In this document: one piece after another, positions 1 through 64,000 of the stretch
Layout of the letters: every line of letters starts with the position of its first letter
How positions within the stretch are numbered: position 1 is the stretch's first letter
Origin: an uncultured Thermoguttaceae bacterium
GTDB lineage: Bacteria; Planctomycetota; Planctomycetia; Pirellulales; Thermoguttaceae
DNA: 64,000 nucleotides
Direction of reading: 5' to 3'
NCBI GenBank assembly: GCA_937951625.1
Contig: CALFBP010000009.1
Coordinates: 20,203-84,202 of the forward strand
Program-made: the position numbers and the translations under genes
Notes under the pieces: generated by a model
What the model was told of the DNA's origin: nothing
Database searches by the model: none
Seen by the model: only the letters and a program-made list of their open reading frames with translations

Positions 1-2204
1 ATCACCAGACAGGCCCCGTTGCCTAACGCCAGAAACATTTCGGCGATTGCGCCGTCGAACGAGGGCGAGAAGAACTGAAGGATCCGCCAGTCGCGCGTCA
101 CACCCAAGACGCGGCTCTGGGCGCGGACGAAATTCACGATGCCGCGATGCTCTACCAGCACTCCCTTGGGCCGGCCGGTCGAACCCGAGGTATAGATGAT
201 GTACGCGAGCCTGGGCGGCTCAGGCTTATGCTCGACGGTCGTCGTTTCGATCGGCGGCGTGCTTCCCCCGCCTGCTAGTTGCGCGTCGCCCACCGCAAAG
301 CGGCCTTCTGGCTCCAGTTCTTCGCAAGAGAGGGTCAGCAAGCGGACAGGCAGATCGGGGAGGTTCGCGGCGTTCGCCGTGTCGGTGAGTACGACCGGGG
401 CTTGGCTATCTTCCAAGAGGAAGGCCAGTCGCTGCGGGGGCAGATCGGGATCGATGGGCAGGTAGACGGCCCCGACCTTCAAGACTCCCAGCATTGCGGC
501 GATCAAATCGGGCGAGCGCGGCAGACACACGGCCACCGGGGTTTCGGCCGAAATCCCGGATCGGCGAAGCTGTCTTGCTAACTGTTCGGCCCGGCGATTC
601 AACTCCCCGTAAGTAATGTCCTGGCCATGGTAACGAATTGCAATGCGATCGGGAGCCCGGGCAACGTGCTCCTCGAACATCGCGTGGAGCGTCGGCGGCA
701 GCGGTTCATTGCTCCGGGTACCGTTGAAGCCGAACAGCACTTGGCGACGCTGGCTTTCGTCCATCAGCGGCATCCGTCGGATCGGTTGGTCGGGATCCGT
801 GGCAGCGGCTTCCAGCAACCGCAGGTAAGAACCAATCATGCGGTCGATCGTGGCCGGGTCGAACAGCGCAGTCGGGTATTCGACCGCTCCCTCGATCCGG
901 CCCGCGCGTTCTGAAAAAAAGAACGTCAGATCGTGCTTGGCAGTTCCATTGTCCACCGGGAGCGGCTCGATCGACAGGCCCGCCCGAGTAGGAATCGACA
1001 AGGGCGCGTTTTGCATGACCAGGGCTGCTTGGAAAAGCGGAGCGAGATTATGATGCCGCTCCGGATCGAGCATTTCCACGAGTTTCTCGAAGGGCAACTC
1101 TTGGTGGGCGTGGGCCTCGAGCGTGGTTTCGTGGCAGCGGTGGAGCAGCTCGCGGAAACTCGGATTTCCCGACAAATCTGCCCGCAGCACGAGCGTATTG
1201 GTAAAGAACCCGATCAAGCCTTCCAATTCACGTCGGGTGCGATTGGCCACGCCGGTCCCGACCGCTACGTCCTCCTGGCGGCAATAGCGGCTCAAAAGCA
1301 CATAATAGGCGGTCAAGAGGGTTTCGAAGAGCGTGGCTTGCTCGCCGCGAGCCAGTTGCCGCAATCGGGTCGCAAGTTCCGGCGAGAGGCTGAATCGCCG
1401 CGTCTCGCCGTCGAAGCACGGTGCGGAAGGCCGCGGCCGATCCGTGGGTAGGTCCAACGCCGTCGGGTAGTCGCCCAACCGTGATTTCCAGAAATCGAAC
1501 TCGCGCTGAAGCAGCTCGCCGGTGAGATGTTCCCGCTGCCAAGCGGCGAAATCGGCGTATTGAATCTCCAGAGGCGGCAGATTGGGCGGTTGCCCCCAAG
1601 CCAAAGCTTCGTACACAAGCGACAACTCGTGGAGCAAAACACCCATGGACCAGCCATCGGAAATGATGTGGTGCATCGTCAGGAGCACCACCCACTCTTC
1701 GTCGCCGGTCCGAAACAGGGCTGCCCGCAACAGGGGCGCGGCGCTCAGATCGAAGGGCCTTCGGGCCTCCTCACGGAGTTTTCGCTCCAGTTGGGCCTCA
1801 CGCTGGGAGTCCGGCACGTTGCGGAGGTCGTAACGCTCGACGGGAATGACGACGCTGGTGGCGATTGCCCGGCGTGGCACGCCCTTGTCGGCCGGGAAGC
1901 TGGTGCGGAGCGTCTCGTGTCGCGCGGCCAAACAATCCAAACTGCGGGCGAAAATCGCCTCGTCGAAAGGCCCGGTCAGACGAGCCGCCATCGCCATGTT
2001 GAAAAAGGGGTTCTGCGGTTGCAGCCGGTCCAGGAACCAGAGTCGCTGCTCGGCGAAGGAAAGCACCAAGGGGGCATCGGGCCGACGCCTGGGGATCGTC
2101 GGCTGCTGAGCGGCCTTGTCGCGTGCCGATGCCAGCAGCGCCTGCTCCAGCAAAGCGCGCTTCGCTGGCGAGAGCCTCCGCCACCGCTCGACCAGATCGC
2201 TCAT
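1..2204 (-). CDS. Non-ribosomal peptide synthetase, partial. It has a condensation domain followed by the N-terminal part of an adenylation domain, and the 3' end runs off the window.
   Basis: This ORF is missing from the track because it is open at the window edge. I translated it by hand from the ATG at 2204-2202, which overlaps the TGA of the upstream NRPS gene as ATGA. The translation starts MSDLVERWRRLSPAKRALLEQ...LSFAEQRLWFLDRLQP...LLTMHHIISDGWSMGVL, which contains the C-domain HHxxxDG motif. The same frame reads IIYTSGSTGRPKG (A3 core) at about 162-200. Confidence 0.85.
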   Translation of the reverse strand, partial: MSDLVERWRRLSPAKRALLEQALLASARDKAAQQPTIPRRRPDAPLVLSFAEQRLWFLDRLQPQNPFFNMAMAARLTGPFDEAIFARSLDCLAARHETLRTSFPADKGVPRRAIATSVVIPVERYDLRNVPDSQREAQLERKLREEARRPFDLSAAPLLRAALFRTGDEEWVVLLTMHHIISDGWSMGVLLHELSLVYEALAWGQPPNLPPLEIQYADFAAWQREHLTGELLQREFDFWKSRLGDYPTALDLPTDRPRPSAPCFDGETRRFSLSPELATRLRQLARGEQATLFETLLTAYYVLLSRYCRQEDVAVGTGVANRTRRELEGLIGFFTNTLVLRADLSGNPSFRELLHRCHETTLEAHAHQELPFEKLVEMLDPERHHNLAPLFQAALVMQNAPLSIPTRAGLSIEPLPVDNGTAKHDLTFFFSERAGRIEGAVEYPTALFDPATIDRMIGSYLRLLEAAATDPDQPIRRMPLMDESQRRQVLFGFNGTRSNEPLPPTLHAMFEEHVARAPDRIAIRYHGQDITYGELNRRAEQLARQLRRSGISAETPVAVCLPRSPDLIAAMLGVLKVGAVYLPIDPDLPPQRLAFLLEDSQAPVVLTDTANAANLPDLPVRLLTLSCEELEPEGRFAVGDAQLAGGGSTPPIETTTVEHKPEPPRLAYIIYTSGSTGRPKGVLVEHRGIVNFVRAQSRVLGVTRDWRILQFFSPSFDGAIAEMFLALGNGACLV

Positions 2205-5200
2205 GGGAGTTTGCCCACAGCTTCTGCCGCTCGGCCCGACTCCAGAAAACGCCGCGCCTCGTCGTCCGACATCTGTTCGAGTCGCTCGAGTGTCCGGGCC
2301 ACGACCTCCCCCGGTTCCCGCGCGAATTGTTCGAGCACGATCGCCTCGGCCACACCCGCTACGGTCGGGCGTTCGAAAAGCGTCTTCAACGGCAGTTCGA
2401 CCTGGCACATTTCCCGCAGGCGGGAGATCATCTGCGTGGCTAGCAGGGAATGTCCGCCGAGTTCGAAAAAGTTATCGTCCCGTCCCACGCGATCCACGCC
2501 AAGCACCTCGGCCCATAACGCGGCGATGGCCTGCTCCAAGGGCGTGCAGGGCGCGACGTAGGTGGCGGTTCCTGCTGAGCGGTCTAGCCCTCGACGGGCA
2601 AGCGAATGGAGGTCCACTTTGCCAGCCGGGGTCCGCGGTAGGGAATCCAATATCACGAACGCCGCGGGGATCATGGCGTCGGGCAAACGCAAAGCGAGAA
2701 AGCTGCGCAAGGCCTCCGGCGAAAGCGTGAGCGGTCTTTCCTCACAAGACCGCGTGGAATCGGCGGTGGGGTCAGGTAGCCCGGGCTTTGAAACCGGCAC
2801 CACGTAGGCGACCAGGCGTTCCGAGCCGCTGGCATCGCGCTGAGCAACGACGGCAACCTCGGCGACCCCGGGATGGGCTGCCAGCGCGGTTTCAATCTCG
2901 CTTGGCTCCACGCGAAATCCGCGGACCTTCACCTGCCGGTCCAGCCGCCCGAGAAATTCCAACACTCCATCGCGGCGCCACCGCACGCGATCCCCGGTGC
3001 GATAGAGCCGCCCGGGGCGATTCCCGAAGTCAACGCTTCCACTCGGGCCGCAAGGCGCACAATTCAAACCATGGCCGCGCGCAGCCCCGCACCATTCAAC
3101 CTCGACAAACCGCTCCGCCGTGAGCTTGGGGCGGTTCCAATAGCCTTGGGCGAGGCCTGAGCCTCCGATGTAAAGTTCGCCGGGCACGCCGATGGGCACG
3201 GGCAACCGGCGCTGATCGAGCACAAAAACTTGCGTGTTGGCGATCGGGCGGCCAATGGGCAAGAATCCATCGCCTAGGTCGGCCGACGTAACGCGATGCA
3301 CGGTAGACCAGACGGTGGTTTCCGTGGGGCCGTAAACGTTCCAAAGCTCGCCAGCCGCAAAGAGCTGCGAGGCCAATTCCGCCGAAAGGGCCTCGCCGCC
3401 GCAGAACAGTCGCTGGCCTGGCCGGGGGCGCCAACCCGTGGATAACAACATCCGGAACGTCGACGGCGTGGCCTGAATCACATTCACGCCCTCTTGCTCG
3501 ATCAACTCCGCCAACCGCCACCCATCCGTGGTTATTTCCCGCGGCGCCATCACCACCCGCGCCCCAACGGCAAGCGGCAGGAAAATCTCACACACGGCAA
3601 TGTCGAAAGAAATCGTGGTCAACGCCAAGACCGTTTCGTGGGCACCAAGCCCCGGCATTTGGGCAAACGCCGCCAGGAAGTTGACGACCGCGCGGTGGGG
3701 GATCATCACGCCCTTCGGCTCGCCCGTCGAACCCGAGGTGTAGATCAAATAGGCCAGATCCTCGCCGGAAACGTCCGCGGGCAGCGGATCAGCGCTTTGG
3801 GCGTCGACGGCCTCGCGAGCTTGGTCGAGGCGGATGATGCGAAGCGCACTGCCTCCGGAGCGCTCGATCCCATCGAGCTCTGGCGTCTGTGCAGCCCAGT
3901 CGAGTTGTCCGGGGCCATCGGAAAGGACCCACCGCAAGCCGCTATCAGCGGTCATGAAGGCCAATCGCTTGGCGGGCAAGGCCGGATCGAGCGGCACATA
4001 GGCCGCCCCGGCCTTGAGCACGGCCAGCATCGCCGCGATCAAACCTGGCGAGCGTTGCAGACAGATACCAACACGCTCGCCCCGAGCCACGCCCAAAGCG
4101 CGGAGATAGCGTGCCAAGCGGTTGGACTGGCGGTCCAATTCGCGGTACGTCGTGCTGCGCCCCATGAAAACAATCGCTGGGGCGTCTGGCGAAAGTGCCG
4201 CCTGGCGTTCGAACGTCTGAGGAATGGTTTCTGCTGGCAGACCCGGTCGGGCCGTCGCGTTCCACTCGACGAGCAGGCGGTGGCGTTCGCGGAAAGAGGG
4301 CACCGGCAGTTCGGCGAGCCGCAGCGAAGAATCGGCAGCCACCGTCTCGAGCACCGCGAACAGCGAATCGAGCATCCGTTCGATTGTTTCCGGTGCGAAC
4401 CAGGCTTTGTTGTAGGCCAGCGTTACCACCACTTCGGAGCCGCGCGGTTCCACGACCAGGGTCAGGTCGAAGGCGGCCAGCCCCGAGTAATCGACGTGGA
4501 CCTCCTTGAGCAACACCCCATCCATCATTCCGACCGGGGCCACCGGGGATTGGTAGATGAACATCGCCTGAACCAGTGGCGGACGGCCAGGCACGCGGGT
4601 CGGCGAAAGGGCCTCGATCAATTTCTCGAAGGGGACCTCGGCATGGGCAAGGTCCGCCAAGGTCTTGCGCCGCACCCTTTGCAGCAATTCCACGAAGCTT
4701 GGATTTCCCGACAGGTCGCAACGCAAAACAACCGTGTTGACAAAGCACCCTACCAACGGTTCCAGCTCTGGACGAGGGCGGTTGGCCACGGGCGTGCCTA
4801 CGCACAAGTCCTCGGTGGCCGCATAGCGGCCCAACAAAGCGCAGAACGCGCTGAGCCAAACCATGAAGGGCGTGCATCCCTGCTGGCGGCCCAATGTCTC
4901 CAAGCTGCGGACAAGGGCCGCGGAGAGCTGCCGCGAGCAAGCCCCGCCCTCCCAAGGAACTGTGGTCTGCCGAGGATGATCGGTGGGAAGCTCCAGCGTC
5001 TGGGGAGCGTCGCGCAATCGCTCTTTCCAATAGGCGATGCCTTTCTCAAGACGCTGACCGGTAAGTCGCTGGCGCTGCCAATGAACATAATCGACGTACT
5101 GCACGGGAAGCGGGGGCAGCGCGGGCGAGGTTCCATGTCGCGAGGCAGCGTAGACGGCTGCAACCTCGCGCAACAGCACTTCCAGAGACCAACCGTCGCA

Positions 5201-7750
5201 GACGATGTGGTGCAGCACGAAAAAGGCCACATACTCGCGTTGGCCCAGCCGCACCAAGGTCACGTGAAAGGACTTCCCCCTTTCCAGGTCGAGGCGACGT
5301 CGCGGCATGTGCTGGGCCATTTGCTCCAAGCGCTCGGCCCGCTGCTGAGGCGGAAATTCGCGGAGATCGATCTCCTCCCAAGAGAAACTGTCGCTACCGG
5401 AAACCTCCTGCCAAAGACGGCCGTTGTGCTCGACGAACCGCGTGCGCAACACCTCGTGTCGGGCGACGACGGCCTGGATTGCTCTGCGCAGGGCCGGGGC
5501 ATCCAAGTCCCCATCCAAGCGGACCGCTAACGGCACTACGGCCGATGGCGTGCCCAGGGCGATCCGCTCCCACAACCAAAGCCGTTCCTGGGCAAAGGAT
5601 AAGGGCTGAAGACCACTGCGCGAACCGGGCGGCAGCGATCGAAGCGATAGCCCGTCGTCGCTGGGGCCGCGATCCGTGCCAGCCAGAAAGCGACGTTGGT
5701 CCACTACCTGCGCAAGCCCCGAGAGCGTCGAGCGTTCGAACAGTTCCTCCAGCGGCAATTCGATATTCCATTCGGCCTGGATCCGCGCAGCAAGCCTCAC
5801 GGCAGGCAGCGAATGCCCGCCCATGGCGAAAAAATCATCGTCCCGCCGTCGTGGTGGCTGGCCAAGGACCTCGGCCCAGATGCGGGCGAGCCGTTGTTCC
5901 GTATTCGTGGCGAACGCGTCTTGCGGTGTCGTTTCGCCCCCCCGGGCTGACAACGCGGCATCGTCCTCATGCAGCCAGGTGGCGACGGTGTGCAATTGGC
6001 CGCGGAGGAACAACTCGCGGCAGCGGGTACGTCGCGTTTTGCCACTGGAAGTCTTGGGCAGCGTACCGGCGCGGATCAACACCACCGCTTCGGGACACAA
6101 TTCGTATTCCTCGGCCAGCTCTCGCCGCACCGCACGCAGGACCTCGTCGAGGTTCCATCGCTTGGGGCGAACGATCTCATGGACCACGACGAGTCGCTCT
6201 CGGCCCTCCCGTTCCACGCTGAAGGCCGCTCCGCCGTCGGGTTTCAAGGCGGGATGAGCGCGTTGGACGGTGCGCTCGATGTCGTGCGGATAATAATTGC
6301 GCCCCCCAAGGATGATCAACTCCTTGAGCCGCCCCGTGACAAACAATTCGCCCTCGTAGAGGAATCCCAGGTCGCCGGTGCGGAGATACGGTTTGCCGGG
6401 CTCGTCGGCTAGCTCGGCGTAGAACACTTCCTGCGTCTCCGCGGGGCGATTCCAGTAGCCCAAGCCTACGCTCGGACTGCGGACCCAGATTTCGCCCACG
6501 CGGCCATACGGCAAAAGTCGCCTGGTTTTGGGATCGACCACGGCGATCTCGCCATCGGGGATGGGTTGTCCGCAGCCCACCAAACGACGTACTTGGCCCG
6601 GGCATGTTGTCGCGCTTCCCACGGCTTCCACACGGTGATGCAACAGGGCCCCGGCGGCGAAAACGCGGATCACTGGCGGGGTTTCGCGGCGTCCGCCGGT
6701 GACCGCCAAGACCGACTCCGCCATGCCGTAGCCCGGCAAAAACGCCTCCGGCCGGAAGCCGTAAGGTGCGAACGCCTCGGTAAAACGTTCGATCGTTTCT
6801 GCGCGGACGGGCTCGGCGCCGCTGACCACGGCCGTCCATGAACTCAGGTCCAAGCCTTCACACTCGCTGGGCGAGATTTTTTGAAGGCACAATTCGAAAG
6901 CGAAATTCGGGCCGCCGCTGGTGCGACCGCGATACTTCGACATCGCCCAAAGCCATCGCACTGGCCGCTGCATGAACGCCAAGGGCGACATCAACACGCT
7001 ACGGCGGCCGCTATAAACGGCCAAAAGAATGCCCCCGATCAGGCCCATGTCGTGATAGGGCGGAAGCCAACACACGCCGCCTACTCCTTCGGTGTCTACG
7101 CGGTGCATGGAGGCCAGATTGTGCATGATGTTGGCGTGGCTCAGCATCACGCCCCGCGGCGAACCGGTCGAGCCCGACGTGTATTGCACCAATGCCGTCG
7201 CCTGGGGGTCGAACATTGGCGGCTGCCAAGCGGATTCCTCGCCCACCGGGATCGACTCGATCGAAATCGCCTCCACGTGGGTCCAATGGGCGATTGGACC
7301 GCGGGCGTAGGCCAAAATCTCCTCCGAGGTGAGCACGTACCGGGCTTGGGCGTCTTGGCAGATGGCTTGCAGCCGTGGAAAGGTGCGGTCCATACGGAAA
7401 GGGTCGGGCGGATAGGCGGGGACAGCCAACGCCCCAGCGTAAAAACAACCGAATACCGCCGCGACGTAATCCAGCCCGGGCGAGAACAACAGCAGCACCC
7501 GTTCTCCTGGCGCACCCCGGGCCTGTAAATGCGCGGCGATCGCGCGGGCTCGGGCGTCCAAGTCGCGAAACGAAAGGTGCCCCCCCTCGCTTTCGCCATC
7601 GGCAAGAAACGTAAAGATTAGCTCGTCGGCCTGGTGTTCGGCCCGCCAACGCGTTACATCGACCAGAGTACGGAGGTGGTTCGGAGGGCCGGGCGGACCA
7701 TACCAGGCGTCGCGCGGTGGTGCGAAAACCCGTTGCTTTGCACGATTCAT
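2201..7750 (-). CDS. Non-ribosomal peptide synthetase loading/first module with the domain order FAAL - T - C - A - T.
   Basis: 1849 aa. The N-terminus resembles a fatty acyl-AMP ligase (LVQYTSGSTGSPRGVMLSHANI, YLRTGDLGF). The first carrier domain has FFAMGGHSLPAVRL. The C domain has HHIVCDGWS. The A domain has LAYLIYTSGSTGEPKGV, NVYGPTETT, GELYIGGSGLAQGY, YRTGD and VKVRGFRVE. The second carrier domain has FFELGGHSLLATQM. Confidence 0.9.
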   Translation of the reverse strand: MNRAKQRVFAPPRDAWYGPPGPPNHLRTLVDVTRWRAEHQADELIFTFLADGESEGGHLSFRDLDARARAIAAHLQARGAPGERVLLLFSPGLDYVAAVFGCFYAGALAVPAYPPDPFRMDRTFPRLQAICQDAQARYVLTSEEILAYARGPIAHWTHVEAISIESIPVGEESAWQPPMFDPQATALVQYTSGSTGSPRGVMLSHANIMHNLASMHRVDTEGVGGVCWLPPYHDMGLIGGILLAVYSGRRSVLMSPLAFMQRPVRWLWAMSKYRGRTSGGPNFAFELCLQKISPSECEGLDLSSWTAVVSGAEPVRAETIERFTEAFAPYGFRPEAFLPGYGMAESVLAVTGGRRETPPVIRVFAAGALLHHRVEAVGSATTCPGQVRRLVGCGQPIPDGEIAVVDPKTRRLLPYGRVGEIWVRSPSVGLGYWNRPAETQEVFYAELADEPGKPYLRTGDLGFLYEGELFVTGRLKELIILGGRNYYPHDIERTVQRAHPALKPDGGAAFSVEREGRERLVVVHEIVRPKRWNLDEVLRAVRRELAEEYELCPEAVVLIRAGTLPKTSSGKTRRTRCRELFLRGQLHTVATWLHEDDAALSARGGETTPQDAFATNTEQRLARIWAEVLGQPPRRRDDDFFAMGGHSLPAVRLAARIQAEWNIELPLEELFERSTLSGLAQVVDQRRFLAGTDRGPSDDGLSLRSLPPGSRSGLQPLSFAQERLWLWERIALGTPSAVVPLAVRLDGDLDAPALRRAIQAVVARHEVLRTRFVEHNGRLWQEVSGSDSFSWEEIDLREFPPQQRAERLEQMAQHMPRRRLDLERGKSFHVTLVRLGQREYVAFFVLHHIVCDGWSLEVLLREVAAVYAASRHGTSPALPPLPVQYVDYVHWQRQRLTGQRLEKGIAYWKERLRDAPQTLELPTDHPRQTTVPWEGGACSRQLSAALVRSLETLGRQQGCTPFMVWLSAFCALLGRYAATEDLCVGTPVANRPRPELEPLVGCFVNTVVLRCDLSGNPSFVELLQRVRRKTLADLAHAEVPFEKLIEALSPTRVPGRPPLVQAMFIYQSPVAPVGMMDGVLLKEVHVDYSGLAAFDLTLVVEPRGSEVVVTLAYNKAWFAPETIERMLDSLFAVLETVAADSSLRLAELPVPSFRERHRLLVEWNATARPGLPAETIPQTFERQAALSPDAPAIVFMGRSTTYRELDRQSNRLARYLRALGVARGERVGICLQRSPGLIAAMLAVLKAGAAYVPLDPALPAKRLAFMTADSGLRWVLSDGPGQLDWAAQTPELDGIERSGGSALRIIRLDQAREAVDAQSADPLPADVSGEDLAYLIYTSGSTGEPKGVMIPHRAVVNFLAAFAQMPGLGAHETVLALTTISFDIAVCEIFLPLAVGARVVMAPREITTDGWRLAELIEQEGVNVIQATPSTFRMLLSTGWRPRPGQRLFCGGEALSAELASQLFAAGELWNVYGPTETTVWSTVHRVTSADLGDGFLPIGRPIANTQVFVLDQRRLPVPIGVPGELYIGGSGLAQGYWNRPKLTAERFVEVEWCGAARGHGLNCAPCGPSGSVDFGNRPGRLYRTGDRVRWRRDGVLEFLGRLDRQVKVRGFRVEPSEIETALAAHPGVAEVAVVAQRDASGSERLVAYVVPVSKPGLPDPTADSTRSCEERPLTLSPEALRSFLALRLPDAMIPAAFVILDSLPRTPAGKVDLHSLARRGLDRSAGTATYVAPCTPLEQAIAALWAEVLGVDRVGRDDNFFELGGHSLLATQMISRLREMCQVELPLKTLFERPTVAGVAEAIVLEQFAREPGEVVARTLERLEQMSDDEARRFLESGRAAEAVGKLP

Positions 7751-7945
7751 CGGAAACGCCGGTTCACACGACAGGCCTCCTTGCGTTTTTTCGTTTTCCC
7801 TGGCCGCTGCAAGATAACTACATAAGATACTTTCGGGAAATTCGGGCCATGTTTCCAGAACGGCCCATGCTTCTCAACATGACTGGCATATAGCGGTAAG
7901 TTAGATATTATCGGAAATACGGGCAGATTTCTAGGAGTGGGGGCC

Positions 7946-8902
7946 ATGTGGGCGTACCCAGCACGCTGGATGGTGCGAAGCGGGGCCCTGATTGCTGCCT
8001 TGACGCTGGGGCCGACGCTTTCGTGTAGCGATTTCTCGACCACGCCTGGGCAGCCCTCGACGGCCGAACATGACGATTTTGTCGATGTTCGGGCCGTGCC
8101 GCTGGAACGGATTCGACCGGGAACAGTGATTGGAGATACAGCCCCCACGGGCTGGACTCACCTGATTTTCAAGACCCGCTCCCGTTTGGCCAGCGGAGAC
8201 CTCGACGCTTTGCCCTCTTGGTCGGCCGAACTCAGCAGCTTTTTATGCACCGTGCTGGTCGCCAAAGCAAGCCGGGCGGCTTCGCCCGCCGGCGCCGGTT
8301 ACCGGTTGGAATCGCTTGCCATCGGGCTAGGCACGCGGATCGGCCAGGACGACGTGATCATCTCCAGCGATACCCAACAGGGCCTTGGCGCGAACTTGGG
8401 ACCAATCAAGCGGATCATCCTCAGCCAAGCTGAGGATCGGCTCAATCAAGTGCTCCGCGTCGCTCGGACGGACACCTTGATCGTCTTCGACGCGCCGCAA
8501 ACCATGCTGACCGAGGGGCGGCATCAACTGGTCGTCTTTCGTTACGCCGTGCTAGTGAATCCTAGCGACGGCCGATTGGCGACTCTCGTCTGGCGGCTCG
8601 ACCGCGGCCGCGATGGGCAGGATCGATTGCATCCCGAGCCTGCGGTGCTGATGAAACCCAACCTGGTGACCCTGTGCGACTTGCACGTGGACAAACGGGA
8701 ATTCACGGCGGGCATCCCCACGTCGCGGGCCTTTGCCACGATGCGATTACCACTCGGCGACCCTTTTCCAATGCCCCAGGCAATTCGTGCGGCAGCCGCA
8801 AAGAAACAGCTCACGGAAGCGATGGTCCGCAGCTTGGAAGCAGCCCTCCGCCAAGCCGTTTTCCTAACGCAGCATGCGATCAAGGAAAACCCGCAGCAGT
8901 AG
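7946..8902 (+). CDS. Hypothetical secreted protein or lipoprotein.
   Basis: The track ORF is 7937..8902 and starts at a GTG. An ATG at 7946 lies 8 nt after a GGAG. The N-terminus has a hydrophobic stretch ending LTLGPTLSC, which is lipobox-like. I recognise no family. Confidence 0.4.
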   Translation: MWAYPARWMVRSGALIAALTLGPTLSCSDFSTTPGQPSTAEHDDFVDVRAVPLERIRPGTVIGDTAPTGWTHLIFKTRSRLASGDLDALPSWSAELSSFLCTVLVAKASRAASPAGAGYRLESLAIGLGTRIGQDDVIISSDTQQGLGANLGPIKRIILSQAEDRLNQVLRVARTDTLIVFDAPQTMLTEGRHQLVVFRYAVLVNPSDGRLATLVWRLDRGRDGQDRLHPEPAVLMKPNLVTLCDLHVDKREFTAGIPTSRAFATMRLPLGDPFPMPQAIRAAAAKKQLTEAMVRSLEAALRQAVFLTQHAIKENPQQ

Positions 8903-8972
8903 ATTTCGATTTCGGGGACCGAAGACGGCGAAAAGGGGCAGCGCAAGGCTGTTCTGCGGCGGAGCGACCGCG

Positions 8973-9533
8973 TCAGGTCTCCATGACTTCTTTTTCTCGG
9001 GCCTTGGCCAAATCGTTGGCCTGGGCCTCATAATTCTTCGTAAGTTCTTGGATCTGCTCCTTGACCGAATCGCGCTGGTCCTCGGAGAGTTCTTTGTCCT
9101 TTTCCGCTTGGTCGGCCAGCTTGTTCGCGTCGCGGCGGATGTTGCGGATGGCGACTTTGGCCTCTTCGCACAACTCGCGCACGCGGCCAACCAGTTTGCG
9201 GCGGACCTCCATCGACAAGGGCGGCACGTTCAGCCGAATCACCCGGCCGTCGCTCTGCGGATTGAAACCCAAGTCGCTGGCTTGAATCGCCTTCTCGATA
9301 TCCTTGATGGTGTTTGGGTCGAAGGGTCGAATGACGATCTGGGTCGGTTCTGGGGCCCCCACCGTGGCCAATTGCTTGATGGGGACCGACGAACCATAGA
9401 CCTCGACCCGCAGTGAATCGACCAATCCCGGATTGGCCCGGCCCGTGCGAATCCCCGCCAGCGCTTGCTTCAGCACAGCGATGGCCTTTTCCATGCGTTC
9501 TTCGGCGTCGAGAAGGATTTCGTCTTCGGTCAT
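8973..9533 (-). CDS. frr: Ribosome recycling factor.
   Basis: 186 aa. The full length looks like Frr (MEKAIAVLKQALAGIRTGRANPGLVDSLRVEVYG...IRLNVPPLSMEVRRKLV...IRNIRRDANK). It sits in the conserved rpsB-tsf-pyrH-frr order. Confidence 0.95.
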   Translation of the reverse strand: MTEDEILLDAEERMEKAIAVLKQALAGIRTGRANPGLVDSLRVEVYGSSVPIKQLATVGAPEPTQIVIRPFDPNTIKDIEKAIQASDLGFNPQSDGRVIRLNVPPLSMEVRRKLVGRVRELCEEAKVAIRNIRRDANKLADQAEKDKELSEDQRDSVKEQIQELTKNYEAQANDLAKAREKEVMET

Positions 9534-9536
9534 GGC

Positions 9537-10289
9537 TCACTGGCATCCCCGGCTGACCCACGTGCCGACGCGTTCGCCACGGACGGCACGCTCAATGTGG
9601 TCGGCCTTCTTGAAATTGAACACCAAAATCGGCAGGTTGTATTGTTGGCACTTGGTGACCGACTCGAAGTCCATCACCCGCAGATTTTGCCGTCGCACGT
9701 CGTCATACGTCAGTTCGCTGTACAGGACGGCGTGGGGGTTTTTCTCCGGGTCGTCGCTATAGATACCGTCGACGCGGGTGGCCTTGAGGAGGACATCGGC
9801 CTCGAGTTCCAAGGCCCGTTGGGCGGCGGCCGTGTCGGTGGTCACGAAGGGGCTACCCGTGCCGCCGGCCAGAAGCACGATGCGGCCCTTTTCCAGATGT
9901 CGGGAAGCGCGGCGGCGGATATACGGCTCTGCCACCCCGTCCATCCGGATGGCGGTCAAAAGGCGGGTATCGCAACCCAGCGACTCGAGGGCGTCTTGGA
10001 GCGCTAAGCCGTTGATCACGGTGGCCAACATACCCATGTAATGGGCCGTGGCCTCGCGGATGGCGGTGTTGCCCGCCTTGAACTGCGCGCCGCGGAGGAT
10101 GTTTCCCCCGCCCAACACAATCGCAATTTGCACCTGAAAGCGGGAGGCCCGATGAATCTGTTGGGCCAAGGGGAGCACGGCGTCCATGGCGATGCCGCGC
10201 TCGCCGCGATGGCAGAATCCCTCGCCGGAGATTTTCAGCACCACGCGCCGATAGCGCGGCGTCGCGTCGAGCACCGTCGCTTCCGCCAT
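9537..10289 (-). CDS. pyrH: UMP kinase.
   Basis: 250 aa. Motifs seen are [22 protein letters not shown] and [24 protein letters not shown]. It lies between tsf and frr. Confidence 0.95.
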
Positions 10290-10293
10290 GAGG

Positions 10294-11133
10294 TCACTCC
10301 TTGCCGAGTTCCCAGTGAACGAACCGCACCAGCTTCATGCCAGCCGCCGCGGCCAGCTTGCCGACTGTTTCTCCGCCGTACTTTTCCTTGTTCGGGTGGA
10401 TTTGCTCGGCCAGGCAAATCTGGGCGTAGAAATCCTTCAGTCTACCTTCGGCGATTTTAGGGATCACCTTCTCCGGCTTCCCTTCGTTGCGTGCCGCCGT
10501 GGCCGCGATCTCGCGTTCTTTTTCCACGAGCTTGGGATCCACATCGTCCCGCGACACGACGGTGGGCCGCATGGCCGCGATGTGCATGCAGATGTCTTTG
10601 GCCAACTCCGCGTTGCCACCCTCGACGTGAAGCAACACGCCCACGGTGCCGTTGTGGTGGGCGTAGCCGCCGCAGGGACCATTCAGACGGCAAAGCCGCT
10701 TCAGCCGGAACACCTCGCGAATGCGGTTGGTCAAGTCGTCGAACTGTTGCTGGAGCGTCTGTCCTGGTTTGGCCGGCGAGGGCTGGGCGAGGAGTTCCTC
10801 GGGCGTTGTGGCTCCCGGCCCGACGGCCAATTGCTGCGCCAAACAACTGGCCAGCTCGATGAACTCCTGATTGTTGGCGACCGGGGCGCTCTCGCAGAGC
10901 AATTCCACCATGGCGCCCACGCCGGGGTCGAGGCTAGCATACACGGCGATGCGCCCGGCGGAGGTCTCCCGATCACTGCGCCCGCCCATGAGCTTCTTGC
11001 CCGCCTTGCGCAGGGCCTCGATCGCGGCCTCCGGGTCCCCGCCCGCCTCGGTCAAGGCCCGCTTGCAGTCCATCATGGGCAGACCCGTTCTTTCGCGAAG
11101 GGCCTTCACGTCCGCTGCGGTAATTTCTGGCAT
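10294..11133 (-). CDS. tsf: Translation elongation factor Ts.
   Basis: 279 aa. The N-terminal UBA-like segment is [41 protein letters not shown] strong SD (AAGGGAGG) lies upstream of the ATG. Confidence 0.95.
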
Positions 11134-11298
11134 ACAATCAAACCTCCCTTGGAGTCGTTGCTATTCTGGCGATAATCTGTGAATGGTTTGAAGTGGCTGA
11201 GGTCGTGGACGATAAGGCATGCCACTGCTCCCAGCGCTTGCCCCGCCCCGGCCAACGTTCAGTGTTCCGTCTTCCAGGTCCAATCGATCGGGGAATTG

Positions 11299-12048
11299 TC
11301 AATCCTTGACCGGCTGACCGTTTCCGCCCTCCGGCCCAGAAGGTTGGTCCCCCTTCAAAGCCCCCGAGGCCGCCTTGCCCGCCAACACCGCATCGGCCAG
11401 TTGCTGCACGATCAGTTCGATCGAGCGGATGCTGTCGTCGTTTCCCGGGATGGGCAAGTCGACCTCGTCGGGATCGCAGTCGGTGTCGATGAGGGCCACC
11501 GTGGTGATGCCCATCTTTCGGGCCTCACGCACGGCGTTCTTTTCTTTCTTGGGATCGACCACCACAAGGACCTCGGGCAGTCGATTCATGGTGCGAATGC
11601 CGTTCAGATTGCGAAACATCTTCCGGTATTCGCGATTCAAGGCCGACTGCATCTTTTTGGAGTACGTGGCCAACTCCTCGCCGGAGCGGATGGCTTCGAG
11701 TTCCTCCAAACGGGAAAGCCGGCTGCGGATCGTGCGGAAGTTGGTCAAGGTGCCGCCAAGCCACCGGTTGCTCACGTAGGGCATGCCGCAGCGCGTCGCC
11801 TGTTGTTCGATCGTCTCCGCGGCCTGACGTTTCGTGCCCACGAAAAGCACCAAACCGCCGTTGGCCGCCACTTGCTGGAGATATTTTCTCGCGCGCAACA
11901 GGCCGCGGATCGTTTCCCTCACGTCGATGATGTGAATCAAGTTCTTGCGGCCATAAATGTATGGCCGCATCTTGGGATTCCAACGGCTCGTGCGATGCCC
12001 GAAATGAACCCCCGCTTCGATCAACTCCTTCACTAGCACTGTGGCCAA
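11299..12048 (-). CDS. rpsB: 30S ribosomal protein S2.
   Basis: 249 aa starting [27 protein letters not shown]. The start codon is TTG (plus strand 'caa' at 12046-12048) and is preceded by GGGAGGAG 7 nt upstream. Confidence 0.95.
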
Positions 12049-12444
12049 AGCAAGACTCCTCCCACTTCAAGGCACACCGGCGAAGTCCCCACCATTGTGG
12101 GGCGTCCGGCGTTCAACATACTGGTCGGTCAACCACTCGCTCCAATCGACATCCCTGGACCGTTCAGGGTATCGAGCCCCTCATCCTAATGCGTGACCCG
12201 ATTTCCGTCAACGCAGGCCTCCACCCCCGCTGATCGGGGGGTAAAGGCTTGCGGCCCCTACCTTTAAGCATCAGCGTCAGCGTTTCCGACTAAGTATGGG
12301 AACAATGAAACAGCAAAATACGTAATCTACACTCAATCCTTCTGATTAAGCCTTAGATTCTCCCCTGGCGGGTTGTCTCAAGTGTAGTGATCACCAACAT
12401 TAGCTCCATAAATTAGCCAACTTACCATCCCGGGAGAATAGAAC

Positions 12445-15174
12445 GTGCAGCGATTGGAAAACGTCCATTGGCACCAGCTTGAGGTCACCGAAGTCGCACG
12501 TCTGTTGGAAGTCGATCTCACGAAGGGACTTTCGCAGGAGGAAGTGAAGCGTCGCCAGGCAAAGTTCGGCTTGAACCAGATGACCCCGCGGCGAGCGACG
12601 CCGGCGTGGGTGAAATTCCTTCAACAGTTCAACCAGGCGCTGGTCTACATTTTGCTCGCTGCCACCGTGGTCTCGGCCGTCTTGGGGGAATTGGTCGATG
12701 CGGCGGTGATCTTTGGCGTGGTGTTCATCAACGCCGTGATTGGGTTTATTCAGGAGTCGAAGGCTGAAAAGGCCATCGAGGCCCTGGCGAAAATGGTGCG
12801 GACCGAGGCGACCGTGCGCCGGGATGGGCGGAAACAGAAGGTCCCCTCGACGGAACTCGTGCCCGGCGACGTGGTGCTTTTGCAATCCGGGGATAGCGTG
12901 CCAGCCGACCTCCGCTTCTTCGAGGTCCGCAGCCTCCAGGTCGAGGAGGCCGCCCTCACCGGTGAATCGGTCCCCGTCCAGAAAAACACCCTGGTGCTTC
13001 CAGCCGAAACCGTGCTGGGCGACCGCAAGAACTTGGGTTTTGCCGGGACGTTGGTGACCTACGGCCAGGCGGAGGGCGTCGTCTTGGCCACGGGCGATCG
13101 GACGGAGATGGGCAAGATCGCCACCATGATCTCCCAGGCCGTCGATCTTTCCACCCCTCTCACCCGAAAGATCGCCGAGTTCAGCCACCTCCTGCTGTAC
13201 GTCATCCTTGGTTTGGCCGCGTTGACGTTTCTGATCGGCGTGCTCCGCGGCGAATCCATGGTCGACATGTTCATGGCCGCCGTAGCCCTTGCCGTAGGCG
13301 CGATTCCCGAAGGTCTGCCGGCCGCGGTCACCATCACGCTCGCCATCGGCGTCGCCCGTATGGCGAAACGCCATGCCATCATTCGCAAGATGCCCGCCGT
13401 AGAGACGCTGGGCAGCACCACCGTGATCTGCTCGGATAAGACGGGCACGCTCACCGAGAATCAAATGACCGTGAGCCGCATTTACGCGGCTGGCCGGGAG
13501 TTCGAAGTCACCGGGGCAGGTTATGAACCGAAGGGAGAGATCCTGCAAGATGGGCAGCCAGCGGACCTGACCCAAAACATCGCGTTGAAGGAGACGCTCG
13601 TAGCAGGCGTGCTGTGCAACGACTCGCAACTGGTGCGCAAGGACGGTCGGCTTCAGGTCGAGGGCGATCCGACGGAGGCCGCGCTGCTCACCTCTGCCCA
13701 GAAGGCGGGCATCGAAACGGAATCCTCGGCCCAGCGTCTCCCCCGACTGGACGTGATTCCCTTCGAATCCGAGCACATGTACATGGCCACTTTGCATCGC
13801 GGGGACGATGGCACGGTGATCTATGTAAAAGGCTCGGTGGAACGGCTGTTGGACCGCTGCGAGACGATGCTCGACGCCGCCGGAAACGAAGCGCCTTTGG
13901 ACCGGAAAGCGATCCTTGAGGAAGTGGAGAACATGGCGGCGCAGGGTCTTCGCGTCTTGGCGTTTGCCCGCCGCCGCGTCGAGCCCAACCGCACGAAGTT
14001 GAGTCATGACGACGTGTCGGGCGGGATGACGCTGCTAGGTCTCCAAGGCATGATCGATCCGCCCCGCCTCGAGGCGATTCGCGCCGTGCGTCAGTGCCAG
14101 AATGCCGGCATCGAAGTCAAGATGATCACGGGCGATCACCAGGGCACGGCCGTGGCTATCGCCAAACAACTCGGTTTGCGGGGCGGTCAGGGGAGCGATG
14201 GGCAGCCGGTGGCTTTCACCGGCAAACAATTGGAAGAGATCTCCGACGACCGCTTGCCTGCCGAGGCGGAGCGGGCCGCGGTTTTCGCCCGCGTCGCACC
14301 CGAGCAGAAGCTCCGTTTGGTCCGCGCCCTTCAAGCCCGCGGGCACATCGTGGCCATGACGGGCGACGGCGTCAACGATGCCCCAGCCCTCAAACAGGCG
14401 GACATCGGCGTGGCCATGGGCATTACGGGCACGGAGGTGGCCAAAGGCGCGGCGGACATGATTCTGACCGATGATAATTTCGCCTCCATCGAGGCCGCCG
14501 TCGAGGAGGGACGCAACGTCTTCGACAACCTCACCAAGTTCATAACCTGGACCATGCCCACCAATGGTGGTGAAGGTTTGGTCATCTTGGCTGCCGTGCT
14601 GTTTGCCCTGCCGCTGCCGGTTTTGCCGGTGCAATTGCTTTGGATAAACATGAGCACGGCTTTGCTGCTCGGCTTGATGCTGGTCTTCGAGCCGAAGGAG
14701 GAGGGCATCATGGCTCGGCCCCCGCGCGATCCCGCCCAACCGATCCTCACCCGACTCTTGATTGTTCGCATCGTGCTGGTTTCGGCGTTCATCGCGGCGA
14801 CCGGAATGCTGCTGTTCGAGTGGGAGCTGCTGCTCGGGGCGACCGAGGCCCAAGCCCGCACCGTGGTCGTCAATGTGATCGTCCTCATTGAAGCCTTTTA
14901 CTTGCTGAACTGCCGTTCTCTCACGCGTCCGTTCTTCTCGCTGGGTTTGTTTTCCAATCCTTGGGTGACTGGCGGGATCGCGGCCACGATCGTCGCCCAG
15001 CTCCTGTTCACCTATGCCCCCTTCATGCACACCCTGTTCCATAGCGCCCCGATTCGCGGTTGGACTTGGCTGAAAATCGTCGGGGTGGGGCTCCTGGTGT
15101 TCGCCGTCGTGGAAATCAAAAAGTGGCGTGAGGCCTGTCATCGCGCGGCGCTGGCGGCATCGCCGCCGAGCTGA
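12445..15174 (+). CDS. Cation-transporting P-type ATPase of the P2 (Ca2+/SERCA-PMCA-like) class.
   Basis: 909 aa. Motifs seen are ICSDKTGTLTENQM (phosphorylation site), IPEGLPAAVTITLAIG (M4), MTGDGVNDAPALKQADIGVAMG and TGES. The GTG start follows a GGGAGAA. Confidence 0.9.
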   Translation: MQRLENVHWHQLEVTEVARLLEVDLTKGLSQEEVKRRQAKFGLNQMTPRRATPAWVKFLQQFNQALVYILLAATVVSAVLGELVDAAVIFGVVFINAVIGFIQESKAEKAIEALAKMVRTEATVRRDGRKQKVPSTELVPGDVVLLQSGDSVPADLRFFEVRSLQVEEAALTGESVPVQKNTLVLPAETVLGDRKNLGFAGTLVTYGQAEGVVLATGDRTEMGKIATMISQAVDLSTPLTRKIAEFSHLLLYVILGLAALTFLIGVLRGESMVDMFMAAVALAVGAIPEGLPAAVTITLAIGVARMAKRHAIIRKMPAVETLGSTTVICSDKTGTLTENQMTVSRIYAAGREFEVTGAGYEPKGEILQDGQPADLTQNIALKETLVAGVLCNDSQLVRKDGRLQVEGDPTEAALLTSAQKAGIETESSAQRLPRLDVIPFESEHMYMATLHRGDDGTVIYVKGSVERLLDRCETMLDAAGNEAPLDRKAILEEVENMAAQGLRVLAFARRRVEPNRTKLSHDDVSGGMTLLGLQGMIDPPRLEAIRAVRQCQNAGIEVKMITGDHQGTAVAIAKQLGLRGGQGSDGQPVAFTGKQLEEISDDRLPAEAERAAVFARVAPEQKLRLVRALQARGHIVAMTGDGVNDAPALKQADIGVAMGITGTEVAKGAADMILTDDNFASIEAAVEEGRNVFDNLTKFITWTMPTNGGEGLVILAAVLFALPLPVLPVQLLWINMSTALLLGLMLVFEPKEEGIMARPPRDPAQPILTRLLIVRIVLVSAFIAATGMLLFEWELLLGATEAQARTVVVNVIVLIEAFYLLNCRSLTRPFFSLGLFSNPWVTGGIAATIVAQLLFTYAPFMHTLFHSAPIRGWTWLKIVGVGLLVFAVVEIKKWREACHRAALAASPPS

Positions 15175-15369
15175 CCAGACGTTGCCCGATCGGGCGAAGG
15201 GCAGCGAACGATGGAAAGTCTCGGCGGGGCGATTGTCCCCGGCGTCTCGGGGGGCAGTCGGTCTTGCCACTGATTTGCATTCTCTTTCAGGCGGTGATAC
15301 ACTCAGCCGTAGCCCCTCAGACGCCGCTTACGTGGTGGTGATCGGGTCGAACCATCGCGGGGTGAAGTC

Positions 15370-18156
15370 ATGGCCGTGGAAACCGCCGCATCGTTCTTGG
15401 AAGTCCTCCAAAAGAGCAAGCTCTTCACGAGCGAACAACTGGACATCGCCCGCCAGCTTGCCGAGACCGCTGCCGATGCCCGGGCCCTCGCCAGAGCCTT
15501 AGTGCAAAAAGAACTCCTCAATCGCTGGCAAGCGGGCCAGTTGCTCGCCGGGCGGACCGCCTTCCTTTGGGGCAAGTATCGCCTGGTCGATTTGTTGGGG
15601 CGCGGCGGGATGGGCAGCGTTTTTCTGGCCTGGCATACGATCATGAATCGAGCGGTGGCGCTCAAAATCATTTCCAAGGAATTGGGCAAAGACCCGGCGG
15701 CCTTGGAGCGGTTCTTCACCGAGGCCCGCGCCGTGGCCGCCTTGGATCACCCCAACATCGTCCACGCCTATGACGTGGCGAACGAGGGTGATCGGTACTA
15801 TTTGGTCATGGAATACGTCGAAGGCCGCGATCTTCAGCGGATCGTCGAAGAGAAAGGCCCGCTCGATTTCACCCTCGCCGTCGATTACATCCGTCAGGCT
15901 GCCGAGGGGCTGGCTCACGCTCACAGCCGGGGCATGATCCACTGCGACATCAAGCCGGCCAATCTGCTCGTCAACCAGCAAGGCGTGATCAAGATCCTCG
16001 ACATGGGGATGGCCCGGGCCGTGGGGGCCAAGACCCATGCCACCGACGGTTCTTCCCCGGACAATCAAACAGTCTTGGGCACCGTGGATTACATGGCCCC
16101 CGAGCAAACCGAGGGGATCGAAAAGCTCGATCCACGGTCCGACATCTACTCGTTGGGCTGCACCTTCTACTTCACCCTCACCGGGCATCCCCCATTTCCC
16201 GAGGGCACTTTGGCGGAACGCATCCTGAAACATCAGAAGGACAATCCCCGGGACATTACTGAGTACCGACCGGACGCGCCGCAGGAACTGATCCGCATCT
16301 GCCACAAGATGATGGCCAAGGACCCTGCCGATCGCTTTCAGACCGCCGACGAGGTCGCCCAAGCCCTCGCCGAGTGGCGGCCCGCACCAGCGAAAATCCT
16401 TCGGGCGAAACCCCTGGAAGAGGCCGAAGCCGAAGCCGAGCTGGTCGATGACGAAACGCCGTTGGAAGCCTTTCCGGGCGAGGGGAAAAGTCAGCGGCCC
16501 CATCCAACAGTCAAGGCGTCCGTCGTGTCGCAGCTCGCGCGGCGGGCCAAGGACTGGATCGACTACCTCCAGGCCGACCGGCGACGGATGATGATTTGGG
16601 GCGGAGCGGTCGGGGCAATTGTGGTGTTGATCGTCTGCGGGCTGTTGGTGGCGATCGTTCTATCGGTGCGAAACGCCCGAAAGCAGCCTCAAGTCGCCGC
16701 GCAGGCCATGGCGCAATCCAAGGTGGCGAAACAGAAATCCCCTGACAATGATTTCGCCGACCTGGAATTGGAATTGGAAAAGAAGTGGGCCTCGGAGGAG
16801 GAGAGCAAAGATACTAAAGAAGCAAAGATCGTGGCGTCGGGTCCGCCGCCGTCCAAGCCGTCGGGTCCGCCGCCCAAGCCGGGCGGTCCTCCTCCGCTGC
16901 CAGGCAAAACCCCGCCCCCCGGCGTTCCCCCGGCCAAGTCGGGAGCGTCCGAGGGCAATCCTGCCCCCCCAACGCCGCCCGAACCCAAACCTTCGCCATC
17001 GCCCCCCGCCGAAAAAGCTGGCAACACGTCCGCTTCGGCAATGGCCGCGGAGAAGAAGGGGCCAGAGGAACCGAAGAAATCCTCGGATGAAAAGCCGCCG
17101 GCGGCGAAAAAAGAAGAGCCTCCCCCGCCGAAGCCCGCGGCCAAACCCGCGCCGCCCGCCGACGCCTTGGCGGGCTTCCCGCCTTACGTCGAGTTGCCTC
17201 CGTTGCCCGACGCCGGCGAATTCGCTCCCGGTCCAACTTTGTTGGGCAATGTTCACGGCCCGCTGGACAACCCGATCACGTTGGATTTGCTGGGTAGGGA
17301 GACGGCAGTTCGAGGGAAACGCCAGTTCAGCCTCGAGCCTGCCCCGAACGACAAACAACAGAGCTGGATCGTGCGTTTGGAGTCGGCGGGCAAGGAAGAC
17401 GCCCCGACCGAGGTGGGCCAGTTCCTTCGCGACGGGGATGGGCTGAAATTCCGTTGGGCGGATAAGGTGGCTGAAATCGCGGCCACCGCCGAGTACTTGC
17501 GCAATTGCGCTTTGGAGCTGCGGGGCGGGGGGCCGCCGCACCTGGTCGCGCTCCGCAAGCCAGTTATCGTCGAACCCGTGGTGCTGGACCTGATGAAAGG
17601 CGTCAGCACCGTGACCGTGCCCATCGAGTTCATGCCGGATCCCGCGCATCTGCGGATCGAGTTCACCAAGGTGACCGGCGCCGCGGGCCCCCTGGCCATG
17701 GAGCGTCTGGACAAGCCTGTGTTCAATCCCGCCACGCCCCTTGCGGTCAAAAGCGCCGCCACGCTGCAATTCCCTCGCAAGGCACTTCGTGGGCACTTGC
17801 TGCCCGGGGTCGAGTTCTCCATCAAGACCATGGTCAAGGGCAAGGGCCTGTCGATGACCGTCAGCCTGACCAGTCCTTCCCCGCAACAGTTCAAGGCGTT
17901 GGTCAGCCAAATGAACATTCCCGCCGTGCGCAACGAATTGGAGCAGAAAGTGCGGGGACTCCCGCGACAATTCGAAGCTGCCAAGCAGGAAGGGGAGAAG
18001 GCCAAGATCGCCGAGGATTTCGACAACCGCAGCCTCCCGCTATGGTACGAGGAATTCTACCGCCAAGCGCATCGCAACGCTCGGCTTCACTTCCGCGTTT
18101 TCATCGACGCCAAGGACCTTCAAATCGATCTGATCCGCACCGAGGCCCCCAAGTAA
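15370..18156 (+). CDS. Membrane-anchored Ser/Thr protein kinase with a Pro/Lys-rich linker and a large uncharacterised C-terminal domain.
   Basis: 928 aa. Hanks kinase motifs are GRGGMGSVFLA, VALKII, HCDIKPANLL, DMGMA and DYMAPEQ. A TM segment is MMIWGGAVGAIVVLIVCGLLVAIVL. A low-complexity PPPSKPSGPPPKPGGPPPLPGK... region follows. Confidence 0.85.
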   Translation: MAVETAASFLEVLQKSKLFTSEQLDIARQLAETAADARALARALVQKELLNRWQAGQLLAGRTAFLWGKYRLVDLLGRGGMGSVFLAWHTIMNRAVALKIISKELGKDPAALERFFTEARAVAALDHPNIVHAYDVANEGDRYYLVMEYVEGRDLQRIVEEKGPLDFTLAVDYIRQAAEGLAHAHSRGMIHCDIKPANLLVNQQGVIKILDMGMARAVGAKTHATDGSSPDNQTVLGTVDYMAPEQTEGIEKLDPRSDIYSLGCTFYFTLTGHPPFPEGTLAERILKHQKDNPRDITEYRPDAPQELIRICHKMMAKDPADRFQTADEVAQALAEWRPAPAKILRAKPLEEAEAEAELVDDETPLEAFPGEGKSQRPHPTVKASVVSQLARRAKDWIDYLQADRRRMMIWGGAVGAIVVLIVCGLLVAIVLSVRNARKQPQVAAQAMAQSKVAKQKSPDNDFADLELELEKKWASEEESKDTKEAKIVASGPPPSKPSGPPPKPGGPPPLPGKTPPPGVPPAKSGASEGNPAPPTPPEPKPSPSPPAEKAGNTSASAMAAEKKGPEEPKKSSDEKPPAAKKEEPPPPKPAAKPAPPADALAGFPPYVELPPLPDAGEFAPGPTLLGNVHGPLDNPITLDLLGRETAVRGKRQFSLEPAPNDKQQSWIVRLESAGKEDAPTEVGQFLRDGDGLKFRWADKVAEIAATAEYLRNCALELRGGGPPHLVALRKPVIVEPVVLDLMKGVSTVTVPIEFMPDPAHLRIEFTKVTGAAGPLAMERLDKPVFNPATPLAVKSAATLQFPRKALRGHLLPGVEFSIKTMVKGKGLSMTVSLTSPSPQQFKALVSQMNIPAVRNELEQKVRGLPRQFEAAKQEGEKAKIAEDFDNRSLPLWYEEFYRQAHRNARLHFRVFIDAKDLQIDLIRTEAPK

Positions 18157-18305
18157 ACGGGGGCTGCTGCGGGCTGCTGAAGATAGGCGTCCCTGGCGTG
18201 GCTTTGCGGTAAACAGACCGTTTCAGGCTTAGCTCTCCCAAGGAGGCCAACCTTCGATCCGATTCCGGGCGGCGGTTTTTCTCTGCCTTACGAACTGCCG
18301 GAGGC

Positions 18306-19169
18306 CTACGTCTCGCGCCACGCCCAAAATTCGCCGAAGCGCAAGAAGTAGTACTCGAAGAGCGGTTTGCGGACCGCCACGCGGAAGCCTTGCGACCGGA
18401 AGAGCGAAACGAGCTCGTCGTGGCGGTCGCCCGGTCGCAGTTCGTGGAACTCCATGGCCACGCGGTCAATGCGGTTCCAGTGCTCGAGGGCGAGTGTGCG
18501 GAAGATGTCGTATTCCGCCCCTTCGCAATCGACCTTGAGGAAGTGAATCCTTGGCAAGTCGTAGTCGTCCATCAGCGAGCCTAGCGAACGGCAGGGCGCC
18601 ATCCGCCGCACGGTTGGCGTTTGCACGTGGAAATAGCGAAGAAAGATGAGCCATCGGGTGAGCAGTGCGGGGCCTATGCCTGAAGGATGGCTGACAAGAT
18701 TGAAACCCGGATATTCGATCAGTTCCATTTGGCAGCCGTCGGCACCCACGGCGCACGGTACGGAGGTCACATTCCGCAGACGGTTTACCCGGACGTTGAA
18801 GTTCAGACAATCCACCATCTGACCAGGTTCTATGGCCACAATGCGCCCCGCCGACGCCTGGGGGGCCGCCCAAAGCGTGAAAAGTCCCATATTGGCGCCG
18901 ATATCCACCACGGTATCGGTCGGATGGATTTCAAATCGCTGACGAAAGTACCGCTTCCGGCCAAAGATCTCTCGGATCGAATACTTTGCGGCAGGGCGGG
19001 TCTGGCTCGAAGGCAGCCAGAAGTCCAAACCGTTGGGAAGAGACAGCTTGGTCGTCCACGGCCGGGTTGACCCGGACTGCGGTGACCGGGGCTGGTACAC
19101 CCGATTCTTGGCAATCGCAGGCGAGATCGAGACAGCGCTCTGGGGGGGAAGTTTTTGGGTAAGGGCCAA
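18306..19169 (-). CDS. FkbM-family SAM-dependent methyltransferase.
   Basis: 287 aa. It has VVDIGANMGLFTL (SAM-binding G-loop) and IHFLKVDCEGAEYDI, which is typical of Methyltransf_21/FkbM. Confidence 0.7.
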   Translation of the reverse strand: MALTQKLPPQSAVSISPAIAKNRVYQPRSPQSGSTRPWTTKLSLPNGLDFWLPSSQTRPAAKYSIREIFGRKRYFRQRFEIHPTDTVVDIGANMGLFTLWAAPQASAGRIVAIEPGQMVDCLNFNVRVNRLRNVTSVPCAVGADGCQMELIEYPGFNLVSHPSGIGPALLTRWLIFLRYFHVQTPTVRRMAPCRSLGSLMDDYDLPRIHFLKVDCEGAEYDIFRTLALEHWNRIDRVAMEFHELRPGDRHDELVSLFRSQGFRVAVRKPLFEYYFLRFGEFWAWRET

Positions 19170-19590
19170 GTTGGCGCCTCCTTGCGGGCCGTTCGTACGC
19201 TCTTGCCCTTCCAGCTTGTCGGCAAGACTTAGCGGTCAACTCGCGGGACAATCATCCGACGCGGGAAACCAGTCCCCACCGACAAACTTTTCCGCAAACA
19301 CTCATGTTACAACCGCTAAAGCACCCCCCCGCTTAGGCGTGATCTCGGGCAAAACATTACTTGCTGACGCGTTATTTTTCCGACCTGAGCGCGCTATCGG
19401 AGCGCCAACGTGATCAGGTTGTATTTCTGCCAAACCGCTACCAGCCACCCATCCAATAGGTGGATTTGTAAAGATCAGCAACTTGGTACCAGCCTACCGC
19501 CCAGGGCAATCCAAAGCAAATAGATTGGCGTCTGCTGAGGGAGCGGGAGGGAGCGGGGCGAATCCATCGCTCGCTGGACGACGGCAGCAG

Positions 19591-22350
19591 CTAATCTTCA
19601 GACGAGCCGATATCTTGCCCCTTGCGGCTGCTGGACTTCTTCGCTTTGCGGCCACGTGCCGACTTGGCCGTGGCCTTGGCGGTAGATTTCGCAGCGGTTT
19701 GCGCCGCGGCGGTCGTGCGGGCAGTGGTCTTTTTGCGAACCGTGCGTCGGGTGATCCCTTTTTCGGCCCGCGCAGCCAGCAAAGCCACGGCCTCCTCGAA
19801 CGTCACGGCTTCCGGCGGCGTTCCCCGCGGCAGGGAGGCGTTTGTCGTCCCGTCGGTCACATACGGGCCATACCTGCCGGCCAAGAGTTGAATAGGTTGG
19901 CCCGTGAGCGGCGAGGGATCGAAGACGCGCAAGGGTTCGCGTCGCCGGGCGGGGCCGCGACCCGGCTTGGGCCGCGACAGCAATTCCAATGCCTGTTCCA
20001 AGGTAATTGTCAAGGGAGAAAGATCGGATGGCAGGGACCGCGTTTCAGTACCGCATTTCACGTAGGGACCGAAGCGTCCGTTGTGCGCCGTAATGGGCTG
20101 CTGGGTTTCCGGATGCTTGCCCAGCTCCCGCGGCAGCGACAGCAACGCCAACGCCGTGGCAAGATCCACGTCCTCCGGACGCATTCCTTTCAACAGCGAC
20201 GCATTTTGCGGCTTTTCTTCGTCGTCGGCGTCGCCCCGCTGGACGTAGGGACCAAACCGGCCCGTCTTCAAGTACACGGGCTTGCCCGTCTGAGGACACC
20301 GCCCCAACGGTTCCTCGCCTTGTGCTGCTTGATCGAGGAGGGCCAAGGCTTTATCCAGGGTCAATTCGTCGGGCGCCATGTCCTCGGGCAGGCTGGCGCG
20401 GCGATTGCCTTGTTGGACGAACGGCCCGAAACGTCCCACGCGGACGTAGACGGGCTCGCCCTTCCGCGGGCCGTCCTGCGGCGTTCCAATCAGAATCTGG
20501 CTAACGTCGCGGGCGTTGATCTGGTCCGCCTTGCTCACCACTTGCGGTTTGAGCCCCGGGTGATCGTTGCCGAAGTAAAACCGCGCCAGGTAGTCCAGGT
20601 GTTCCAATTCGCCGCGGCTGATGGCGTCGAGTTCGTCTTCCATCTGGGCGGTGAACTGATAATCCACGAGGTCGGGCAGGTGTTTTTCCAGCAACTGCGA
20701 GACGGCGAACGCGGTCCAGGTGGGAACAAGGACATTGCCGCGTTTGAAGACGTATTTGCGGTTCAAAATGGTCTCGATGATGGTTGCATAAGTGCTCGGT
20801 CGGCCGATGCCCATTTCCTCCAAGGCCCGCGTCAGCGAGGCCTCGCTGTAGCGATTGGGTGGCTGGGTCGTGTGCCGCTTGCACTCCATGCGGCGGCACT
20901 CCAGGACTTCGCCCACGCGAACCTGAGGAAGCACCGTATCGCGGTCGGCTAGTTCCGATTCCGGATCGTCGGAACCTTCGACGTAGGCCCTGAGATAGCC
21001 CGGGAAATCGATCGTCGTTCCGCTCACCTGAAACACCGCCTCGCCCGCCGCCACGGTGATCGTCACCCGGTGCCCCCGCGCGTCGGCCATCTGCGAAGCG
21101 ATGGTTCGCTTCCAGATCAAATCGTAAAGCTTGAATTCCTCAGGCGACAGCTCGCGCCGCAAGGCCTCGGGAAAATCGAAGGGGTGGCCGGCCGGGCGGA
21201 TCGCCTCGTGCGCCTCCTGGGCGTTTTTGACTTTGGTGCGGTAAATGCGGGGTGCCTCCGAAAGGTACTCCCGACCATACTGCGAGGCGATCAAGTCCCG
21301 GGCAGTCTCTACGGCCACGGCGGCCAGATTCGTGGAATCGGTGCGCATGTACGTGATGTGGCCGTTTTCGTAAAGGCTTTGCGCTAGCTGCATGGTCTGC
21401 CGGGCCGTGAAGCCGAATTTGCGGTTGGCCTCCTGCTGGAGCGTGCTCGTCGTGAAAGGCGGATAGGGACGCGTCACATAGGGCCGGTCTTCCAGGTCGG
21501 CGACCCGGCACTCCGAGCGCGAGACTCGCTCGCGAAGGCTCTGGGCCGCCTCTTCGGAAAGCAAAAGCAGCGAAGGATCCTTCAACTGGCCCGTCGCTGG
21601 ATCGAAATCGCGACTGGATGGAATCCGACGCCCGGCCACGCTGACCAGCGTCGCCTCGAACGATTCGCCGCTGGTTTTGGCGAACTCGCCCAGCAAATCC
21701 CAAAACGTGGCGGGAACAAACGCCATGCGCTGGCGTTCTCGTTCCACGATCAGTCGCACCGCCACGCTCTGCACCCGACCGGCCGAGAGCTTCGGCCGGA
21801 CCTTGCGCCATAATAATGGCGACACCTCGTAGCCGTAGAGTCGGTCGATGATTCGCCGGGTTTCCTGGGCGCGGACCAGGGCTTGGTCGATTTGGCGTGG
21901 GCTTCGCAAGGCCTCCTGAATCGCCTCCTGGGTGATTTCATGAAAAACCAGCCGGCGCACGGGCACTTTGGGCTGCAAGACCTCGCACAGATGCCAGCTT
22001 ATCGCCTCTCCCTCGCGGTCTTCGTCCGTCGCCAGATACAGGTCCTTTGCATCCGTCAGCATCCGCTTAAGCTTCCGGACCTGTTTCACCTTATCTTTGG
22101 GTATCACGTAAACTGGTTCAAATCCCCGCTCGACATTCACCCCCAAATAGGCCCAATCTTCCTTCTTGTACTCCTTAGGAAGGTCTTTAGCCCCCTCTGG
22201 TAGGTCCCGGATATGGCCGATACTCGCCTCGATCGCGAACTCTGGGCCGAGAAAACGACTGATCGTCCTCGCTTTGGCGGGCGATTCCACGATGACCAGG
22301 GATTTTCCTGATTTGCCTGATGTCTTGTTGGCCATTCGTTCAAACATCAA
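19591..22350 (-). CDS. topA: DNA topoisomerase I (type IA).
   Basis: 919 aa. The TOPRIM segment is SLVIVESPAKARTISRFLG. It also has DEDREGEAISWH, the active-site region ITYMRTDS, four C-terminal GRFGPY-type repeats and a basic Lys/Ala/Thr tail. Confidence 0.95.
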   Translation of the reverse strand: MMFERMANKTSGKSGKSLVIVESPAKARTISRFLGPEFAIEASIGHIRDLPEGAKDLPKEYKKEDWAYLGVNVERGFEPVYVIPKDKVKQVRKLKRMLTDAKDLYLATDEDREGEAISWHLCEVLQPKVPVRRLVFHEITQEAIQEALRSPRQIDQALVRAQETRRIIDRLYGYEVSPLLWRKVRPKLSAGRVQSVAVRLIVERERQRMAFVPATFWDLLGEFAKTSGESFEATLVSVAGRRIPSSRDFDPATGQLKDPSLLLLSEEAAQSLRERVSRSECRVADLEDRPYVTRPYPPFTTSTLQQEANRKFGFTARQTMQLAQSLYENGHITYMRTDSTNLAAVAVETARDLIASQYGREYLSEAPRIYRTKVKNAQEAHEAIRPAGHPFDFPEALRRELSPEEFKLYDLIWKRTIASQMADARGHRVTITVAAGEAVFQVSGTTIDFPGYLRAYVEGSDDPESELADRDTVLPQVRVGEVLECRRMECKRHTTQPPNRYSEASLTRALEEMGIGRPSTYATIIETILNRKYVFKRGNVLVPTWTAFAVSQLLEKHLPDLVDYQFTAQMEDELDAISRGELEHLDYLARFYFGNDHPGLKPQVVSKADQINARDVSQILIGTPQDGPRKGEPVYVRVGRFGPFVQQGNRRASLPEDMAPDELTLDKALALLDQAAQGEEPLGRCPQTGKPVYLKTGRFGPYVQRGDADDEEKPQNASLLKGMRPEDVDLATALALLSLPRELGKHPETQQPITAHNGRFGPYVKCGTETRSLPSDLSPLTITLEQALELLSRPKPGRGPARRREPLRVFDPSPLTGQPIQLLAGRYGPYVTDGTTNASLPRGTPPEAVTFEEAVALLAARAEKGITRRTVRKKTTARTTAAAQTAAKSTAKATAKSARGRKAKKSSSRKGQDIGSSED

Positions 22351-22989
22351 TCTCGGAAAAAGCGAAGCTGCCGGACTGTTCGCGGCATCGCTGGTTTGAC
22401 CATTTCACTTGCATTTCGGCAGCAAACTCATGCCTGCATTCCTGGCGGCAGAAATACCCCTCTGTCGAAAACAAGCTTATGCCCCCGCCGGAAACATAAG
22501 TGGCGAAAAAGCAACAGTCGCGTGGCTTCCAATGTTTAGTAAGGCCCCCTCGTTCACTATCCACGCACTGCAATACGCCATTAATGGGGGTATCAAAAAG
22601 TGTTGCTACATCCCGGTCGAAAGTATTGTCTTCTGGTATCCGTTCCTAGGAAGTGTCACCCTCGGCTTCATTCTTTTCTACTTGCCGCGTTCGTCCAGGG
22701 GATACCTTGGAGAAAACCCGTATCCGAGCCTAAGCTCGTATGAGGGATTGCATTTGCGCCAAATCCACCTAAAATCTTCGGCTTACGTTGGCTTGCGCGC
22801 ATCGGACACTCATAATACGGTGTCCCAGTGCCTGTCAAGTCGAGTTTGGCGTTTCGACCCACCCTTTGGAGGGCAAAATTGGCCGAGATTGACCGAACCA
22901 ATGGTTCGTTACCCGGCTTATTGGCAAGCACCGCTCGTGCGATGGTTCCCCGCGGCGTGGGGGCGGCGATTTGAAGGAAGGAAAGATTC

Positions 22990-25290
22990 GTGGCCCAATT
23001 CATGAGAACGTTTCGCAAGCACCGCAAGGTCTTGCTGGCAATCTTAACGCTCTTGGCGATGTTGTCGTTCGTCTTCTTGCCGACGATCTTGGAAATCATG
23101 CAGACAGAAGGGCGCGGGCGCAATCCGGTCGTGGTGAAGACCTCGAAGTATGGCTCGCTCACGGAGCGCCAGGTGGATGGGCTGTTGCGCCAACGGCAGC
23201 GTCTCTACGCATTTCTGCGACAAATGCATGAGGTGGTGCGGACCAAGGGCGGACGCGGCGACGCGATTCGCGAGGCCTTGACTTCCTTTGGCGCATCCCC
23301 AGCAAGCGAAGAGGCGGCGATCGAAAACTGGCTCCATGCCTTGCGGGCGGAGGAACTCGGTTTCAAAGTCAGCGAAAAGGCCGTCAACGACTACTTGGCC
23401 AGCCTTGCCGAGGGCAAGGTCAGCAACGAAGACGTCAAGCAGATTCTTAAGCAGATGCGCATGTCCCAGGGGCAGTTGTTCGAGGGCCTGCGGACCGAAT
23501 TATTGGCCTTGCGGTTGGCGCAGACCTTCTGGATCAGCTTGGCGGCCGCCACCCCAGCCCAACGCTGGGAATACTATCAACGACTCAACCGAAAGGCCAA
23601 AATCGAGGCCATTCCAGTTCCTGCCGTTCAGTTCGCCGAAAAAGTTGCACCGCCCTCCGAAGCGGACCTTCGGGCTTTTTTCGAGGAACACAAGGACCGA
23701 CTCCCAGACCCGGATGCGCCCGAGCCCGGTTTTAAGGAACCCCATCGGGTTGACATCCAATACTTGAAAGCCACGGTAGAGACCTTCATGGACCCCGCGG
23801 CCGTCACCGAGCAGGCGATCCGCGATTATTATGAGGAAAACAAAGACCGGCTTTACAAGGACATGCTTCCGGAGGGCCCCGCTCCGGCATCCCCCAAACC
23901 TGAAACGCCCAAACCTGAAACGCCCAAGGCCGAGCCAGCTGAGGCCGAGCCTGCTAAGGCCGAGCCAAACCCACCGGAATCGTCAAAGTCCACACCGCCC
24001 AGTGGGGACGCAGCGCCTAGTAGCGAGGAGCCTGCGTCACCGGGGCCGGGCAAAAGTTCTCACTCGGCGCGACGTTCCCCCTTCCGGCTGGTCGCCGAAG
24101 AAAAGGCGGCGTCGCCATCGCTGCCCAAACTGGATGCTCCGGTCAAGCCGGAGATGCCGGCTTCGGCTTCAGGCGAGGACCAAGCAAAGGCGGATTCAGC
24201 TTCGGCGAAACCGGCGCCTGCGTCGGCAAAACCCGATCCTGCCGCCCCAAAGCCGGAATCGCCCGAGGCCGCCAAACCCGAGGCCACTAAACCTGAGACC
24301 GCCAAACCAGCGCCGGTCAAATACAAGCCGCTTGCCGACGTGCAGGAGGAGATCCGCAAGACGTTGGCCCGCGAGGCAGCCGAAGCCAAGATCCGCGACG
24401 TGCTGCGCCGGCTCCAGGACCGGCTAGTGCAATTTGAGACGCAATGGACGTTGTACGATTCGTTGGATCCGGAGAAGAAGGCCTCCACGCCTCCACCCGC
24501 CCGGCCAGATTTTGTCGCCCTGGCCAAGGAACACCGCCTGACCGCCGCGCAGACCGGGCTGATGTCGGCCCGGCAGATGGCCGAGACGGACATTGGCAAG
24601 TCGATGACCGAGGGAGGAACGTCTTTCATCCAGGCGGCCTTTCAGAAAAGCGCGCTGGCGTTTCGACCGGGCCTAGCCCAGGACAACGAGGGTCATAGCT
24701 ATCTGTATTGGGAAGTGGACGACGCCCCGGAGCGTGTGCCCGAATTCGACGAGCCGGGCGTGCGCGAGCGGGTTCTCGAGGGTTGGAAGTTGTTCCATGC
24801 CCGGGACCTCGCCACGCAAGAGGCCGAACGGCTTGCTGCCGAGGCCCGCAAAGCCGGCAAGCCCCTGGCCGAGGCCTTTGCCGGGCAGAAAGACGTGCGA
24901 GTGCTTACTCCCCCACCCTTCACCTGGCTGACCTTCGGTAACCTGCCCGTATGGTTCCGAGTGCGTCCGCCGCAATATAGCGAGGTCGTCGGCATTCCCG
25001 GGGCAGGCGAAGACTTCATGCGTGCTATTTTCGCCCTCAAGCCCAACGAGATCGGTCTGGCCCCCGACCGTGCGAAAGCAACGATCTACGTGGTGCGGTT
25101 GGTCGAGTACAGCCCCAGCGATTCGGTGCTGTGGGACATGTTTGTCGCCGACGATTACCGCGGCTATGCCATGGTGGCGCGCTACGACCAACTCGAGGTG
25201 GGCAGCCGTTGGCGGGAGCAGGTCCGCAGCGAAGCAGGCTTGAAATGGCTTCGCGAGCCTTTCCGCGGCCGGGGCGAATTCGAGGACTGA
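22990..25290 (+). CDS. PpiD/SurA-N-like periplasmic chaperone with a long acidic Pro/Ala/Lys low-complexity insert.
   Basis: 766 aa. The N-terminus is MAQFMRTFRKHRKVLLAILTLLAMLSFVFLP, a PpiD-type signal anchor. The central insert is PKPETPKPETPKAEPAEAEPAKAEP...AKPEATKPETAKPAP. I did not recognise a clear rotamase motif. The start is GTG at 22990 after GAAGGAAGGAAAG, with an alternative ATG at 23002. Confidence 0.5.
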   Translation: MAQFMRTFRKHRKVLLAILTLLAMLSFVFLPTILEIMQTEGRGRNPVVVKTSKYGSLTERQVDGLLRQRQRLYAFLRQMHEVVRTKGGRGDAIREALTSFGASPASEEAAIENWLHALRAEELGFKVSEKAVNDYLASLAEGKVSNEDVKQILKQMRMSQGQLFEGLRTELLALRLAQTFWISLAAATPAQRWEYYQRLNRKAKIEAIPVPAVQFAEKVAPPSEADLRAFFEEHKDRLPDPDAPEPGFKEPHRVDIQYLKATVETFMDPAAVTEQAIRDYYEENKDRLYKDMLPEGPAPASPKPETPKPETPKAEPAEAEPAKAEPNPPESSKSTPPSGDAAPSSEEPASPGPGKSSHSARRSPFRLVAEEKAASPSLPKLDAPVKPEMPASASGEDQAKADSASAKPAPASAKPDPAAPKPESPEAAKPEATKPETAKPAPVKYKPLADVQEEIRKTLAREAAEAKIRDVLRRLQDRLVQFETQWTLYDSLDPEKKASTPPPARPDFVALAKEHRLTAAQTGLMSARQMAETDIGKSMTEGGTSFIQAAFQKSALAFRPGLAQDNEGHSYLYWEVDDAPERVPEFDEPGVRERVLEGWKLFHARDLATQEAERLAAEARKAGKPLAEAFAGQKDVRVLTPPPFTWLTFGNLPVWFRVRPPQYSEVVGIPGAGEDFMRAIFALKPNEIGLAPDRAKATIYVVRLVEYSPSDSVLWDMFVADDYRGYAMVARYDQLEVGSRWREQVRSEAGLKWLREPFRGRGEFED

Positions 25291-25442
25291 TGACTTGAAA
25301 CTACCCCTTCGCCGGGAACCATGGGACGGACGGGAACACTCGGGGGGCAGTCCGAAATGTGGCGCTCCGCTCGTCTCATCGTCAAACCAGGCCGCCGTAT
25401 GCCGCGTGATCGCATTGCCTGAGAGGGAGAGAGGAAGCGGCC

Positions 25443-26225
25443 ATGCGGGTATGCTATCTGAACCTACGGCGCAGGGCCGATCGCAACGCCCAGTTCCTGC
25501 GTTGGAACGCCGCCGTCGCCGAGTTGGATCGCGTCGAGGCCGTTGATGGAACGTCCGTGACCATCGAGGAACTCGTGCGCGATGGGGTAATCCGGGAACC
25601 GCTCAAGCACTTCACTGCTGGCTCGCTGGGCTGCACCGCGTCGCACAAAAAAATGTGGGAACGCGCGGTGGCCGAGCAAGCGGTCCTCACGGTGGCGGAG
25701 GACGACGCCGTGCTGAATCGGCGCTTCGCCGAAAAGGTCCCGGACTTGCTGGCCCGCCTACCGCCGGATTGGGACATCGTCCTCTGGGGCTGGAATTTCG
25801 ACGCCCTTCTGCACGTGGAGATCATCCCGGGGCTGAAACGGGCAACCGTTCGATCCCACAAACAACCCCTTGGCCCACGGCTTGCCGAGTTTCAATCCAA
25901 GGATTATGAGGCGTGCCTTTTTCCCTTGATCGCGGCCTTCGGCACAGTCTGCTATTCCATCTCGCCGAAGGGCGCCGACCAATTGCTCAGACGATGTTTT
26001 CCCCTCAAAAGGGAACGCATCCTGGTGCCCGGCATGAAGATTCGCTTGCCCAATAACACCATCGACGTGGTGTTGATCCAGCATTACCGAAACGTGAAAT
26101 CCTACGTCTGCCTTCCTCCTTTGGCGTGGACCGAGAACGACAAAAGCGGCTCGGACATCGAACCCAAGCGGTCGTGGCTCAACCGGGTCGGCCGATGGGT
26201 TTACGGTCGGATTTGGGGAGGTTGA
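25443..26225 (+). CDS. Glycosyltransferase family 25-like protein of the LPS/LOS biosynthesis type.
   Basis: 260 aa. The N-terminus MRVCYLNLRRRADRNAQF...VEAVDG, together with GSLGCTASHKKMWE and LTVAEDDAVL, resembles GT25 proteins. Confidence 0.6.
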   Translation: MRVCYLNLRRRADRNAQFLRWNAAVAELDRVEAVDGTSVTIEELVRDGVIREPLKHFTAGSLGCTASHKKMWERAVAEQAVLTVAEDDAVLNRRFAEKVPDLLARLPPDWDIVLWGWNFDALLHVEIIPGLKRATVRSHKQPLGPRLAEFQSKDYEACLFPLIAAFGTVCYSISPKGADQLLRRCFPLKRERILVPGMKIRLPNNTIDVVLIQHYRNVKSYVCLPPLAWTENDKSGSDIEPKRSWLNRVGRWVYGRIWGG

Positions 26226-26246
26226 CGTTGGTCGTCCGGCTGAACT

Positions 26247-27152
26247 TCATCGCGTTGCGGGCGAAAGCATTCCGAAGACTTCCCGGGGGTCGAACAGCAA
26301 CGGGAAGAATTGTCCGCCCATCTGTTGGCCTTTGGGGATGGGGGGAACCCCGTGGAGCAGCGGTTTGTCGGAGGCTGATTCTGTGCCATCTAGGAACATA
26401 TTGATGACCACCGCGCGGCGAGGCCGGTCCGAAGCGTTGCCGTAGGAGCCGTGGACCATGAGCGGGTGGTGGAATGTGGCGAAGCCTTTTTTGAGTTCGG
26501 CGGCCACGGGCTTGAACTGGGCCTTTTGTTCGTCGGTCAGGACGCTTTGGATCGCGTCCATGCCACCTGCCAGCCCCGTGATTGGCAAAAGCGGCCAACG
26601 GTGGCTGCCCGGAATGTAGTGAACGCAACCGTTTTCCACCGTCGCGTCGTCCAAGCCGATCCAACAGGTCAAATGGTTCATCGGCTGGGTGCGCGTCCAA
26701 TACGAATAATCCTGATGCCAGGCCACCACGCCGCCATGATGCGGCGGTTTGCAGAACAATTGATCGTGCCAGAATCGCACCGCGCCGCCTAAAAGCTGCG
26801 CGGCGGGGACCGTCATGGCCGGGTTCCAAAGCACGTCGTGCAATCCAGGGGTGATCCGCCACGCCCCCAAGGCGTGGAACAAAACGGTGTTGGGGTCTTT
26901 CGATTCATTCGAGTGATATTCGTAGAACAATTCGTGGCCGGGGTGCTTGGGATCGAACAACGACTCCAACTCCCGGCAGAGCGCGTCGACCTGAGCCTCG
27001 TCCAGCACTTTGATTCCCGCGAGGTAGCCCTCGCGGCGGTAGAACTCCACCTGTTCCTCGCTCAGCCGATACCGCAACCACTCGTCCCGCGTTTGAGGAA
27101 GGGAAAACAAGTTGCCGATGGGGCGATGATGTTGGGAAAGGTCTTCCACCAT
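26247..27152 (-). CDS. Phytanoyl-CoA dioxygenase (PhyH) family Fe(II)/2-oxoglutarate oxygenase.
   Basis: Motifs seen are [13 protein letters not shown] (HxD facial triad), [12 protein letters not shown] and [10 protein letters not shown]. The track ORF runs to 27347. I prefer the internal ATG at 27152 (MVEDLSQ...), which follows AAGGAAAAA and avoids overlap with the divergent gene. Confidence 0.75.
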
Positions 27153-27363
27153 AGCTGATTTTTCCTTAATTTTGGCAGGGACGATCAACGATTGGCCAAG
27201 CAATGGTATCGGTAGCCGCGGCGGAGGCAAGTCCGTCCCGGTGGGGCCTGCACAAACCAGCGTCGCGACGTGTCGGTCGTCAGTGGTCGCATGACAATTG
27301 ACGCAAGTTGCGGGAGTCGGGCAGTGGGTCGCCAATTCAGCCTGCAAGCGTTACGATGACATC

Positions 27364-28254
27364 ATGGTAGCCACGCTCAACACGCCCCTCGCCACCGTGC
27401 CGCCGCCTGCGCCTGGGAGCTTGCGGTGGCCCATGGCGCCCGTTTGGATGGCGTGTTGCGTCGGGCTGGGGCTTTTGGTGGGGTGGGCGGCCGTCGTGAC
27501 CCGAGCTTACGCCGCGCCGCTGCTCCTGTTTCCCCTGGTAGTTGGCTGTGTTCTCGGGGGCTTGCTCGCGCTGGCGATGCGACTTTTGAACGTGGGCCAC
27601 CGTCCTACGATCTGGGGGGGAGCCGTCACGGCGGGCGTGTTGGCCGTGGCCGCTCAACACTACTTCACGTTCGTGCAAATGCATCGTCAATATGCCCGGC
27701 AACCGGACCGCCTCGTCAAACTTCGCCTCGTGGCGCCGGAGCGAGTGCCGCCGTCGCACTTTTTTCCCTTTTTGCTGTGGAGCGCCGAGCGGGGACTGCC
27801 GTTGGGAGGTTGGCGAGCCCAGGGCGGCTGGGTCTGGCTCGCCTGGAGCATCGACGGGCTTCTTGTGTTGCTGCCCACGATCCTTCTTCCCGCCGCCACC
27901 GCCAAGCTGCCGTATTGCGACCGCTGCAACCGATGGTACCGCACGGTTCGCAGCGGAAAATGGACACCCTCGCTGATTGCGGAATGGCCGGACTTGACTG
28001 AAACCTGCCGCGCCGACGTCGCCGACGCGGTCGAGCTTTCCGCGCCCTTGGCGACGATCCAACGTTACCGCCTGATCGCTTGCGAAGGCGGCTGCGGGCC
28101 GACCGGCTTGATTCTCTCCGGTGAAGACGTGCGCGGCCGCCCCGCGGCCCAGGTCCTTTGGTTGGACGCGGCGGGGCGCGAGCAGGTCGTGGCTGTCCTC
28201 GACCGAAGCGTGCAGACGTCCTCCGCCTCGCTTTCCTCCACGGACAACCTTTAA
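27364..28254 (+). CDS. Hypothetical polytopic membrane protein with a Cys-containing cytoplasmic C-terminal domain.
   Basis: It has about 4 predicted hydrophobic helices (WMACCVGLGLLVGWAAVV, LLLFPLVVGCVLGGLLALAM, AVTAGVLAVAAQHYF, WVWLAWSIDGLLVLLPTILL). These are followed by YCDRCNRWY and ACEGGCGP. The track start at 27298 is TTG, and the ATG at 27364 is preferred. Confidence 0.4.
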   Translation: MVATLNTPLATVPPPAPGSLRWPMAPVWMACCVGLGLLVGWAAVVTRAYAAPLLLFPLVVGCVLGGLLALAMRLLNVGHRPTIWGGAVTAGVLAVAAQHYFTFVQMHRQYARQPDRLVKLRLVAPERVPPSHFFPFLLWSAERGLPLGGWRAQGGWVWLAWSIDGLLVLLPTILLPAATAKLPYCDRCNRWYRTVRSGKWTPSLIAEWPDLTETCRADVADAVELSAPLATIQRYRLIACEGGCGPTGLILSGEDVRGRPAAQVLWLDAAGREQVVAVLDRSVQTSSASLSSTDNL

Positions 28255-28272
28255 TCGCATTCCGACCTTTCC

Positions 28273-28671
28273 ATGGACGTTCTTGGCATTGGCACCGACA
28301 TTACTGAATGTCTGCGAATCGCGCAGATGATCGAGCGGCACGGCGAGCTGTTCGTCGATCGCGTGTACACGCCTGAGGAAATCCGTTATTGCCAGCAGCG
28401 TAAGCAAGCCACGCAGCATTTCACGGGCCGCTGGGCTGCCAAGGAGGCGGTGCTCAAGGCCATTGGCACCGGCTGGCGCCAAGGAATAAGCTGGCGCGAC
28501 ATCGAGGTCCAAAACGAGCCGGGCGGAAGGCCCACGATCTGTCTTCGCGGCGGGGCCAAAGAAGCGGCCCAACGACGAGGGATCGTCGAGGTCCTTATTT
28601 CCATCTCTCACTGCCGGACCCACGCCACGGCGTTTGCCGTGGCTTTAGGCAAGTCCACGGGGCTGCCTTGA
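28273..28671 (+). CDS. acpS: Holo-[acyl-carrier-protein] synthase (AcpS-type phosphopantetheinyl transferase).
   Basis: 132 aa. Motifs seen are LGIGTDITECLRI, FTGRWAAKEAVLKAIG and ISISHCRTHATAFAV. Confidence 0.85.
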   Translation: MDVLGIGTDITECLRIAQMIERHGELFVDRVYTPEEIRYCQQRKQATQHFTGRWAAKEAVLKAIGTGWRQGISWRDIEVQNEPGGRPTICLRGGAKEAAQRRGIVEVLISISHCRTHATAFAVALGKSTGLP

Positions 28672-28703
28672 ACCAACCCTATTTTGGCCCGCCGCCTTGG
28701 CCC

Positions 28704-29444
28704 TCATCCGCCGGAGGAGCCGAACGACCCGACAAGGAACCAGTCCAGCGAAATTCCTAACGAATAGTGCTGCGCCAGACCGGCCAACAGCGAACGCGTG
28801 CGAAAGGCGATGATGCCCCAAAGAGCGCCAGCCAAAAGCGAAAGGAATGTCTCGCTCGCCGGGCGGCCGATGTGAAGCAGTCCTGAGGCCAGCACTTGGA
28901 CGAGCAGGGCGTTTGCATCGCCAAGCCGTTCCCGCAATCCAAATTGCAAGAAGCCGCGAAAGTGGAACTCCCAACCAAGGTAAAACATCAGGTATGCAAG
29001 CGCGTGCGCGGCGAACATCTCCGGCGACTTGCCGGCGCCGGGATTGAGCGGATAACAGGCGCGAATCGACGGATCGGTCGAAGCGACGTACCCGGCCAAG
29101 ACAAACGCCGGACAAAGCAGGACGGTGGCCCGAACCGTGCGGAACCGGTTACCAAGCTGCACGCCATAATGAGCCAAAGGCTCGCGAAACACCAACCGCA
29201 CGAGAAGGGCTGGGACAAGGCCCAAGACAAGGAACGCCGCGACAAACGAGTACACCGCTCCGCTTGCCGCGCGATCACCCCAAAGCACCCAAGCATCGGG
29301 AAGGGCCTGGGCCAGATAGCTGGGGTCGGCGTAGTACTTCCAAGCGAGCATCAAGACAGGGGCGATCGCCAAGATCAAGGTCGGCTTGAGCTGCTCGCCG
29401 CGAAACGCCGACGCCAGACCATCCCACGCCGGTTGGCTGTTCAT
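28704..29444 (-). CDS. CPBP (CAAX) family intramembrane glutamic endopeptidase.
   Basis: The protein is a multi-TM protein with GWEFHFRGFL (an EExxxR-like motif 1 variant) and a later LLHIGRP / GALWGII region. I place the start at the ATG at 29444, which forms an ATGA overlap with the upstream epimerase stop. The track ORF extends to 29639. Confidence 0.6.
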   Translation of the reverse strand: MNSQPAWDGLASAFRGEQLKPTLILAIAPVLMLAWKYYADPSYLAQALPDAWVLWGDRAASGAVYSFVAAFLVLGLVPALLVRLVFREPLAHYGVQLGNRFRTVRATVLLCPAFVLAGYVASTDPSIRACYPLNPGAGKSPEMFAAHALAYLMFYLGWEFHFRGFLQFGLRERLGDANALLVQVLASGLLHIGRPASETFLSLLAGALWGIIAFRTRSLLAGLAQHYSLGISLDWFLVGSFGSSGG

Positions 29445-30520
29445 GCCCTTTCCTTTCGCACCCGCTGGAGCCAGTCGTAGGTAATTTTCAGGCCCTCGGA
29501 CAACGGGGTTGGCCGATAGCCCAATTCGCGTTGGGCCTTTTCGGAACTGTAGGCCCAGTCGACCAAGAACATCCGCACCCAGCCCGGCGTGATTTGCGGA
29601 TAAATCCCGAACCACTCCGCCCGTTTCTTCTGGAACCACGCAAACACCAGCGCAGAAAAGCGGAAGACGGGGACTTGAAAGTGGCGACGTCCACTCACCT
29701 GGTCCACCAGGCGGAAGAACTGTTTGAGCGAGGCGTTCTCGCCGCCAAGGATATAGCGTTCGCCGATCCTTCCCTTTTCCATCGCCAGAATGTGGCCCTG
29801 GACCACGTCATCGATGAAGACCCAGTTGCCGACGTTTTTGCCCAAGTTGAGCAGAAACGGCACCTTGCCACGATCATACATGTCGATCAGCAGCGACGCC
29901 GAATTCCCCTCCGTCCAGTGTCCCGGCCCGTACACCCGCGCCGGATTGACGATCACCACCGGAAACCCCTCGGCGGCCCGACGCAGGGCCTCCTGTTCGG
30001 CAATGGTCTTCGTCCGATCATAGTCGGCGAAGAAGCGGTCGGTGATTCGGGGGGTGTCTTCGTTGTGAACTTGGCCGGGCGGCGTGGGCCCGAAGGTCAG
30101 CATCGTCGAGGTCCACACCACACGTTCCACGCCATGCTGTGCGGCCGCGTCGAAGACATTGTGCATTCCCTGGATGTTCATCTGGTCGAAGATCGCCGGA
30201 TCGGGGGCCCAATTCTTCGCGTAAGCCGCCAGGTGATAAACTTGAGAGCATCCCTCCATGCCGCGAATCAGCGAATCGCGGTCGGTGATGTCGCCGCGGA
30301 CCCATTCCACCAACGGCGAGGCGAGCGGGCCGCCATCTTTCCAGCCGAATCCCGGCGGGGGCGTGGGCTGCGGTTTCGGCCGCCGGCTCAACGCCCGCAC
30401 CGGTTGTCCCCGCGCCACGAGCGCCTCGATTAGCCGCGTGCCAATAAACCCATTGGCCCCCGTGACGAACGCCTTGCCCGAACTCGACATGCGTTCCCTC
30501 CTCCCAGCGGTCCTCGCCAC
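29441..30520 (-). CDS. NAD(P)-dependent epimerase/dehydratase family protein (extended SDR).
   Basis: Motifs seen are AFVTGANGFIGTRL (Rossmann GxxGxxG), VYHLAA and a YDRTK catalytic YxxxK. The start may be the ATG at 30490 (MSSSGKAFVTG). Confidence 0.8.
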   Translation of the reverse strand: MARTAGRRERMSSSGKAFVTGANGFIGTRLIEALVARGQPVRALSRRPKPQPTPPPGFGWKDGGPLASPLVEWVRGDITDRDSLIRGMEGCSQVYHLAAYAKNWAPDPAIFDQMNIQGMHNVFDAAAQHGVERVVWTSTMLTFGPTPPGQVHNEDTPRITDRFFADYDRTKTIAEQEALRRAAEGFPVVIVNPARVYGPGHWTEGNSASLLIDMYDRGKVPFLLNLGKNVGNWVFIDDVVQGHILAMEKGRIGERYILGGENASLKQFFRLVDQVSGRRHFQVPVFRFSALVFAWFQKKRAEWFGIYPQITPGWVRMFLVDWAYSSEKAQRELGYRPTPLSEGLKITYDWLQRVRKERA

Positions 30521-30562
30521 TCGATCACGGTCCCGAGACGATCCCCGCTCCTCAGGCCCACC

Positions 30563-31465
30563 TTACAATTTCGCGTGACATTCTTTCAGGTAGGCGATCG
30601 ATCGGGCCAAGGCCTTGGCGGTTTCGTCGGGCGGCGGTTCGTGATGCAAGAAGGGATTCACGTAGCCGCGGTAACGGATCTTCGCCAAGGCTGCCAGCCA
30701 GGGGGTGAAATCCGTGGGACCGTGACCCGGAAGTTGTCCCAAGCCCGGCGCGAGCTGCCAGGCATAGAAGTAGAAGAGCTGCTCGCCGGCAATCGCGATG
30801 GCCTCTTCCACAGAAGCCTTTCGCGCCTGGAGGTGGTACGGCGCCAAGGCGATTCCCACGCGGGGGCTCTTGTTCACGTCGACGAACGCCTTGAACGAAT
30901 CCAGGGAATCCAATAGCGCGTGGCCATGGTTCTCGATCGCCAAATACGACTGATGTTTTTCGGCCAGCTCGATTTGCGGCTTCAACTGTTCGAAAAAGGC
31001 CCGCATCCGGGCCGTCAGCTCCTTGGGATCGCAGGGCGGCGCGCTTCCGGTGATCGCAACCCCGCCGCCGCATTGGCCCAGCAGCTCGGCGTAGCGCGGG
31101 TATCCGCCGACATAGACGGAAAACGAATTGAGCTTCAAGCCCAGCCGAGCCAAGAGCGCCTTGAACCCCTCGGCCTTGAGCCGATGCTGCACATCGTCCA
31201 GGTGAGGACAATTGGCGTAAGCCGACCACACGTCCACGGCCTCGAAGCCCAAGGCTGCCAACCGCTCGCAGGCCTGCTCGATGGACAAGGCCGTGAAACT
31301 GATCGTTGAGCCCGATAGCCGCATCGCCCAACGCTCCGCCGCTTGCGAAGCGATTCCGCCCAAAGCTGGCATCCCCAATCCGATGACGCCGCCCGTGATC
31401 GCGCGGTTAAGGAATTGGCGGCGGGACCACCCCTCGCGGGCCTCGCTTGAAAGTACGTTTCCCAC
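30563..31465 (-). CDS. Xylose-isomerase-like TIM-barrel protein (sugar phosphate isomerase/epimerase family) with a twin-arginine signal.
   Basis: 300 aa. The Tat-type signal is WSRRQFLNRAITGGVIGLGMPALGGIASQAAE. LAIENHGHAL is typical of the AP_endonuc_2 fold. Confidence 0.65.
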   Translation of the reverse strand: MGNVLSSEAREGWSRRQFLNRAITGGVIGLGMPALGGIASQAAERWAMRLSGSTISFTALSIEQACERLAALGFEAVDVWSAYANCPHLDDVQHRLKAEGFKALLARLGLKLNSFSVYVGGYPRYAELLGQCGGGVAITGSAPPCDPKELTARMRAFFEQLKPQIELAEKHQSYLAIENHGHALLDSLDSFKAFVDVNKSPRVGIALAPYHLQARKASVEEAIAIAGEQLFYFYAWQLAPGLGQLPGHGPTDFTPWLAALAKIRYRGYVNPFLHHEPPPDETAKALARSIAYLKECHAKL

Positions 31466-31623
31466 AGTCTTGTCCTTTCCAAATTAAGCCGGTGATCCAG
31501 CAGCGGCGACGTCACCTCCGCCATTCGTGCCGGCGGATTTTCTCAGATAACCGCAGGAAAAATGGTTTGCGGCGTCCTTGGCCCATACCCTACCAAGGCG
31601 GTTAGCGCTGATCAAGTCGCCGG

Positions 31624-32667
31624 TCAATCGCCGATGGCATCCGCGGGGTCGAGGATCACATCGTCGATGCGAATCGCCTTGTGCCCCTTGAACACGCCTG
31701 GGCGGGCGCGAAACTTGGGGACCCCTTCGACCGAGACCAACAGCGGGCGGTGAATGTCTTTCTCCGTGGTGATGATGTCCCCCACGCGGAGATTGATCAG
31801 CTCGCCCGTCGAGACCCGGGTGCGGGCCAGCCGCACGCTCAATAGCACGGGCGAGCCGCGGAGGGTTCGGGCGATCTGCTCGACGTTCTGAGCCGAGCTG
31901 GCCTTTCTTGCCCAGGCCACCCAACTGTTGGACGACAGCTTCCCGCCGATTCGCTCTATCGCGTTGTAGGGGATGCACAAATTCACCATCCCCCGTGTCT
32001 CCCCCAAGGCCACCTCAAAGCTGATCACCACCACCACTTCGTTCGGTGGGACGATTTGCATGAGCTGCGGATTATGCTCGACGCGGATCACCTCCAGTTG
32101 CAGTTCCAACACGTTTTCCCAGGCGCGACGAAGTTCTTCCAAAAACAGGTTGGTGATCCTCGACACAATCCGCAGCTCGATGTCGGTCAAGGGCCTGCGC
32201 GCCAGCAGCGACGGCTCGTGCCCCCCGCCTAGCAGCCGGTCGATGATCGGGTACAAGATCGAGGGATTGATGTCCAGGATCAGGTTCCCTTCCAGCGGCT
32301 CCGCCTTGAGCAGATTGAAGCACGTGGGGTTCTCCAAGCTGAAGATGAATTCGCTGTACGTGAGCTGATCGACACTGGTCAACTTGACCTCGACCATGGT
32401 CCGCAGCATCGCCGACAGCCCCGCGGCGAAATTCCGCCCGAACCCTTCGTGCAGCGTCTGAAGCGCCCGCATCTGTTCCTTGCCGACGCGTTCGGGGCGT
32501 TTGAAGTCATAGGGGGTGATCTTCTCGCGGGGCTTGAAAGTGGCCAAGGTGGAGACGGGCTTCGGGGGCGCGGCCTCCGCGGTTGCCGCACTTTTTCCTG
32601 CCCCCATCGACGCCAGCAAACTCTCGACTTCCGCCTGGCTGAGCACGTCCTCGCTCATCGTCCTCAC
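31624..32667 (-). CDS. fliM: Flagellar motor switch protein FliM.
   Basis: 347 aa. The N-terminal CheY-P binding motif is [10 protein letters not shown]. The middle domain is [33 protein letters not shown]...LTYSEF. The C-terminus is a SpoA/FliN-like domain ([30 protein letters not shown]). Confidence 0.8.
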
Positions 32668-33938
32668 TCCCGCACCTGCCCAGTCCCGAACACCACGTAC
32701 TTGTAGCTGGTCAGCTCATTGATCCCGCAGGGTCCCCGGGCATGAAACTTGTCGGTGCTGATACCGATCTCCGCGCCGAGGCCGAACTCGCCCCCGTCAT
32801 TGAACCGCGTGCTGGCGTTGACCATCACCGCCGAACTGTCGACCCGCGAGGTGAACTCTTGCGCAGCCTCCAGGTCCCGCGTGACGATGGCCTCGGTATG
32901 CCGGGAACCATAGCGATGGATGTGCTCGATGGCTTCGTCGAGCGAATCCACGACTTTGACGGAAATGATCGGACCGAGATACTCGGCGGCAAAGTCGGCC
33001 TCGGTGGCCGGTTTGGCGTAGGGCACGAAGGCCCGCGTCGCGTCGTCGCCGCGAATTTCGATTCCGCGATTGGCCAACGCGGCGCAGACCCGCGGCAACA
33101 AGCTCCCCGCCACCTCCCGGTGTACGACCAACGATTCCGCCGCGTTGCAGACCCCCATCCGCTGGCACTTGGCGTTGACCGTGATCCGCTCGGCCAACTC
33201 GGGATCGGCCGAGCGGTCGAGATAGACATGGCAATTGCCGGCGTAGTGCTTGATGACTGGCATTTTCGCTTCCTCGGTCACGCGGCGAATGAGTCCCTCG
33301 CCGCCGCGAGGAATGGCCAAGTCGATGTATTCGCTCAGCCGAAGGAAATGGCCTACCGCTTCGCGGTCCGGGGTGGCGACCAACTGCACAGCATCGGACG
33401 GCAGCCCCACGTCGGCGGCCGCCTCGGCCAGGATCTCGGCGATGGCGGCGCTGGAGTGGGCGGCCTCCTTTCCACCGCGGAGAATGACCGCGTTGCCGCT
33501 TTTGACGCACAATGCTGCGGCGTCGGCGGTCACGTTCGGCCTCGACTCGTAGATGAAGAAAATCACGCCCAGCGGCACCCGAACCTTTTGCACCTTCAGC
33601 CCGTTGGGGCGCACCGAGGACCAGATCACTTCCCCGATCGGGTCTGGCAACATGGCGATTTCTTCTAGGCCCTTGGCGATGGCCTCGATTCGGGCAGGAG
33701 TGAGTTTGAGTCGGTCGATCTGAGCGTCGCTCAGTCCGTAGCCAGGCGCAGCCGCCAAATCACGTCGGTTGGCCTCGGTGATGGCCAGCGAACGCTCGGA
33801 AAGCAGCCGGACGGTTCGCCGAAGCCAGGCGTTTTTCACAGCGCCGTTGACCCGGCCTAGTTCCTCCGCCGCCCGTTTGGCCCGTCGTGCCACGTCCACG
33901 CAATACTCGCGGAGGTCCCCAACGTGGTTTTCCGCCAT
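32664..33938 (-). CDS. proA: Gamma-glutamyl phosphate reductase.
   Basis: 424 aa and full-length ProA-like, with [62 protein letters not shown] and [23 protein letters not shown]. Confidence 0.95.
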
Positions 33939-34161
33939 CCCGCAACCCTCTCAAAAACAATGCATTAGAATAACCAGCTAGCCTCCCTGCGATTCTCGCC
34001 CACGCGCGGGAAGTATCTAGCCTCAGGGCCACCGAGTCAACGGGAGTTGCGTGAAGCGCAAAGCAAATCGGCGAATCGCCGATCCTAAAAGAATCACTCT
34101 TCCAACAAAGAGGTGGCACTATATCAGTGGGGTTTAATTCTAATTCCCTGGTATGTAAACC

Positions 34162-34509
34162 CTAAGATCGTTGCCAGGGAGCGAACACGAACAGCGCGCC
34201 AAAGGCAATCAATACAAAGCCCGTCACATAGTTCCACTTCAGCGGTTCCTTAAGGTAAAGCACGGAAAAGGCGCAAAATACAGCGAGCGTAATAACCTCT
34301 TGGAACGTCTTCAGTTGCGCCGCGCTCACGCCGGCACTGTATCCAAGACGATTGGCAGGAACCTGAAAACAGTACTCCACGAAGGCGATTAGCCAACTCA
34401 CCAAAATGGCCGTCCAAAGCGCAGTGTTCTTGTATTTCAAGTGTCCGTACCAGGCAAAGGTCATAAATACGTTTGAGATCGTCAGCAAAAAGAGTGTAGC
34501 TAACCACAT
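34162..34509 (-). CDS. Small DMT-superfamily membrane protein (DUF486-like).
   Basis: 115 aa with four hydrophobic helices. The sequence MWLATLFLLTISNVFMTFAWYGHLKYK...FVEYCFQVPANRLGY matches my recollection of the DUF486/DMT family. G+C is visibly lower than in the neighbouring genes. Confidence 0.65.
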   Translation of the reverse strand: MWLATLFLLTISNVFMTFAWYGHLKYKNTALWTAILVSWLIAFVEYCFQVPANRLGYSAGVSAAQLKTFQEVITLAVFCAFSVLYLKEPLKWNYVTGFVLIAFGALFVFAPWQRS

Positions 34510-35122
34510 GGAAATCTAGGAAAAACAGGAAACTGGATGGGCTGCTAGCCCAAGTCGGCATCGAACAGATCGTTCGACGCAAGAAACCAGAAAAAAAGAA
34601 TACCAAGATTGGCCCTGAAACGTCAACGAAAGAAATTTTTAAGATCCGGCGAAACGGCGGAACCGGGCGATAAGGCAATCTCTTGTCCCCGCTGCATTTA
34701 CAACTTTTGTGTCAAACCGCCCGCCCTCCAACGACCGTTGCTCTCTACGCCCACCCCAAAAATAGCTTTCTAACGCTGGCCCAAAGTGCTGGCTAACAAA
34801 CTTTGGTCCTTCACAACTATTTTCGGATGCGACTGGGTGCCCACCGAATTCGCGCCAGGAAATTGCCACGCAACCGAGGTGCTCGAATAACTAGCCGGCA
34901 TGTGAAAATGGATAAGATCGTGAAGATCAAACGATTGCATCAAGCTTTTCTTTTGGGGTGGAAGTGCTAATTCATCAAAGTCTGCGGGTTGCGCGGCCGA
35001 TATCAGGGCTACCGATTATTCCGAACTCTTTTGCCTGCTCGGACGGTGACTTTTGCGCGAGCGCTTCGAGCGAGAGTTTACGTCGACAAGCAATCACTCG
35101 GAAAGCTGCTCGGATTGGAGCC

Positions 35123-37666
35123 ATGCAAAGGAACGCAACATCCATGAGACGGCAGTTCTCTACCCTGGCGGTGGTGTTAGCTGCAACTGTTTGCGCAGCC
35201 ATCGGTTGCAGCCCACAACAGCCGTTTTATTTCAGCCGCTCGAATGGGGGCGACCACTATGTGGGCGTGGCTCAACAGATCGAATACCCGGACCTCGAAA
35301 CTATTAGCCTGGACGAGGTGAACGGGGCCAAGGCCCCGCTTACGCTCGATAACCCCAAACCAGAAAGCTATTGGGACTTGAGTCTTCAGGAAGCCATCCA
35401 CATTGCCTTGCAAAACAGCTCCGTGATCCGCACTCTTGGGACAGTGGGTTCATTGGCAGGGGGAGTGGAACTCAACCCAAGCGGTATGATCGGTACCCCC
35501 TCGAGCTTGCTCACCGCTCCTCAGGCAGCAGCGACGATCTATATTCCCGCTTTGGCAGAGGCCGATCCGCGTTTCGGCATGGAGGCTGCTTTGGCCGCGT
35601 TCGACGCCCAACTCTCCAGCAGCATCTTTTGGGAAAAGAACATTGTGCAACAGAACACGTCGGGATTTGTCTCCACGTTCCGTCCCCCGACGTTCAAACA
35701 GGACGTAGGCAACTCCACTACCGAGATCAGCAAGACTGCCGCCACCGGCGACCAGTTTGCCATCCGCAACAACATCCGCTACTCCATGGACAATGTACCC
35801 GCCTTTCCTTCGCCGGGGGCTGCCAAGCGCTGGCCGAATGAATGGCTCGCCGAGATTCAGGCCGAATTCCGTCATCCGTTCCTTCAAGGCGCCGGCGTAG
35901 GATTCAATCGGATCGCAGGTCCGGGGGCGATCCCTGGCCAGGCCAACGGGGTGATGATCGCCCGGCTGAGGACCGATCAGAGCCTCGCCGATTTCGAGGC
36001 CGCGGTGCGAAACTTGTGCGGTGACGTGGAAAAAGCCTATTGGTACCTGTACTATGCGTACCGGCGGCTGGATTCGGTCATTGCGGGCCGGGACGCGGCC
36101 TTGCAAACTTGGCGCCAGGTTAAGGCCCGCTTCGACGTCGGTGGCAGGGGTGGCGGCGCTCAAGAGGAGGCCCAGGCAAGACAGAATTTTCTACTTTTTG
36201 AAACCACCGTGGAGCAGGCCCAAAGCAACCTCTACAAGACGGAGAACACCCTCCGCTACATGCTGGGGCTGAGCCACACCGATGGCCGATTGATCCGCCC
36301 ATCTGACGAGCCGACCAAGGCCAAGGTCGAGTTCGATTGGTACGACGCGCATGCCGAAGCCCTGACCCGATCCGTCGAACTCCGCCGACAAAAATGGGTC
36401 ATCAAGCAGCGCGAGCTGGAATTGATCGCGGCCAAAAATTACCTCCTGCCCCGTTTGGACGCCGTTGGTCGCTACACATTTTCGGGAATGGGGGACATGC
36501 TGATCGATCCCAGCCGGAGCCTCGAAGACCGCGATCCGGCCTCCATTCCACCGGACTTGACCCAAGTGCCGCACAGCGCCTATGGCTCGCTGACGCGGGG
36601 GGACTTCCCGTCCTGGCATCTGGGCCTGGAATTCCGCATGCCCTTCGGTTTTCGCCGCGAGATGGCCGGGGTGCGGTATGCCCAGTTGAACCTGGCCCGG
36701 GAGCGGAAGATCCTCCAGGAGCAGGAACTCGAATTGTCTCATCAGTTGGCCGACGCCTTTCGCGACTTGTCCCAGAACTACATGCTCAGTCAGAAGAGCT
36801 ACAATCGGTGGCTCGCGGCGCGGCGCGAGGTGGAAGCCGTTCAGGCGGCCTACGAGGTGGGAACCACCACGTTGGATCAAGTGCTCGACGCCCAACGTCG
36901 CCAGGCCGAGGCCGAAAACGAATACTACCGCAACCTGGTGCAGTACAACCTCTCGATCACGCTGGTACATTTCCGCAAGGGATCGTTGTTGGAGTACGAT
37001 GGCATCTATTTGGCCGAGGGGCCGTGGCCGGCCAAGGCCTACTTCGATGCCCGACGCCGCGCCCGCCATCGGGAGGCCTCGCACTACATCGACTATCGCT
37101 TCACGCAACCGCGGGTCCTCAGCCGAGGGCCGATAGATCAAGGGACGGGCGACACGGCGTTCGTGGACGACCTCCCGCTCGAAGCCCCCTTGCCTGCTGC
37201 TCAGCCCGGCGCGGCGGGCACCGAAGGCTCATCGTCGCCCTCGCCGATGCCACCGCAGCAGGCTCCGGCATCCGGGAAGCTGAAGCTCGACGAGTACCCG
37301 CCGTACGCCCCACCCCCAAAGTCCCCTCAGGCCGAGCGAAACAACCCCACGGCGAAAACGCAATCTAGCCGCAACCCGACGAAGGATGCCGATAGGTCGA
37401 TCACAGGCGTCCAAACCCAAGCCATACCACCCGAAACCCCTGAAATGCCTCCTTTGACTTCCCCAGTCGTTCGTGCGAGTCATCAGCAGGCGAGATTGAA
37501 TCCGCTGAAAGCGGCTGTCCCCGAGCCTATCGACACCTGGAAACCCACAGTCACCGCGAAAAAGACCGATGGCGTTTCTTCCGCGACAAACGCCTTGCCC
37601 GATACCTCGCCGATCTCGGACTCTGGCGGAGGCTGGAAAAGCGTGCAGCGGCCAAGGGGCCAATAG
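35123..37666 (+). CDS. TolC/OEP-family outer-membrane channel lipoprotein with a long Pro-rich C-terminal extension.
   Basis: The lipoprotein-type signal is MRRQFSTLAVVLAATVCAAIGCS. Two OEP-like helical repeats are present (AVRNLCGDVEKAYWYLYYAYRRLDS; AQSNLYKTENTLRYMLGL; AYEVGTTTLDQVLDAQRRQAEAENEYYRNLVQYNLSI). The start is ATG 35123 or ATG 35144, and the track start at 34958 is probably too far upstream. Confidence 0.6.
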   Translation: MQRNATSMRRQFSTLAVVLAATVCAAIGCSPQQPFYFSRSNGGDHYVGVAQQIEYPDLETISLDEVNGAKAPLTLDNPKPESYWDLSLQEAIHIALQNSSVIRTLGTVGSLAGGVELNPSGMIGTPSSLLTAPQAAATIYIPALAEADPRFGMEAALAAFDAQLSSSIFWEKNIVQQNTSGFVSTFRPPTFKQDVGNSTTEISKTAATGDQFAIRNNIRYSMDNVPAFPSPGAAKRWPNEWLAEIQAEFRHPFLQGAGVGFNRIAGPGAIPGQANGVMIARLRTDQSLADFEAAVRNLCGDVEKAYWYLYYAYRRLDSVIAGRDAALQTWRQVKARFDVGGRGGGAQEEAQARQNFLLFETTVEQAQSNLYKTENTLRYMLGLSHTDGRLIRPSDEPTKAKVEFDWYDAHAEALTRSVELRRQKWVIKQRELELIAAKNYLLPRLDAVGRYTFSGMGDMLIDPSRSLEDRDPASIPPDLTQVPHSAYGSLTRGDFPSWHLGLEFRMPFGFRREMAGVRYAQLNLARERKILQEQELELSHQLADAFRDLSQNYMLSQKSYNRWLAARREVEAVQAAYEVGTTTLDQVLDAQRRQAEAENEYYRNLVQYNLSITLVHFRKGSLLEYDGIYLAEGPWPAKAYFDARRRARHREASHYIDYRFTQPRVLSRGPIDQGTGDTAFVDDLPLEAPLPAAQPGAAGTEGSSSPSPMPPQQAPASGKLKLDEYPPYAPPPKSPQAERNNPTAKTQSSRNPTKDADRSITGVQTQAIPPETPEMPPLTSPVVRASHQQARLNPLKAAVPEPIDTWKPTVTAKKTDGVSSATNALPDTSPISDSGGGWKSVQRPRGQ

Positions 37667-37921
37667 CGGATCATTCTCGCTGCCTCTTGATAGCTAGGCA
37701 TCCGTGCTACAAAAAAGTTCGTTCTGAGGGGGGCCATCACTCCGGTCGTCCAGCGGCTCAGCGCCACTCCATCCTGGGAATGAAGCGGCGTTTCTAGCAC
37801 GATTTACAGGCCTTCCAGGGGGGATTTTGCTGAGAGTATCCCTCTGGGCCACAACCTTTTTCGCTGAAGAAGGTTACCAATAAGGGAAAGACCTTTTGGC
37901 CAGTGTCGTCAAATGAACCCT

Positions 37922-37949
37922 TTGCAATGGCCCGAAGGTGCATTAGAAT
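37922..37949 (+). promoter_or_regulatory. Candidate sigma70-type promoter upstream of tatA, reading TTGCAA-N16-TAGAAT.
   Basis: TTGCAA lies at 37922-37927 and TAGAAT at 37944-37949, about 120 nt upstream of the tatA start. This is a pattern match only. Confidence 0.3.
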
Positions 37950-38068
37950 GCAAAGAGGAAGAGCGAGCCCCGCCCTGCGCTTCGCCCGGGCCGATCGGTT
38001 CGTTGGTTGAGGCGAGCCGATGCGAGTATCGGGCGGCATGAACATTCCCCACTTCCAGCTCTGCGAGG

Positions 38069-38335
38069 TTGATTATGGGTTCCATGAGCCTTTTTCATTG
38101 GTTAATCGTGATGGTGGTCGTGTTGTTGCTCTTTGGCAACCGGTTGCCCTCGGTGATGCGTTCGCTCGGTCGCGGCGTGACGGAGTTCAAGAAAGGCCTG
38201 GAATCGTCTGGGGAGGAAGACGACGAGGAGCTCGAGTACGAGCGGCCGAAGAAGAAAAAGGCCTCGGCCGAGATCGAGGGGAACGGGGCTGGCCGGGAAG
38301 AGAAGGCCAAAGAGAAACAAACGAGCAACGAATAG
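38069..38335 (+). CDS. tatA: Sec-independent (Tat) translocase subunit TatA/E.
   Basis: 88 aa. It has [41 protein letters not shown] (TM plus amphipathic helix with the conserved FG hinge), followed by an acidic/basic tail. Confidence 0.8.
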
Positions 38336-38361
38336 TCGCGTCCAGATTACGGGGGTGCGGT

Positions 38362-38721
38362 GTGCTTCCGTTGGGTTTGTTCGACGGTCTCAGTCCCGTC
38401 ACGATGATTTTCCTGGGCGTCATTGCCGTGTTGCTGTTCGGAGAACAGTTGCCCGAGGTGGCTCGAACTTTCGGCAAGAAGTTCGCTGACTTTCGCAAAA
38501 ACATCCAAAGCATTCAGGACGAGATTCGATCGGCGGCAACGGCGGCGACCTCGGAATTCTCATCGGCGTTCGACGTGAATTCGCCCTCGGCGCAAACGGC
38601 CTCATCGTCTTCCACTGGCGTATCAACGCGAAAACGACGTTCGCCAAGTTCGGACCAAGACTATGAAGAGGCGACCGCGCCGAAGTTCGTGCCTCCGCCG
38701 CCTTCGGCGGAGGATTCTTAG
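38362..38721 (+). CDS. Second TatA/TatB-family translocase subunit.
   Basis: In the frame of track ORF 38020..38721, the sequence GLFDGLSPVTMIFLGVIAVLLFGEQLPEVARTFGKKFADFRKNIQSIQDEI is a TatA/B N-terminus. The start is probably GTG 38362 or TTG 38371, because an ATG further downstream would truncate the TM helix. The upstream part of the track ORF overlaps tatA in another frame. Confidence 0.6.
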   Translation: MLPLGLFDGLSPVTMIFLGVIAVLLFGEQLPEVARTFGKKFADFRKNIQSIQDEIRSAATAATSEFSSAFDVNSPSAQTASSSSTGVSTRKRRSPSSDQDYEEATAPKFVPPPPSAEDS

Positions 38722-39021
38722 AGCTTATCCCACAAGCCCCCCTCCCGTGCGCGGGAGAGAGGTTGGGGGTGAGGGTAACTGCAAGGCGGGCCTTTTTCCC
38801 GTCGTCTGCAAATATCTTGGGCCCGTAACCCGACCTTCTCCCATGGGCAGAGGGGACTTTTAGGATAGACATTGAGGGCGGGTTCTGAGCTCGTCGGGAA
38901 GGCGACATCGTCGCCGAAAAAACGCCTTTCTCGTACCGGCAAAAGGTCCGCATTGTCACATCGCCCCGGTAGACGTGCCGCACGCCGGCGGCCAAAGGCC
39001 TGCCATGGCGGAAAGTGCTTT

Positions 39022-39384
39022 TTAGGAGGCGAGGGCTTTGAGGGCGTCCTCTCGAGTGGGATAGATTTCCCAAAGGGCGTCGAACTTGGCGGCACGGATG
39101 ATTTCGTCGCCCAGCGGAGTCAATTGGCAGAGTGCGAGACGCCCGCCGTGCTGGTGGCCTTGTTTCCAGAGGGCATTCAGCTCGCTCAGAAATACGGAAC
39201 CGAAAAACGTGACCTTTTCCATGTCCACGAGCACATGGCGACACTGCCGCTGACGCACGTAGCACACGACCTGCTCCCACTCGCTCTGCACTTCCTGGCC
39301 GGACAAATTGCTGATCGGCCCCGTGGGCATCACGATCAAGATGTCAGCCTCCTGGCGGAAGGGGAAATACTTGGCGTTGGCCAT
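39022..39384 (-). CDS. STAS-domain anti-sigma-factor antagonist (SpoIIAA/RsbV-like).
   Basis: 120 aa. The sequence is ILIVMPTGPISNLSGQEVQSEWEQVV...HVLVDMEKVTFFGSVFLSELNALW. The Ser in FFGSVF (about S63) aligns with the phosphorylatable Ser of the DLSxVxFxDSSG motif. The start overlaps the upstream stop as TAATG. Confidence 0.7.
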   Translation of the reverse strand: MANAKYFPFRQEADILIVMPTGPISNLSGQEVQSEWEQVVCYVRQRQCRHVLVDMEKVTFFGSVFLSELNALWKQGHQHGGRLALCQLTPLGDEIIRAAKFDALWEIYPTREDALKALAS

Positions 39385-40301
39385 TATGAGTTCTCCGCAG
39401 GCTGGGGCACGGTCGCGGTCTTGCGTCGCTTGACCAAAGTGACCTCGCTGCCTGTCGCATCATAGGACACTTCATCCATGAAAGCCCGCATTAACAGCAG
39501 TCCGCGGCCACTCGCCCGCTCCAAGGCCGAGGGGTCGTCGGGATCTGGCAACTTCGATGGATCAAAACCGGGGCCCTCGTCGCGCACCACGAAGGTCGCT
39601 TGCTGGCGTGTGAAGTTAGCGCGAACAAAGATTTTCCGGTCGCGATAAGGCGGCTCGCTCCGTCGCTTGGCCACCAAGGCGTAGTAGGCCTGATCGTCTT
39701 CGCCGCGGAGCTCCGAGCCGACTTCCAGATTGCCATGGTACAGGGCATTGACCAGTGCCTCTTCCAAAGCCACGCCAATTCGGGTGACTTCCGACTCCTC
39801 GCAAAGCTCCATCTGAACGGCCACGTCTTGAAGGTAAGCAATGAGCGATTCTATAAGCTCCACATCGTTGCCGAGGACGAAGCTGCAATGTTGTTCCGTC
39901 ATGCAGCCCAAGAGACGAGCCTTGACCTGACGCCTGCTGGAGACGGCCAAGACCCGCCGCACGGTCTCCGCAAGTTCTTGGAACAAAAGACGTTTCGGAA
40001 CATAACTGGCCGCGCCCGCGTGCAGTGCCCGAACGGCGATCTCCTCTGTACCTTTGGAGGTCATCAGGATCACCGGAATGTCGGGGTGTCGGCTACGCAT
40101 GGTCGCGACGAGTTCTAAACCATCCATGCCCGGCATGACAAGATCGGTGACGACCAGATCGATCTCCTCCTGTTGAAGCTTGTCGAGGGCTAAGTTTCCG
40201 TTACCGGCGTAGTGAATCACAAACTGACCATCGGGCTCCAGCAATCCCCCGGCAAGAACGCGGTCCAAAGGCGAATCGTCCACAATCAGGATTTTGGGCA
40301 T
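39384..40301 (-). CDS. Fusion of a response-regulator receiver domain with an RsbW/SpoIIAB-like HATPase (anti-sigma serine kinase) domain.
   Basis: 305 aa. The REC domain has KILIVDDSPLD...IDLVVTDLVMPGMDGLELV...VILMTSKG...YVPK. The C-terminal GHKL domain has the N-box EEALVNALYHGN, then VVRDEGPGFD and GRGLLLMRAFMDEVSY. Confidence 0.75.
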   Translation of the reverse strand: MPKILIVDDSPLDRVLAGGLLEPDGQFVIHYAGNGNLALDKLQQEEIDLVVTDLVMPGMDGLELVATMRSRHPDIPVILMTSKGTEEIAVRALHAGAASYVPKRLLFQELAETVRRVLAVSSRRQVKARLLGCMTEQHCSFVLGNDVELIESLIAYLQDVAVQMELCEESEVTRIGVALEEALVNALYHGNLEVGSELRGEDDQAYYALVAKRRSEPPYRDRKIFVRANFTRQQATFVVRDEGPGFDPSKLPDPDDPSALERASGRGLLLMRAFMDEVSYDATGSEVTLVKRRKTATVPQPAENS

Positions 40302-40319
40302 AATACCCCCCCGGGGTGG

Positions 40320-43300
40320 CTATAATGCGATCTCTCGGGCAGTCTGCTCAAGCCCTGAGGTTGCTCCCTTCCCTTGCCGATACTGCTCCAGTTCCGCAAT
40401 CGCCTTGCCCAGAAGCCGGTCGAGATCGGCCAACGGTTCAGCCACCCCGCGCAAATCGGAAGCTCGCCCCATTTTCTCCAATTGGAGCGCTAGTTCAAAC
40501 CCAATTTGAATGCCGAAGTAACCCAGAGAGGTTTTTAAGGTATGGGCGGGTTGAACCAAACTGGCCGCGTCCGAACGGTCCACGGCATCATGAATGGCTG
40601 CCAGAAGCCGGGGACTCTCGACCAAGAACATCTCCACGACCTCCTGAAGCAAGTCGCGGTCGCCACCGACCGTGCGCAAGGCAACCTGCCAATTGACGAC
40701 TTCGCCGAGAGGGAGGCCGCTGGAGTCGATCGCGGAGAGGGAACCGGAATCGAACAATGTTGGGGCGGGGAGAGGCGAGGCCGCGGCGGATGAGGCGGCC
40801 GGAGCACCAACCGAGACGGGCGAGGCCGCACGCTCACCCTCCGACGCTGTACTCGCCCCTGACGGAGCCGGAATCCCCCCCACCACGCGGTCGATCGTCT
40901 CAAACAACTGCCGGGTCCGAACCGGTTTGGAAAGATACTCGTCCATACCCGCCTCCAGGCACCGTTCGCGGTCGCCCTGGAGTACATGCGCGGTCATCGC
41001 CACGATCGGGGTGTGGGATTTGCGATGCCGTTCCGCGCGGCGAATGGCCATGCTGGCTTCCAAACCGTCCATTTCGGGCATTTGAATGTCCATGAGGATC
41101 AGATCGAAAGGCTCCGCCAAGAAGGCCGTGACCGCCTCGCGTCCGCTGTTGGCCACCACCACCTGATGACCGCGACGTTCCAACAGCGCTCGCACCAGCT
41201 TCTGGTTCACCAGGCTATCCTCGGCCAAAAGGACTTTGAGCGGTCGGCGGGCGGGTGGGGGGGCTTGGGACGCCGCGTTCCCTGGCTCCTCCTCCGCCGT
41301 GGAGACGCCCAAGGCCAAGATGAGCGCGTCAAACAATTCCGAGGGCTTCACCGGCTTCAACAAGTAAGCCGCTACGCGAAGCTGCTCGCACCGCGTGATG
41401 TCGCCCACGCGATCGCCCGACGCCAACATCATGATGATTGTCGCCGAAGCGTCCACCTCCTGCCGCACCTGCTCGACAAGGCAAAAACCGTCGGTTTCGG
41501 GCATGGAAGCGTCGATGAGCAGGAGGCGGTAAGGCCGTTGGGCGGCAGTCGCCTCGCGAAGCATGTTGACGGCCTCAGCGGCCCCGGAGGCCAGCGAGGG
41601 CTCCAGCCCCCAAAGGGTCAGCAGTTCCGCCAAAATCTGGCGGGTCGTGGCGTTGTCGTCGACGACCAATACGCGGGTCCCCTGAAGGGACGTGGAAGTA
41701 GGCTCGGAGACTTCTGGGGCCGCTTGTTCCGGGAGTCCAAACCGCACCGTGAAATGAAAGCTGCTCCCCCGGCCAACCTCGCTGTCGACGGTAATCGTCC
41801 CTCCCATCAACTCGACGAGCCGGGAGGAGATGGCCAAGCCCAAGCCTGTGCCACCGAATTTTCGCGTCGTCGTGCTGTCGCCCTGGACAAACGCCCCAAA
41901 AATCGCCGCCTGTTTCTCCCGCGAAATCCCGATGCCCGTGTCGGACACCGTGAACCGCAGCATGACTTCGCCGGGCGAAGAGTCTTGGCGGGCTACCTCC
42001 ACGACGATCTCGCCGCGATTGGTGAATTTGATCGCATTGCCAACGAGATTGACGATGATCTGCCGCAGCCGCGTGGCATCGCCCAGTACCACCTCCGGCA
42101 CGCCAGGGTGGATCCAGCAGCTCAATTCCAGGCCCTTGCGATGGGCTCGGTGGGCAAGCGACTTGAGCGTATCGCCGAGGCTTTCGTGCAGCTCGAAAGG
42201 GCTGCGGTCCAGTTCCAGTTTGCCGGCCTCGATCTTGGAGAAATCGAGGATGTCGCTCACCAACGACAACAAGGACTCGCCCGACTCGCGGATGACCGTC
42301 AAATACTCGCGTTGTTCGGCGGTCAGGGGCGTGTCGAGCACCAGTTCCGTCATGCCCAAGATGGCGTTGAGCGGGGTGCGGATTTCGTGGCTCATGTTGG
42401 CCAAAAAGGCGCTTTTGGCGCGATTGGCGGCCTCGGCGGCCTCCTTGGCGGCGGCCAAGTGGTTTTCGGCCCACTTCCGCGAGGTCACATCCCAGAAGAC
42501 AGCCTGCGTGCCCACGATCTTGCCCGCCGCGTCCCGCACCGCCGACTTCATCACGTGGACATAGCGCGTCTCTCCTGCCTTCTCGTACTCCTCGATGTCC
42601 TCGAACAGTTCGCCCGTGGCGGCGACGCGGGCATCGTCCCGGCGATATTTTTGGGCCAGCTCCGCCGGATAGAAATCGAAATCGGTCTTGCCGAGGATTT
42701 CGTCCAGATTCTTGCCTAGGAGCTGACAGAACGACTTGTTGGCGAAGGTGAAACGGCCCTCGAGGTCTTTCCGGAGCACTTGGACGGGGAGGTTTTCCAC
42801 GAGCGACGAATACAGGGCCTCGGAATCTCGCAGCACCTTGTCGGCGTGGAGGCGGTCGGCGACCTCTTGGGCGAGTTTGTCGTTGGCTTGCTGGAGTTCC
42901 AAGGTGCGTTCGACGACCAATCGCTCGACCTCGGCCGTCTGGTTGACGAGGGACCGGACATAGGCGGCCGTAAGCAGGGTGAGCATCAGGCCGGCCAGGA
43001 TCACGCTGGCGGGAAGCCACGTCCTGCGTTGAGCCAGGTAGGCCTCGCTCGCCACGGCCAGCATCGTCCATCGTCGCCCAAACCGTTCGAGTTCCACTTC
43101 GTGAATCAATCCGCCGGACACGGTCAAGCCGAGGTCTCCGGCCAGGGCGGCTCGCCTTCGGGCTGCGGACGGCCAGGAGTACACGATCTCGCGGCCCGAT
43201 GGCGTGGCGCTTGCCAGATGGATGTCGATGCCTCCCGCTTCTTCGCCACCCATCGCCTCGCGCATGACGGCGTCGAAATAAAAACCGCCGATCACCGCGC

Positions 43301-44063
43301 CCTCGGAGCAGATGTCGCGATGGTTTCCCCCGCGGGCTTTCGCGGCCTTGGAGCGGATCGGGCGGACAACGAAAACGCCTTGGGAATCGGCGAGGGGAGG
43401 CTCCAGGGGCAAGGATTCCGTGACAACGAGCTGGTCCGTGTCACATGCCTCACGGAGGGCCGCGCGGAGTGGGGCGATCGCAAACAAGTCCAAGCCCAGT
43501 CCCAAGCACCGGGCATCGGATGGTTCCGCGTACCAGACCGGGAAGTAAACGTCGCGATCGGGCGCCACCGTAGGGTTTCCTCCCGGCCCACGTTCCCACA
43601 CGCGAAACTGCGACAACCCCAGGTTGCGCGGGTCCTTCTCGGCGCGAACCTCCCGCTCGCGGTCCGCGCGCTGCTCGCCCCGCACTAGCGCCCCCACCGC
43701 AAGAACTGCTAACCCGCCACTGCGTCTGAGGAATACCTGAGCGAAGTCATGGAACTCCTCGCGGGTCACCTCGTCGGAGCTGATGTAAAGGGCGGCCACC
43801 GCATCGACGACCGCTAAATTGGCCTCGATTTGCCGCTGAACCGCGCTCGCCCGCTGCTCGCAATCCAAATGAAAGAGCGTCTCCACGCGACGATTTTCCA
43901 CTTCCCAAACCAGGTAGCTGATCGTCGCGGTCAGCGAGATTCCGGCTAGCATTACGGCGAACAACAATCGACGCCGACACGGTCTGCGGTCCGACATTGC
44001 CGGCGCGCCGCTGATTTCTGCATTCTTTAACTCGGCCCGGGATGGGCGATCGAACCAAGACAT
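40320..44063 (-). CDS. Hybrid sensor histidine kinase with the order TM-CHASE-TM-PAS-HisKA-HATPase-REC-REC-Hpt.
   Basis: 1247 aa. The CHASE-like periplasmic region is flanked by hydrophobic helices (LLFAVMLAGISLTATISYLVW; WLPASVILAGLMLTLLTAAYV). The H-box is [22 protein letters not shown]. The ATPase has VGNAIKFT, DTGIGI and GGTGLGLAIS. The two receivers have VLVVDDNATTRQ...LIDASMPETDG and [12 protein letters not shown]...LILMDIQMPEMDG. The Hpt motif is AHTLKTSLGYFG. Confidence 0.9.
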   Translation of the reverse strand: MSWFDRPSRAELKNAEISGAPAMSDRRPCRRRLLFAVMLAGISLTATISYLVWEVENRRVETLFHLDCEQRASAVQRQIEANLAVVDAVAALYISSDEVTREEFHDFAQVFLRRSGGLAVLAVGALVRGEQRADREREVRAEKDPRNLGLSQFRVWERGPGGNPTVAPDRDVYFPVWYAEPSDARCLGLGLDLFAIAPLRAALREACDTDQLVVTESLPLEPPLADSQGVFVVRPIRSKAAKARGGNHRDICSEGAVIGGFYFDAVMREAMGGEEAGGIDIHLASATPSGREIVYSWPSAARRRAALAGDLGLTVSGGLIHEVELERFGRRWTMLAVASEAYLAQRRTWLPASVILAGLMLTLLTAAYVRSLVNQTAEVERLVVERTLELQQANDKLAQEVADRLHADKVLRDSEALYSSLVENLPVQVLRKDLEGRFTFANKSFCQLLGKNLDEILGKTDFDFYPAELAQKYRRDDARVAATGELFEDIEEYEKAGETRYVHVMKSAVRDAAGKIVGTQAVFWDVTSRKWAENHLAAAKEAAEAANRAKSAFLANMSHEIRTPLNAILGMTELVLDTPLTAEQREYLTVIRESGESLLSLVSDILDFSKIEAGKLELDRSPFELHESLGDTLKSLAHRAHRKGLELSCWIHPGVPEVVLGDATRLRQIIVNLVGNAIKFTNRGEIVVEVARQDSSPGEVMLRFTVSDTGIGISREKQAAIFGAFVQGDSTTTRKFGGTGLGLAISSRLVELMGGTITVDSEVGRGSSFHFTVRFGLPEQAAPEVSEPTSTSLQGTRVLVVDDNATTRQILAELLTLWGLEPSLASGAAEAVNMLREATAAQRPYRLLLIDASMPETDGFCLVEQVRQEVDASATIIMMLASGDRVGDITRCEQLRVAAYLLKPVKPSELFDALILALGVSTAEEEPGNAASQAPPPARRPLKVLLAEDSLVNQKLVRALLERRGHQVVVANSGREAVTAFLAEPFDLILMDIQMPEMDGLEASMAIRRAERHRKSHTPIVAMTAHVLQGDRERCLEAGMDEYLSKPVRTRQLFETIDRVVGGIPAPSGASTASEGERAASPVSVGAPAASSAAASPLPAPTLFDSGSLSAIDSSGLPLGEVVNWQVALRTVGGDRDLLQEVVEMFLVESPRLLAAIHDAVDRSDAASLVQPAHTLKTSLGYFGIQIGFELALQLEKMGRASDLRGVAEPLADLDRLLGKAIAELEQYRQGKGATSGLEQTAREIAL

Positions 44064-44470
44064 GAGAACTCACGGCCGGGGAAATCCCGTCATCGTAAAC
44101 GTTCCTGAGAGCTGTCGCAATTTTCCAGGCGAAGCCAAAAGAATGGAATCATCCCCTTCGCCATCAGCGGCCTTGTCAACGGATACCCGTCTCCCTCACA
44201 ATTATAGGTCAAGAGGCCGCCTTCACAATCCCCGGAATCCCGGCGGCGGCCAAAGCAGGAATCCGCGGACTGCGGCCTAAAAACCGAGCGGACAGGGAGT
44301 TCTTTTCGTAAAACCGCGAGAATTGGAATTGCCCGGGCGCCATCGGGGCGTCGCGGAATTGCTGAAATTGCCCCCATCCAGAATCGCGCCACGGCCAAAT
44401 TGCACGACGGCGAGAATCCCGCTATGGTGGCAATTGCAAAGCGTCTTGGCACGCAAGAAAGGGGTCGCAT

Positions 44471-47400
44471 ATGTCGAGGAAGCAGCCAGGCGGACTCGCC
44501 GTGTTGGCAGCGGCGGCCTGGGCCGCGATGGGGGCCGCGTCCGCTGCGCCGGCGGAACACTCGGAAGTGCGAAACGACTGGTATTTCCGCGAGTCGCTCC
44601 GGGCGATTCGCGATTGGGAGGCCGTGCTGGCAAGGTGGGAACGCGACAAGTCTCCCCTGGCCGCCGCGCCGGCTTTTCCTATCGCCGCCAACGGCGATCC
44701 GCTCCAATGGCCCAACCCGTTTCCGCTCCGGCTCCTACCCGTGGAAGACCGGGGGAGAGGAATTCGTTTGCGGCTGAAGGACGGGCAAGTGGCGGTCGAG
44801 CGACTCGCCGCCGGACAGCCCCTGAAACGCGAGACGCTGGCTTACGGCGACTCTCTTGTCGCATACAAGCATCCGGGCGGGGGAGGAAAAGACCAGTGGT
44901 ATCATGCCTACCATCGCCGTTTCGACCGCTTGAGCCAGTTCACGGTCAAGCCTTCGCCGCTGGCCATTCAGCTCGACGCGCCGCTGGATTTCGGCCGCGG
45001 CAGTCATGAGCTTGTTCTGTCATTGCGCAATATCGGCGACCGCCCGCTTTCGCTCACGGCCTCCGCCGATTGGCACGGGCCCGACAAGGTCCGCCCCTGC
45101 GGCCAACACACCATCTCGCTAGCCGCTGGGGCAACGCACGCCGCTCGATTTCCTATCACTTTGGACCGCGAAGGCGGCGGCATCGTCGCCATCCGGCTGG
45201 AGTGGGACGGCGAATCCTCGTGGTTCCCGATGTTGACCTACGTGGAAGATGTCTCCGCGGTGCTGACAAGCATCGCGCAAATCCTCGACGACACGCCTGA
45301 CGACACCGCCGGTAGAGAACTCGCCTCGCTGCGGGAGCGGGCGGCCGCGTTTTCGCGGGCCTCGACAAATCCAGGACACGAAGACGCCGCTTGGCGGACG
45401 CTGTTCGAGCAGGCCAGCCGTCTTCGCGATCGGCTGCTTTTGAGCCGATTGAAGTTCCACACGCTCCTTTTCGTCAAACGCAAGCCGTACTTCTCGGAGC
45501 AGCCCTTCATGGATGCCCATCACCTGTTCAATCGACCGGGCGGCGGCATCTATCGGCTCTCACCGGTGCGGCCCGACGGCAGGGTGACGCCGGTAGTCGA
45601 TTCGCTCGGCGAGGGCATCTATCGCGATGTGTGCCTCCACTGGGATGCCCAACGGCTGCTGTTTTCTTTCGGGAACGGCTCGGACGATTGGGATGGTCAA
45701 CAGAGTTATCACATTTACGAAATCGGCGTCGATGGCTCTCGCCTCCGACAGCTCACGTTCGGTCCGAAGAACGATTGCGAGCCATTCTATCTGCCGAACG
45801 GGCAGATCGGCTTTACTTCGGACCGTTCGGAACATTTCGTGATGTGCGGCGGCGACCGGCACGCGCCCACGCTGTTCGTGATGGAGGCCGACGGGTCGGG
45901 CGTGCGTCAACTGAGCTTCAACGTCTTCAATGATTTCACGCCCACAGTCCTGCCGGACGGCCGCATCCTATATAGCCGTTGGGAATACAACGAGCGCTCG
46001 GTGACTTCGCTGCACAATCCGTTCACGATGAACCCGGATGGCACGATGGTCCAGCCTTACTACGGCAACGCCACGATCCGGCCCAACGTGGTCATGTTCT
46101 CACGGCCGGTGCCCGAGAGCCACAAAATCATGGCCCTGTTCACCGCGCATCACGGCCAGACGCACGGGGCGGTGGGGCTGATCGACGCGCGTCGAGGGAT
46201 CGACGGCGAGGAGCCATTGACCGTGCTCACGCCTCACGTGCCGATCATGGGGGAGAAGGCGGAAGACAGCGCCTACGGCTGGTTCAGCGATCCGATGCCA
46301 CTTTCGGAGAACACCTGGCTCTGCTCGTACACGCCCACGGTGCTGCCTTGGTTGGAGCGGAGTTGGGCCTTGTACGTGGCCGACCGGCACGGCAACTTGG
46401 CCTTGGTGTATCGGGACCCGGCGATTTCGTGTGCCGAACCTGTGCCGTTGGTCCCTCGCCCGCGACCCCACGTGCTTCCTCCCGCCCCAGCGGACACCGA
46501 CTCGACCTCGGCCGAGGCGACGCTTTTGCTGGCTGACGTTTACCGCGGCTTGACCGGGGTGCCCCGCGGCACGGCGAAGCACCTCCGCATCCTGGAGGAC
46601 GTGCCGCGCAAAGGCGTCAAGACCGGCGGGGTGATTTGCACCTCCGGCACGCTGATTTTCACGATCAAGCGAGTGTTCGGTACGGTGCCGATCGAAGCGG
46701 ATGGCTCCGCGCATTTCACGGTGCCCGCCAACCGCAATCTGTATTTCGCGGTCCTCGACGAGAACTTCCAAGAGATTCAGCGGATGCGGAGCGTGGTGTG
46801 CCTGAAGCCGAACGAGGTCCGCGGCTGTATTGGCTGTCATGAGTCGCGCAATCAGGCCCCGCCCTCGGTCCGGTTCCTCGCGGCCCATCGGCCGCCGAGC
46901 CGTCCGCAACCGCCGCCCTGGGGCACGAAAACGGTGAGTTATCTCCGCGACGTTCAACCGATTCTCAACGCCAAGTGCATCGCGTGCCACACCTACGATC
47001 GGGAAAAGAACAAGGTCATCCTGACCGACGATTTGACCAATCGATTCACCATCGGTTACGAGGAACTCCTGCCGTACTTGACGGTGGCCATCGCCGATCG
47101 TTGGGACCATCCCGACGATGTGCTGCCGCGGCCGCCTTACACCTACGGCTCGAAGGTCTCGCCGCTCACGAAAATCCTTGCTGCCGGACATCACGGCGTT
47201 CAGCTTACGGAGGAAGATTGGCAGCGGCTGGTGACGTGGATCGATTGCAACGGGGTGTACTACGACCGGTACGAGAACGATCACTATCCCAATCGGCGGA
47301 TTTTCGCGGGCGAACCCCAGGAAGCGGCACAACAGATCGTGGCCCGACGCTGCGGCCACTGCCACGACAGCGACGATGGCCAGGGCGATACCTGGTGGTT

Positions 47401-48118
47401 GTCGCTCAACCGCCGTGACGTGCGGCAGTCTCGCGCCCTCGCGGCCCCGTTGGCCGCCGCGGCCGGCGGTTGGCAGCGGTGCGACACGATCGTCTTTGCC
47501 GACCAGAACGATCCCGACTATCAAGCCCTGCTGGCGATCCTTTCTGCGGTTCGCGATCGGTTGGTCAAACACCCTCGGGAGGACCTGCTGTCGCTGGTGG
47601 GCAGCGAGGCGGAGCGGCAGCACGTGGTTTTGCCCTCGCCCCCGCCGCCTACCCCCGCGAAGGCAGCCCCCTTCGACAAGGATTGGGTCTATCTGAGCGA
47701 TTTGCCTTGGCAGTTCGCGCGATCCGGCTGGACGCCTAACGGCGACGGCCTGCCGCGGCGCGACCGCGACATCGAGGACAAATACATGCGGATCGGCACC
47801 AGGCGTTACGCCAAGGGCATCGGCACTCACGCCCCATCCGAGATCGTCTATGCCTTGGACGGCGATTACGTACGCTTCCAAGCCGTCGTCGGTCCGCCAG
47901 ACCGCAACGGCTCCGTCGTCTTCCAGGTCTATGGCGACGACAAGCTCCTCTTCGACAGCGGTACGCTTTACAATCGCCAGACCACCAGCATTGACGTGCC
48001 GCTGGAAGGCGTGCGGCAGTTGCGTCTGGTCGTCACGGACGCCGGCGACGGCTACCTCTGCGACAACGCGAATTGGGCCGCGGCCCGGCTAAAGAAGAAG
48101 GAAGGCGTCCCGCGGTGA
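44471..48118 (+). CDS. Large secreted protein combining a probable beta-propeller region, three CxxCH (planctomycete-cytochrome-like) motifs and a C-terminal NPCBM carbohydrate-binding module.
   Basis: 1215 aa. The signal peptide is MSRKQPGGLAVLAAAAWAAMGAASAAPA. TolB/HzsA-middle-like strands are present (PNGQIGFTSDRSEH, MEADGSGVRQLSF, LPDGRILYSRWEY). The CxxCH motifs are CIGCHES, CIACHTY and CGHCHDS. The C-terminal segment YLSDLPWQFARSGWTPNGDG...YAKGIGTHAPSEIVYALDGDYVRFQAVVG...VFQVYGDDKLLFDSG...LRLVVTDAGDGYLCDNANWAAARL is NPCBM/NEW2-like. Confidence 0.6.
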   Translation: MSRKQPGGLAVLAAAAWAAMGAASAAPAEHSEVRNDWYFRESLRAIRDWEAVLARWERDKSPLAAAPAFPIAANGDPLQWPNPFPLRLLPVEDRGRGIRLRLKDGQVAVERLAAGQPLKRETLAYGDSLVAYKHPGGGGKDQWYHAYHRRFDRLSQFTVKPSPLAIQLDAPLDFGRGSHELVLSLRNIGDRPLSLTASADWHGPDKVRPCGQHTISLAAGATHAARFPITLDREGGGIVAIRLEWDGESSWFPMLTYVEDVSAVLTSIAQILDDTPDDTAGRELASLRERAAAFSRASTNPGHEDAAWRTLFEQASRLRDRLLLSRLKFHTLLFVKRKPYFSEQPFMDAHHLFNRPGGGIYRLSPVRPDGRVTPVVDSLGEGIYRDVCLHWDAQRLLFSFGNGSDDWDGQQSYHIYEIGVDGSRLRQLTFGPKNDCEPFYLPNGQIGFTSDRSEHFVMCGGDRHAPTLFVMEADGSGVRQLSFNVFNDFTPTVLPDGRILYSRWEYNERSVTSLHNPFTMNPDGTMVQPYYGNATIRPNVVMFSRPVPESHKIMALFTAHHGQTHGAVGLIDARRGIDGEEPLTVLTPHVPIMGEKAEDSAYGWFSDPMPLSENTWLCSYTPTVLPWLERSWALYVADRHGNLALVYRDPAISCAEPVPLVPRPRPHVLPPAPADTDSTSAEATLLLADVYRGLTGVPRGTAKHLRILEDVPRKGVKTGGVICTSGTLIFTIKRVFGTVPIEADGSAHFTVPANRNLYFAVLDENFQEIQRMRSVVCLKPNEVRGCIGCHESRNQAPPSVRFLAAHRPPSRPQPPPWGTKTVSYLRDVQPILNAKCIACHTYDREKNKVILTDDLTNRFTIGYEELLPYLTVAIADRWDHPDDVLPRPPYTYGSKVSPLTKILAAGHHGVQLTEEDWQRLVTWIDCNGVYYDRYENDHYPNRRIFAGEPQEAAQQIVARRCGHCHDSDDGQGDTWWLSLNRRDVRQSRALAAPLAAAAGGWQRCDTIVFADQNDPDYQALLAILSAVRDRLVKHPREDLLSLVGSEAERQHVVLPSPPPPTPAKAAPFDKDWVYLSDLPWQFARSGWTPNGDGLPRRDRDIEDKYMRIGTRRYAKGIGTHAPSEIVYALDGDYVRFQAVVGPPDRNGSVVFQVYGDDKLLFDSGTLYNRQTTSIDVPLEGVRQLRLVVTDAGDGYLCDNANWAAARLKKKEGVPR

Positions 48119-48239
48119 CGGTTTGCGGATACTGCCCACTCCCGTCATGCGCCGCGTGGCGAACGCGGATGCAATCACGCGGAGGGGGCGGTCGCTCAGG
48201 CCCCTGAAAAATCGTGAGCGAGTGCCGTGGGGAAGGCAG

Positions 48240-50426
48240 TCATCGGCTGGGACCTGCCGCTTGGCAGTGGCGGGCGATTTCGTCGTGCGTCAGCGCCCGA
48301 TCGAAGAGTGCCGCCTCGCAAAGTTTGCCCTCCCAGTTGAACTGGTTGTCGCCTCGGCCGCCGAGGAAGATTTCCGTGGGCCCTGTCGCAACCGGAGCGT
48401 CGGTCTGTCCTGAGATTTCCGGCGTGGGATCGCCATCGAGGTAGACCACCACCTGCCGTCCATCGCGGACTAAGGCCACATGATGCCACGTGCGGACTTG
48501 AAGCACGGTCCGGCCCACCAACATTTGCTTGGATTCATCTCCGCTGGTGAAGATCAACCGGCCAGCGGCATGGGCCTTGCCTGCGAGGCCCAACCGGTCG
48601 CCGCCCCCTCCCCCTTGACTGGCCAAGCGATGGCAGAAAAACCATCCCGTCACCGGGCGGAAGTCATGGGCCAGCCCATTCCACAGCCAAAGTTCCAAGG
48701 TGTACGCTTTTCCCAACCCGTCCCCAGGAACCCTGACGCGGCCACCGGCGAAATGGGGCGCGCGTGTCGTAGGGGCCAGGCCCGCGCGAGGCGGCCCTTC
48801 CAGCCACCGTGCGATTCCTTCTTCGTAGCAACCGGAGAAACGGCCCGTCGCGTCCACCGCGATCGACCCACTGCACTCCTGGAGCCGCCAGTAGGCGATC
48901 GGCCGCGAGGCCCAAATGGCATGGGCATAGGCGGTCTGCGGTGGTTGCATCGGTCGGCGTTTGCTGCCCGATACCTCCTCGAGCAATTCCAGCACGGCCT
49001 CTACGATCTTGGATTCCGCGGTTTTCTCCAAACAGGAGGTCTTGGCTTCCCAAGTGCTGTAGCCGCCCAGGGCGTGTTGCTCGGGCGGGGGGATATAGCC
49101 TTCGGCGCCGTTGGCCAGCTCGATGTTCATGGTGGGAACCAAGGGGCTCTGGGCCTTCAAGCGCAGGCCCGTAATCCCGTAAACCTCGCAGGGTATCGCG
49201 GCGATGCCCAGGCCGCCAACTCGCAAGGCTTGGAGCTTGAGGCTTCGCGTGGGTGGGGTCTTGCTCAACAAGACTTGTTCGCGGGCGTAGACCTCCTCGC
49301 GCGTGGTCGGAAGACGGTCGCCCAACCGCTTGGCAATCGGCTTGGCCCAGGCCAGGCGGGATTCCGGCGGCATACGCACGCCAAGCTCCAGTTCCCGCTC
49401 GCGCATGGCCAGCGGGACCCAATCGTGATAGCGAATCTTCTGGAAGGCAGCGTAGGCGACCTTCACCACGGAGGCGGCATAGCTCTTATGGTCGCCCTTC
49501 ACGGCCGGGCGACTGAAATCCATCCAATGCTGGTCGCCGGAGGTCCCCTGCGACATGATGGCCACGAAAGGCGGTTCTTGCGGATGAGGGGCGATCAGCG
49601 TCTGGATTTGCTCGCAAAACTGACCGCACCAATCGGCGGAAAGCGGTTCTACCCCCGCCCCGTAGAAGTGCATCCCAAAGTTCGCCAGCAGCGCGAGCGG
49701 ATGCCCGTCCAGCGTTTGGAGCGACAACAGAGTAAGGTCGCTATCCACCGGGCCAGCCGGCCCGATGTTGGCTGGATCGGCATACGGCGGAGTCATGAGG
49801 ATCCGCTTGCCTGGCTCGCCGAACGGCGTGGGCGGCACGCTGCCGGGCGTGCGAATCCACAACCGGCAATGCGTCAAGTCCGGCGCAGGGGCGACTGTCC
49901 AGCCGATCCGGGCCGGGGCCAGCCTCCGCTGGGCCTGGACAATCGCCTCCGCGATCCGGCCGGGGAGCCACGCCGCATATTCAGGGTCTTCGCGGCTACC
50001 GAGCGCCGCCATCACGGAAGGGGCGCTGTGCGTGTGCGTCGCCGAAATGAGCATGCGCTCGGCAGGGATCCCGGTAGTCTGCCGGGCAAGCTCCTTGGCC
50101 CGATCCAGCAACGACCGCGGCATCAGGCAGCTATCCACCACCACGATCGCCACGCGGCACGTTCCGTCGTCAAGCACCAAGCAACGGGCCGCCAGGCGAT
50201 CCATGGCGCGGGCAGCCGTGCGCTCGAGGGTGTAGCCGTTGACAATCACCGGGAACTTTGGCGGCGTGACGTCCACAGTAGCCGCCCCGGCGCGAAAGAC
50301 GTTGCTTTCAGCCGCGGTGATCGGACGAGGAACGATCAGAGCGCAAATTGCCAACACGACGCCAGCGGCAATGCTCCATGCCGGCGAAATTCCTGTTTGC
50401 TTGGGAAAGTCCGAATGCTTTGCCAT
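48240..50426 (-). CDS. Fusion of a neutral/alkaline ceramidase-like N-terminal domain with a C-terminal LamG (concanavalin-A-like) domain.
   Basis: 728 aa. The signal anchor is AWSIAAGVVLAICALIV. The segment FRAGAATVDVTPPKFPVIVNGY...RLAARCLVLDDGTCRVAIVVVDSCLM...MLISATHTHSAPS resembles the ceramidase N-terminal domain. The C-terminal motifs TLELWLWNG, TWHHVALVRDGRQVVVYLDG and GKLCEAALFDRALTHDEI are LamG-like. Confidence 0.55.
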   Translation of the reverse strand: MAKHSDFPKQTGISPAWSIAAGVVLAICALIVPRPITAAESNVFRAGAATVDVTPPKFPVIVNGYTLERTAARAMDRLAARCLVLDDGTCRVAIVVVDSCLMPRSLLDRAKELARQTTGIPAERMLISATHTHSAPSVMAALGSREDPEYAAWLPGRIAEAIVQAQRRLAPARIGWTVAPAPDLTHCRLWIRTPGSVPPTPFGEPGKRILMTPPYADPANIGPAGPVDSDLTLLSLQTLDGHPLALLANFGMHFYGAGVEPLSADWCGQFCEQIQTLIAPHPQEPPFVAIMSQGTSGDQHWMDFSRPAVKGDHKSYAASVVKVAYAAFQKIRYHDWVPLAMRERELELGVRMPPESRLAWAKPIAKRLGDRLPTTREEVYAREQVLLSKTPPTRSLKLQALRVGGLGIAAIPCEVYGITGLRLKAQSPLVPTMNIELANGAEGYIPPPEQHALGGYSTWEAKTSCLEKTAESKIVEAVLELLEEVSGSKRRPMQPPQTAYAHAIWASRPIAYWRLQECSGSIAVDATGRFSGCYEEGIARWLEGPPRAGLAPTTRAPHFAGGRVRVPGDGLGKAYTLELWLWNGLAHDFRPVTGWFFCHRLASQGGGGGDRLGLAGKAHAAGRLIFTSGDESKQMLVGRTVLQVRTWHHVALVRDGRQVVVYLDGDPTPEISGQTDAPVATGPTEIFLGGRGDNQFNWEGKLCEAALFDRALTHDEIARHCQAAGPSR

Positions 50427-50456
50427 GGCCGCTTGCTGCCAAAACTCGAAGACTTG

Positions 50457-51596
50457 TCAGGGATTCCCCGGCGGTTCCTTCTGCGGTGGGCCGAGGCAGA
50501 TGCGGAAACCGTCGCGCGAATCGGAGTAGGAGGGGCTGTGGAGGCCCAGCCGCACGGCGCAGCGGGCATTGCCCGGCACATCGAAATAATTCCCTCCGCG
50601 GCAGACCGGATGAGGGTCCTTCTCCACGAAGTGTACTTCTTCGTGCGCGCCCTGGGGATCGAAGTGGTCCAGCACGATTTCCCAAACGTTGCCGCACATG
50701 TCGGCCAACCCGAACCCGTTGCGTCCTTTCTCGCCGTAATGGTCCACGGGGGAAACAAACGCGAAGCCATCGCTCCAGGGCGCCTTGGCCAGCGGCCAAG
50801 TCTTTGTGCGGCCCGGCAGGAAGTCGATCGCCGAGATATTCAAGCGGCCCTCGCCCTCCTCCAGTTCATTGCCCCACCAGAAGAACGCGCGAGGCCGGCC
50901 GCCGCGGCAGGCATATTCCCATTCGGCCTCGGTGGGCAAGCGGTAGACCAGGCCGTTGGGCAACCGGCCGGCCTTTCGCTCGCGTTCCGTCAGCCACTTG
51001 GCGAAGGCCCGCGCATCGTTCCAGCTCACGCACACCACGGGAAAGTCATCGCGGTTGGGAAACGGCCAGTTCGGATCGCGCCAGCTTTTGCCGGGCATGG
51101 GCTTCCAGGGATGGACCACCTGGGTGGTGAAGTGATAGCCATCCCACTCGGGGTCGAAGCACTGCGTCCAACCGCCGGGCTTTTCGGCGTCGGTGACGTA
51201 GCCGCTCTCCTCGACGAACCGCCGAAACTGGCCTACGCTGACCTCGGTGCGGCCCATCCAGAGGCCATGCTTGACGCGCGTCAAGCGTGGATCGCCCTCG
51301 GGCTTCTCTCGCGAGGTTCCCGGCGTCGCCCCGCCCTCGATACCCGTGGCCCAGGCCCGCTCCTCCGCTGTGCTGCCCATCATGAATTCGCCGGGCGGAA
51401 GGTACACGACCTCCAACGTCACGCCCCCGCCGAGGTCCACTTTTCTCGCCTCGCCCTTGACGGGTTCCTTGGCCGCCGCGGCGTACGCAATGGCCAGCAT
51501 CAAAGCGTACGCGGCGGCGAAGAGGCCGTGCGGCCGCGGGGCTTGGAACACGACCTCCCCCCAAGGAGATCGGCTATTGGATGCATCGGATTTCAT
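50457..51596 (-). CDS. Formylglycine-generating-enzyme (FGE/SUMF1) family protein.
   Basis: Motifs seen are GEFMMGS, VSWNDARAFAKWL, YRLPTEAEWEYACRGG, NGFGLADMCGNVWEIV and RGGNYF. I prefer the ATG at 51596, which has GGAG 7 nt upstream. The track start at 51599 is GTG. Confidence 0.8.
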   Translation of the reverse strand: MKSDASNSRSPWGEVVFQAPRPHGLFAAAYALMLAIAYAAAAKEPVKGEARKVDLGGGVTLEVVYLPPGEFMMGSTAEERAWATGIEGGATPGTSREKPEGDPRLTRVKHGLWMGRTEVSVGQFRRFVEESGYVTDAEKPGGWTQCFDPEWDGYHFTTQVVHPWKPMPGKSWRDPNWPFPNRDDFPVVCVSWNDARAFAKWLTERERKAGRLPNGLVYRLPTEAEWEYACRGGRPRAFFWWGNELEEGEGRLNISAIDFLPGRTKTWPLAKAPWSDGFAFVSPVDHYGEKGRNGFGLADMCGNVWEIVLDHFDPQGAHEEVHFVEKDPHPVCRGGNYFDVPGNARCAVRLGLHSPSYSDSRDGFRICLGPPQKEPPGNP

Positions 51597-51623
51597 CACG
51601 TGTCTCCACGGTTTCAGGGTGCG

Positions 51624-54600
51624 TCACTTGGATTGTTGTTTCGGTTTCCTGACAATCGCCGCGCTGAAGCCCTCGGCGATGCGAAGTTCGGTAAAGGTCG
51701 CTCCGTCGCGAACCACGCTAGGCGCGGGGAACTTGGGAACCTCGCGCCCCACGTCGTCGAAGACGTGGACCTCGTGCTCCGAGTCGTCGCCCCAGCCGAA
51801 ATAACCGCTGCGGTTGGTCAGGATCCGCTCTTCCCCCACGATGTATCCCTCGCGAAGCTCGATCGGTGTGATTGGGAACATGAATTTGGTGATCGTTTCG
51901 TAGGCCGGTATGACTTGCACGTCGCTGTACCAATGCGACACGCAGCCGTAATTGAGCGCGGCCAGCATGTTGCGATAGGCGTCCTCTTGGCTGCGCTCGG
52001 TCAAATGGTCGCCCAGCGCGATCGGCGAATGGAGTTGGGCCCGCGCGCAATTGCTGATGCTGCCCGTCTCGACGAAGCGCGGGATTTTCAAGCGTGCGAT
52101 GGTCCGCGTATGCGGCTGGCCGTTGGCGATCAGGGGTCCTCGAGCGAGAATCTCGCGGGCCAATTTGAGGCGATACGGTTGCGAAAGAAGCGTTACGGAA
52201 GACTTCAGTCTGCGGATTTTCATCGTCTTCGGGTCGATGTCCGCCGAACATCCGTCCCAAGGCTCGCCGAAATGATACATGTAGGCGCTATATTCCATTT
52301 CGTCCCAATATACGCCGTCGGTCTTGATCTCGTCGAGGATGATCTCCACGTTGCGGCGCAGGGCGCGACCGAAGGCATTGGCTTCGGTGGGGAAGAAGAT
52401 GCGGTCGCCCGGCGTGCCGTAGTCGGCTTGCGAGCCGTCGCTGCGAAGCACGCGGGCATCGGCGTATTTAGTGGGAGCATCTTCCCAGGTATCCAGGAAA
52501 CAATGGAAATAGACGCACGTCTTTGCCTGAGGCGCGAGGCGGCGGACCCGCTCGACCCACCTTCGGTAGGCATCGTGGGGCACGAGTTGGAACGGCGTAC
52601 CGTGAGTATAATGGCCGTGCCACGTCCGCTCGATGGTGTAACACACCAGATTCGCGCTTTTGAAGCGGATGAAGTTGGCGAATTGCTCGTCGGACCAAGC
52701 TTCCGTGAGCCGCCCTCCACGGAGAAACGCGAAGCAATAGGGCAGAGTGAAGTTGGCGTCGAGCAGCCGGCGGGCGGCGTTGACAAAATCGAAATAGTCG
52801 GGTTGCGGCGTCGGCACGATGGCCCATTCGGCCGTGTAGCTCTTGCCCGGCTGGAGGACGAACTGGTTGTCCGCCAACCCCAATCGGCCTTCGGCGGCGT
52901 AATTGGAGACGTGGACCTGGAACTCATCGTTCAAGGGGAGCAGCCCGATGCCCGCTTTCCCCGTGACACCGAAGCTGCTGGGGTTGGCCGGTTCGGAAGA
53001 CGAACCGACCAGGCCGGCGGGCGAGAGGCCCGCCAGCCAAATCTTAACGAGCGGCGAGGCCGGCGAGACCTCATGCCGCTGCATCAGCGGCAGATTTTCC
53101 CGGCCCAAATTGCGGAACGTGTCCCGAACCACGATCGCTTCAGCCAGATGCTCCACGGTCCGCGTGTGTTCAAAGAAGCTGTTCGAGCCGCGTTCCCATT
53201 TGCCTGTGGGCGTGGAAAACCGGCTCTCGATCGTGAAGGTCTCGCCACCCGCCGCGACCTCGACCTGGGCATCGGGAAGCTCGCGGACTTTGTACTCCGT
53301 TTTCCACGGCCTTCTGGGGGCGTAAAACGGCAGCGGGCCGGTTGGCGGCCCAGCCTTTGGTTTGGGCGGTGGGGGCGGCGCGGCGAAGCGGACCCGACAG
53401 TCGGCCGCGATAAGCCAGCGCGTGACATTTGCAGCGCAAGCGTTTTCGATCACGAGTTGATTGTCCCCCTCGCGGATCAAATCGGCCACGCGAAACTCAA
53501 ATTCTCCTGTCCTCACGCCGCCAATGGCATACGACGACGAATCGGCGGCCGTGAAGTCCGGCGCATAATAGACCGAAAATCGGTCCACCGCCACCATGCG
53601 GTGGATGCGGCCATCCTTGCCCTGGATTTCCAGGGGCTTGTTCAACAGTCGCTTGCCGTCGATTGCTTTGCCATTGAGCGTCAACCTCAATGCCTGCGTG
53701 TAGCCACCGACTTTCGGGAATTCCAGTCGGGCTTTGAGTTCCAGCACGGCTTCCTTGCCCGGCGGCACCCGCCCCGTGGTGAAGGTGAAAGTCTGTTTTT
53801 CTCCCGGTTTCAATTCCGCCTTTTCGAAGACCACGGCGCCCCGGGCAATCGTCGGCTGCTGGCCGTCGGCTCCCCCGAGCACGGCATCGTTCAAACGAGT
53901 GCGGGTGATGGCCCAAGGCCGTGTGGACAGGCTGAGCAGTTTTTCCGAGCGCGGCTCAGCGCCGTCGGTGTCGAAGACGGCGACCTCGAAAGCGAGCGGC
54001 GTGCCGACGTCGGGCCATTTCACCCCAAGCACCGACCAGGGGATGGAAGCTTCGAGCGTGTAGCCCCGCTCCGATCGTTGGGCAGCCACCACCGCTTCCC
54101 CCAAGCCCTGCCCCGTCGGCTGGAAGCAGTAAACCTCCGCAGGGCAATCCAGGCTGGGATCGCCGCTTTGGCCGAAGTTCCCCGGGCTGAAGCCGATTTG
54201 AAACTGGCCGTTGCCAAAGGCGGTTCGGGCGGGGTCTTCGTCGGGAGTGGTATCGAAGAAAAGCTGGATGCAATCGCCCTTGTAAAGATTCGACCCGCGC
54301 TGGGTCTGTCGGATAACGTCGTCGGTCACATCAGCGGCCAGATACAGTCGATCCGGACGCCAGGCGAGCCATACTTTCGCGCTGAGGTCGGTCGGCGATT
54401 TCCACGCCGCGCCGCCCCACGTCGCCTGCTCGGCGCGATGGAGCCAAAACGGGTTCGGCACGTTGGCCCACTCGTCCAAACGCCCGTCGACCGCGGGCGG
54501 CGGATCGGGCTTCAAGGGAATCACCACCGCTTCGGCGGCGACAAGAGTCGTCGCCCAGCACCACAGCAGGCTGGTTGCACCGATTCTGCACATGATTCTC

Positions 54601-54635
54601 GACCACCAAAAAGTCATGGAAACCTCGCTCATCAT
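51624..54635 (-). CDS. Large secreted hypothetical protein with an N-terminal CBM9/DOMON-like carbohydrate-binding domain.
   Basis: A signal-like segment MTFWWSRIMCRIGATSLLWCWATTLVAAEA is followed by PPAVDGRLDEWANVP...VWLAWRPDRLYLAADVTDD...GDCIQLFFDT...LEASIPWSVLG...FEVAVFDTDG, which is the CBM9-like pattern. I do not recognise the remaining roughly 750 aa. The start (54635, 54632 or 54617) is uncertain, and the track start at 54815 is probably too far upstream. Confidence 0.45.
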   Translation of the reverse strand: MMSEVSMTFWWSRIMCRIGATSLLWCWATTLVAAEAVVIPLKPDPPPAVDGRLDEWANVPNPFWLHRAEQATWGGAAWKSPTDLSAKVWLAWRPDRLYLAADVTDDVIRQTQRGSNLYKGDCIQLFFDTTPDEDPARTAFGNGQFQIGFSPGNFGQSGDPSLDCPAEVYCFQPTGQGLGEAVVAAQRSERGYTLEASIPWSVLGVKWPDVGTPLAFEVAVFDTDGAEPRSEKLLSLSTRPWAITRTRLNDAVLGGADGQQPTIARGAVVFEKAELKPGEKQTFTFTTGRVPPGKEAVLELKARLEFPKVGGYTQALRLTLNGKAIDGKRLLNKPLEIQGKDGRIHRMVAVDRFSVYYAPDFTAADSSSYAIGGVRTGEFEFRVADLIREGDNQLVIENACAANVTRWLIAADCRVRFAAPPPPPKPKAGPPTGPLPFYAPRRPWKTEYKVRELPDAQVEVAAGGETFTIESRFSTPTGKWERGSNSFFEHTRTVEHLAEAIVVRDTFRNLGRENLPLMQRHEVSPASPLVKIWLAGLSPAGLVGSSSEPANPSSFGVTGKAGIGLLPLNDEFQVHVSNYAAEGRLGLADNQFVLQPGKSYTAEWAIVPTPQPDYFDFVNAARRLLDANFTLPYCFAFLRGGRLTEAWSDEQFANFIRFKSANLVCYTIERTWHGHYTHGTPFQLVPHDAYRRWVERVRRLAPQAKTCVYFHCFLDTWEDAPTKYADARVLRSDGSQADYGTPGDRIFFPTEANAFGRALRRNVEIILDEIKTDGVYWDEMEYSAYMYHFGEPWDGCSADIDPKTMKIRRLKSSVTLLSQPYRLKLAREILARGPLIANGQPHTRTIARLKIPRFVETGSISNCARAQLHSPIALGDHLTERSQEDAYRNMLAALNYGCVSHWYSDVQVIPAYETITKFMFPITPIELREGYIVGEERILTNRSGYFGWGDDSEHEVHVFDDVGREVPKFPAPSVVRDGATFTELRIAEGFSAAIVRKPKQQSK

Positions 54636-55049
54636 GGAAAGTTCGCCCCCCGTGCTCCTCTTGCGGCCGACGCGTGCGACAAATTCTTCGGCGGAACCGA
54701 CCTGTGGCAACATTCTCCGTCCTTGGGGCAGGTTCGGTGAGCGAAGCTCGTCGGGAGGTGTGGAAGCCAAGGCGAGCGACAACCACAGCCCAAGTGTACC
54801 GCCTCCTTCTGCCAATGCTCAAGCACGTGAGGAATTTTGTCATCTGGGGCTTGGCTGCGCGTGCAAGGGCGTTTTGCCGAAAAAAACAGGGCGCAGTTTT
54901 CGCTCATTTCCAGGGGCAACGGCATTGGCACCCGACCGGTTGGGCGAGTACCATGGCGCGTTGTGGCCGCAACTGGCACCTGCGACTTTTCCGCTGCATG
55001 CCCCTTTGGGGCAGGGGTTTGAGGCCAACGCAAGTTCTGGAGCAGAGGC

Positions 55050-58000
55050 ATGTCCGTTTGGACTCCTTCGTCGTTCAGGCCGCCCAAGGCGATGTTGCTT
55101 GCGGCGCTCGCCTTGGTGGGAATCGGGCTTTCGCTCGCCGCCTATGCGATGTTCGCAGCCCAACAGCGGAAGCTTCTTGAATCTCAACTCGAAGCCGACG
55201 CGGAGCAGCGGCATCGGGCGATCGAGCGGCGTCTGCGATCCGATGTGACCTCGGTGTACCAGCTTTCACCGTTCCTTGGGGAACAGGGGCCAGGCACGCG
55301 GGAGGATTTTCACCGCCTGGCCGAGGGAATCTTGGGAACCAACCAAGATCTCGCAGCCCTGATGTGGATCCCGCGGGTCCGAGCAAGCCACCGCAACGAG
55401 CACGAGGCGGCGGCTCGGGCACAGGGATTGACCGATTATCGGATCCGCCCTTGGGCGTCCGCGGGCGAGCCCAAAAGCGACAAGCTTGCGAAGCCGCTTG
55501 ATTATTCCTTACCCATTTATTTCGCCGAACCGCAGGATCGCCAAGCTGGTAAACGAGGAATCGACTTGGCCACGGCGCCGCTCCTTGCCGCCGAGCTTGC
55601 CGAGGTGGTGGCAATGGGGCGACCAGGGCAAATGGGTCGGCTCCTGGTGACGCGGCCCATGCCTTGGGGCGACGATCACCACGGATACACGGCAATCCTT
55701 GTCTTCCGGCCGATGTTCGACAACGCCTTACCCTCGGATACCGACCAGGACCGCCGCGAGAAATTGGTGGGCTATCTGGCGGTCGTGATTCGCGTCGACG
55801 CCATGCTGGAAGGGGCGCTGTATATTTTCACTCCGGAGATCCACGTGGCGATGTTCGACGACGCGGCTCCCAACGGGCGGGAGTTCCTCTGCGGATTCGA
55901 CGCAGACGCCGGGCGAGCGTTCTTTTCTCCACCGGTTTCCGGAGTGACATTTGGCGGCAACGGCCCATGGCTCCGCATGGCGATGGAGGTCCCTGGCCGC
56001 ACTTGGTCCATTGAGTTCCATCCCGCCAGCAGCTACTTGACCCGGCATCGGGGACCATTGCCGATGGTGGTCTTGGTTTTCGGCTTGTTGTTGACGGCGC
56101 TGGTGACCACCTACGCGACCACGCTGATGAGTCGAGCGGCCGGGGTCGAAAAACTCGTGGAGCAGCGGACCGCCGAACTCGCTCACGAACGATTCCTCCT
56201 CGACACGCTCCTCAACCATTCGCCCGACTACATCTATTTCAAGGACGCGGAAAGCCGCTTCCTCCGCATCAGCCGGGCCTTGGCGAGCTACTTCGGCTTG
56301 AACGATCCGGCCGAGGCCGTGGGCAGGACGGATTTCGATTTCTTTGAGGCCCATCGGGCCCGACAGTATCGAGCGGATGAGGAGCAAATCATGCGAACGG
56401 GCCTGCCCATCGTCAACAAGGAAGAGGAGCAGCCTTGGCCCGACGGCCGCGTGACCTGGCTGTCCACCACCAAGGTCCCGTTGTTCGATGCGCAGGGCCG
56501 GGTGATCGGCACGTTCGGCATCTCGCGGGACGTGACCGCGCAGAAGCGGGCCGCCGAAGAGGTCCGTCAAGCCCGCGACGCCGCCGAGGCCGCCAGCCGT
56601 GCCAAGAGCGATTTTTTGGCGAACATGAGCCACGAGATCCGCACGCCGATGAATGCCATTATCGGCATGACCGAACTGGTGCTCGACACCAAGCTTTCCG
56701 CCGTGCAGCGAGATTACCTGACCATGGTCCAGGCCTCGGCCGAATCGCTCTTGGCCATTTTGAACGACGTGCTGGATTTCTCCAAGGTCGAAGTAGGCAA
56801 ACTCGAGCTCCATCCCACGTTATTCGATCTCGAGGAAGAACTGAGCAAGGCCACCAAGTCGCTGGCCACGAAAGCCCACGCCAAGGGCTTGGAGCTGGCT
56901 TGCCGTATCCGCCCCGGCACGCCTTCGCAGTTTGTGGGCGACGCCACCCGGCTCCGGCAAATCCTAGTCAACCTCTTGAGCAACGCGATCAAGTTCACGG
57001 AGCATGGCGAGGTGCTGGTCGAGGTCGACAGTAGTCCGGCGGGCGAGGGCAATACCGGCGAGGAGGTCATGCTCCATATCGCGGTGAGCGACACGGGAAT
57101 CGGCATCCCGCCCGATAAGCTCCATAGGATCTTCGACGCCTTCGAGCAGGTCGACACGTCGACCACGCGGAGATTCGGCGGCGTGGGGCTCGGGCTGGCG
57201 ATTTGCTCGCGCCTGGTGGAGTTGATGGGTGGGAAGATTTGGGTAGAAAGCGAAGTCGGGCGGGGGAGCACGTTCCATGCGACCGCTCGGCTGCGGCTTG
57301 CGAGGGACGGCGCTACCCAGCCTGCCGCCCTGCCCGACGCGATCCGAGGCGTCCGCATCCTTATCGTCGATGACAATGCCACCAACCGGCGGATCCTCGA
57401 GGAGATGCTCGCCAATTGGGGGATGAGTTCGGTTTCGGCGCCGCACGGAATCGCGGCGATCGAGGCGCTTCGCGAAGCCCGGCGCTCGGGCCGCCCCTTC
57501 CAGCTCGTGCTCACCGATGCGCACATGCCGGAACTTGATGGATTCCAACTCGCGGAACAGGTCAAGGCCGATTCGCAGTTGGGCAGTACCGTCGTCATGA
57601 TGCTCACGTCGGGCGACCGGCCGGGCGACGTGGCCCGCTGCGAGGAAATCGGCGTGGCCGCTTACTTGCTCAAACCGATTCATCAGTCGGAGCTTTTGGA
57701 CAGCATCTTGGTGGCCCTCGGCGCCTCGACCGCCCAACAGGAGTCGTCCCCGGCTCTGGCCGAGGCCGGACCGCTCCCCCCTTTACGCATTCTCTTGGCC
57801 GAGGACAGCTTGGTGAATCAGAAACTGGCGGTGGGCTTGTTGAGCAGGCACGGCCACTCGGTCATCGTGGCCAATGACGGCCAGGAGGCCGTGGCCGCCC
57901 TCGCTCAACACGAGGTGGATTTGGTGTTGATGGACGTGCAGATGCCCGTCATGGACGGCTTCGAGGCCACGGCCGCGATCCGCGCCAGAGAGAAGCGGTC

Positions 58001-58166
58001 GGGCAAGCACGTCCCCATCCTCGCCATGACCGCCCACGCCCTGAAAGGCGACCGCGAGCGCTGCCTCGAAGCCGGCATGGACGACTATATCGCCAAACCG
58101 ATCTCGGCCAATCAGCTTTTGGCCAAAATGCGCGAGCTGGCGTGCCGATTCGCCCTGCCCCGCTGA
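55050..58166 (+). CDS. Hybrid sensor histidine kinase with the order TM-CHASE-TM-PAS-HisKA-HATPase-REC-REC and no Hpt. It is a paralog of 40320..44063.
   Basis: 1038 aa. The H-box is [22 protein letters not shown]. The ATPase has [14 protein letters not shown] and [11 protein letters not shown]. The receivers have [12 protein letters not shown]...[12 protein letters not shown] and [12 protein letters not shown]...[13 protein letters not shown]. The protein ends shortly after the second receiver. Confidence 0.9.
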
Positions 58167-58339
58167 CTCGCGACACCGCGACTCCGCCCCTGTTTGCGAC
58201 ATCGCGTGCCGATCGCGGTGGACGATCACGTCAACGCCGAAGCACTTTCCTGTCCCGGATCCCGCACGTCTGTCCGATGGGAAATTCTCCGCCATCTCCG
58301 CGAACGTCGGGCGTCCGTGGAGTCAACCGGTGCAAGTTT

Positions 58340-59476
58340 TCACTTCGAGGACGACTCATTCACGAGTGCATTGGCCAGCGCGAGTCCCTCGTCGACGCTG
58401 GCCACGCATCCATCAGCGCCCCAAGCCCTCACCAGGCTCTGGCAACCAGCCGCCCCGCGACCGCCCACGAGGATCTTGACCTTCGGCCCATGCCGGCTTG
58501 CCCGAATGGCGGCGATCGCCTGCTCCAGCGTGGGCAGTTGCGTCAACAGCGTTACGGACAAGCCAACCACGTCGGGCTCGAAGAAATCCACCGCCTGGCC
58601 GAGGTCTTCCGCGGGCACATTGGCCCCCAGGGAGATCACTTTCCAACCCTCGGCCTCGAACACGTCGGCCACGGCTTGAACGCCAAGGTCATGCTGGTTT
58701 CCGGCCACCGCGGCAATCAGCAGCCTTTTGCCCTCGGGCCGCTTGGCGACCAATCGCGCGTTAAGCTCGGCCATGACCGCACGCGTGGTGGCCGTGGCGA
58801 AATGTTCCTCCGCCACGTTGATTTCATCGAGCACCCACATCCGACCCAACTCTTCTTGAGCCGGCAAAAGGACCTTTCGATAGATTTCGAGAGGGGGGAC
58901 GCCCTGATCCACGGCATCGAGCACCAGCCGTCGCGCCCTGTGCCGATCGCCCTCCAGGATCGCCACCAAATACGCCGCGGCGAGCCGCCCCTCCGGCGTG
59001 TCTGCCGACAGTCGCGGCGTCATGCCCGGCGGATCCCCATGGAACTCTTGCAGGGCGCGATCCAAATACGCGATTGCCAAGGGCGCCAAGGCAGCGGGAA
59101 TCTCCTCCGCCAAGACGCTCCGCAAAGCTTCGAGGCGTGCGCGAAGAGCCCTGGGCGGAACGCCACGCGACTCCAAAGCGGCGCGAATCCAACGGACTTG
59201 TTCGACGAAACGCTCCGGCGTTCCCGTCAAGACCGCGACCGACAGCTCCTCAAGGCGGGCAGTCAAAAGGTGGTGCCACTGCTGGAACTGAGTTGCGGCA
59301 GGGTCGGATTCGCCGCTCATGTGTTCAACAACCGATGCCTCCGCCGTAGCTCCCGAATCGCTTGGGTTCCCCAGACTTTCCCCTGGCTCGGACACCTTTT
59401 CCAAAGCGTAGGCGGCCAACGCCCTCGCCCCGTTTTTCAGTATTTTGGCAAGCGTCTGCTCGGGCTGAGCCATCAT
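58340..59476 (-). CDS. Cobalamin (B12)-binding-domain protein of the CarH/LitR photoreceptor type that lacks a recognisable DNA-binding domain.
   Basis: 378 aa. The four-helix-bundle cap motif W-x9-E-H is RMWVLDEINVAEEH. The Rossmann B12-binding region is LLIAAVAGNQHDLG...VISLGANVP...VVGLSVTLL...KILVGGRG. The N-terminal region of about 165 aa is helical, Ala/Leu/Arg-rich and unassigned. The ATG overlaps the sigma-factor stop as ATGA. Confidence 0.65.
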   Translation of the reverse strand: MMAQPEQTLAKILKNGARALAAYALEKVSEPGESLGNPSDSGATAEASVVEHMSGESDPAATQFQQWHHLLTARLEELSVAVLTGTPERFVEQVRWIRAALESRGVPPRALRARLEALRSVLAEEIPAALAPLAIAYLDRALQEFHGDPPGMTPRLSADTPEGRLAAAYLVAILEGDRHRARRLVLDAVDQGVPPLEIYRKVLLPAQEELGRMWVLDEINVAEEHFATATTRAVMAELNARLVAKRPEGKRLLIAAVAGNQHDLGVQAVADVFEAEGWKVISLGANVPAEDLGQAVDFFEPDVVGLSVTLLTQLPTLEQAIAAIRASRHGPKVKILVGGRGAAGCQSLVRAWGADGCVASVDEGLALANALVNESSSK

Positions 59477-60087
59477 GAGGAAGCCTCCTCTTCGGACGGC
59501 GCGCCGCTTTTGCTGGCGACGCTCTTTTTCGATGCGACCTCCAGCAATTGCCGCAACCGAATCAGTCCGCGACGTGAATGCGTTTTCACCGTTCCCAGCG
59601 GAAGCCGCGTGGCTTCGGCGATCTCTTGCTGCGAGAGCCCCTCATCAAAAGAAAGTTCCAGGACGCGGCGTTGCTCAGGCCGGAGTTGCGCAAACAAACT
59701 TCGTACTCGGCGGCCTTCTTCCAGTGTCTCCAGCCGCTCCGACTCCGACGGCATCGTAGCCGCCGGCTCGGCGACGATCGACGTTGCCTCGGGCCGCCGC
59801 GTCCGCCGCCGGTTCCGGTCGATCAGCCGCCGTCGCGCCAACATGGCTACGAAGGTACTCTCCGCGGCCACGGAAGGGTCGAATCGCCCCGCGTGCCGCC
59901 ATAACTCGATGAAAATCTCTTGCACGGCGTCTTCGGCATCGGCGTGGTCATTCGTGAACCGACGCGCCATCGACCACACCAGTCCGCGATACTGCTCCAT
60001 GCATTCATCGACGGCGCGAGAGTCGCCCTCCGCGATCCGTTCTAGAATCGTCCGCGGTGTGTTTCCTATTTCGCTTAACGAGAGCAT
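59473..60087 (-). CDS. ECF-type RNA polymerase sigma-70 family factor.
   Basis: 204 aa. Region 2 is YRGLVWSMARRFTNDHADAEDAVQEIFIELWRHAGRFD...TFVAMLARRRLIDRNRRR. Region 4 is LSFDEGLSQQEIAEATRLPLGTVKTHSRRGLIRLRQLL. Confidence 0.85.
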   Translation of the reverse strand: MLSLSEIGNTPRTILERIAEGDSRAVDECMEQYRGLVWSMARRFTNDHADAEDAVQEIFIELWRHAGRFDPSVAAESTFVAMLARRRLIDRNRRRTRRPEATSIVAEPAATMPSESERLETLEEGRRVRSLFAQLRPEQRRVLELSFDEGLSQQEIAEATRLPLGTVKTHSRRGLIRLRQLLEVASKKSVASKSGAPSEEEASS

Positions 60088-60169
60088 CGAAGTCCACTAG
60101 GGAGCACGTCGGCAGTCTAATTGCGAGTTTGGCACGCCGCGGGCCAAAAGGCAAGCCACTCTTGGCAAA

Positions 60170-60194
60170 ACGCCGTAAGGCCCCCGAAGGTTCC
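60170..60194 (-). promoter_or_regulatory. Candidate ECF-type promoter (GGAAC-N17-CGT) upstream of the sigma gene.
   Basis: The minus strand reads GGAACCTTCGGGGGCCTTACGGCGTTTT. GGAAC lies at 60194-60190 and CGT at 60172-60170, about 80-105 nt upstream of the sigma start codon. This is a pattern match only. Confidence 0.3.
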
Positions 60195-60496
60195 CCTATC
60201 GTACACGATCCCAAAACGAACATTGCCCCTCCCATCTCTTCGAGCAAAAACAACCCCTGCGGGTGTCACTCCGGAATGGAGAGAGATGCCTTGAGAAAAA
60301 TGGCCTCGCTTTGGGGACATTGGGACGACGGTCGCACCGCTGGTTCCGATTTTTTCCGACCGAAGCAGTGGAGCCGGTGTCAAGAGCCAGTCGATTCCCG
60401 TACAATACGTCTCTGTCTCCCGGGTTTTGAAGACATCGCGATGACCTTGTGCTCTCTGGAGACACCAAAAAACGCCCGATTGCGAGGAGGCGTGCC

Positions 60497-61972
60497 ATGC
60501 GACCGGCTTTCTGGCCGATGCTGATGCTTTTGCTTTGTTGGAATTGTTGGGACTACGCCTCGGCGGAGGCCGCAGAGGGAGTCCAAGGACGCAAGCTTAA
60601 GGTCAGCGAAAATCGCCGATTCCTGATTTATGAAGACGGCACGCCGTTTTTCTACCTCGGGGATACGGCCTGGGAATTGTTCCATCGTCTCAACCGGGAG
60701 GAGGCGGACCGCTATCTGGAGGATCGCGCGAAGAAGGGGTTTACGGTCATTCAAGCCGTGGCCCTCGCCGAATTGGATGGCTTGAACACGCCCAACGCTT
60801 ACGGCCATCGTCCCTTGATCGGAAACGACCCGACCAAGCCCGACGTCAAGGAAGGGCCGCAGAACGACTATTGGGACCACGTCGATTACATTGTCGACAA
60901 GGCCAACGCCTTGGGGTTGTTTGTGGGCTTTCTGCCGACATGGGGCGACAAATGGAACAAGAAATGGGGCGTGGGAGGCTGTTCGTTCACCCCGCAAAGT
61001 GCCGAGGTCTATGGCGAGTGGATTGGCCGCCGCTACAAGGACAAGGCCATCATCTGGATCCTTGGCGGCGACCGGCCGGTGGAAAACGACGAGCACCGTA
61101 AAATCATCCGGGCCATGGCGAAGGGGTTGAGCCGAGGCGACGGCGGCACGCACCTCAAGACGTTTCATCCGGTAGGTGGGGAAAGTTCCTCGACGTGGTG
61201 GCATCACGACGAGTGGCTCGACTTCAACATGCGTCAGAACGGACATGTCGCTGATTTCACCGGCCGGTATGAGCGGACTCGGGCGGATTACGACCGTGTA
61301 CCGATTAAACCGGTGCTGGACGGCGAGCCGATCTACGAGGACCATCCGATCGGCTTCGACGCCAAAAAGAACGGCTATGCGACCGCAGCCGACGTGCGGA
61401 GGCCGCTTTATTGGGACTTGTTCAGCGGGGCATGTGGCCACACCTACGGGAATCACGCGGTGTGGCAAATGTGTGACCCGCGCCGCTTTGCGCCAGTCAA
61501 TCACCCGTTGATGCCCTGGGGCGAGGCGATTCACCAGCCCGGCGCCTCGCAAATGCAACATGCCAAGAATCTTTTGCTCTCGCGGCCCTTCCTTTCACGC
61601 ATTCCCGACGATTCCGTGGTTGCGCCCGACAACGTCCCAGCCAGCGTGCCTGGGGCGGGCCGGTATCGTTTCGTGGCCACGCGCGACGCTTCCGGGAGTT
61701 ACGCCATGGTGTACGTGCCGGTCGGGCGACCATTTCAAGTCCACATGAACAAAATCCAGGGGGCGACGGTCAAGGCCTGGTGGTTCAATCCCCGAACCGG
61801 CAAAGCCGAGTTGATCGGCGAGTTTCCCAACCGTGGCACGCGACGTTTCATGCCCCCAGAGCCGGGCGAGTTGCTCGATTGGGTGTTAGTATTGGACGAC
61901 GCCGCGAAGCAGTTCCCCCCGCCCGGAAGCGTTGCAGACAGCACGTATTCCTCCCCCGGTCTAGCGCAGTAA
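60497..61972 (+). CDS. GH140/DUF4038-type glycoside hydrolase with a C-terminal PF12904-like beta-sandwich.
   Basis: The signal is [25 protein letters not shown]. Following segments are [48 protein letters not shown], and then [12 protein letters not shown]...[14 protein letters not shown]...WWFNPRTG. The ATG at 60497 lies 8 nt after GAGGAGG. Confidence 0.6.
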
Positions 61973-62278
61973 CGTGACACTGGCCGAATCCCCCTCATCA
62001 TAGGGGTACTCATCCACGGTTTTCGACACCGAGGGGTCAGGCCAAGGCCGAAGGCTTCAAGCCGGGAAAGTTGTTCTCGCCCCTTTTTTTCCTCCGTACG
62101 TGCGGATCGGATGTGCTCACAATAGGGGCCCAGCTTTTTTTATTTAATCCAGATGTAACTGAATTATTTTCTGAAATCTTGAATCCTACGCCGACCGGCC
62201 CGCGAAATGTCTGGCAGGTTCGACACACGGCGGGCCAGTGAGGCTCGCGGAGACAAGCTGGGAAAAGGAGATTTGGAG

Positions 62279-62815
62279 ATGAAGACGCTGGTAGTTGTTG
62301 GTTTGGCATGTGGGCTGACCGTTGTCACCCTGAGCACTGTTTCGGCCGGGCGACGGTGCTCGTACGTAACCGAGAGTCACTCTACGGCCGCAGTCGAGTG
62401 CGATGCTAAAGACATCGTGGACACCGCGGTCGCGGCTGGCAAGTTCAAGACCCTCGCTGCGGCCTTGCAGGCGGCGGAATTGGTGGAAACATTGAAGGGC
62501 GAGGGGCCGTTCACCGTGTTCGCTCCCACCGACGAGGCATTCAATAAACTGCCCGCCGGCACCTTAGAGGATCTGCTCAAGCCAGAGAACAAAGGCAAAC
62601 TGACAAAAATTCTGACCTATCATGTCGTGCCTGGAAAAGTGATGGCGGCCGACGTGGTCAAGCTGTCGAAGGCGAAAACCGTCGAGGGATCCGAAGTCAA
62701 GATTCACGTCCATGATGGCAAGGTGAAGGTGGATAATGCGAACGTGATCGCTACCGACGTGGCAGCCTCGAATGGGGTCATTCACGTAATTGACGCCGTG
62801 ATCTTGCCGCAATAG
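62279..62815 (+). CDS. Secreted fasciclin (FAS1) domain protein.
   Basis: The signal is [27 protein letters not shown]1 motifs are [33 protein letters not shown] and [14 protein letters not shown]. The ATG at 62279 follows GGAAAAGGAG. Confidence 0.85.
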
Positions 62816-62831
62816 GCTCGTAATGGCGCGA

Positions 62832-62857
62832 GGGGGCCGAATAGGCCCCCTTTTTTT
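62832..62857 (+). terminator. Rho-independent terminator downstream of the fasciclin gene.
   Basis: The stem is GGGGGCC (62832-62838) paired with GGCCCCC (62844-62850), with a GAATA loop. TTTTTTT follows at 62851-62857. Confidence 0.8.
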
Positions 62858-62993
62858 ATGCGCACGGCAACTGTGGATTGCACTTTTTTGAACCGTAAGT
62901 CACAGCGTAGCAAACACGGCGTCTGCCCGTAGGAGGAGCCGCGTCTTTTCAATCGGCGTGGCGAGACAAAGAGGCGGGCAGCGCGTCGGAGCT

Positions 62994-64000
62994 TTATGCG
63001 GCCGAGCGACGCGCAGCGGACGAACTTCGGGTACGCCGATATTCCGGCAGGAGCTCTTCGAGTCGGGTTACAATCTCCTCGGGGGCGTGGTGAGCAAGGT
63101 GTTCCAAGCGATCGATTGCGCTGGCCAGACGTTGGAAGTCGGCCGGCCGATGGTCCGCGACGATGATCTTGGGGTGAACCGTGGGAAGTTGCTGCTCGTC
63201 GGAGGATCGCAGCTCCTCGAACAGTTTTTCACCCGGGCGAAGTCCGGTGAATTCAATCGCGATGTCCTCGCCTACGCGCAGCCCAGAAAGCTCGATCATG
63301 TCGGTTGCCAGGTCGACGATACGGACGGGTTCGCCCATGTCCAGCAACAGGATCTGCCCGCTTTGCCCGATGGCGCCAGCCTGAATGACCAGTTGGGATG
63401 CCTCCGGAATGGTCATGAAGAAGCGACGCATTTCGGGGTGCGTGACCGTGACTGGGCCCCCTTCGAGGATTTGCTGGCGGAAGATGGGCACGACGCTGCC
63501 GGCCGAATCGAGCACGTTGCCGAAACGGACGGTAATGAAACGGCAGGGCGAAAAGCTGGTGAGCGACTGGACGTACATCTCGGCAACGCGTTTACAGGCC
63601 CCCATGACGCTCGTGGGGTTGACCGCCTTGTCAGTGGAAATCATGACAAACGATTCACATTGGAACTCGAGAGCCCAATCGGCCATTTGCCGCGAGGCGA
63701 CGATGATGTTTTTGACCGCCTCGCCAGGGTGGGCTTCCATGAGCGGCACATGCTTGTAGGCGGCGGCATGAAAAATGACATGGGGTCGGTGTCGTTCGAG
63801 GATGGCCCGCATCCGCTGCTTATCGAGGATGTCCCCAAGACAAACCTCGATGTCGCTCGAGGCCCCGCGGCGCGTGAGTTCCCGTTCCAAGAAAAACTGT
63901 CCGTTCTCCGAACGGTCCACGAGCACGAGCCGTTTGGGGGAGAAATGGAGAAGTTGTCGGCAAATTTCCGAGCCGATGCTGCCCGCGCTCCCCGTAATCA
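62994..64000 (-). CDS. CapD/PglF/WbpM-type polysaccharide biosynthesis protein (NDP-sugar 4,6-dehydratase). It is partial, with the 5' end beyond the window.
   Basis: The track ORF starts at an internal GTG at 63926. The same frame stays open to the window edge and reads ITGSAGSIGSEICRQLLHFSPKRLVLVDRSENG, which is the Rossmann TGxxGxxG. Downstream motifs are VIFHAAAYKHVPLME and MISTDKAVNPTSVMGACKR. Confidence 0.85.
   Translation of the reverse strand, partial: ITGSAGSIGSEICRQLLHFSPKRLVLVDRSENGQFFLERELTRRGASSDIEVCLGDILDKQRMRAILERHRPHVIFHAAAYKHVPLMEAHPGEAVKNIIVASRQMADWALEFQCESFVMISTDKAVNPTSVMGACKRVAEMYVQSLTSFSPCRFITVRFGNVLDSAGSVVPIFRQQILEGGPVTVTHPEMRRFFMTIPEASQLVIQAGAIGQSGQILLLDMGEPVRIVDLATDMIELSGLRVGEDIAIEFTGLRPGEKLFEELRSSDEQQLPTVHPKIIVADHRPADFQRLASAIDRLEHLAHHAPEEIVTRLEELLPEYRRTRSSSAARRSAA

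What the first reader, a model, noticed from the sequence alone, without database searches (positions are those of the whole stretch)
58340..60194. An ECF sigma factor translationally coupled to a CarH-type B12-binding protein with no DNA-binding domain, a candidate cobalamin- or light-gated anti-sigma factor
Seen in the sequence:
- The ECF sigma gene (59473-60087, minus strand) ends in a TGA that overlaps the ATG of the next gene (ATGA at 59473-59476). The two are almost certainly co-translated.
- The downstream 378-aa protein carries the W-x9-E-H motif (RMWVLDEINVAEEH). A Rossmann B12-binding region follows directly, with the lower-ligand His in AGNQHDLG, then VGLSVTLL and ILVGGRG.
- It has no MerR-type helix-turn-helix, no HxxxCxxC zinc anti-sigma motif and no TM helix. 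Instead it has an unassigned helical N-terminal region of about 165 aa.
- A GGAAC-N17-CGT ECF-like promoter candidate lies upstream of the pair.

Established knowledge:
- W-x9-EH together with the ExHxxG...SxL...GG module marks AdoCbl photoreceptors of the CarH/LitR family, which normally carry a MerR DNA-binding domain.
- ECF sigma factors are usually encoded next to their cognate anti-sigma factor.

Inference: the B12 module may take the anti-sigma position, so that sigma release would depend on cobalamin photochemistry or cobalamin availability. I know of no described ECF/anti-sigma pair of this kind, but I cannot search to confirm that it is new.
Basis: partly seen in the sequence, partly recalled or inferred. 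Interest (0 to 1): 0.7.

Follow-up and report, generated by a model that had tools for sequence, protein, structure and literature searches.

The report
SigK sigma factor paired with B12 photoreceptor
A stress-type sigma factor of the SigK family is encoded overlapping a vitamin-B12 light-sensor-type protein in place of its usual anti-sigma factor RskA, a pairing conserved in dozens of planctomycete genomes, which suggests that light or B12 is the long-sought signal for this sigma family.

Summary
The genes and motifs are real. A 204-aa ECF sigma (59473-60087, minus strand) overlaps by ATGA a 378-aa protein that carries a complete light-sensing B12 signature.

Three points in the finding change:
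- The "unassigned" N-terminal region is a photoglobin domain. The protein belongs to the known photoglobin-B12 (photocobilin) family, with the domain order reversed and the biliverdin-ligand Asp lost.
- The sigma is a cysteine-less SigK type, whose normal anti-sigma is RskA. All 43 close relatives keep sigma directly upstream of the B12 gene. Thirteen retain a truncated, soluble RskA domain between the two genes, and it was lost repeatedly, including in the window's lineage. Outgroups have full-length RskA, with the B12 gene divergent.
- The proposed GGAAC-N17-CGT promoter is a chance match. The real regulon motif is TG(A/C)ATCC-N16-CGAA, found upstream of fasciclin, SOUL and DUF2867 genes, and of the window's fasciclin gene at 62180.

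Best reading (about 0.45): the B12 protein is a light- or cobalamin-gated regulator that holds SigK by protein-protein contact. No interaction could be tested here. I found no published link between photocobilins and ECF sigma factors. The signal for SigK is an open question, and SigK-regulon fasciclin genes are light-induced in M. kansasii.

The parts
59473..60087 (-). SigK-type ECF sigma factor, 204 aa, sigma2 + sigma4 only, cysteine-less (V142 and L182 at the positions of Mtb SigK C133 and C183)
   Evidence: Pfam r2/r4_2. NCBIfam best hits are PRK12519 and the SigK subfamily PRK09646, both below cut-off. PDB best hits are RpoE 2q1z E=2e-18 and Mtb SigK 4nqw E=5e-16, with the alignment shown. 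Orthologues lie in fasciclin-sigK-rskA cassettes.
59473..59476 (-). ATGA overlap of the sigma stop codon and the B12-protein start codon (translational coupling)
   Evidence: Read directly in the sequence. The start is supported by alignment of N-termini across homologues.
58340..59476 (-). Stand-alone photoglobin-B12 protein, 378 aa (photocobilin architecture, globin domain first)
   Evidence: AF2 model pLDDT 87, pTM 0.81.
59042..59476 (-). Photoglobin (phycobiliprotein-like globin) domain, residues ~1-145, with a window-lineage disordered insert at residues 31-58. The bilin-ligand Asp is replaced by L70. W96 corresponds to SasPcob W296.
   Evidence: Profile vs PDB: SasPcob E=3e-10, AbPcob E=1.5e-5. 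AF2 of the domain alone gives pLDDT 85.7. Foldseek hits are allophycocyanin, ApcE, 8j2w and globin-coupled sensors, TM 0.55-0.64.
58763..58978 (-). Four-helix-bundle cap (B12-binding_2, residues 167-238) with G211-R-M-W214 and E224-H225
   Evidence: Pfam. Signature elements GxxW and EH are invariant. The signature is defined in PMC11796333.
58400..58726 (-). Rossmann B12-binding domain (residues 251-359) with G259-N-Q-H262 (lower axial His) and G284-A-N-V-P288
   Evidence: Pfam. GxxH and GxxxP are conserved. The closest folds are photoreceptor CBDs 8jbt, 8j2w and CarH.
60126..60154 (-). Candidate housekeeping-type promoter of the sigma-B12 operon: TTGCCT-N17-CAAACT. It aligns column for column with the conserved TTGACC-N17-TAGACT of sister loci.
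   Evidence: Alignment A3 of sigma upstream regions. It falls below the threshold of the consensus scanner. This is inferred, not shown.
62180..62206 (+). SigK-type promoter TGAATCC-N16-CGAA upstream of the fasciclin gene
   Evidence: The motif was found de novo and mapped. The strict form gives 57 hits in 472 kb of related loci against ~1 expected.
62207..62815 (+). Fasciclin-domain protein (Mpt83/Mpt70-like), the conserved SigK regulon member. The true start is probably M25 (62279), followed by a signal peptide.
   Evidence: Pfam Fasciclin E=1.2e-42. Conserved next to the pair in 36 fetched loci plus the window. The mpt83-sigK-rskA cassette is described in PMC7509140.

Best explanation
The locus is a derived SigK module. 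It consists of a cysteine-less SigK-type ECF sigma factor and, overlapping its stop codon, a stand-alone photoglobin-B12 protein that keeps every residue of the AdoCbl light-sensing signature but has lost the biliverdin-ligand Asp. The proposed mechanism follows. Sigma and the B12 protein are made together, apparently from a housekeeping-type promoter. With AdoCbl bound in the dark, the B12 protein holds sigma inactive by direct protein-protein contact, probably through its globin/B12 hub. In relatives this happens together with a truncated soluble RskA anti-sigma domain. In this lineage it happens in place of that domain. Photolysis of the Co-C bond (or absence of cobalamin) changes the conformation or oligomeric state of the B12 protein. 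Sigma is then released and transcribes genes behind TG(A/C)ATCC-N16-CGAA promoters: the fasciclin gene here, and also SOUL-family and NAD-binding/DUF2867 genes in relatives. SHOWN: gene identities, synteny, repeated RskA loss, the promoter motif and its targets, conservation of the light signature, and loss of the bilin ligand. INFERRED: binding to sigma, its sign (inhibition) and the nature of the signal.
For: (1) Synteny: 43/43 close relatives have sigma immediately upstream on the same strand. (2) The truncated RskA gene is scattered across the tree and was lost several times independently, while sigma-B12 adjacency was never lost. (3) In the window's clade the operon has a conserved sigma70-like promoter rather than the SigK motif, so sigma is probably made constitutively and needs post-translational control. 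The only co-encoded candidate is the B12 protein. (4) Cysteine-less SigK is highly active on its own and is inhibited by an 81-aa RskA fragment in Nocardia (PMC7509140). An RskA-less, cysteine-less SigK therefore needs another brake. (5) The light-responsive CBD signature GxxW/EH/GxxH/GxxxP is fully conserved, and the closest folds are photoreceptor CBDs. (6) Stand-alone photocobilins regulate partner proteins through protein-protein interaction in a light-dependent way (PMC10979010). (7) The bilin-ligand Asp is absent from every protein of the sigma-operon clade (41 loci tabulated plus the window). It is kept in all 5 outgroup proteins, four of them encoded outside the operon, which suggests the globin domain was repurposed. 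(8) Mirror-tree: r(sigma, B12 protein)=0.85 against 0.21 and 0.27 with the co-located fasciclin. Sigma tracks the globin domain more than the B12 module. (9) SigK-regulon fasciclin genes are light-induced in M. kansasii (PMC9861118).
Against: The protein has no anti-sigma domain by sequence, profile or fold. In outgroups RskA is the anti-sigma and the B12 gene is a separately transcribed regulon member, so it may be an output rather than a regulator. Thirteen loci still keep RskA-N, so the B12 protein may act through it. Only 64 kb of the genome was searched for an orphan RskA. Mirror-tree correlations are not independent tests, and fasciclin is a poor phylogenetic control. Many of the MAGs come from digesters, sediments or soil, where light may be scarce.
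Confidence: 0.45

Rival explanations
1. The B12 protein is the sensor for the RskA anti-sigma domain rather than for sigma. It acts as an anti-anti-sigma or co-anti-sigma that binds or stabilises the truncated, sensor-less RskA-N. In the window's lineage RskA-N is either encoded elsewhere in the genome, or has been lost so that the B12 protein is left without that function.
For: RskA-N sits between sigma and the B12 gene in 13 loci, with the sigma/RskA-N overlap typical of sigma/anti-sigma pairs. A soluble 83-aa RskA-N has no sensor domain of its own. The ancestral state pairs full-length RskA with a neighbouring B12 gene.
Against: RskA-N was lost repeatedly, yet the B12 gene stayed glued to sigma in all 30 RskA-less loci. 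No RskA-like sequence is in the window. There is no profile similarity or known interaction between the two.
Confidence: 0.2
2. The B12 protein is only a member of the SigK regulon or operon. It would be a photoreceptor whose partners are other proteins (for example kinases or enzymes), and sigma would merely control or share its expression.
For: In L045-L048, L050 and L052 the gene has its own SigK-type promoter and is not in the sigma operon. Photoglobin-B12 proteins associate with many different signalling proteins (PMC8717448). A CHASE-PAS hybrid kinase lies convergent in the window.
Against: The kinase is not conserved next to the pair. Operonic position directly after sigma, often overlapping it, is retained in 43 loci. 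In the window's clade the operon is not driven by the SigK motif. Sigma and B12-protein distances co-vary tightly.
Confidence: 0.2
3. The signal is cobalamin status (presence, or the type of upper ligand) rather than light. The protein would couple SigK activity to B12 availability.
For: Many source MAGs are from anaerobic reactors, sediments and soil. AerR-type B12 proteins respond to the cobalamin form (own knowledge). The invariant Asn replaces the usual E/D two residues before the His ligand.
Against: The W-x9-EH adenosyl cap and the whole light-responsive signature, which distinguish photoreceptor CBDs from enzymatic ones, are invariant. The closest solved relatives are all photoreceptors. 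SigK-regulon fasciclin genes respond to light in M. kansasii.
Confidence: 0.15
4. It is a corrinoid methyl-carrier protein (MtbC/MtgC-like), as some databases name its homologues. On this reading its position next to sigma would have no regulatory meaning.
For: JGI names such as 'methanogenic corrinoid protein MtbC1'. NCBIfam MtgC hit at 77 bits.
Against: The scores are far below the family cut-offs (77 vs 370). No methyltransferase neighbours are present. The photoreceptor signature and a fused photoglobin domain are present.
Confidence: 0.02

Closest known systems
Photocobilins / photoglobin-B12 proteins (SasPcob 8J2W/8J2X, AbPcob 8J2Y; Zhang et al. 2024, PMC10979010; Schneider et al. 2022, PMC8717448)
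   Same: Same three modules: photoglobin, four-helix cap and Rossmann B12 domain. The AdoCbl light signature is the same. It is a stand-alone protein that would signal through protein-protein interaction. Both domain orders are reported for the family.
   Different: The biliverdin-ligand Asp (SasPcob D270) is replaced by L/V/W/C throughout the sigma-linked clade, so bilin binding is doubtful. The conserved partner is an ECF sigma factor, which neither paper reports.
SigK-RskA-Mpt83/Mpt70 cassette (M. tuberculosis, Yersinia, Nocardia; Veyrier et al. 2020, PMC7509140)
   Same: SigK-like sigma, fasciclin regulon gene with a conserved promoter, and RskA (full-length or truncated to ~81-94 aa) in related loci. 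It belongs to the cysteine-less SigK class, which is known to come with a truncated or absent RskA.
   Different: A B12 photoreceptor-type gene is added to the cassette. In the window's lineage it occupies the RskA position and RskA is gone.
CarH / LitR AdoCbl photoreceptor repressors
   Same: W-x9-EH cap, His-on B12 binding and the closest CBD fold.
   Different: There is no MerR DNA-binding domain. The output would be a sigma factor rather than operator DNA. The bis-His residue (TtCarH H132) is absent: V/L/Q at residue 215.
AerR/PpaA-CrtJ/PpsR (B12-binding antirepressor)
   Same: A B12-domain protein without a DNA-binding domain that controls a transcription factor through protein contact.
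   Different: Only weak similarity (7te2, E=2e-4). The partner there is a repressor, not a sigma factor, and there is no photoglobin domain.
Light or singlet-oxygen ECF pairs RpoE-ChrR and CarQ-CarR; LitR->LitS; YtvA/RsbR in the sigmaB stressosome (own knowledge, except RpoE similarity)
   Same: Light-linked control of an alternative sigma factor. RpoE is the best PDB match of this sigma. RsbR carries a non-haem globin sensor domain.
   Different: Those systems sense light indirectly (singlet oxygen), transcriptionally (LitR) or through partner-switching kinases. None uses a B12 photoreceptor encoded in the anti-sigma position.

Membership tests
Photoglobin-B12 (photocobilin) family | B12-binding_2 four-helix cap plus Rossmann B12-binding domain | tested here: met
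   Pfam PF02607 E=1.4e-16 and PF02310 E=7.6e-22. Foldseek matches 8j2w, 8j2y and 8jbt.
Photoglobin-B12 (photocobilin) family | Fused photoglobin (phycobiliprotein-like globin) domain | tested here: met
   Profile vs SasPcob globin E=3e-10 and AbPcob E=1.5e-5. The domain model matches allophycocyanin, ApcE and 8j2w, TM 0.55-0.64.
Photoglobin-B12 (photocobilin) family | Light-responsive CBD signature GxxW, EH, GxxH, GxxxP (PMC11796333) | tested here: met
   G211RMW214, E224H225, G259NQH262 and G284ANVP288 are conserved across the family.
Photoglobin-B12 (photocobilin) family | Bilin-ligand Asp on globin helix 3 (SasPcob D270 / photoglobin D49) | tested here: not met
   The aligned position is L70 in the window and L/V/W/C in every tabulated sigma-operon locus. 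It is Asp only in the outgroup L050-L054.
Photoglobin-B12 (photocobilin) family | Binds AdoCbl (and biliverdin) and is photoconverted | not testable with these tools
   Needs UV-vis spectroscopy of purified protein.
CarH/LitR photoreceptor repressors | N-terminal MerR-type DNA-binding domain | tested here: not met
   No MerR hit in Pfam. The NCBIfam CarH hit covers only profile positions 78-254 at 64 bits against a cut-off of 400.
CarH/LitR photoreceptor repressors | W-x9-EH and lower-ligand His | tested here: met
   W214, E224, H225 and H262 are invariant.
Class I anti-sigma factors (RskA/ChrR/RsrA-type ASD) | Anti-sigma domain recognisable by sequence, profile or fold | tested here: not met
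   No Pfam or NCBIfam hit for residues 1-169. hhalign against the RskA-N profile gives probability 0.3%. No anti-sigma folds appear in Foldseek.
Class I anti-sigma factors (RskA/ChrR/RsrA-type ASD) | Encoded directly downstream of, and co-transcribed with, the cognate ECF sigma | tested here: met
   ATGA overlap. 43/43 syntenic loci.
Class I anti-sigma factors (RskA/ChrR/RsrA-type ASD) | Binds sigma2/sigma4 and blocks RNA polymerase binding | not testable with these tools
SigK-type ECF sigma (ECF18/19) | Sigma2 + sigma4 architecture with sequence similarity to SigK | tested here: inconclusive
   4nqw SigK E=5e-16, but RpoE 2q1z scores slightly better. NCBIfam SigK subfamily scores 117 bits against a cut-off of 226. 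No ECF-group HMMs were available.
SigK-type ECF sigma (ECF18/19) | Conserved fasciclin(mpt83)-sigK-rskA cassette with a shared promoter | tested here: met
   Fasciclin is in 36 loci plus the window. RskA_C-containing RskA follows sigma in L050/L052. Truncated RskA is in 13 loci. The promoter motif lies upstream of fasciclin. In the window itself RskA is absent.
SigK-type ECF sigma (ECF18/19) | Regulatory cysteine pair (Mtb C133/C183) | tested here: not met
   V142 and L182 align to them, and the sigma has a single Cys (C29). This places it in the cysteine-less subclass described in PMC7509140.

The most novel reading that the evidence does not exclude
A B12 photoreceptor has replaced RskA as the anti-sigma factor of SigK. 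The AdoCbl-bound photoglobin-B12 protein would sequester sigma directly in the dark, using a globin domain that gave up its bilin, and release it on photolysis. That would be the first photoreceptor acting as an anti-sigma factor. It would also point to light as the unknown natural signal of the SigK regulon, which includes the mycobacterial antigens MPT70/MPT83.
Probability: 0.35. Interest if true: 0.82.

Novelty: new variant of a known kind. Interest (0 to 1): 0.66.

Why it matters
There are two open threads, and this locus joins them.

First, stand-alone photocobilins and photoglobin-B12 proteins were characterised in 2022-2024, but their natural partners are unknown. The authors state that none of the loci has been studied and that the function of the stand-alone proteins is unclear.

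Second, the signal that activates SigK-RskA is explicitly described as unknown after about 20 years of work. This is the system that controls the tuberculosis antigens MPT70 and MPT83.

A conserved, often overlapping SigK/B12-photoreceptor operon gives both fields a concrete, cheap experiment: sigma, the B12 protein, AdoCbl, light and a defined promoter in E. coli. If the interaction is direct, it would also provide a compact green-light-controlled sigma/anti-sigma switch for synthetic biology.

Tried and rejected
Rejected. It gives 14 chance matches in the window and has no conservation in orthologous loci.
- **N-terminal helix as a hidden anti-sigma helix.** The conserved ARALAGYAA resembles the 'LxAYxxGEL' helix 1 of anti-sigma domains. 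Rejected, because it aligns with helix 1 of the AbPcob globin domain, there is no profile relation to RskA-N, and the domain has a globin fold.
- **Natural fusions as Rosetta-stone evidence.** The long homologues P0025, P0030 and P0052 are frameshifted or mis-called ORFs, not fusions.
- **Full-length fold search for the N-terminal domain.** The B12 module dominated the hits, so the domain was folded and searched alone.
- **RskA in the window.** Only one weak low-complexity tblastn hit, at 46691-46954 (E=0.015), was found, and there was no hit with the RskA-N HMM. Treated as absent.
- **Second strict SigK-motif hit at 31977(-).** It lies inside the fliM coding sequence and is treated as chance.
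- **Published SigK binding-site consensus (Veyrier 2008).** The paper is not held in the library, so the de novo motif could not be compared with it.
- **Supplementary tables of the ECF classification paper.** These are not held either.
Full report
**1. What is in the window**

The minus strand carries a 204-aa ORF at 59473-60087 and a 378-aa ORF at 58340-59476, and their stop and start codons overlap in ATGA.
- The first ORF is an ECF sigma factor. It has sigma2 and sigma4 only: Pfam Sigma70_r2 E=2.8e-19 and Sigma70_r4_2 E=7e-13.
- The second ORF has B12-binding_2 (residues 167-238) and B12-binding (residues 251-359).
- W214, E224, H225, N260, H262, D263 and G265 are invariant in 24 diverse homologues.
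- There is no MerR domain, no HxxxCxxC motif and no TM-like segment. A genuine RskA TM helix served as positive control.

Flanking genes are a convergent CHASE-PAS hybrid histidine kinase (55050-58166) and, divergent from sigma, an apiosidase-like glycosidase (60449-61972) followed by a fasciclin gene (62207-62815).

**2. The N-terminal region is a photoglobin domain**

A family profile matched the solved "cobalamin-binding proteins" 8j2w/8j2x twice: the B12 module matched their N-terminal part, and the family's N-terminal region matched their C-terminal part.
- These structures are the photocobilins SasPcob and AbPcob, a B12 photoreceptor module fused to a biliverdin-binding globin or "photoglobin" domain (PMC10979010).
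- The photoglobin family is reported with the globin either before or after the B12 domains (PMC8717448).
- With the N-terminal region alone, the profile hits SasPcob at E=3e-10. It hits AbPcob at E=1.5e-5 over profile positions 15-99, which include the first helix.
- AlphaFold2 models are confident. The full protein gives pLDDT 87 and pTM 0.81, and the domain alone gives pLDDT 85.7.
- The isolated domain matches allophycocyanins, ApcE, 8j2w and globin-coupled sensors at TM 0.55-0.64. No anti-sigma fold appears among the hits.

So the protein belongs to a described family, and the "unassigned helical region" is not a cryptic anti-sigma domain.

**3. Light signature kept, bilin ligand lost**

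The published signature that separates light-responsive B12 domains from enzymatic ones is GxxW, EH, GxxH, GxxxP (PMC11796333). The protein has G211RMW214, E224H225, G259NQH262 and G284ANVP288, and these are conserved across the family. The nearest solved folds of the B12 module are all photoreceptors.

The key biliverdin ligand of SasPcob is Asp270, which is His in the weak binder AbPcob. It aligns with L70 in the window.
- In every tabulated locus where the gene follows a sigma in the operon clade (41 loci plus the window), the residue is L, V, W or C and never Asp.
- In the five outgroup loci it is Asp. These are L050 and L052-L054, where the gene is not in the sigma operon, and L051.

W96, the equivalent of SasPcob W296 that touches the corrin, is kept.

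**4. The sigma is SigK-type and its normal partner is RskA**

Synteny. A scan of one genome per species returned 61 loci. All 43 close, full-length relatives are Planctomycetota MAGs. Each has an orthologue of the window's sigma (52-75% identity) directly upstream on the same strand.

Neighbours. A fasciclin gene is conserved beside the pair in 36 loci plus the window. A SOUL-family gene is present in about 19 loci and an NAD-binding/DUF2867 gene in about 12.

Truncated RskA. In 13 of the 43 loci a conserved 83-94 aa ORF lies between sigma and the B12 gene.
- One copy hits the N-terminus of NCBIfam "putative anti-sigmaE protein" at E=6e-5.
- The profile of this ORF also hits the N-terminus of an RskA-like ORF in L049.
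- In the outgroup loci L050 and L052, sigma is followed by a full-length RskA with a TM helix and the Pfam RskA_C domain (E=1.8e-14). There the B12 gene is divergent.
- The small ORF is therefore a truncated, soluble RskA anti-sigma domain.

Agreement with published SigK work (PMC7509140).
- SigK proteins that lack the C133/C183 pair often have a truncated RskA (81 aa in Nocardia, still inhibitory) or none, and are highly active alone.
- The window's sigma aligns to Mtb SigK (4nqw, E=5e-16) with V142 and L182 at the cysteine positions. Its best PDB hit is the singlet-oxygen sigma RpoE.

**5. Evolutionary order**

An unbootstrapped NJ tree of sigma plus B12 protein interleaves RskA-N-containing loci with sister lineages that lack it. 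L032, which has RskA-N, branches next to the window's clade, which lacks it. The simplest reading is a three-step series:
- fasciclin-sigK-rskA with a neighbouring B12 gene;
- then sigK, truncated rskA and the B12 gene in one operon;
- then repeated loss of rskA, at least four or five times, with sigma-B12 adjacency never lost.

The window represents the last stage. No RskA-like sequence is present in its 64 kb.

**6. Promoters**

De novo two-block counting found TGAATCC-N15-GCGAA upstream of fasciclin genes.

The core TG(A/C)ATCC-N15-17-CGAA occurs 57 times in 472 kb of loci, against about 1 expected. It precedes:
- fasciclin genes;
- SOUL genes;
- a DUF2867 gene (L009);
- the B12 gene itself, in loci without an adjacent sigma (L045-L048, L050, L052).

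In the window it lies at 62180-62206 before the fasciclin gene. A second hit, at 31977, is inside fliM and is probably chance.

In the window's own clade the sigma-B12 operon is preceded instead by a conserved sigma70-like TTGACC-N17-TAGACT. The window's version is TTGCCT-N17-CAAACT at 60154-60126, which is too weak for the consensus scanner. This suggests constitutive co-expression, and therefore a need for post-translational control of sigma.

**7. Mechanism: what is inferred**

The best-supported model is that the B12 protein is the signal-sensing regulator of SigK and acts by protein-protein contact. In the dark, with AdoCbl bound, it inhibits sigma. Photolysis of AdoCbl, or lack of cobalamin, relieves the inhibition.

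Support:
- invariant synteny despite repeated RskA loss;
- the known high activity of cysteine-less SigK;
- the demonstrated ability of stand-alone photocobilins to regulate partners through light-dependent protein-protein interaction;
- loss of the bilin ligand exactly in the sigma-operon clade;
- a mirror-tree signal: r=0.85 for sigma against the B12 protein, versus 0.21 and 0.27 with fasciclin, and strongest for the globin domain;
- light induction of SigK-regulon fasciclin genes in M. kansasii.

Against:
- no interaction could be tested;
- the protein has no anti-sigma domain;
- in outgroups it looks like a regulon member, with RskA doing the anti-sigma job.

Rivals:
- it acts through RskA-N;
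- it is merely an output of the regulon;
- it senses cobalamin rather than light.

**8. Novelty**

Three things are already known: the protein family, the SigK-RskA-fasciclin cassette, and truncated RskA with cysteine-less SigK. The new element is the conserved coupling of a B12 photoreceptor-type protein to an ECF sigma, ending with it in the anti-sigma position.

Six literature searches and eight papers turned up no description of this. The photoglobin paper mentions sigma factors only in the SpoIIE/sigmaF context. I file it as a new variant of known kinds, of good interest because it gives a direct experiment for two open questions: the partners of stand-alone photocobilins, and the signal for SigK.

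Noticed in passing
L001-L012, L016, L018, L020, L030, L034, L037 (e.g. L012:5400-6065, minus strand): A SOUL haem-binding-family gene (Pfam PF04832, E=1.7e-10) is a conserved neighbour and carries the SigK-type promoter. This links a tetrapyrrole-binding protein to a regulon whose sensor has a bilin-type globin domain. It is absent from the window.
   Followed up: partly
L009:3056 (minus strand); L001, L004, L005, L007-L009, L022, L025, L033, L034: An NAD(P)-binding + DUF2867 gene recurs near the pair, and in L009 it has the TGAATCC-N16-CGAA motif upstream. It is probably another regulon member of unknown function.
   Followed up: partly
L045:3888, L046-L048:3799 (Chromatiales/Gammaproteobacteria MAGs): Distant photoglobin-B12 genes with no sigma within 4 kb still have a TGAATCC-N16-CGAA motif 110-200 bp upstream. 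The link to a SigK-like regulon therefore extends beyond Planctomycetota.
   Followed up: partly
window 60449-61972 (+): An apiosidase-like glycoside hydrolase (PF13204, E=6e-121, plus Collagen_bind_2) is inserted between sigma and the fasciclin gene. In most relatives those two genes are adjacent.
   Followed up: no
window 55050-58166 (+): A 1038-aa CHASE-PAS-HisKA-HATPase hybrid kinase with two receiver domains lies convergent to the B12 gene. It is not conserved next to the pair in other loci.
   Followed up: partly
window 31977-31950 (minus strand): A second strict match to the SigK-type motif (TGCATCC-N17-CGAA) lies inside the fliM coding sequence (31624-32667, Pfam FliM E=1.8e-64). It is probably chance, but an internal promoter was not excluded.
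   Followed up: partly
window 48480-54740 (+) vs 51624-54815 (-): A 2086-aa ORF on the plus strand overlaps a 1063-aa ORF on the minus strand. In this GC-rich DNA the very long plus-strand ORF looks like a spurious shadow ORF. Neither was analysed.
   Followed up: no
window residues 31-58 of the B12 protein (about 59303-59386): The window's lineage (also P0002 and P0004) has a ~22-aa low-confidence, Ser/Ala/Glu-rich insert between globin helices 1 and 2 that other family members lack.
   Followed up: no
L031 (record titled Desulfovibrio sp. UBA6121); P0105 (named Patescibacteria): Typical planctomycete-type fasciclin-sigma-B12 loci sit in bins assigned to unrelated phyla. The likely causes are mis-binning or recent transfer.
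   Followed up: no
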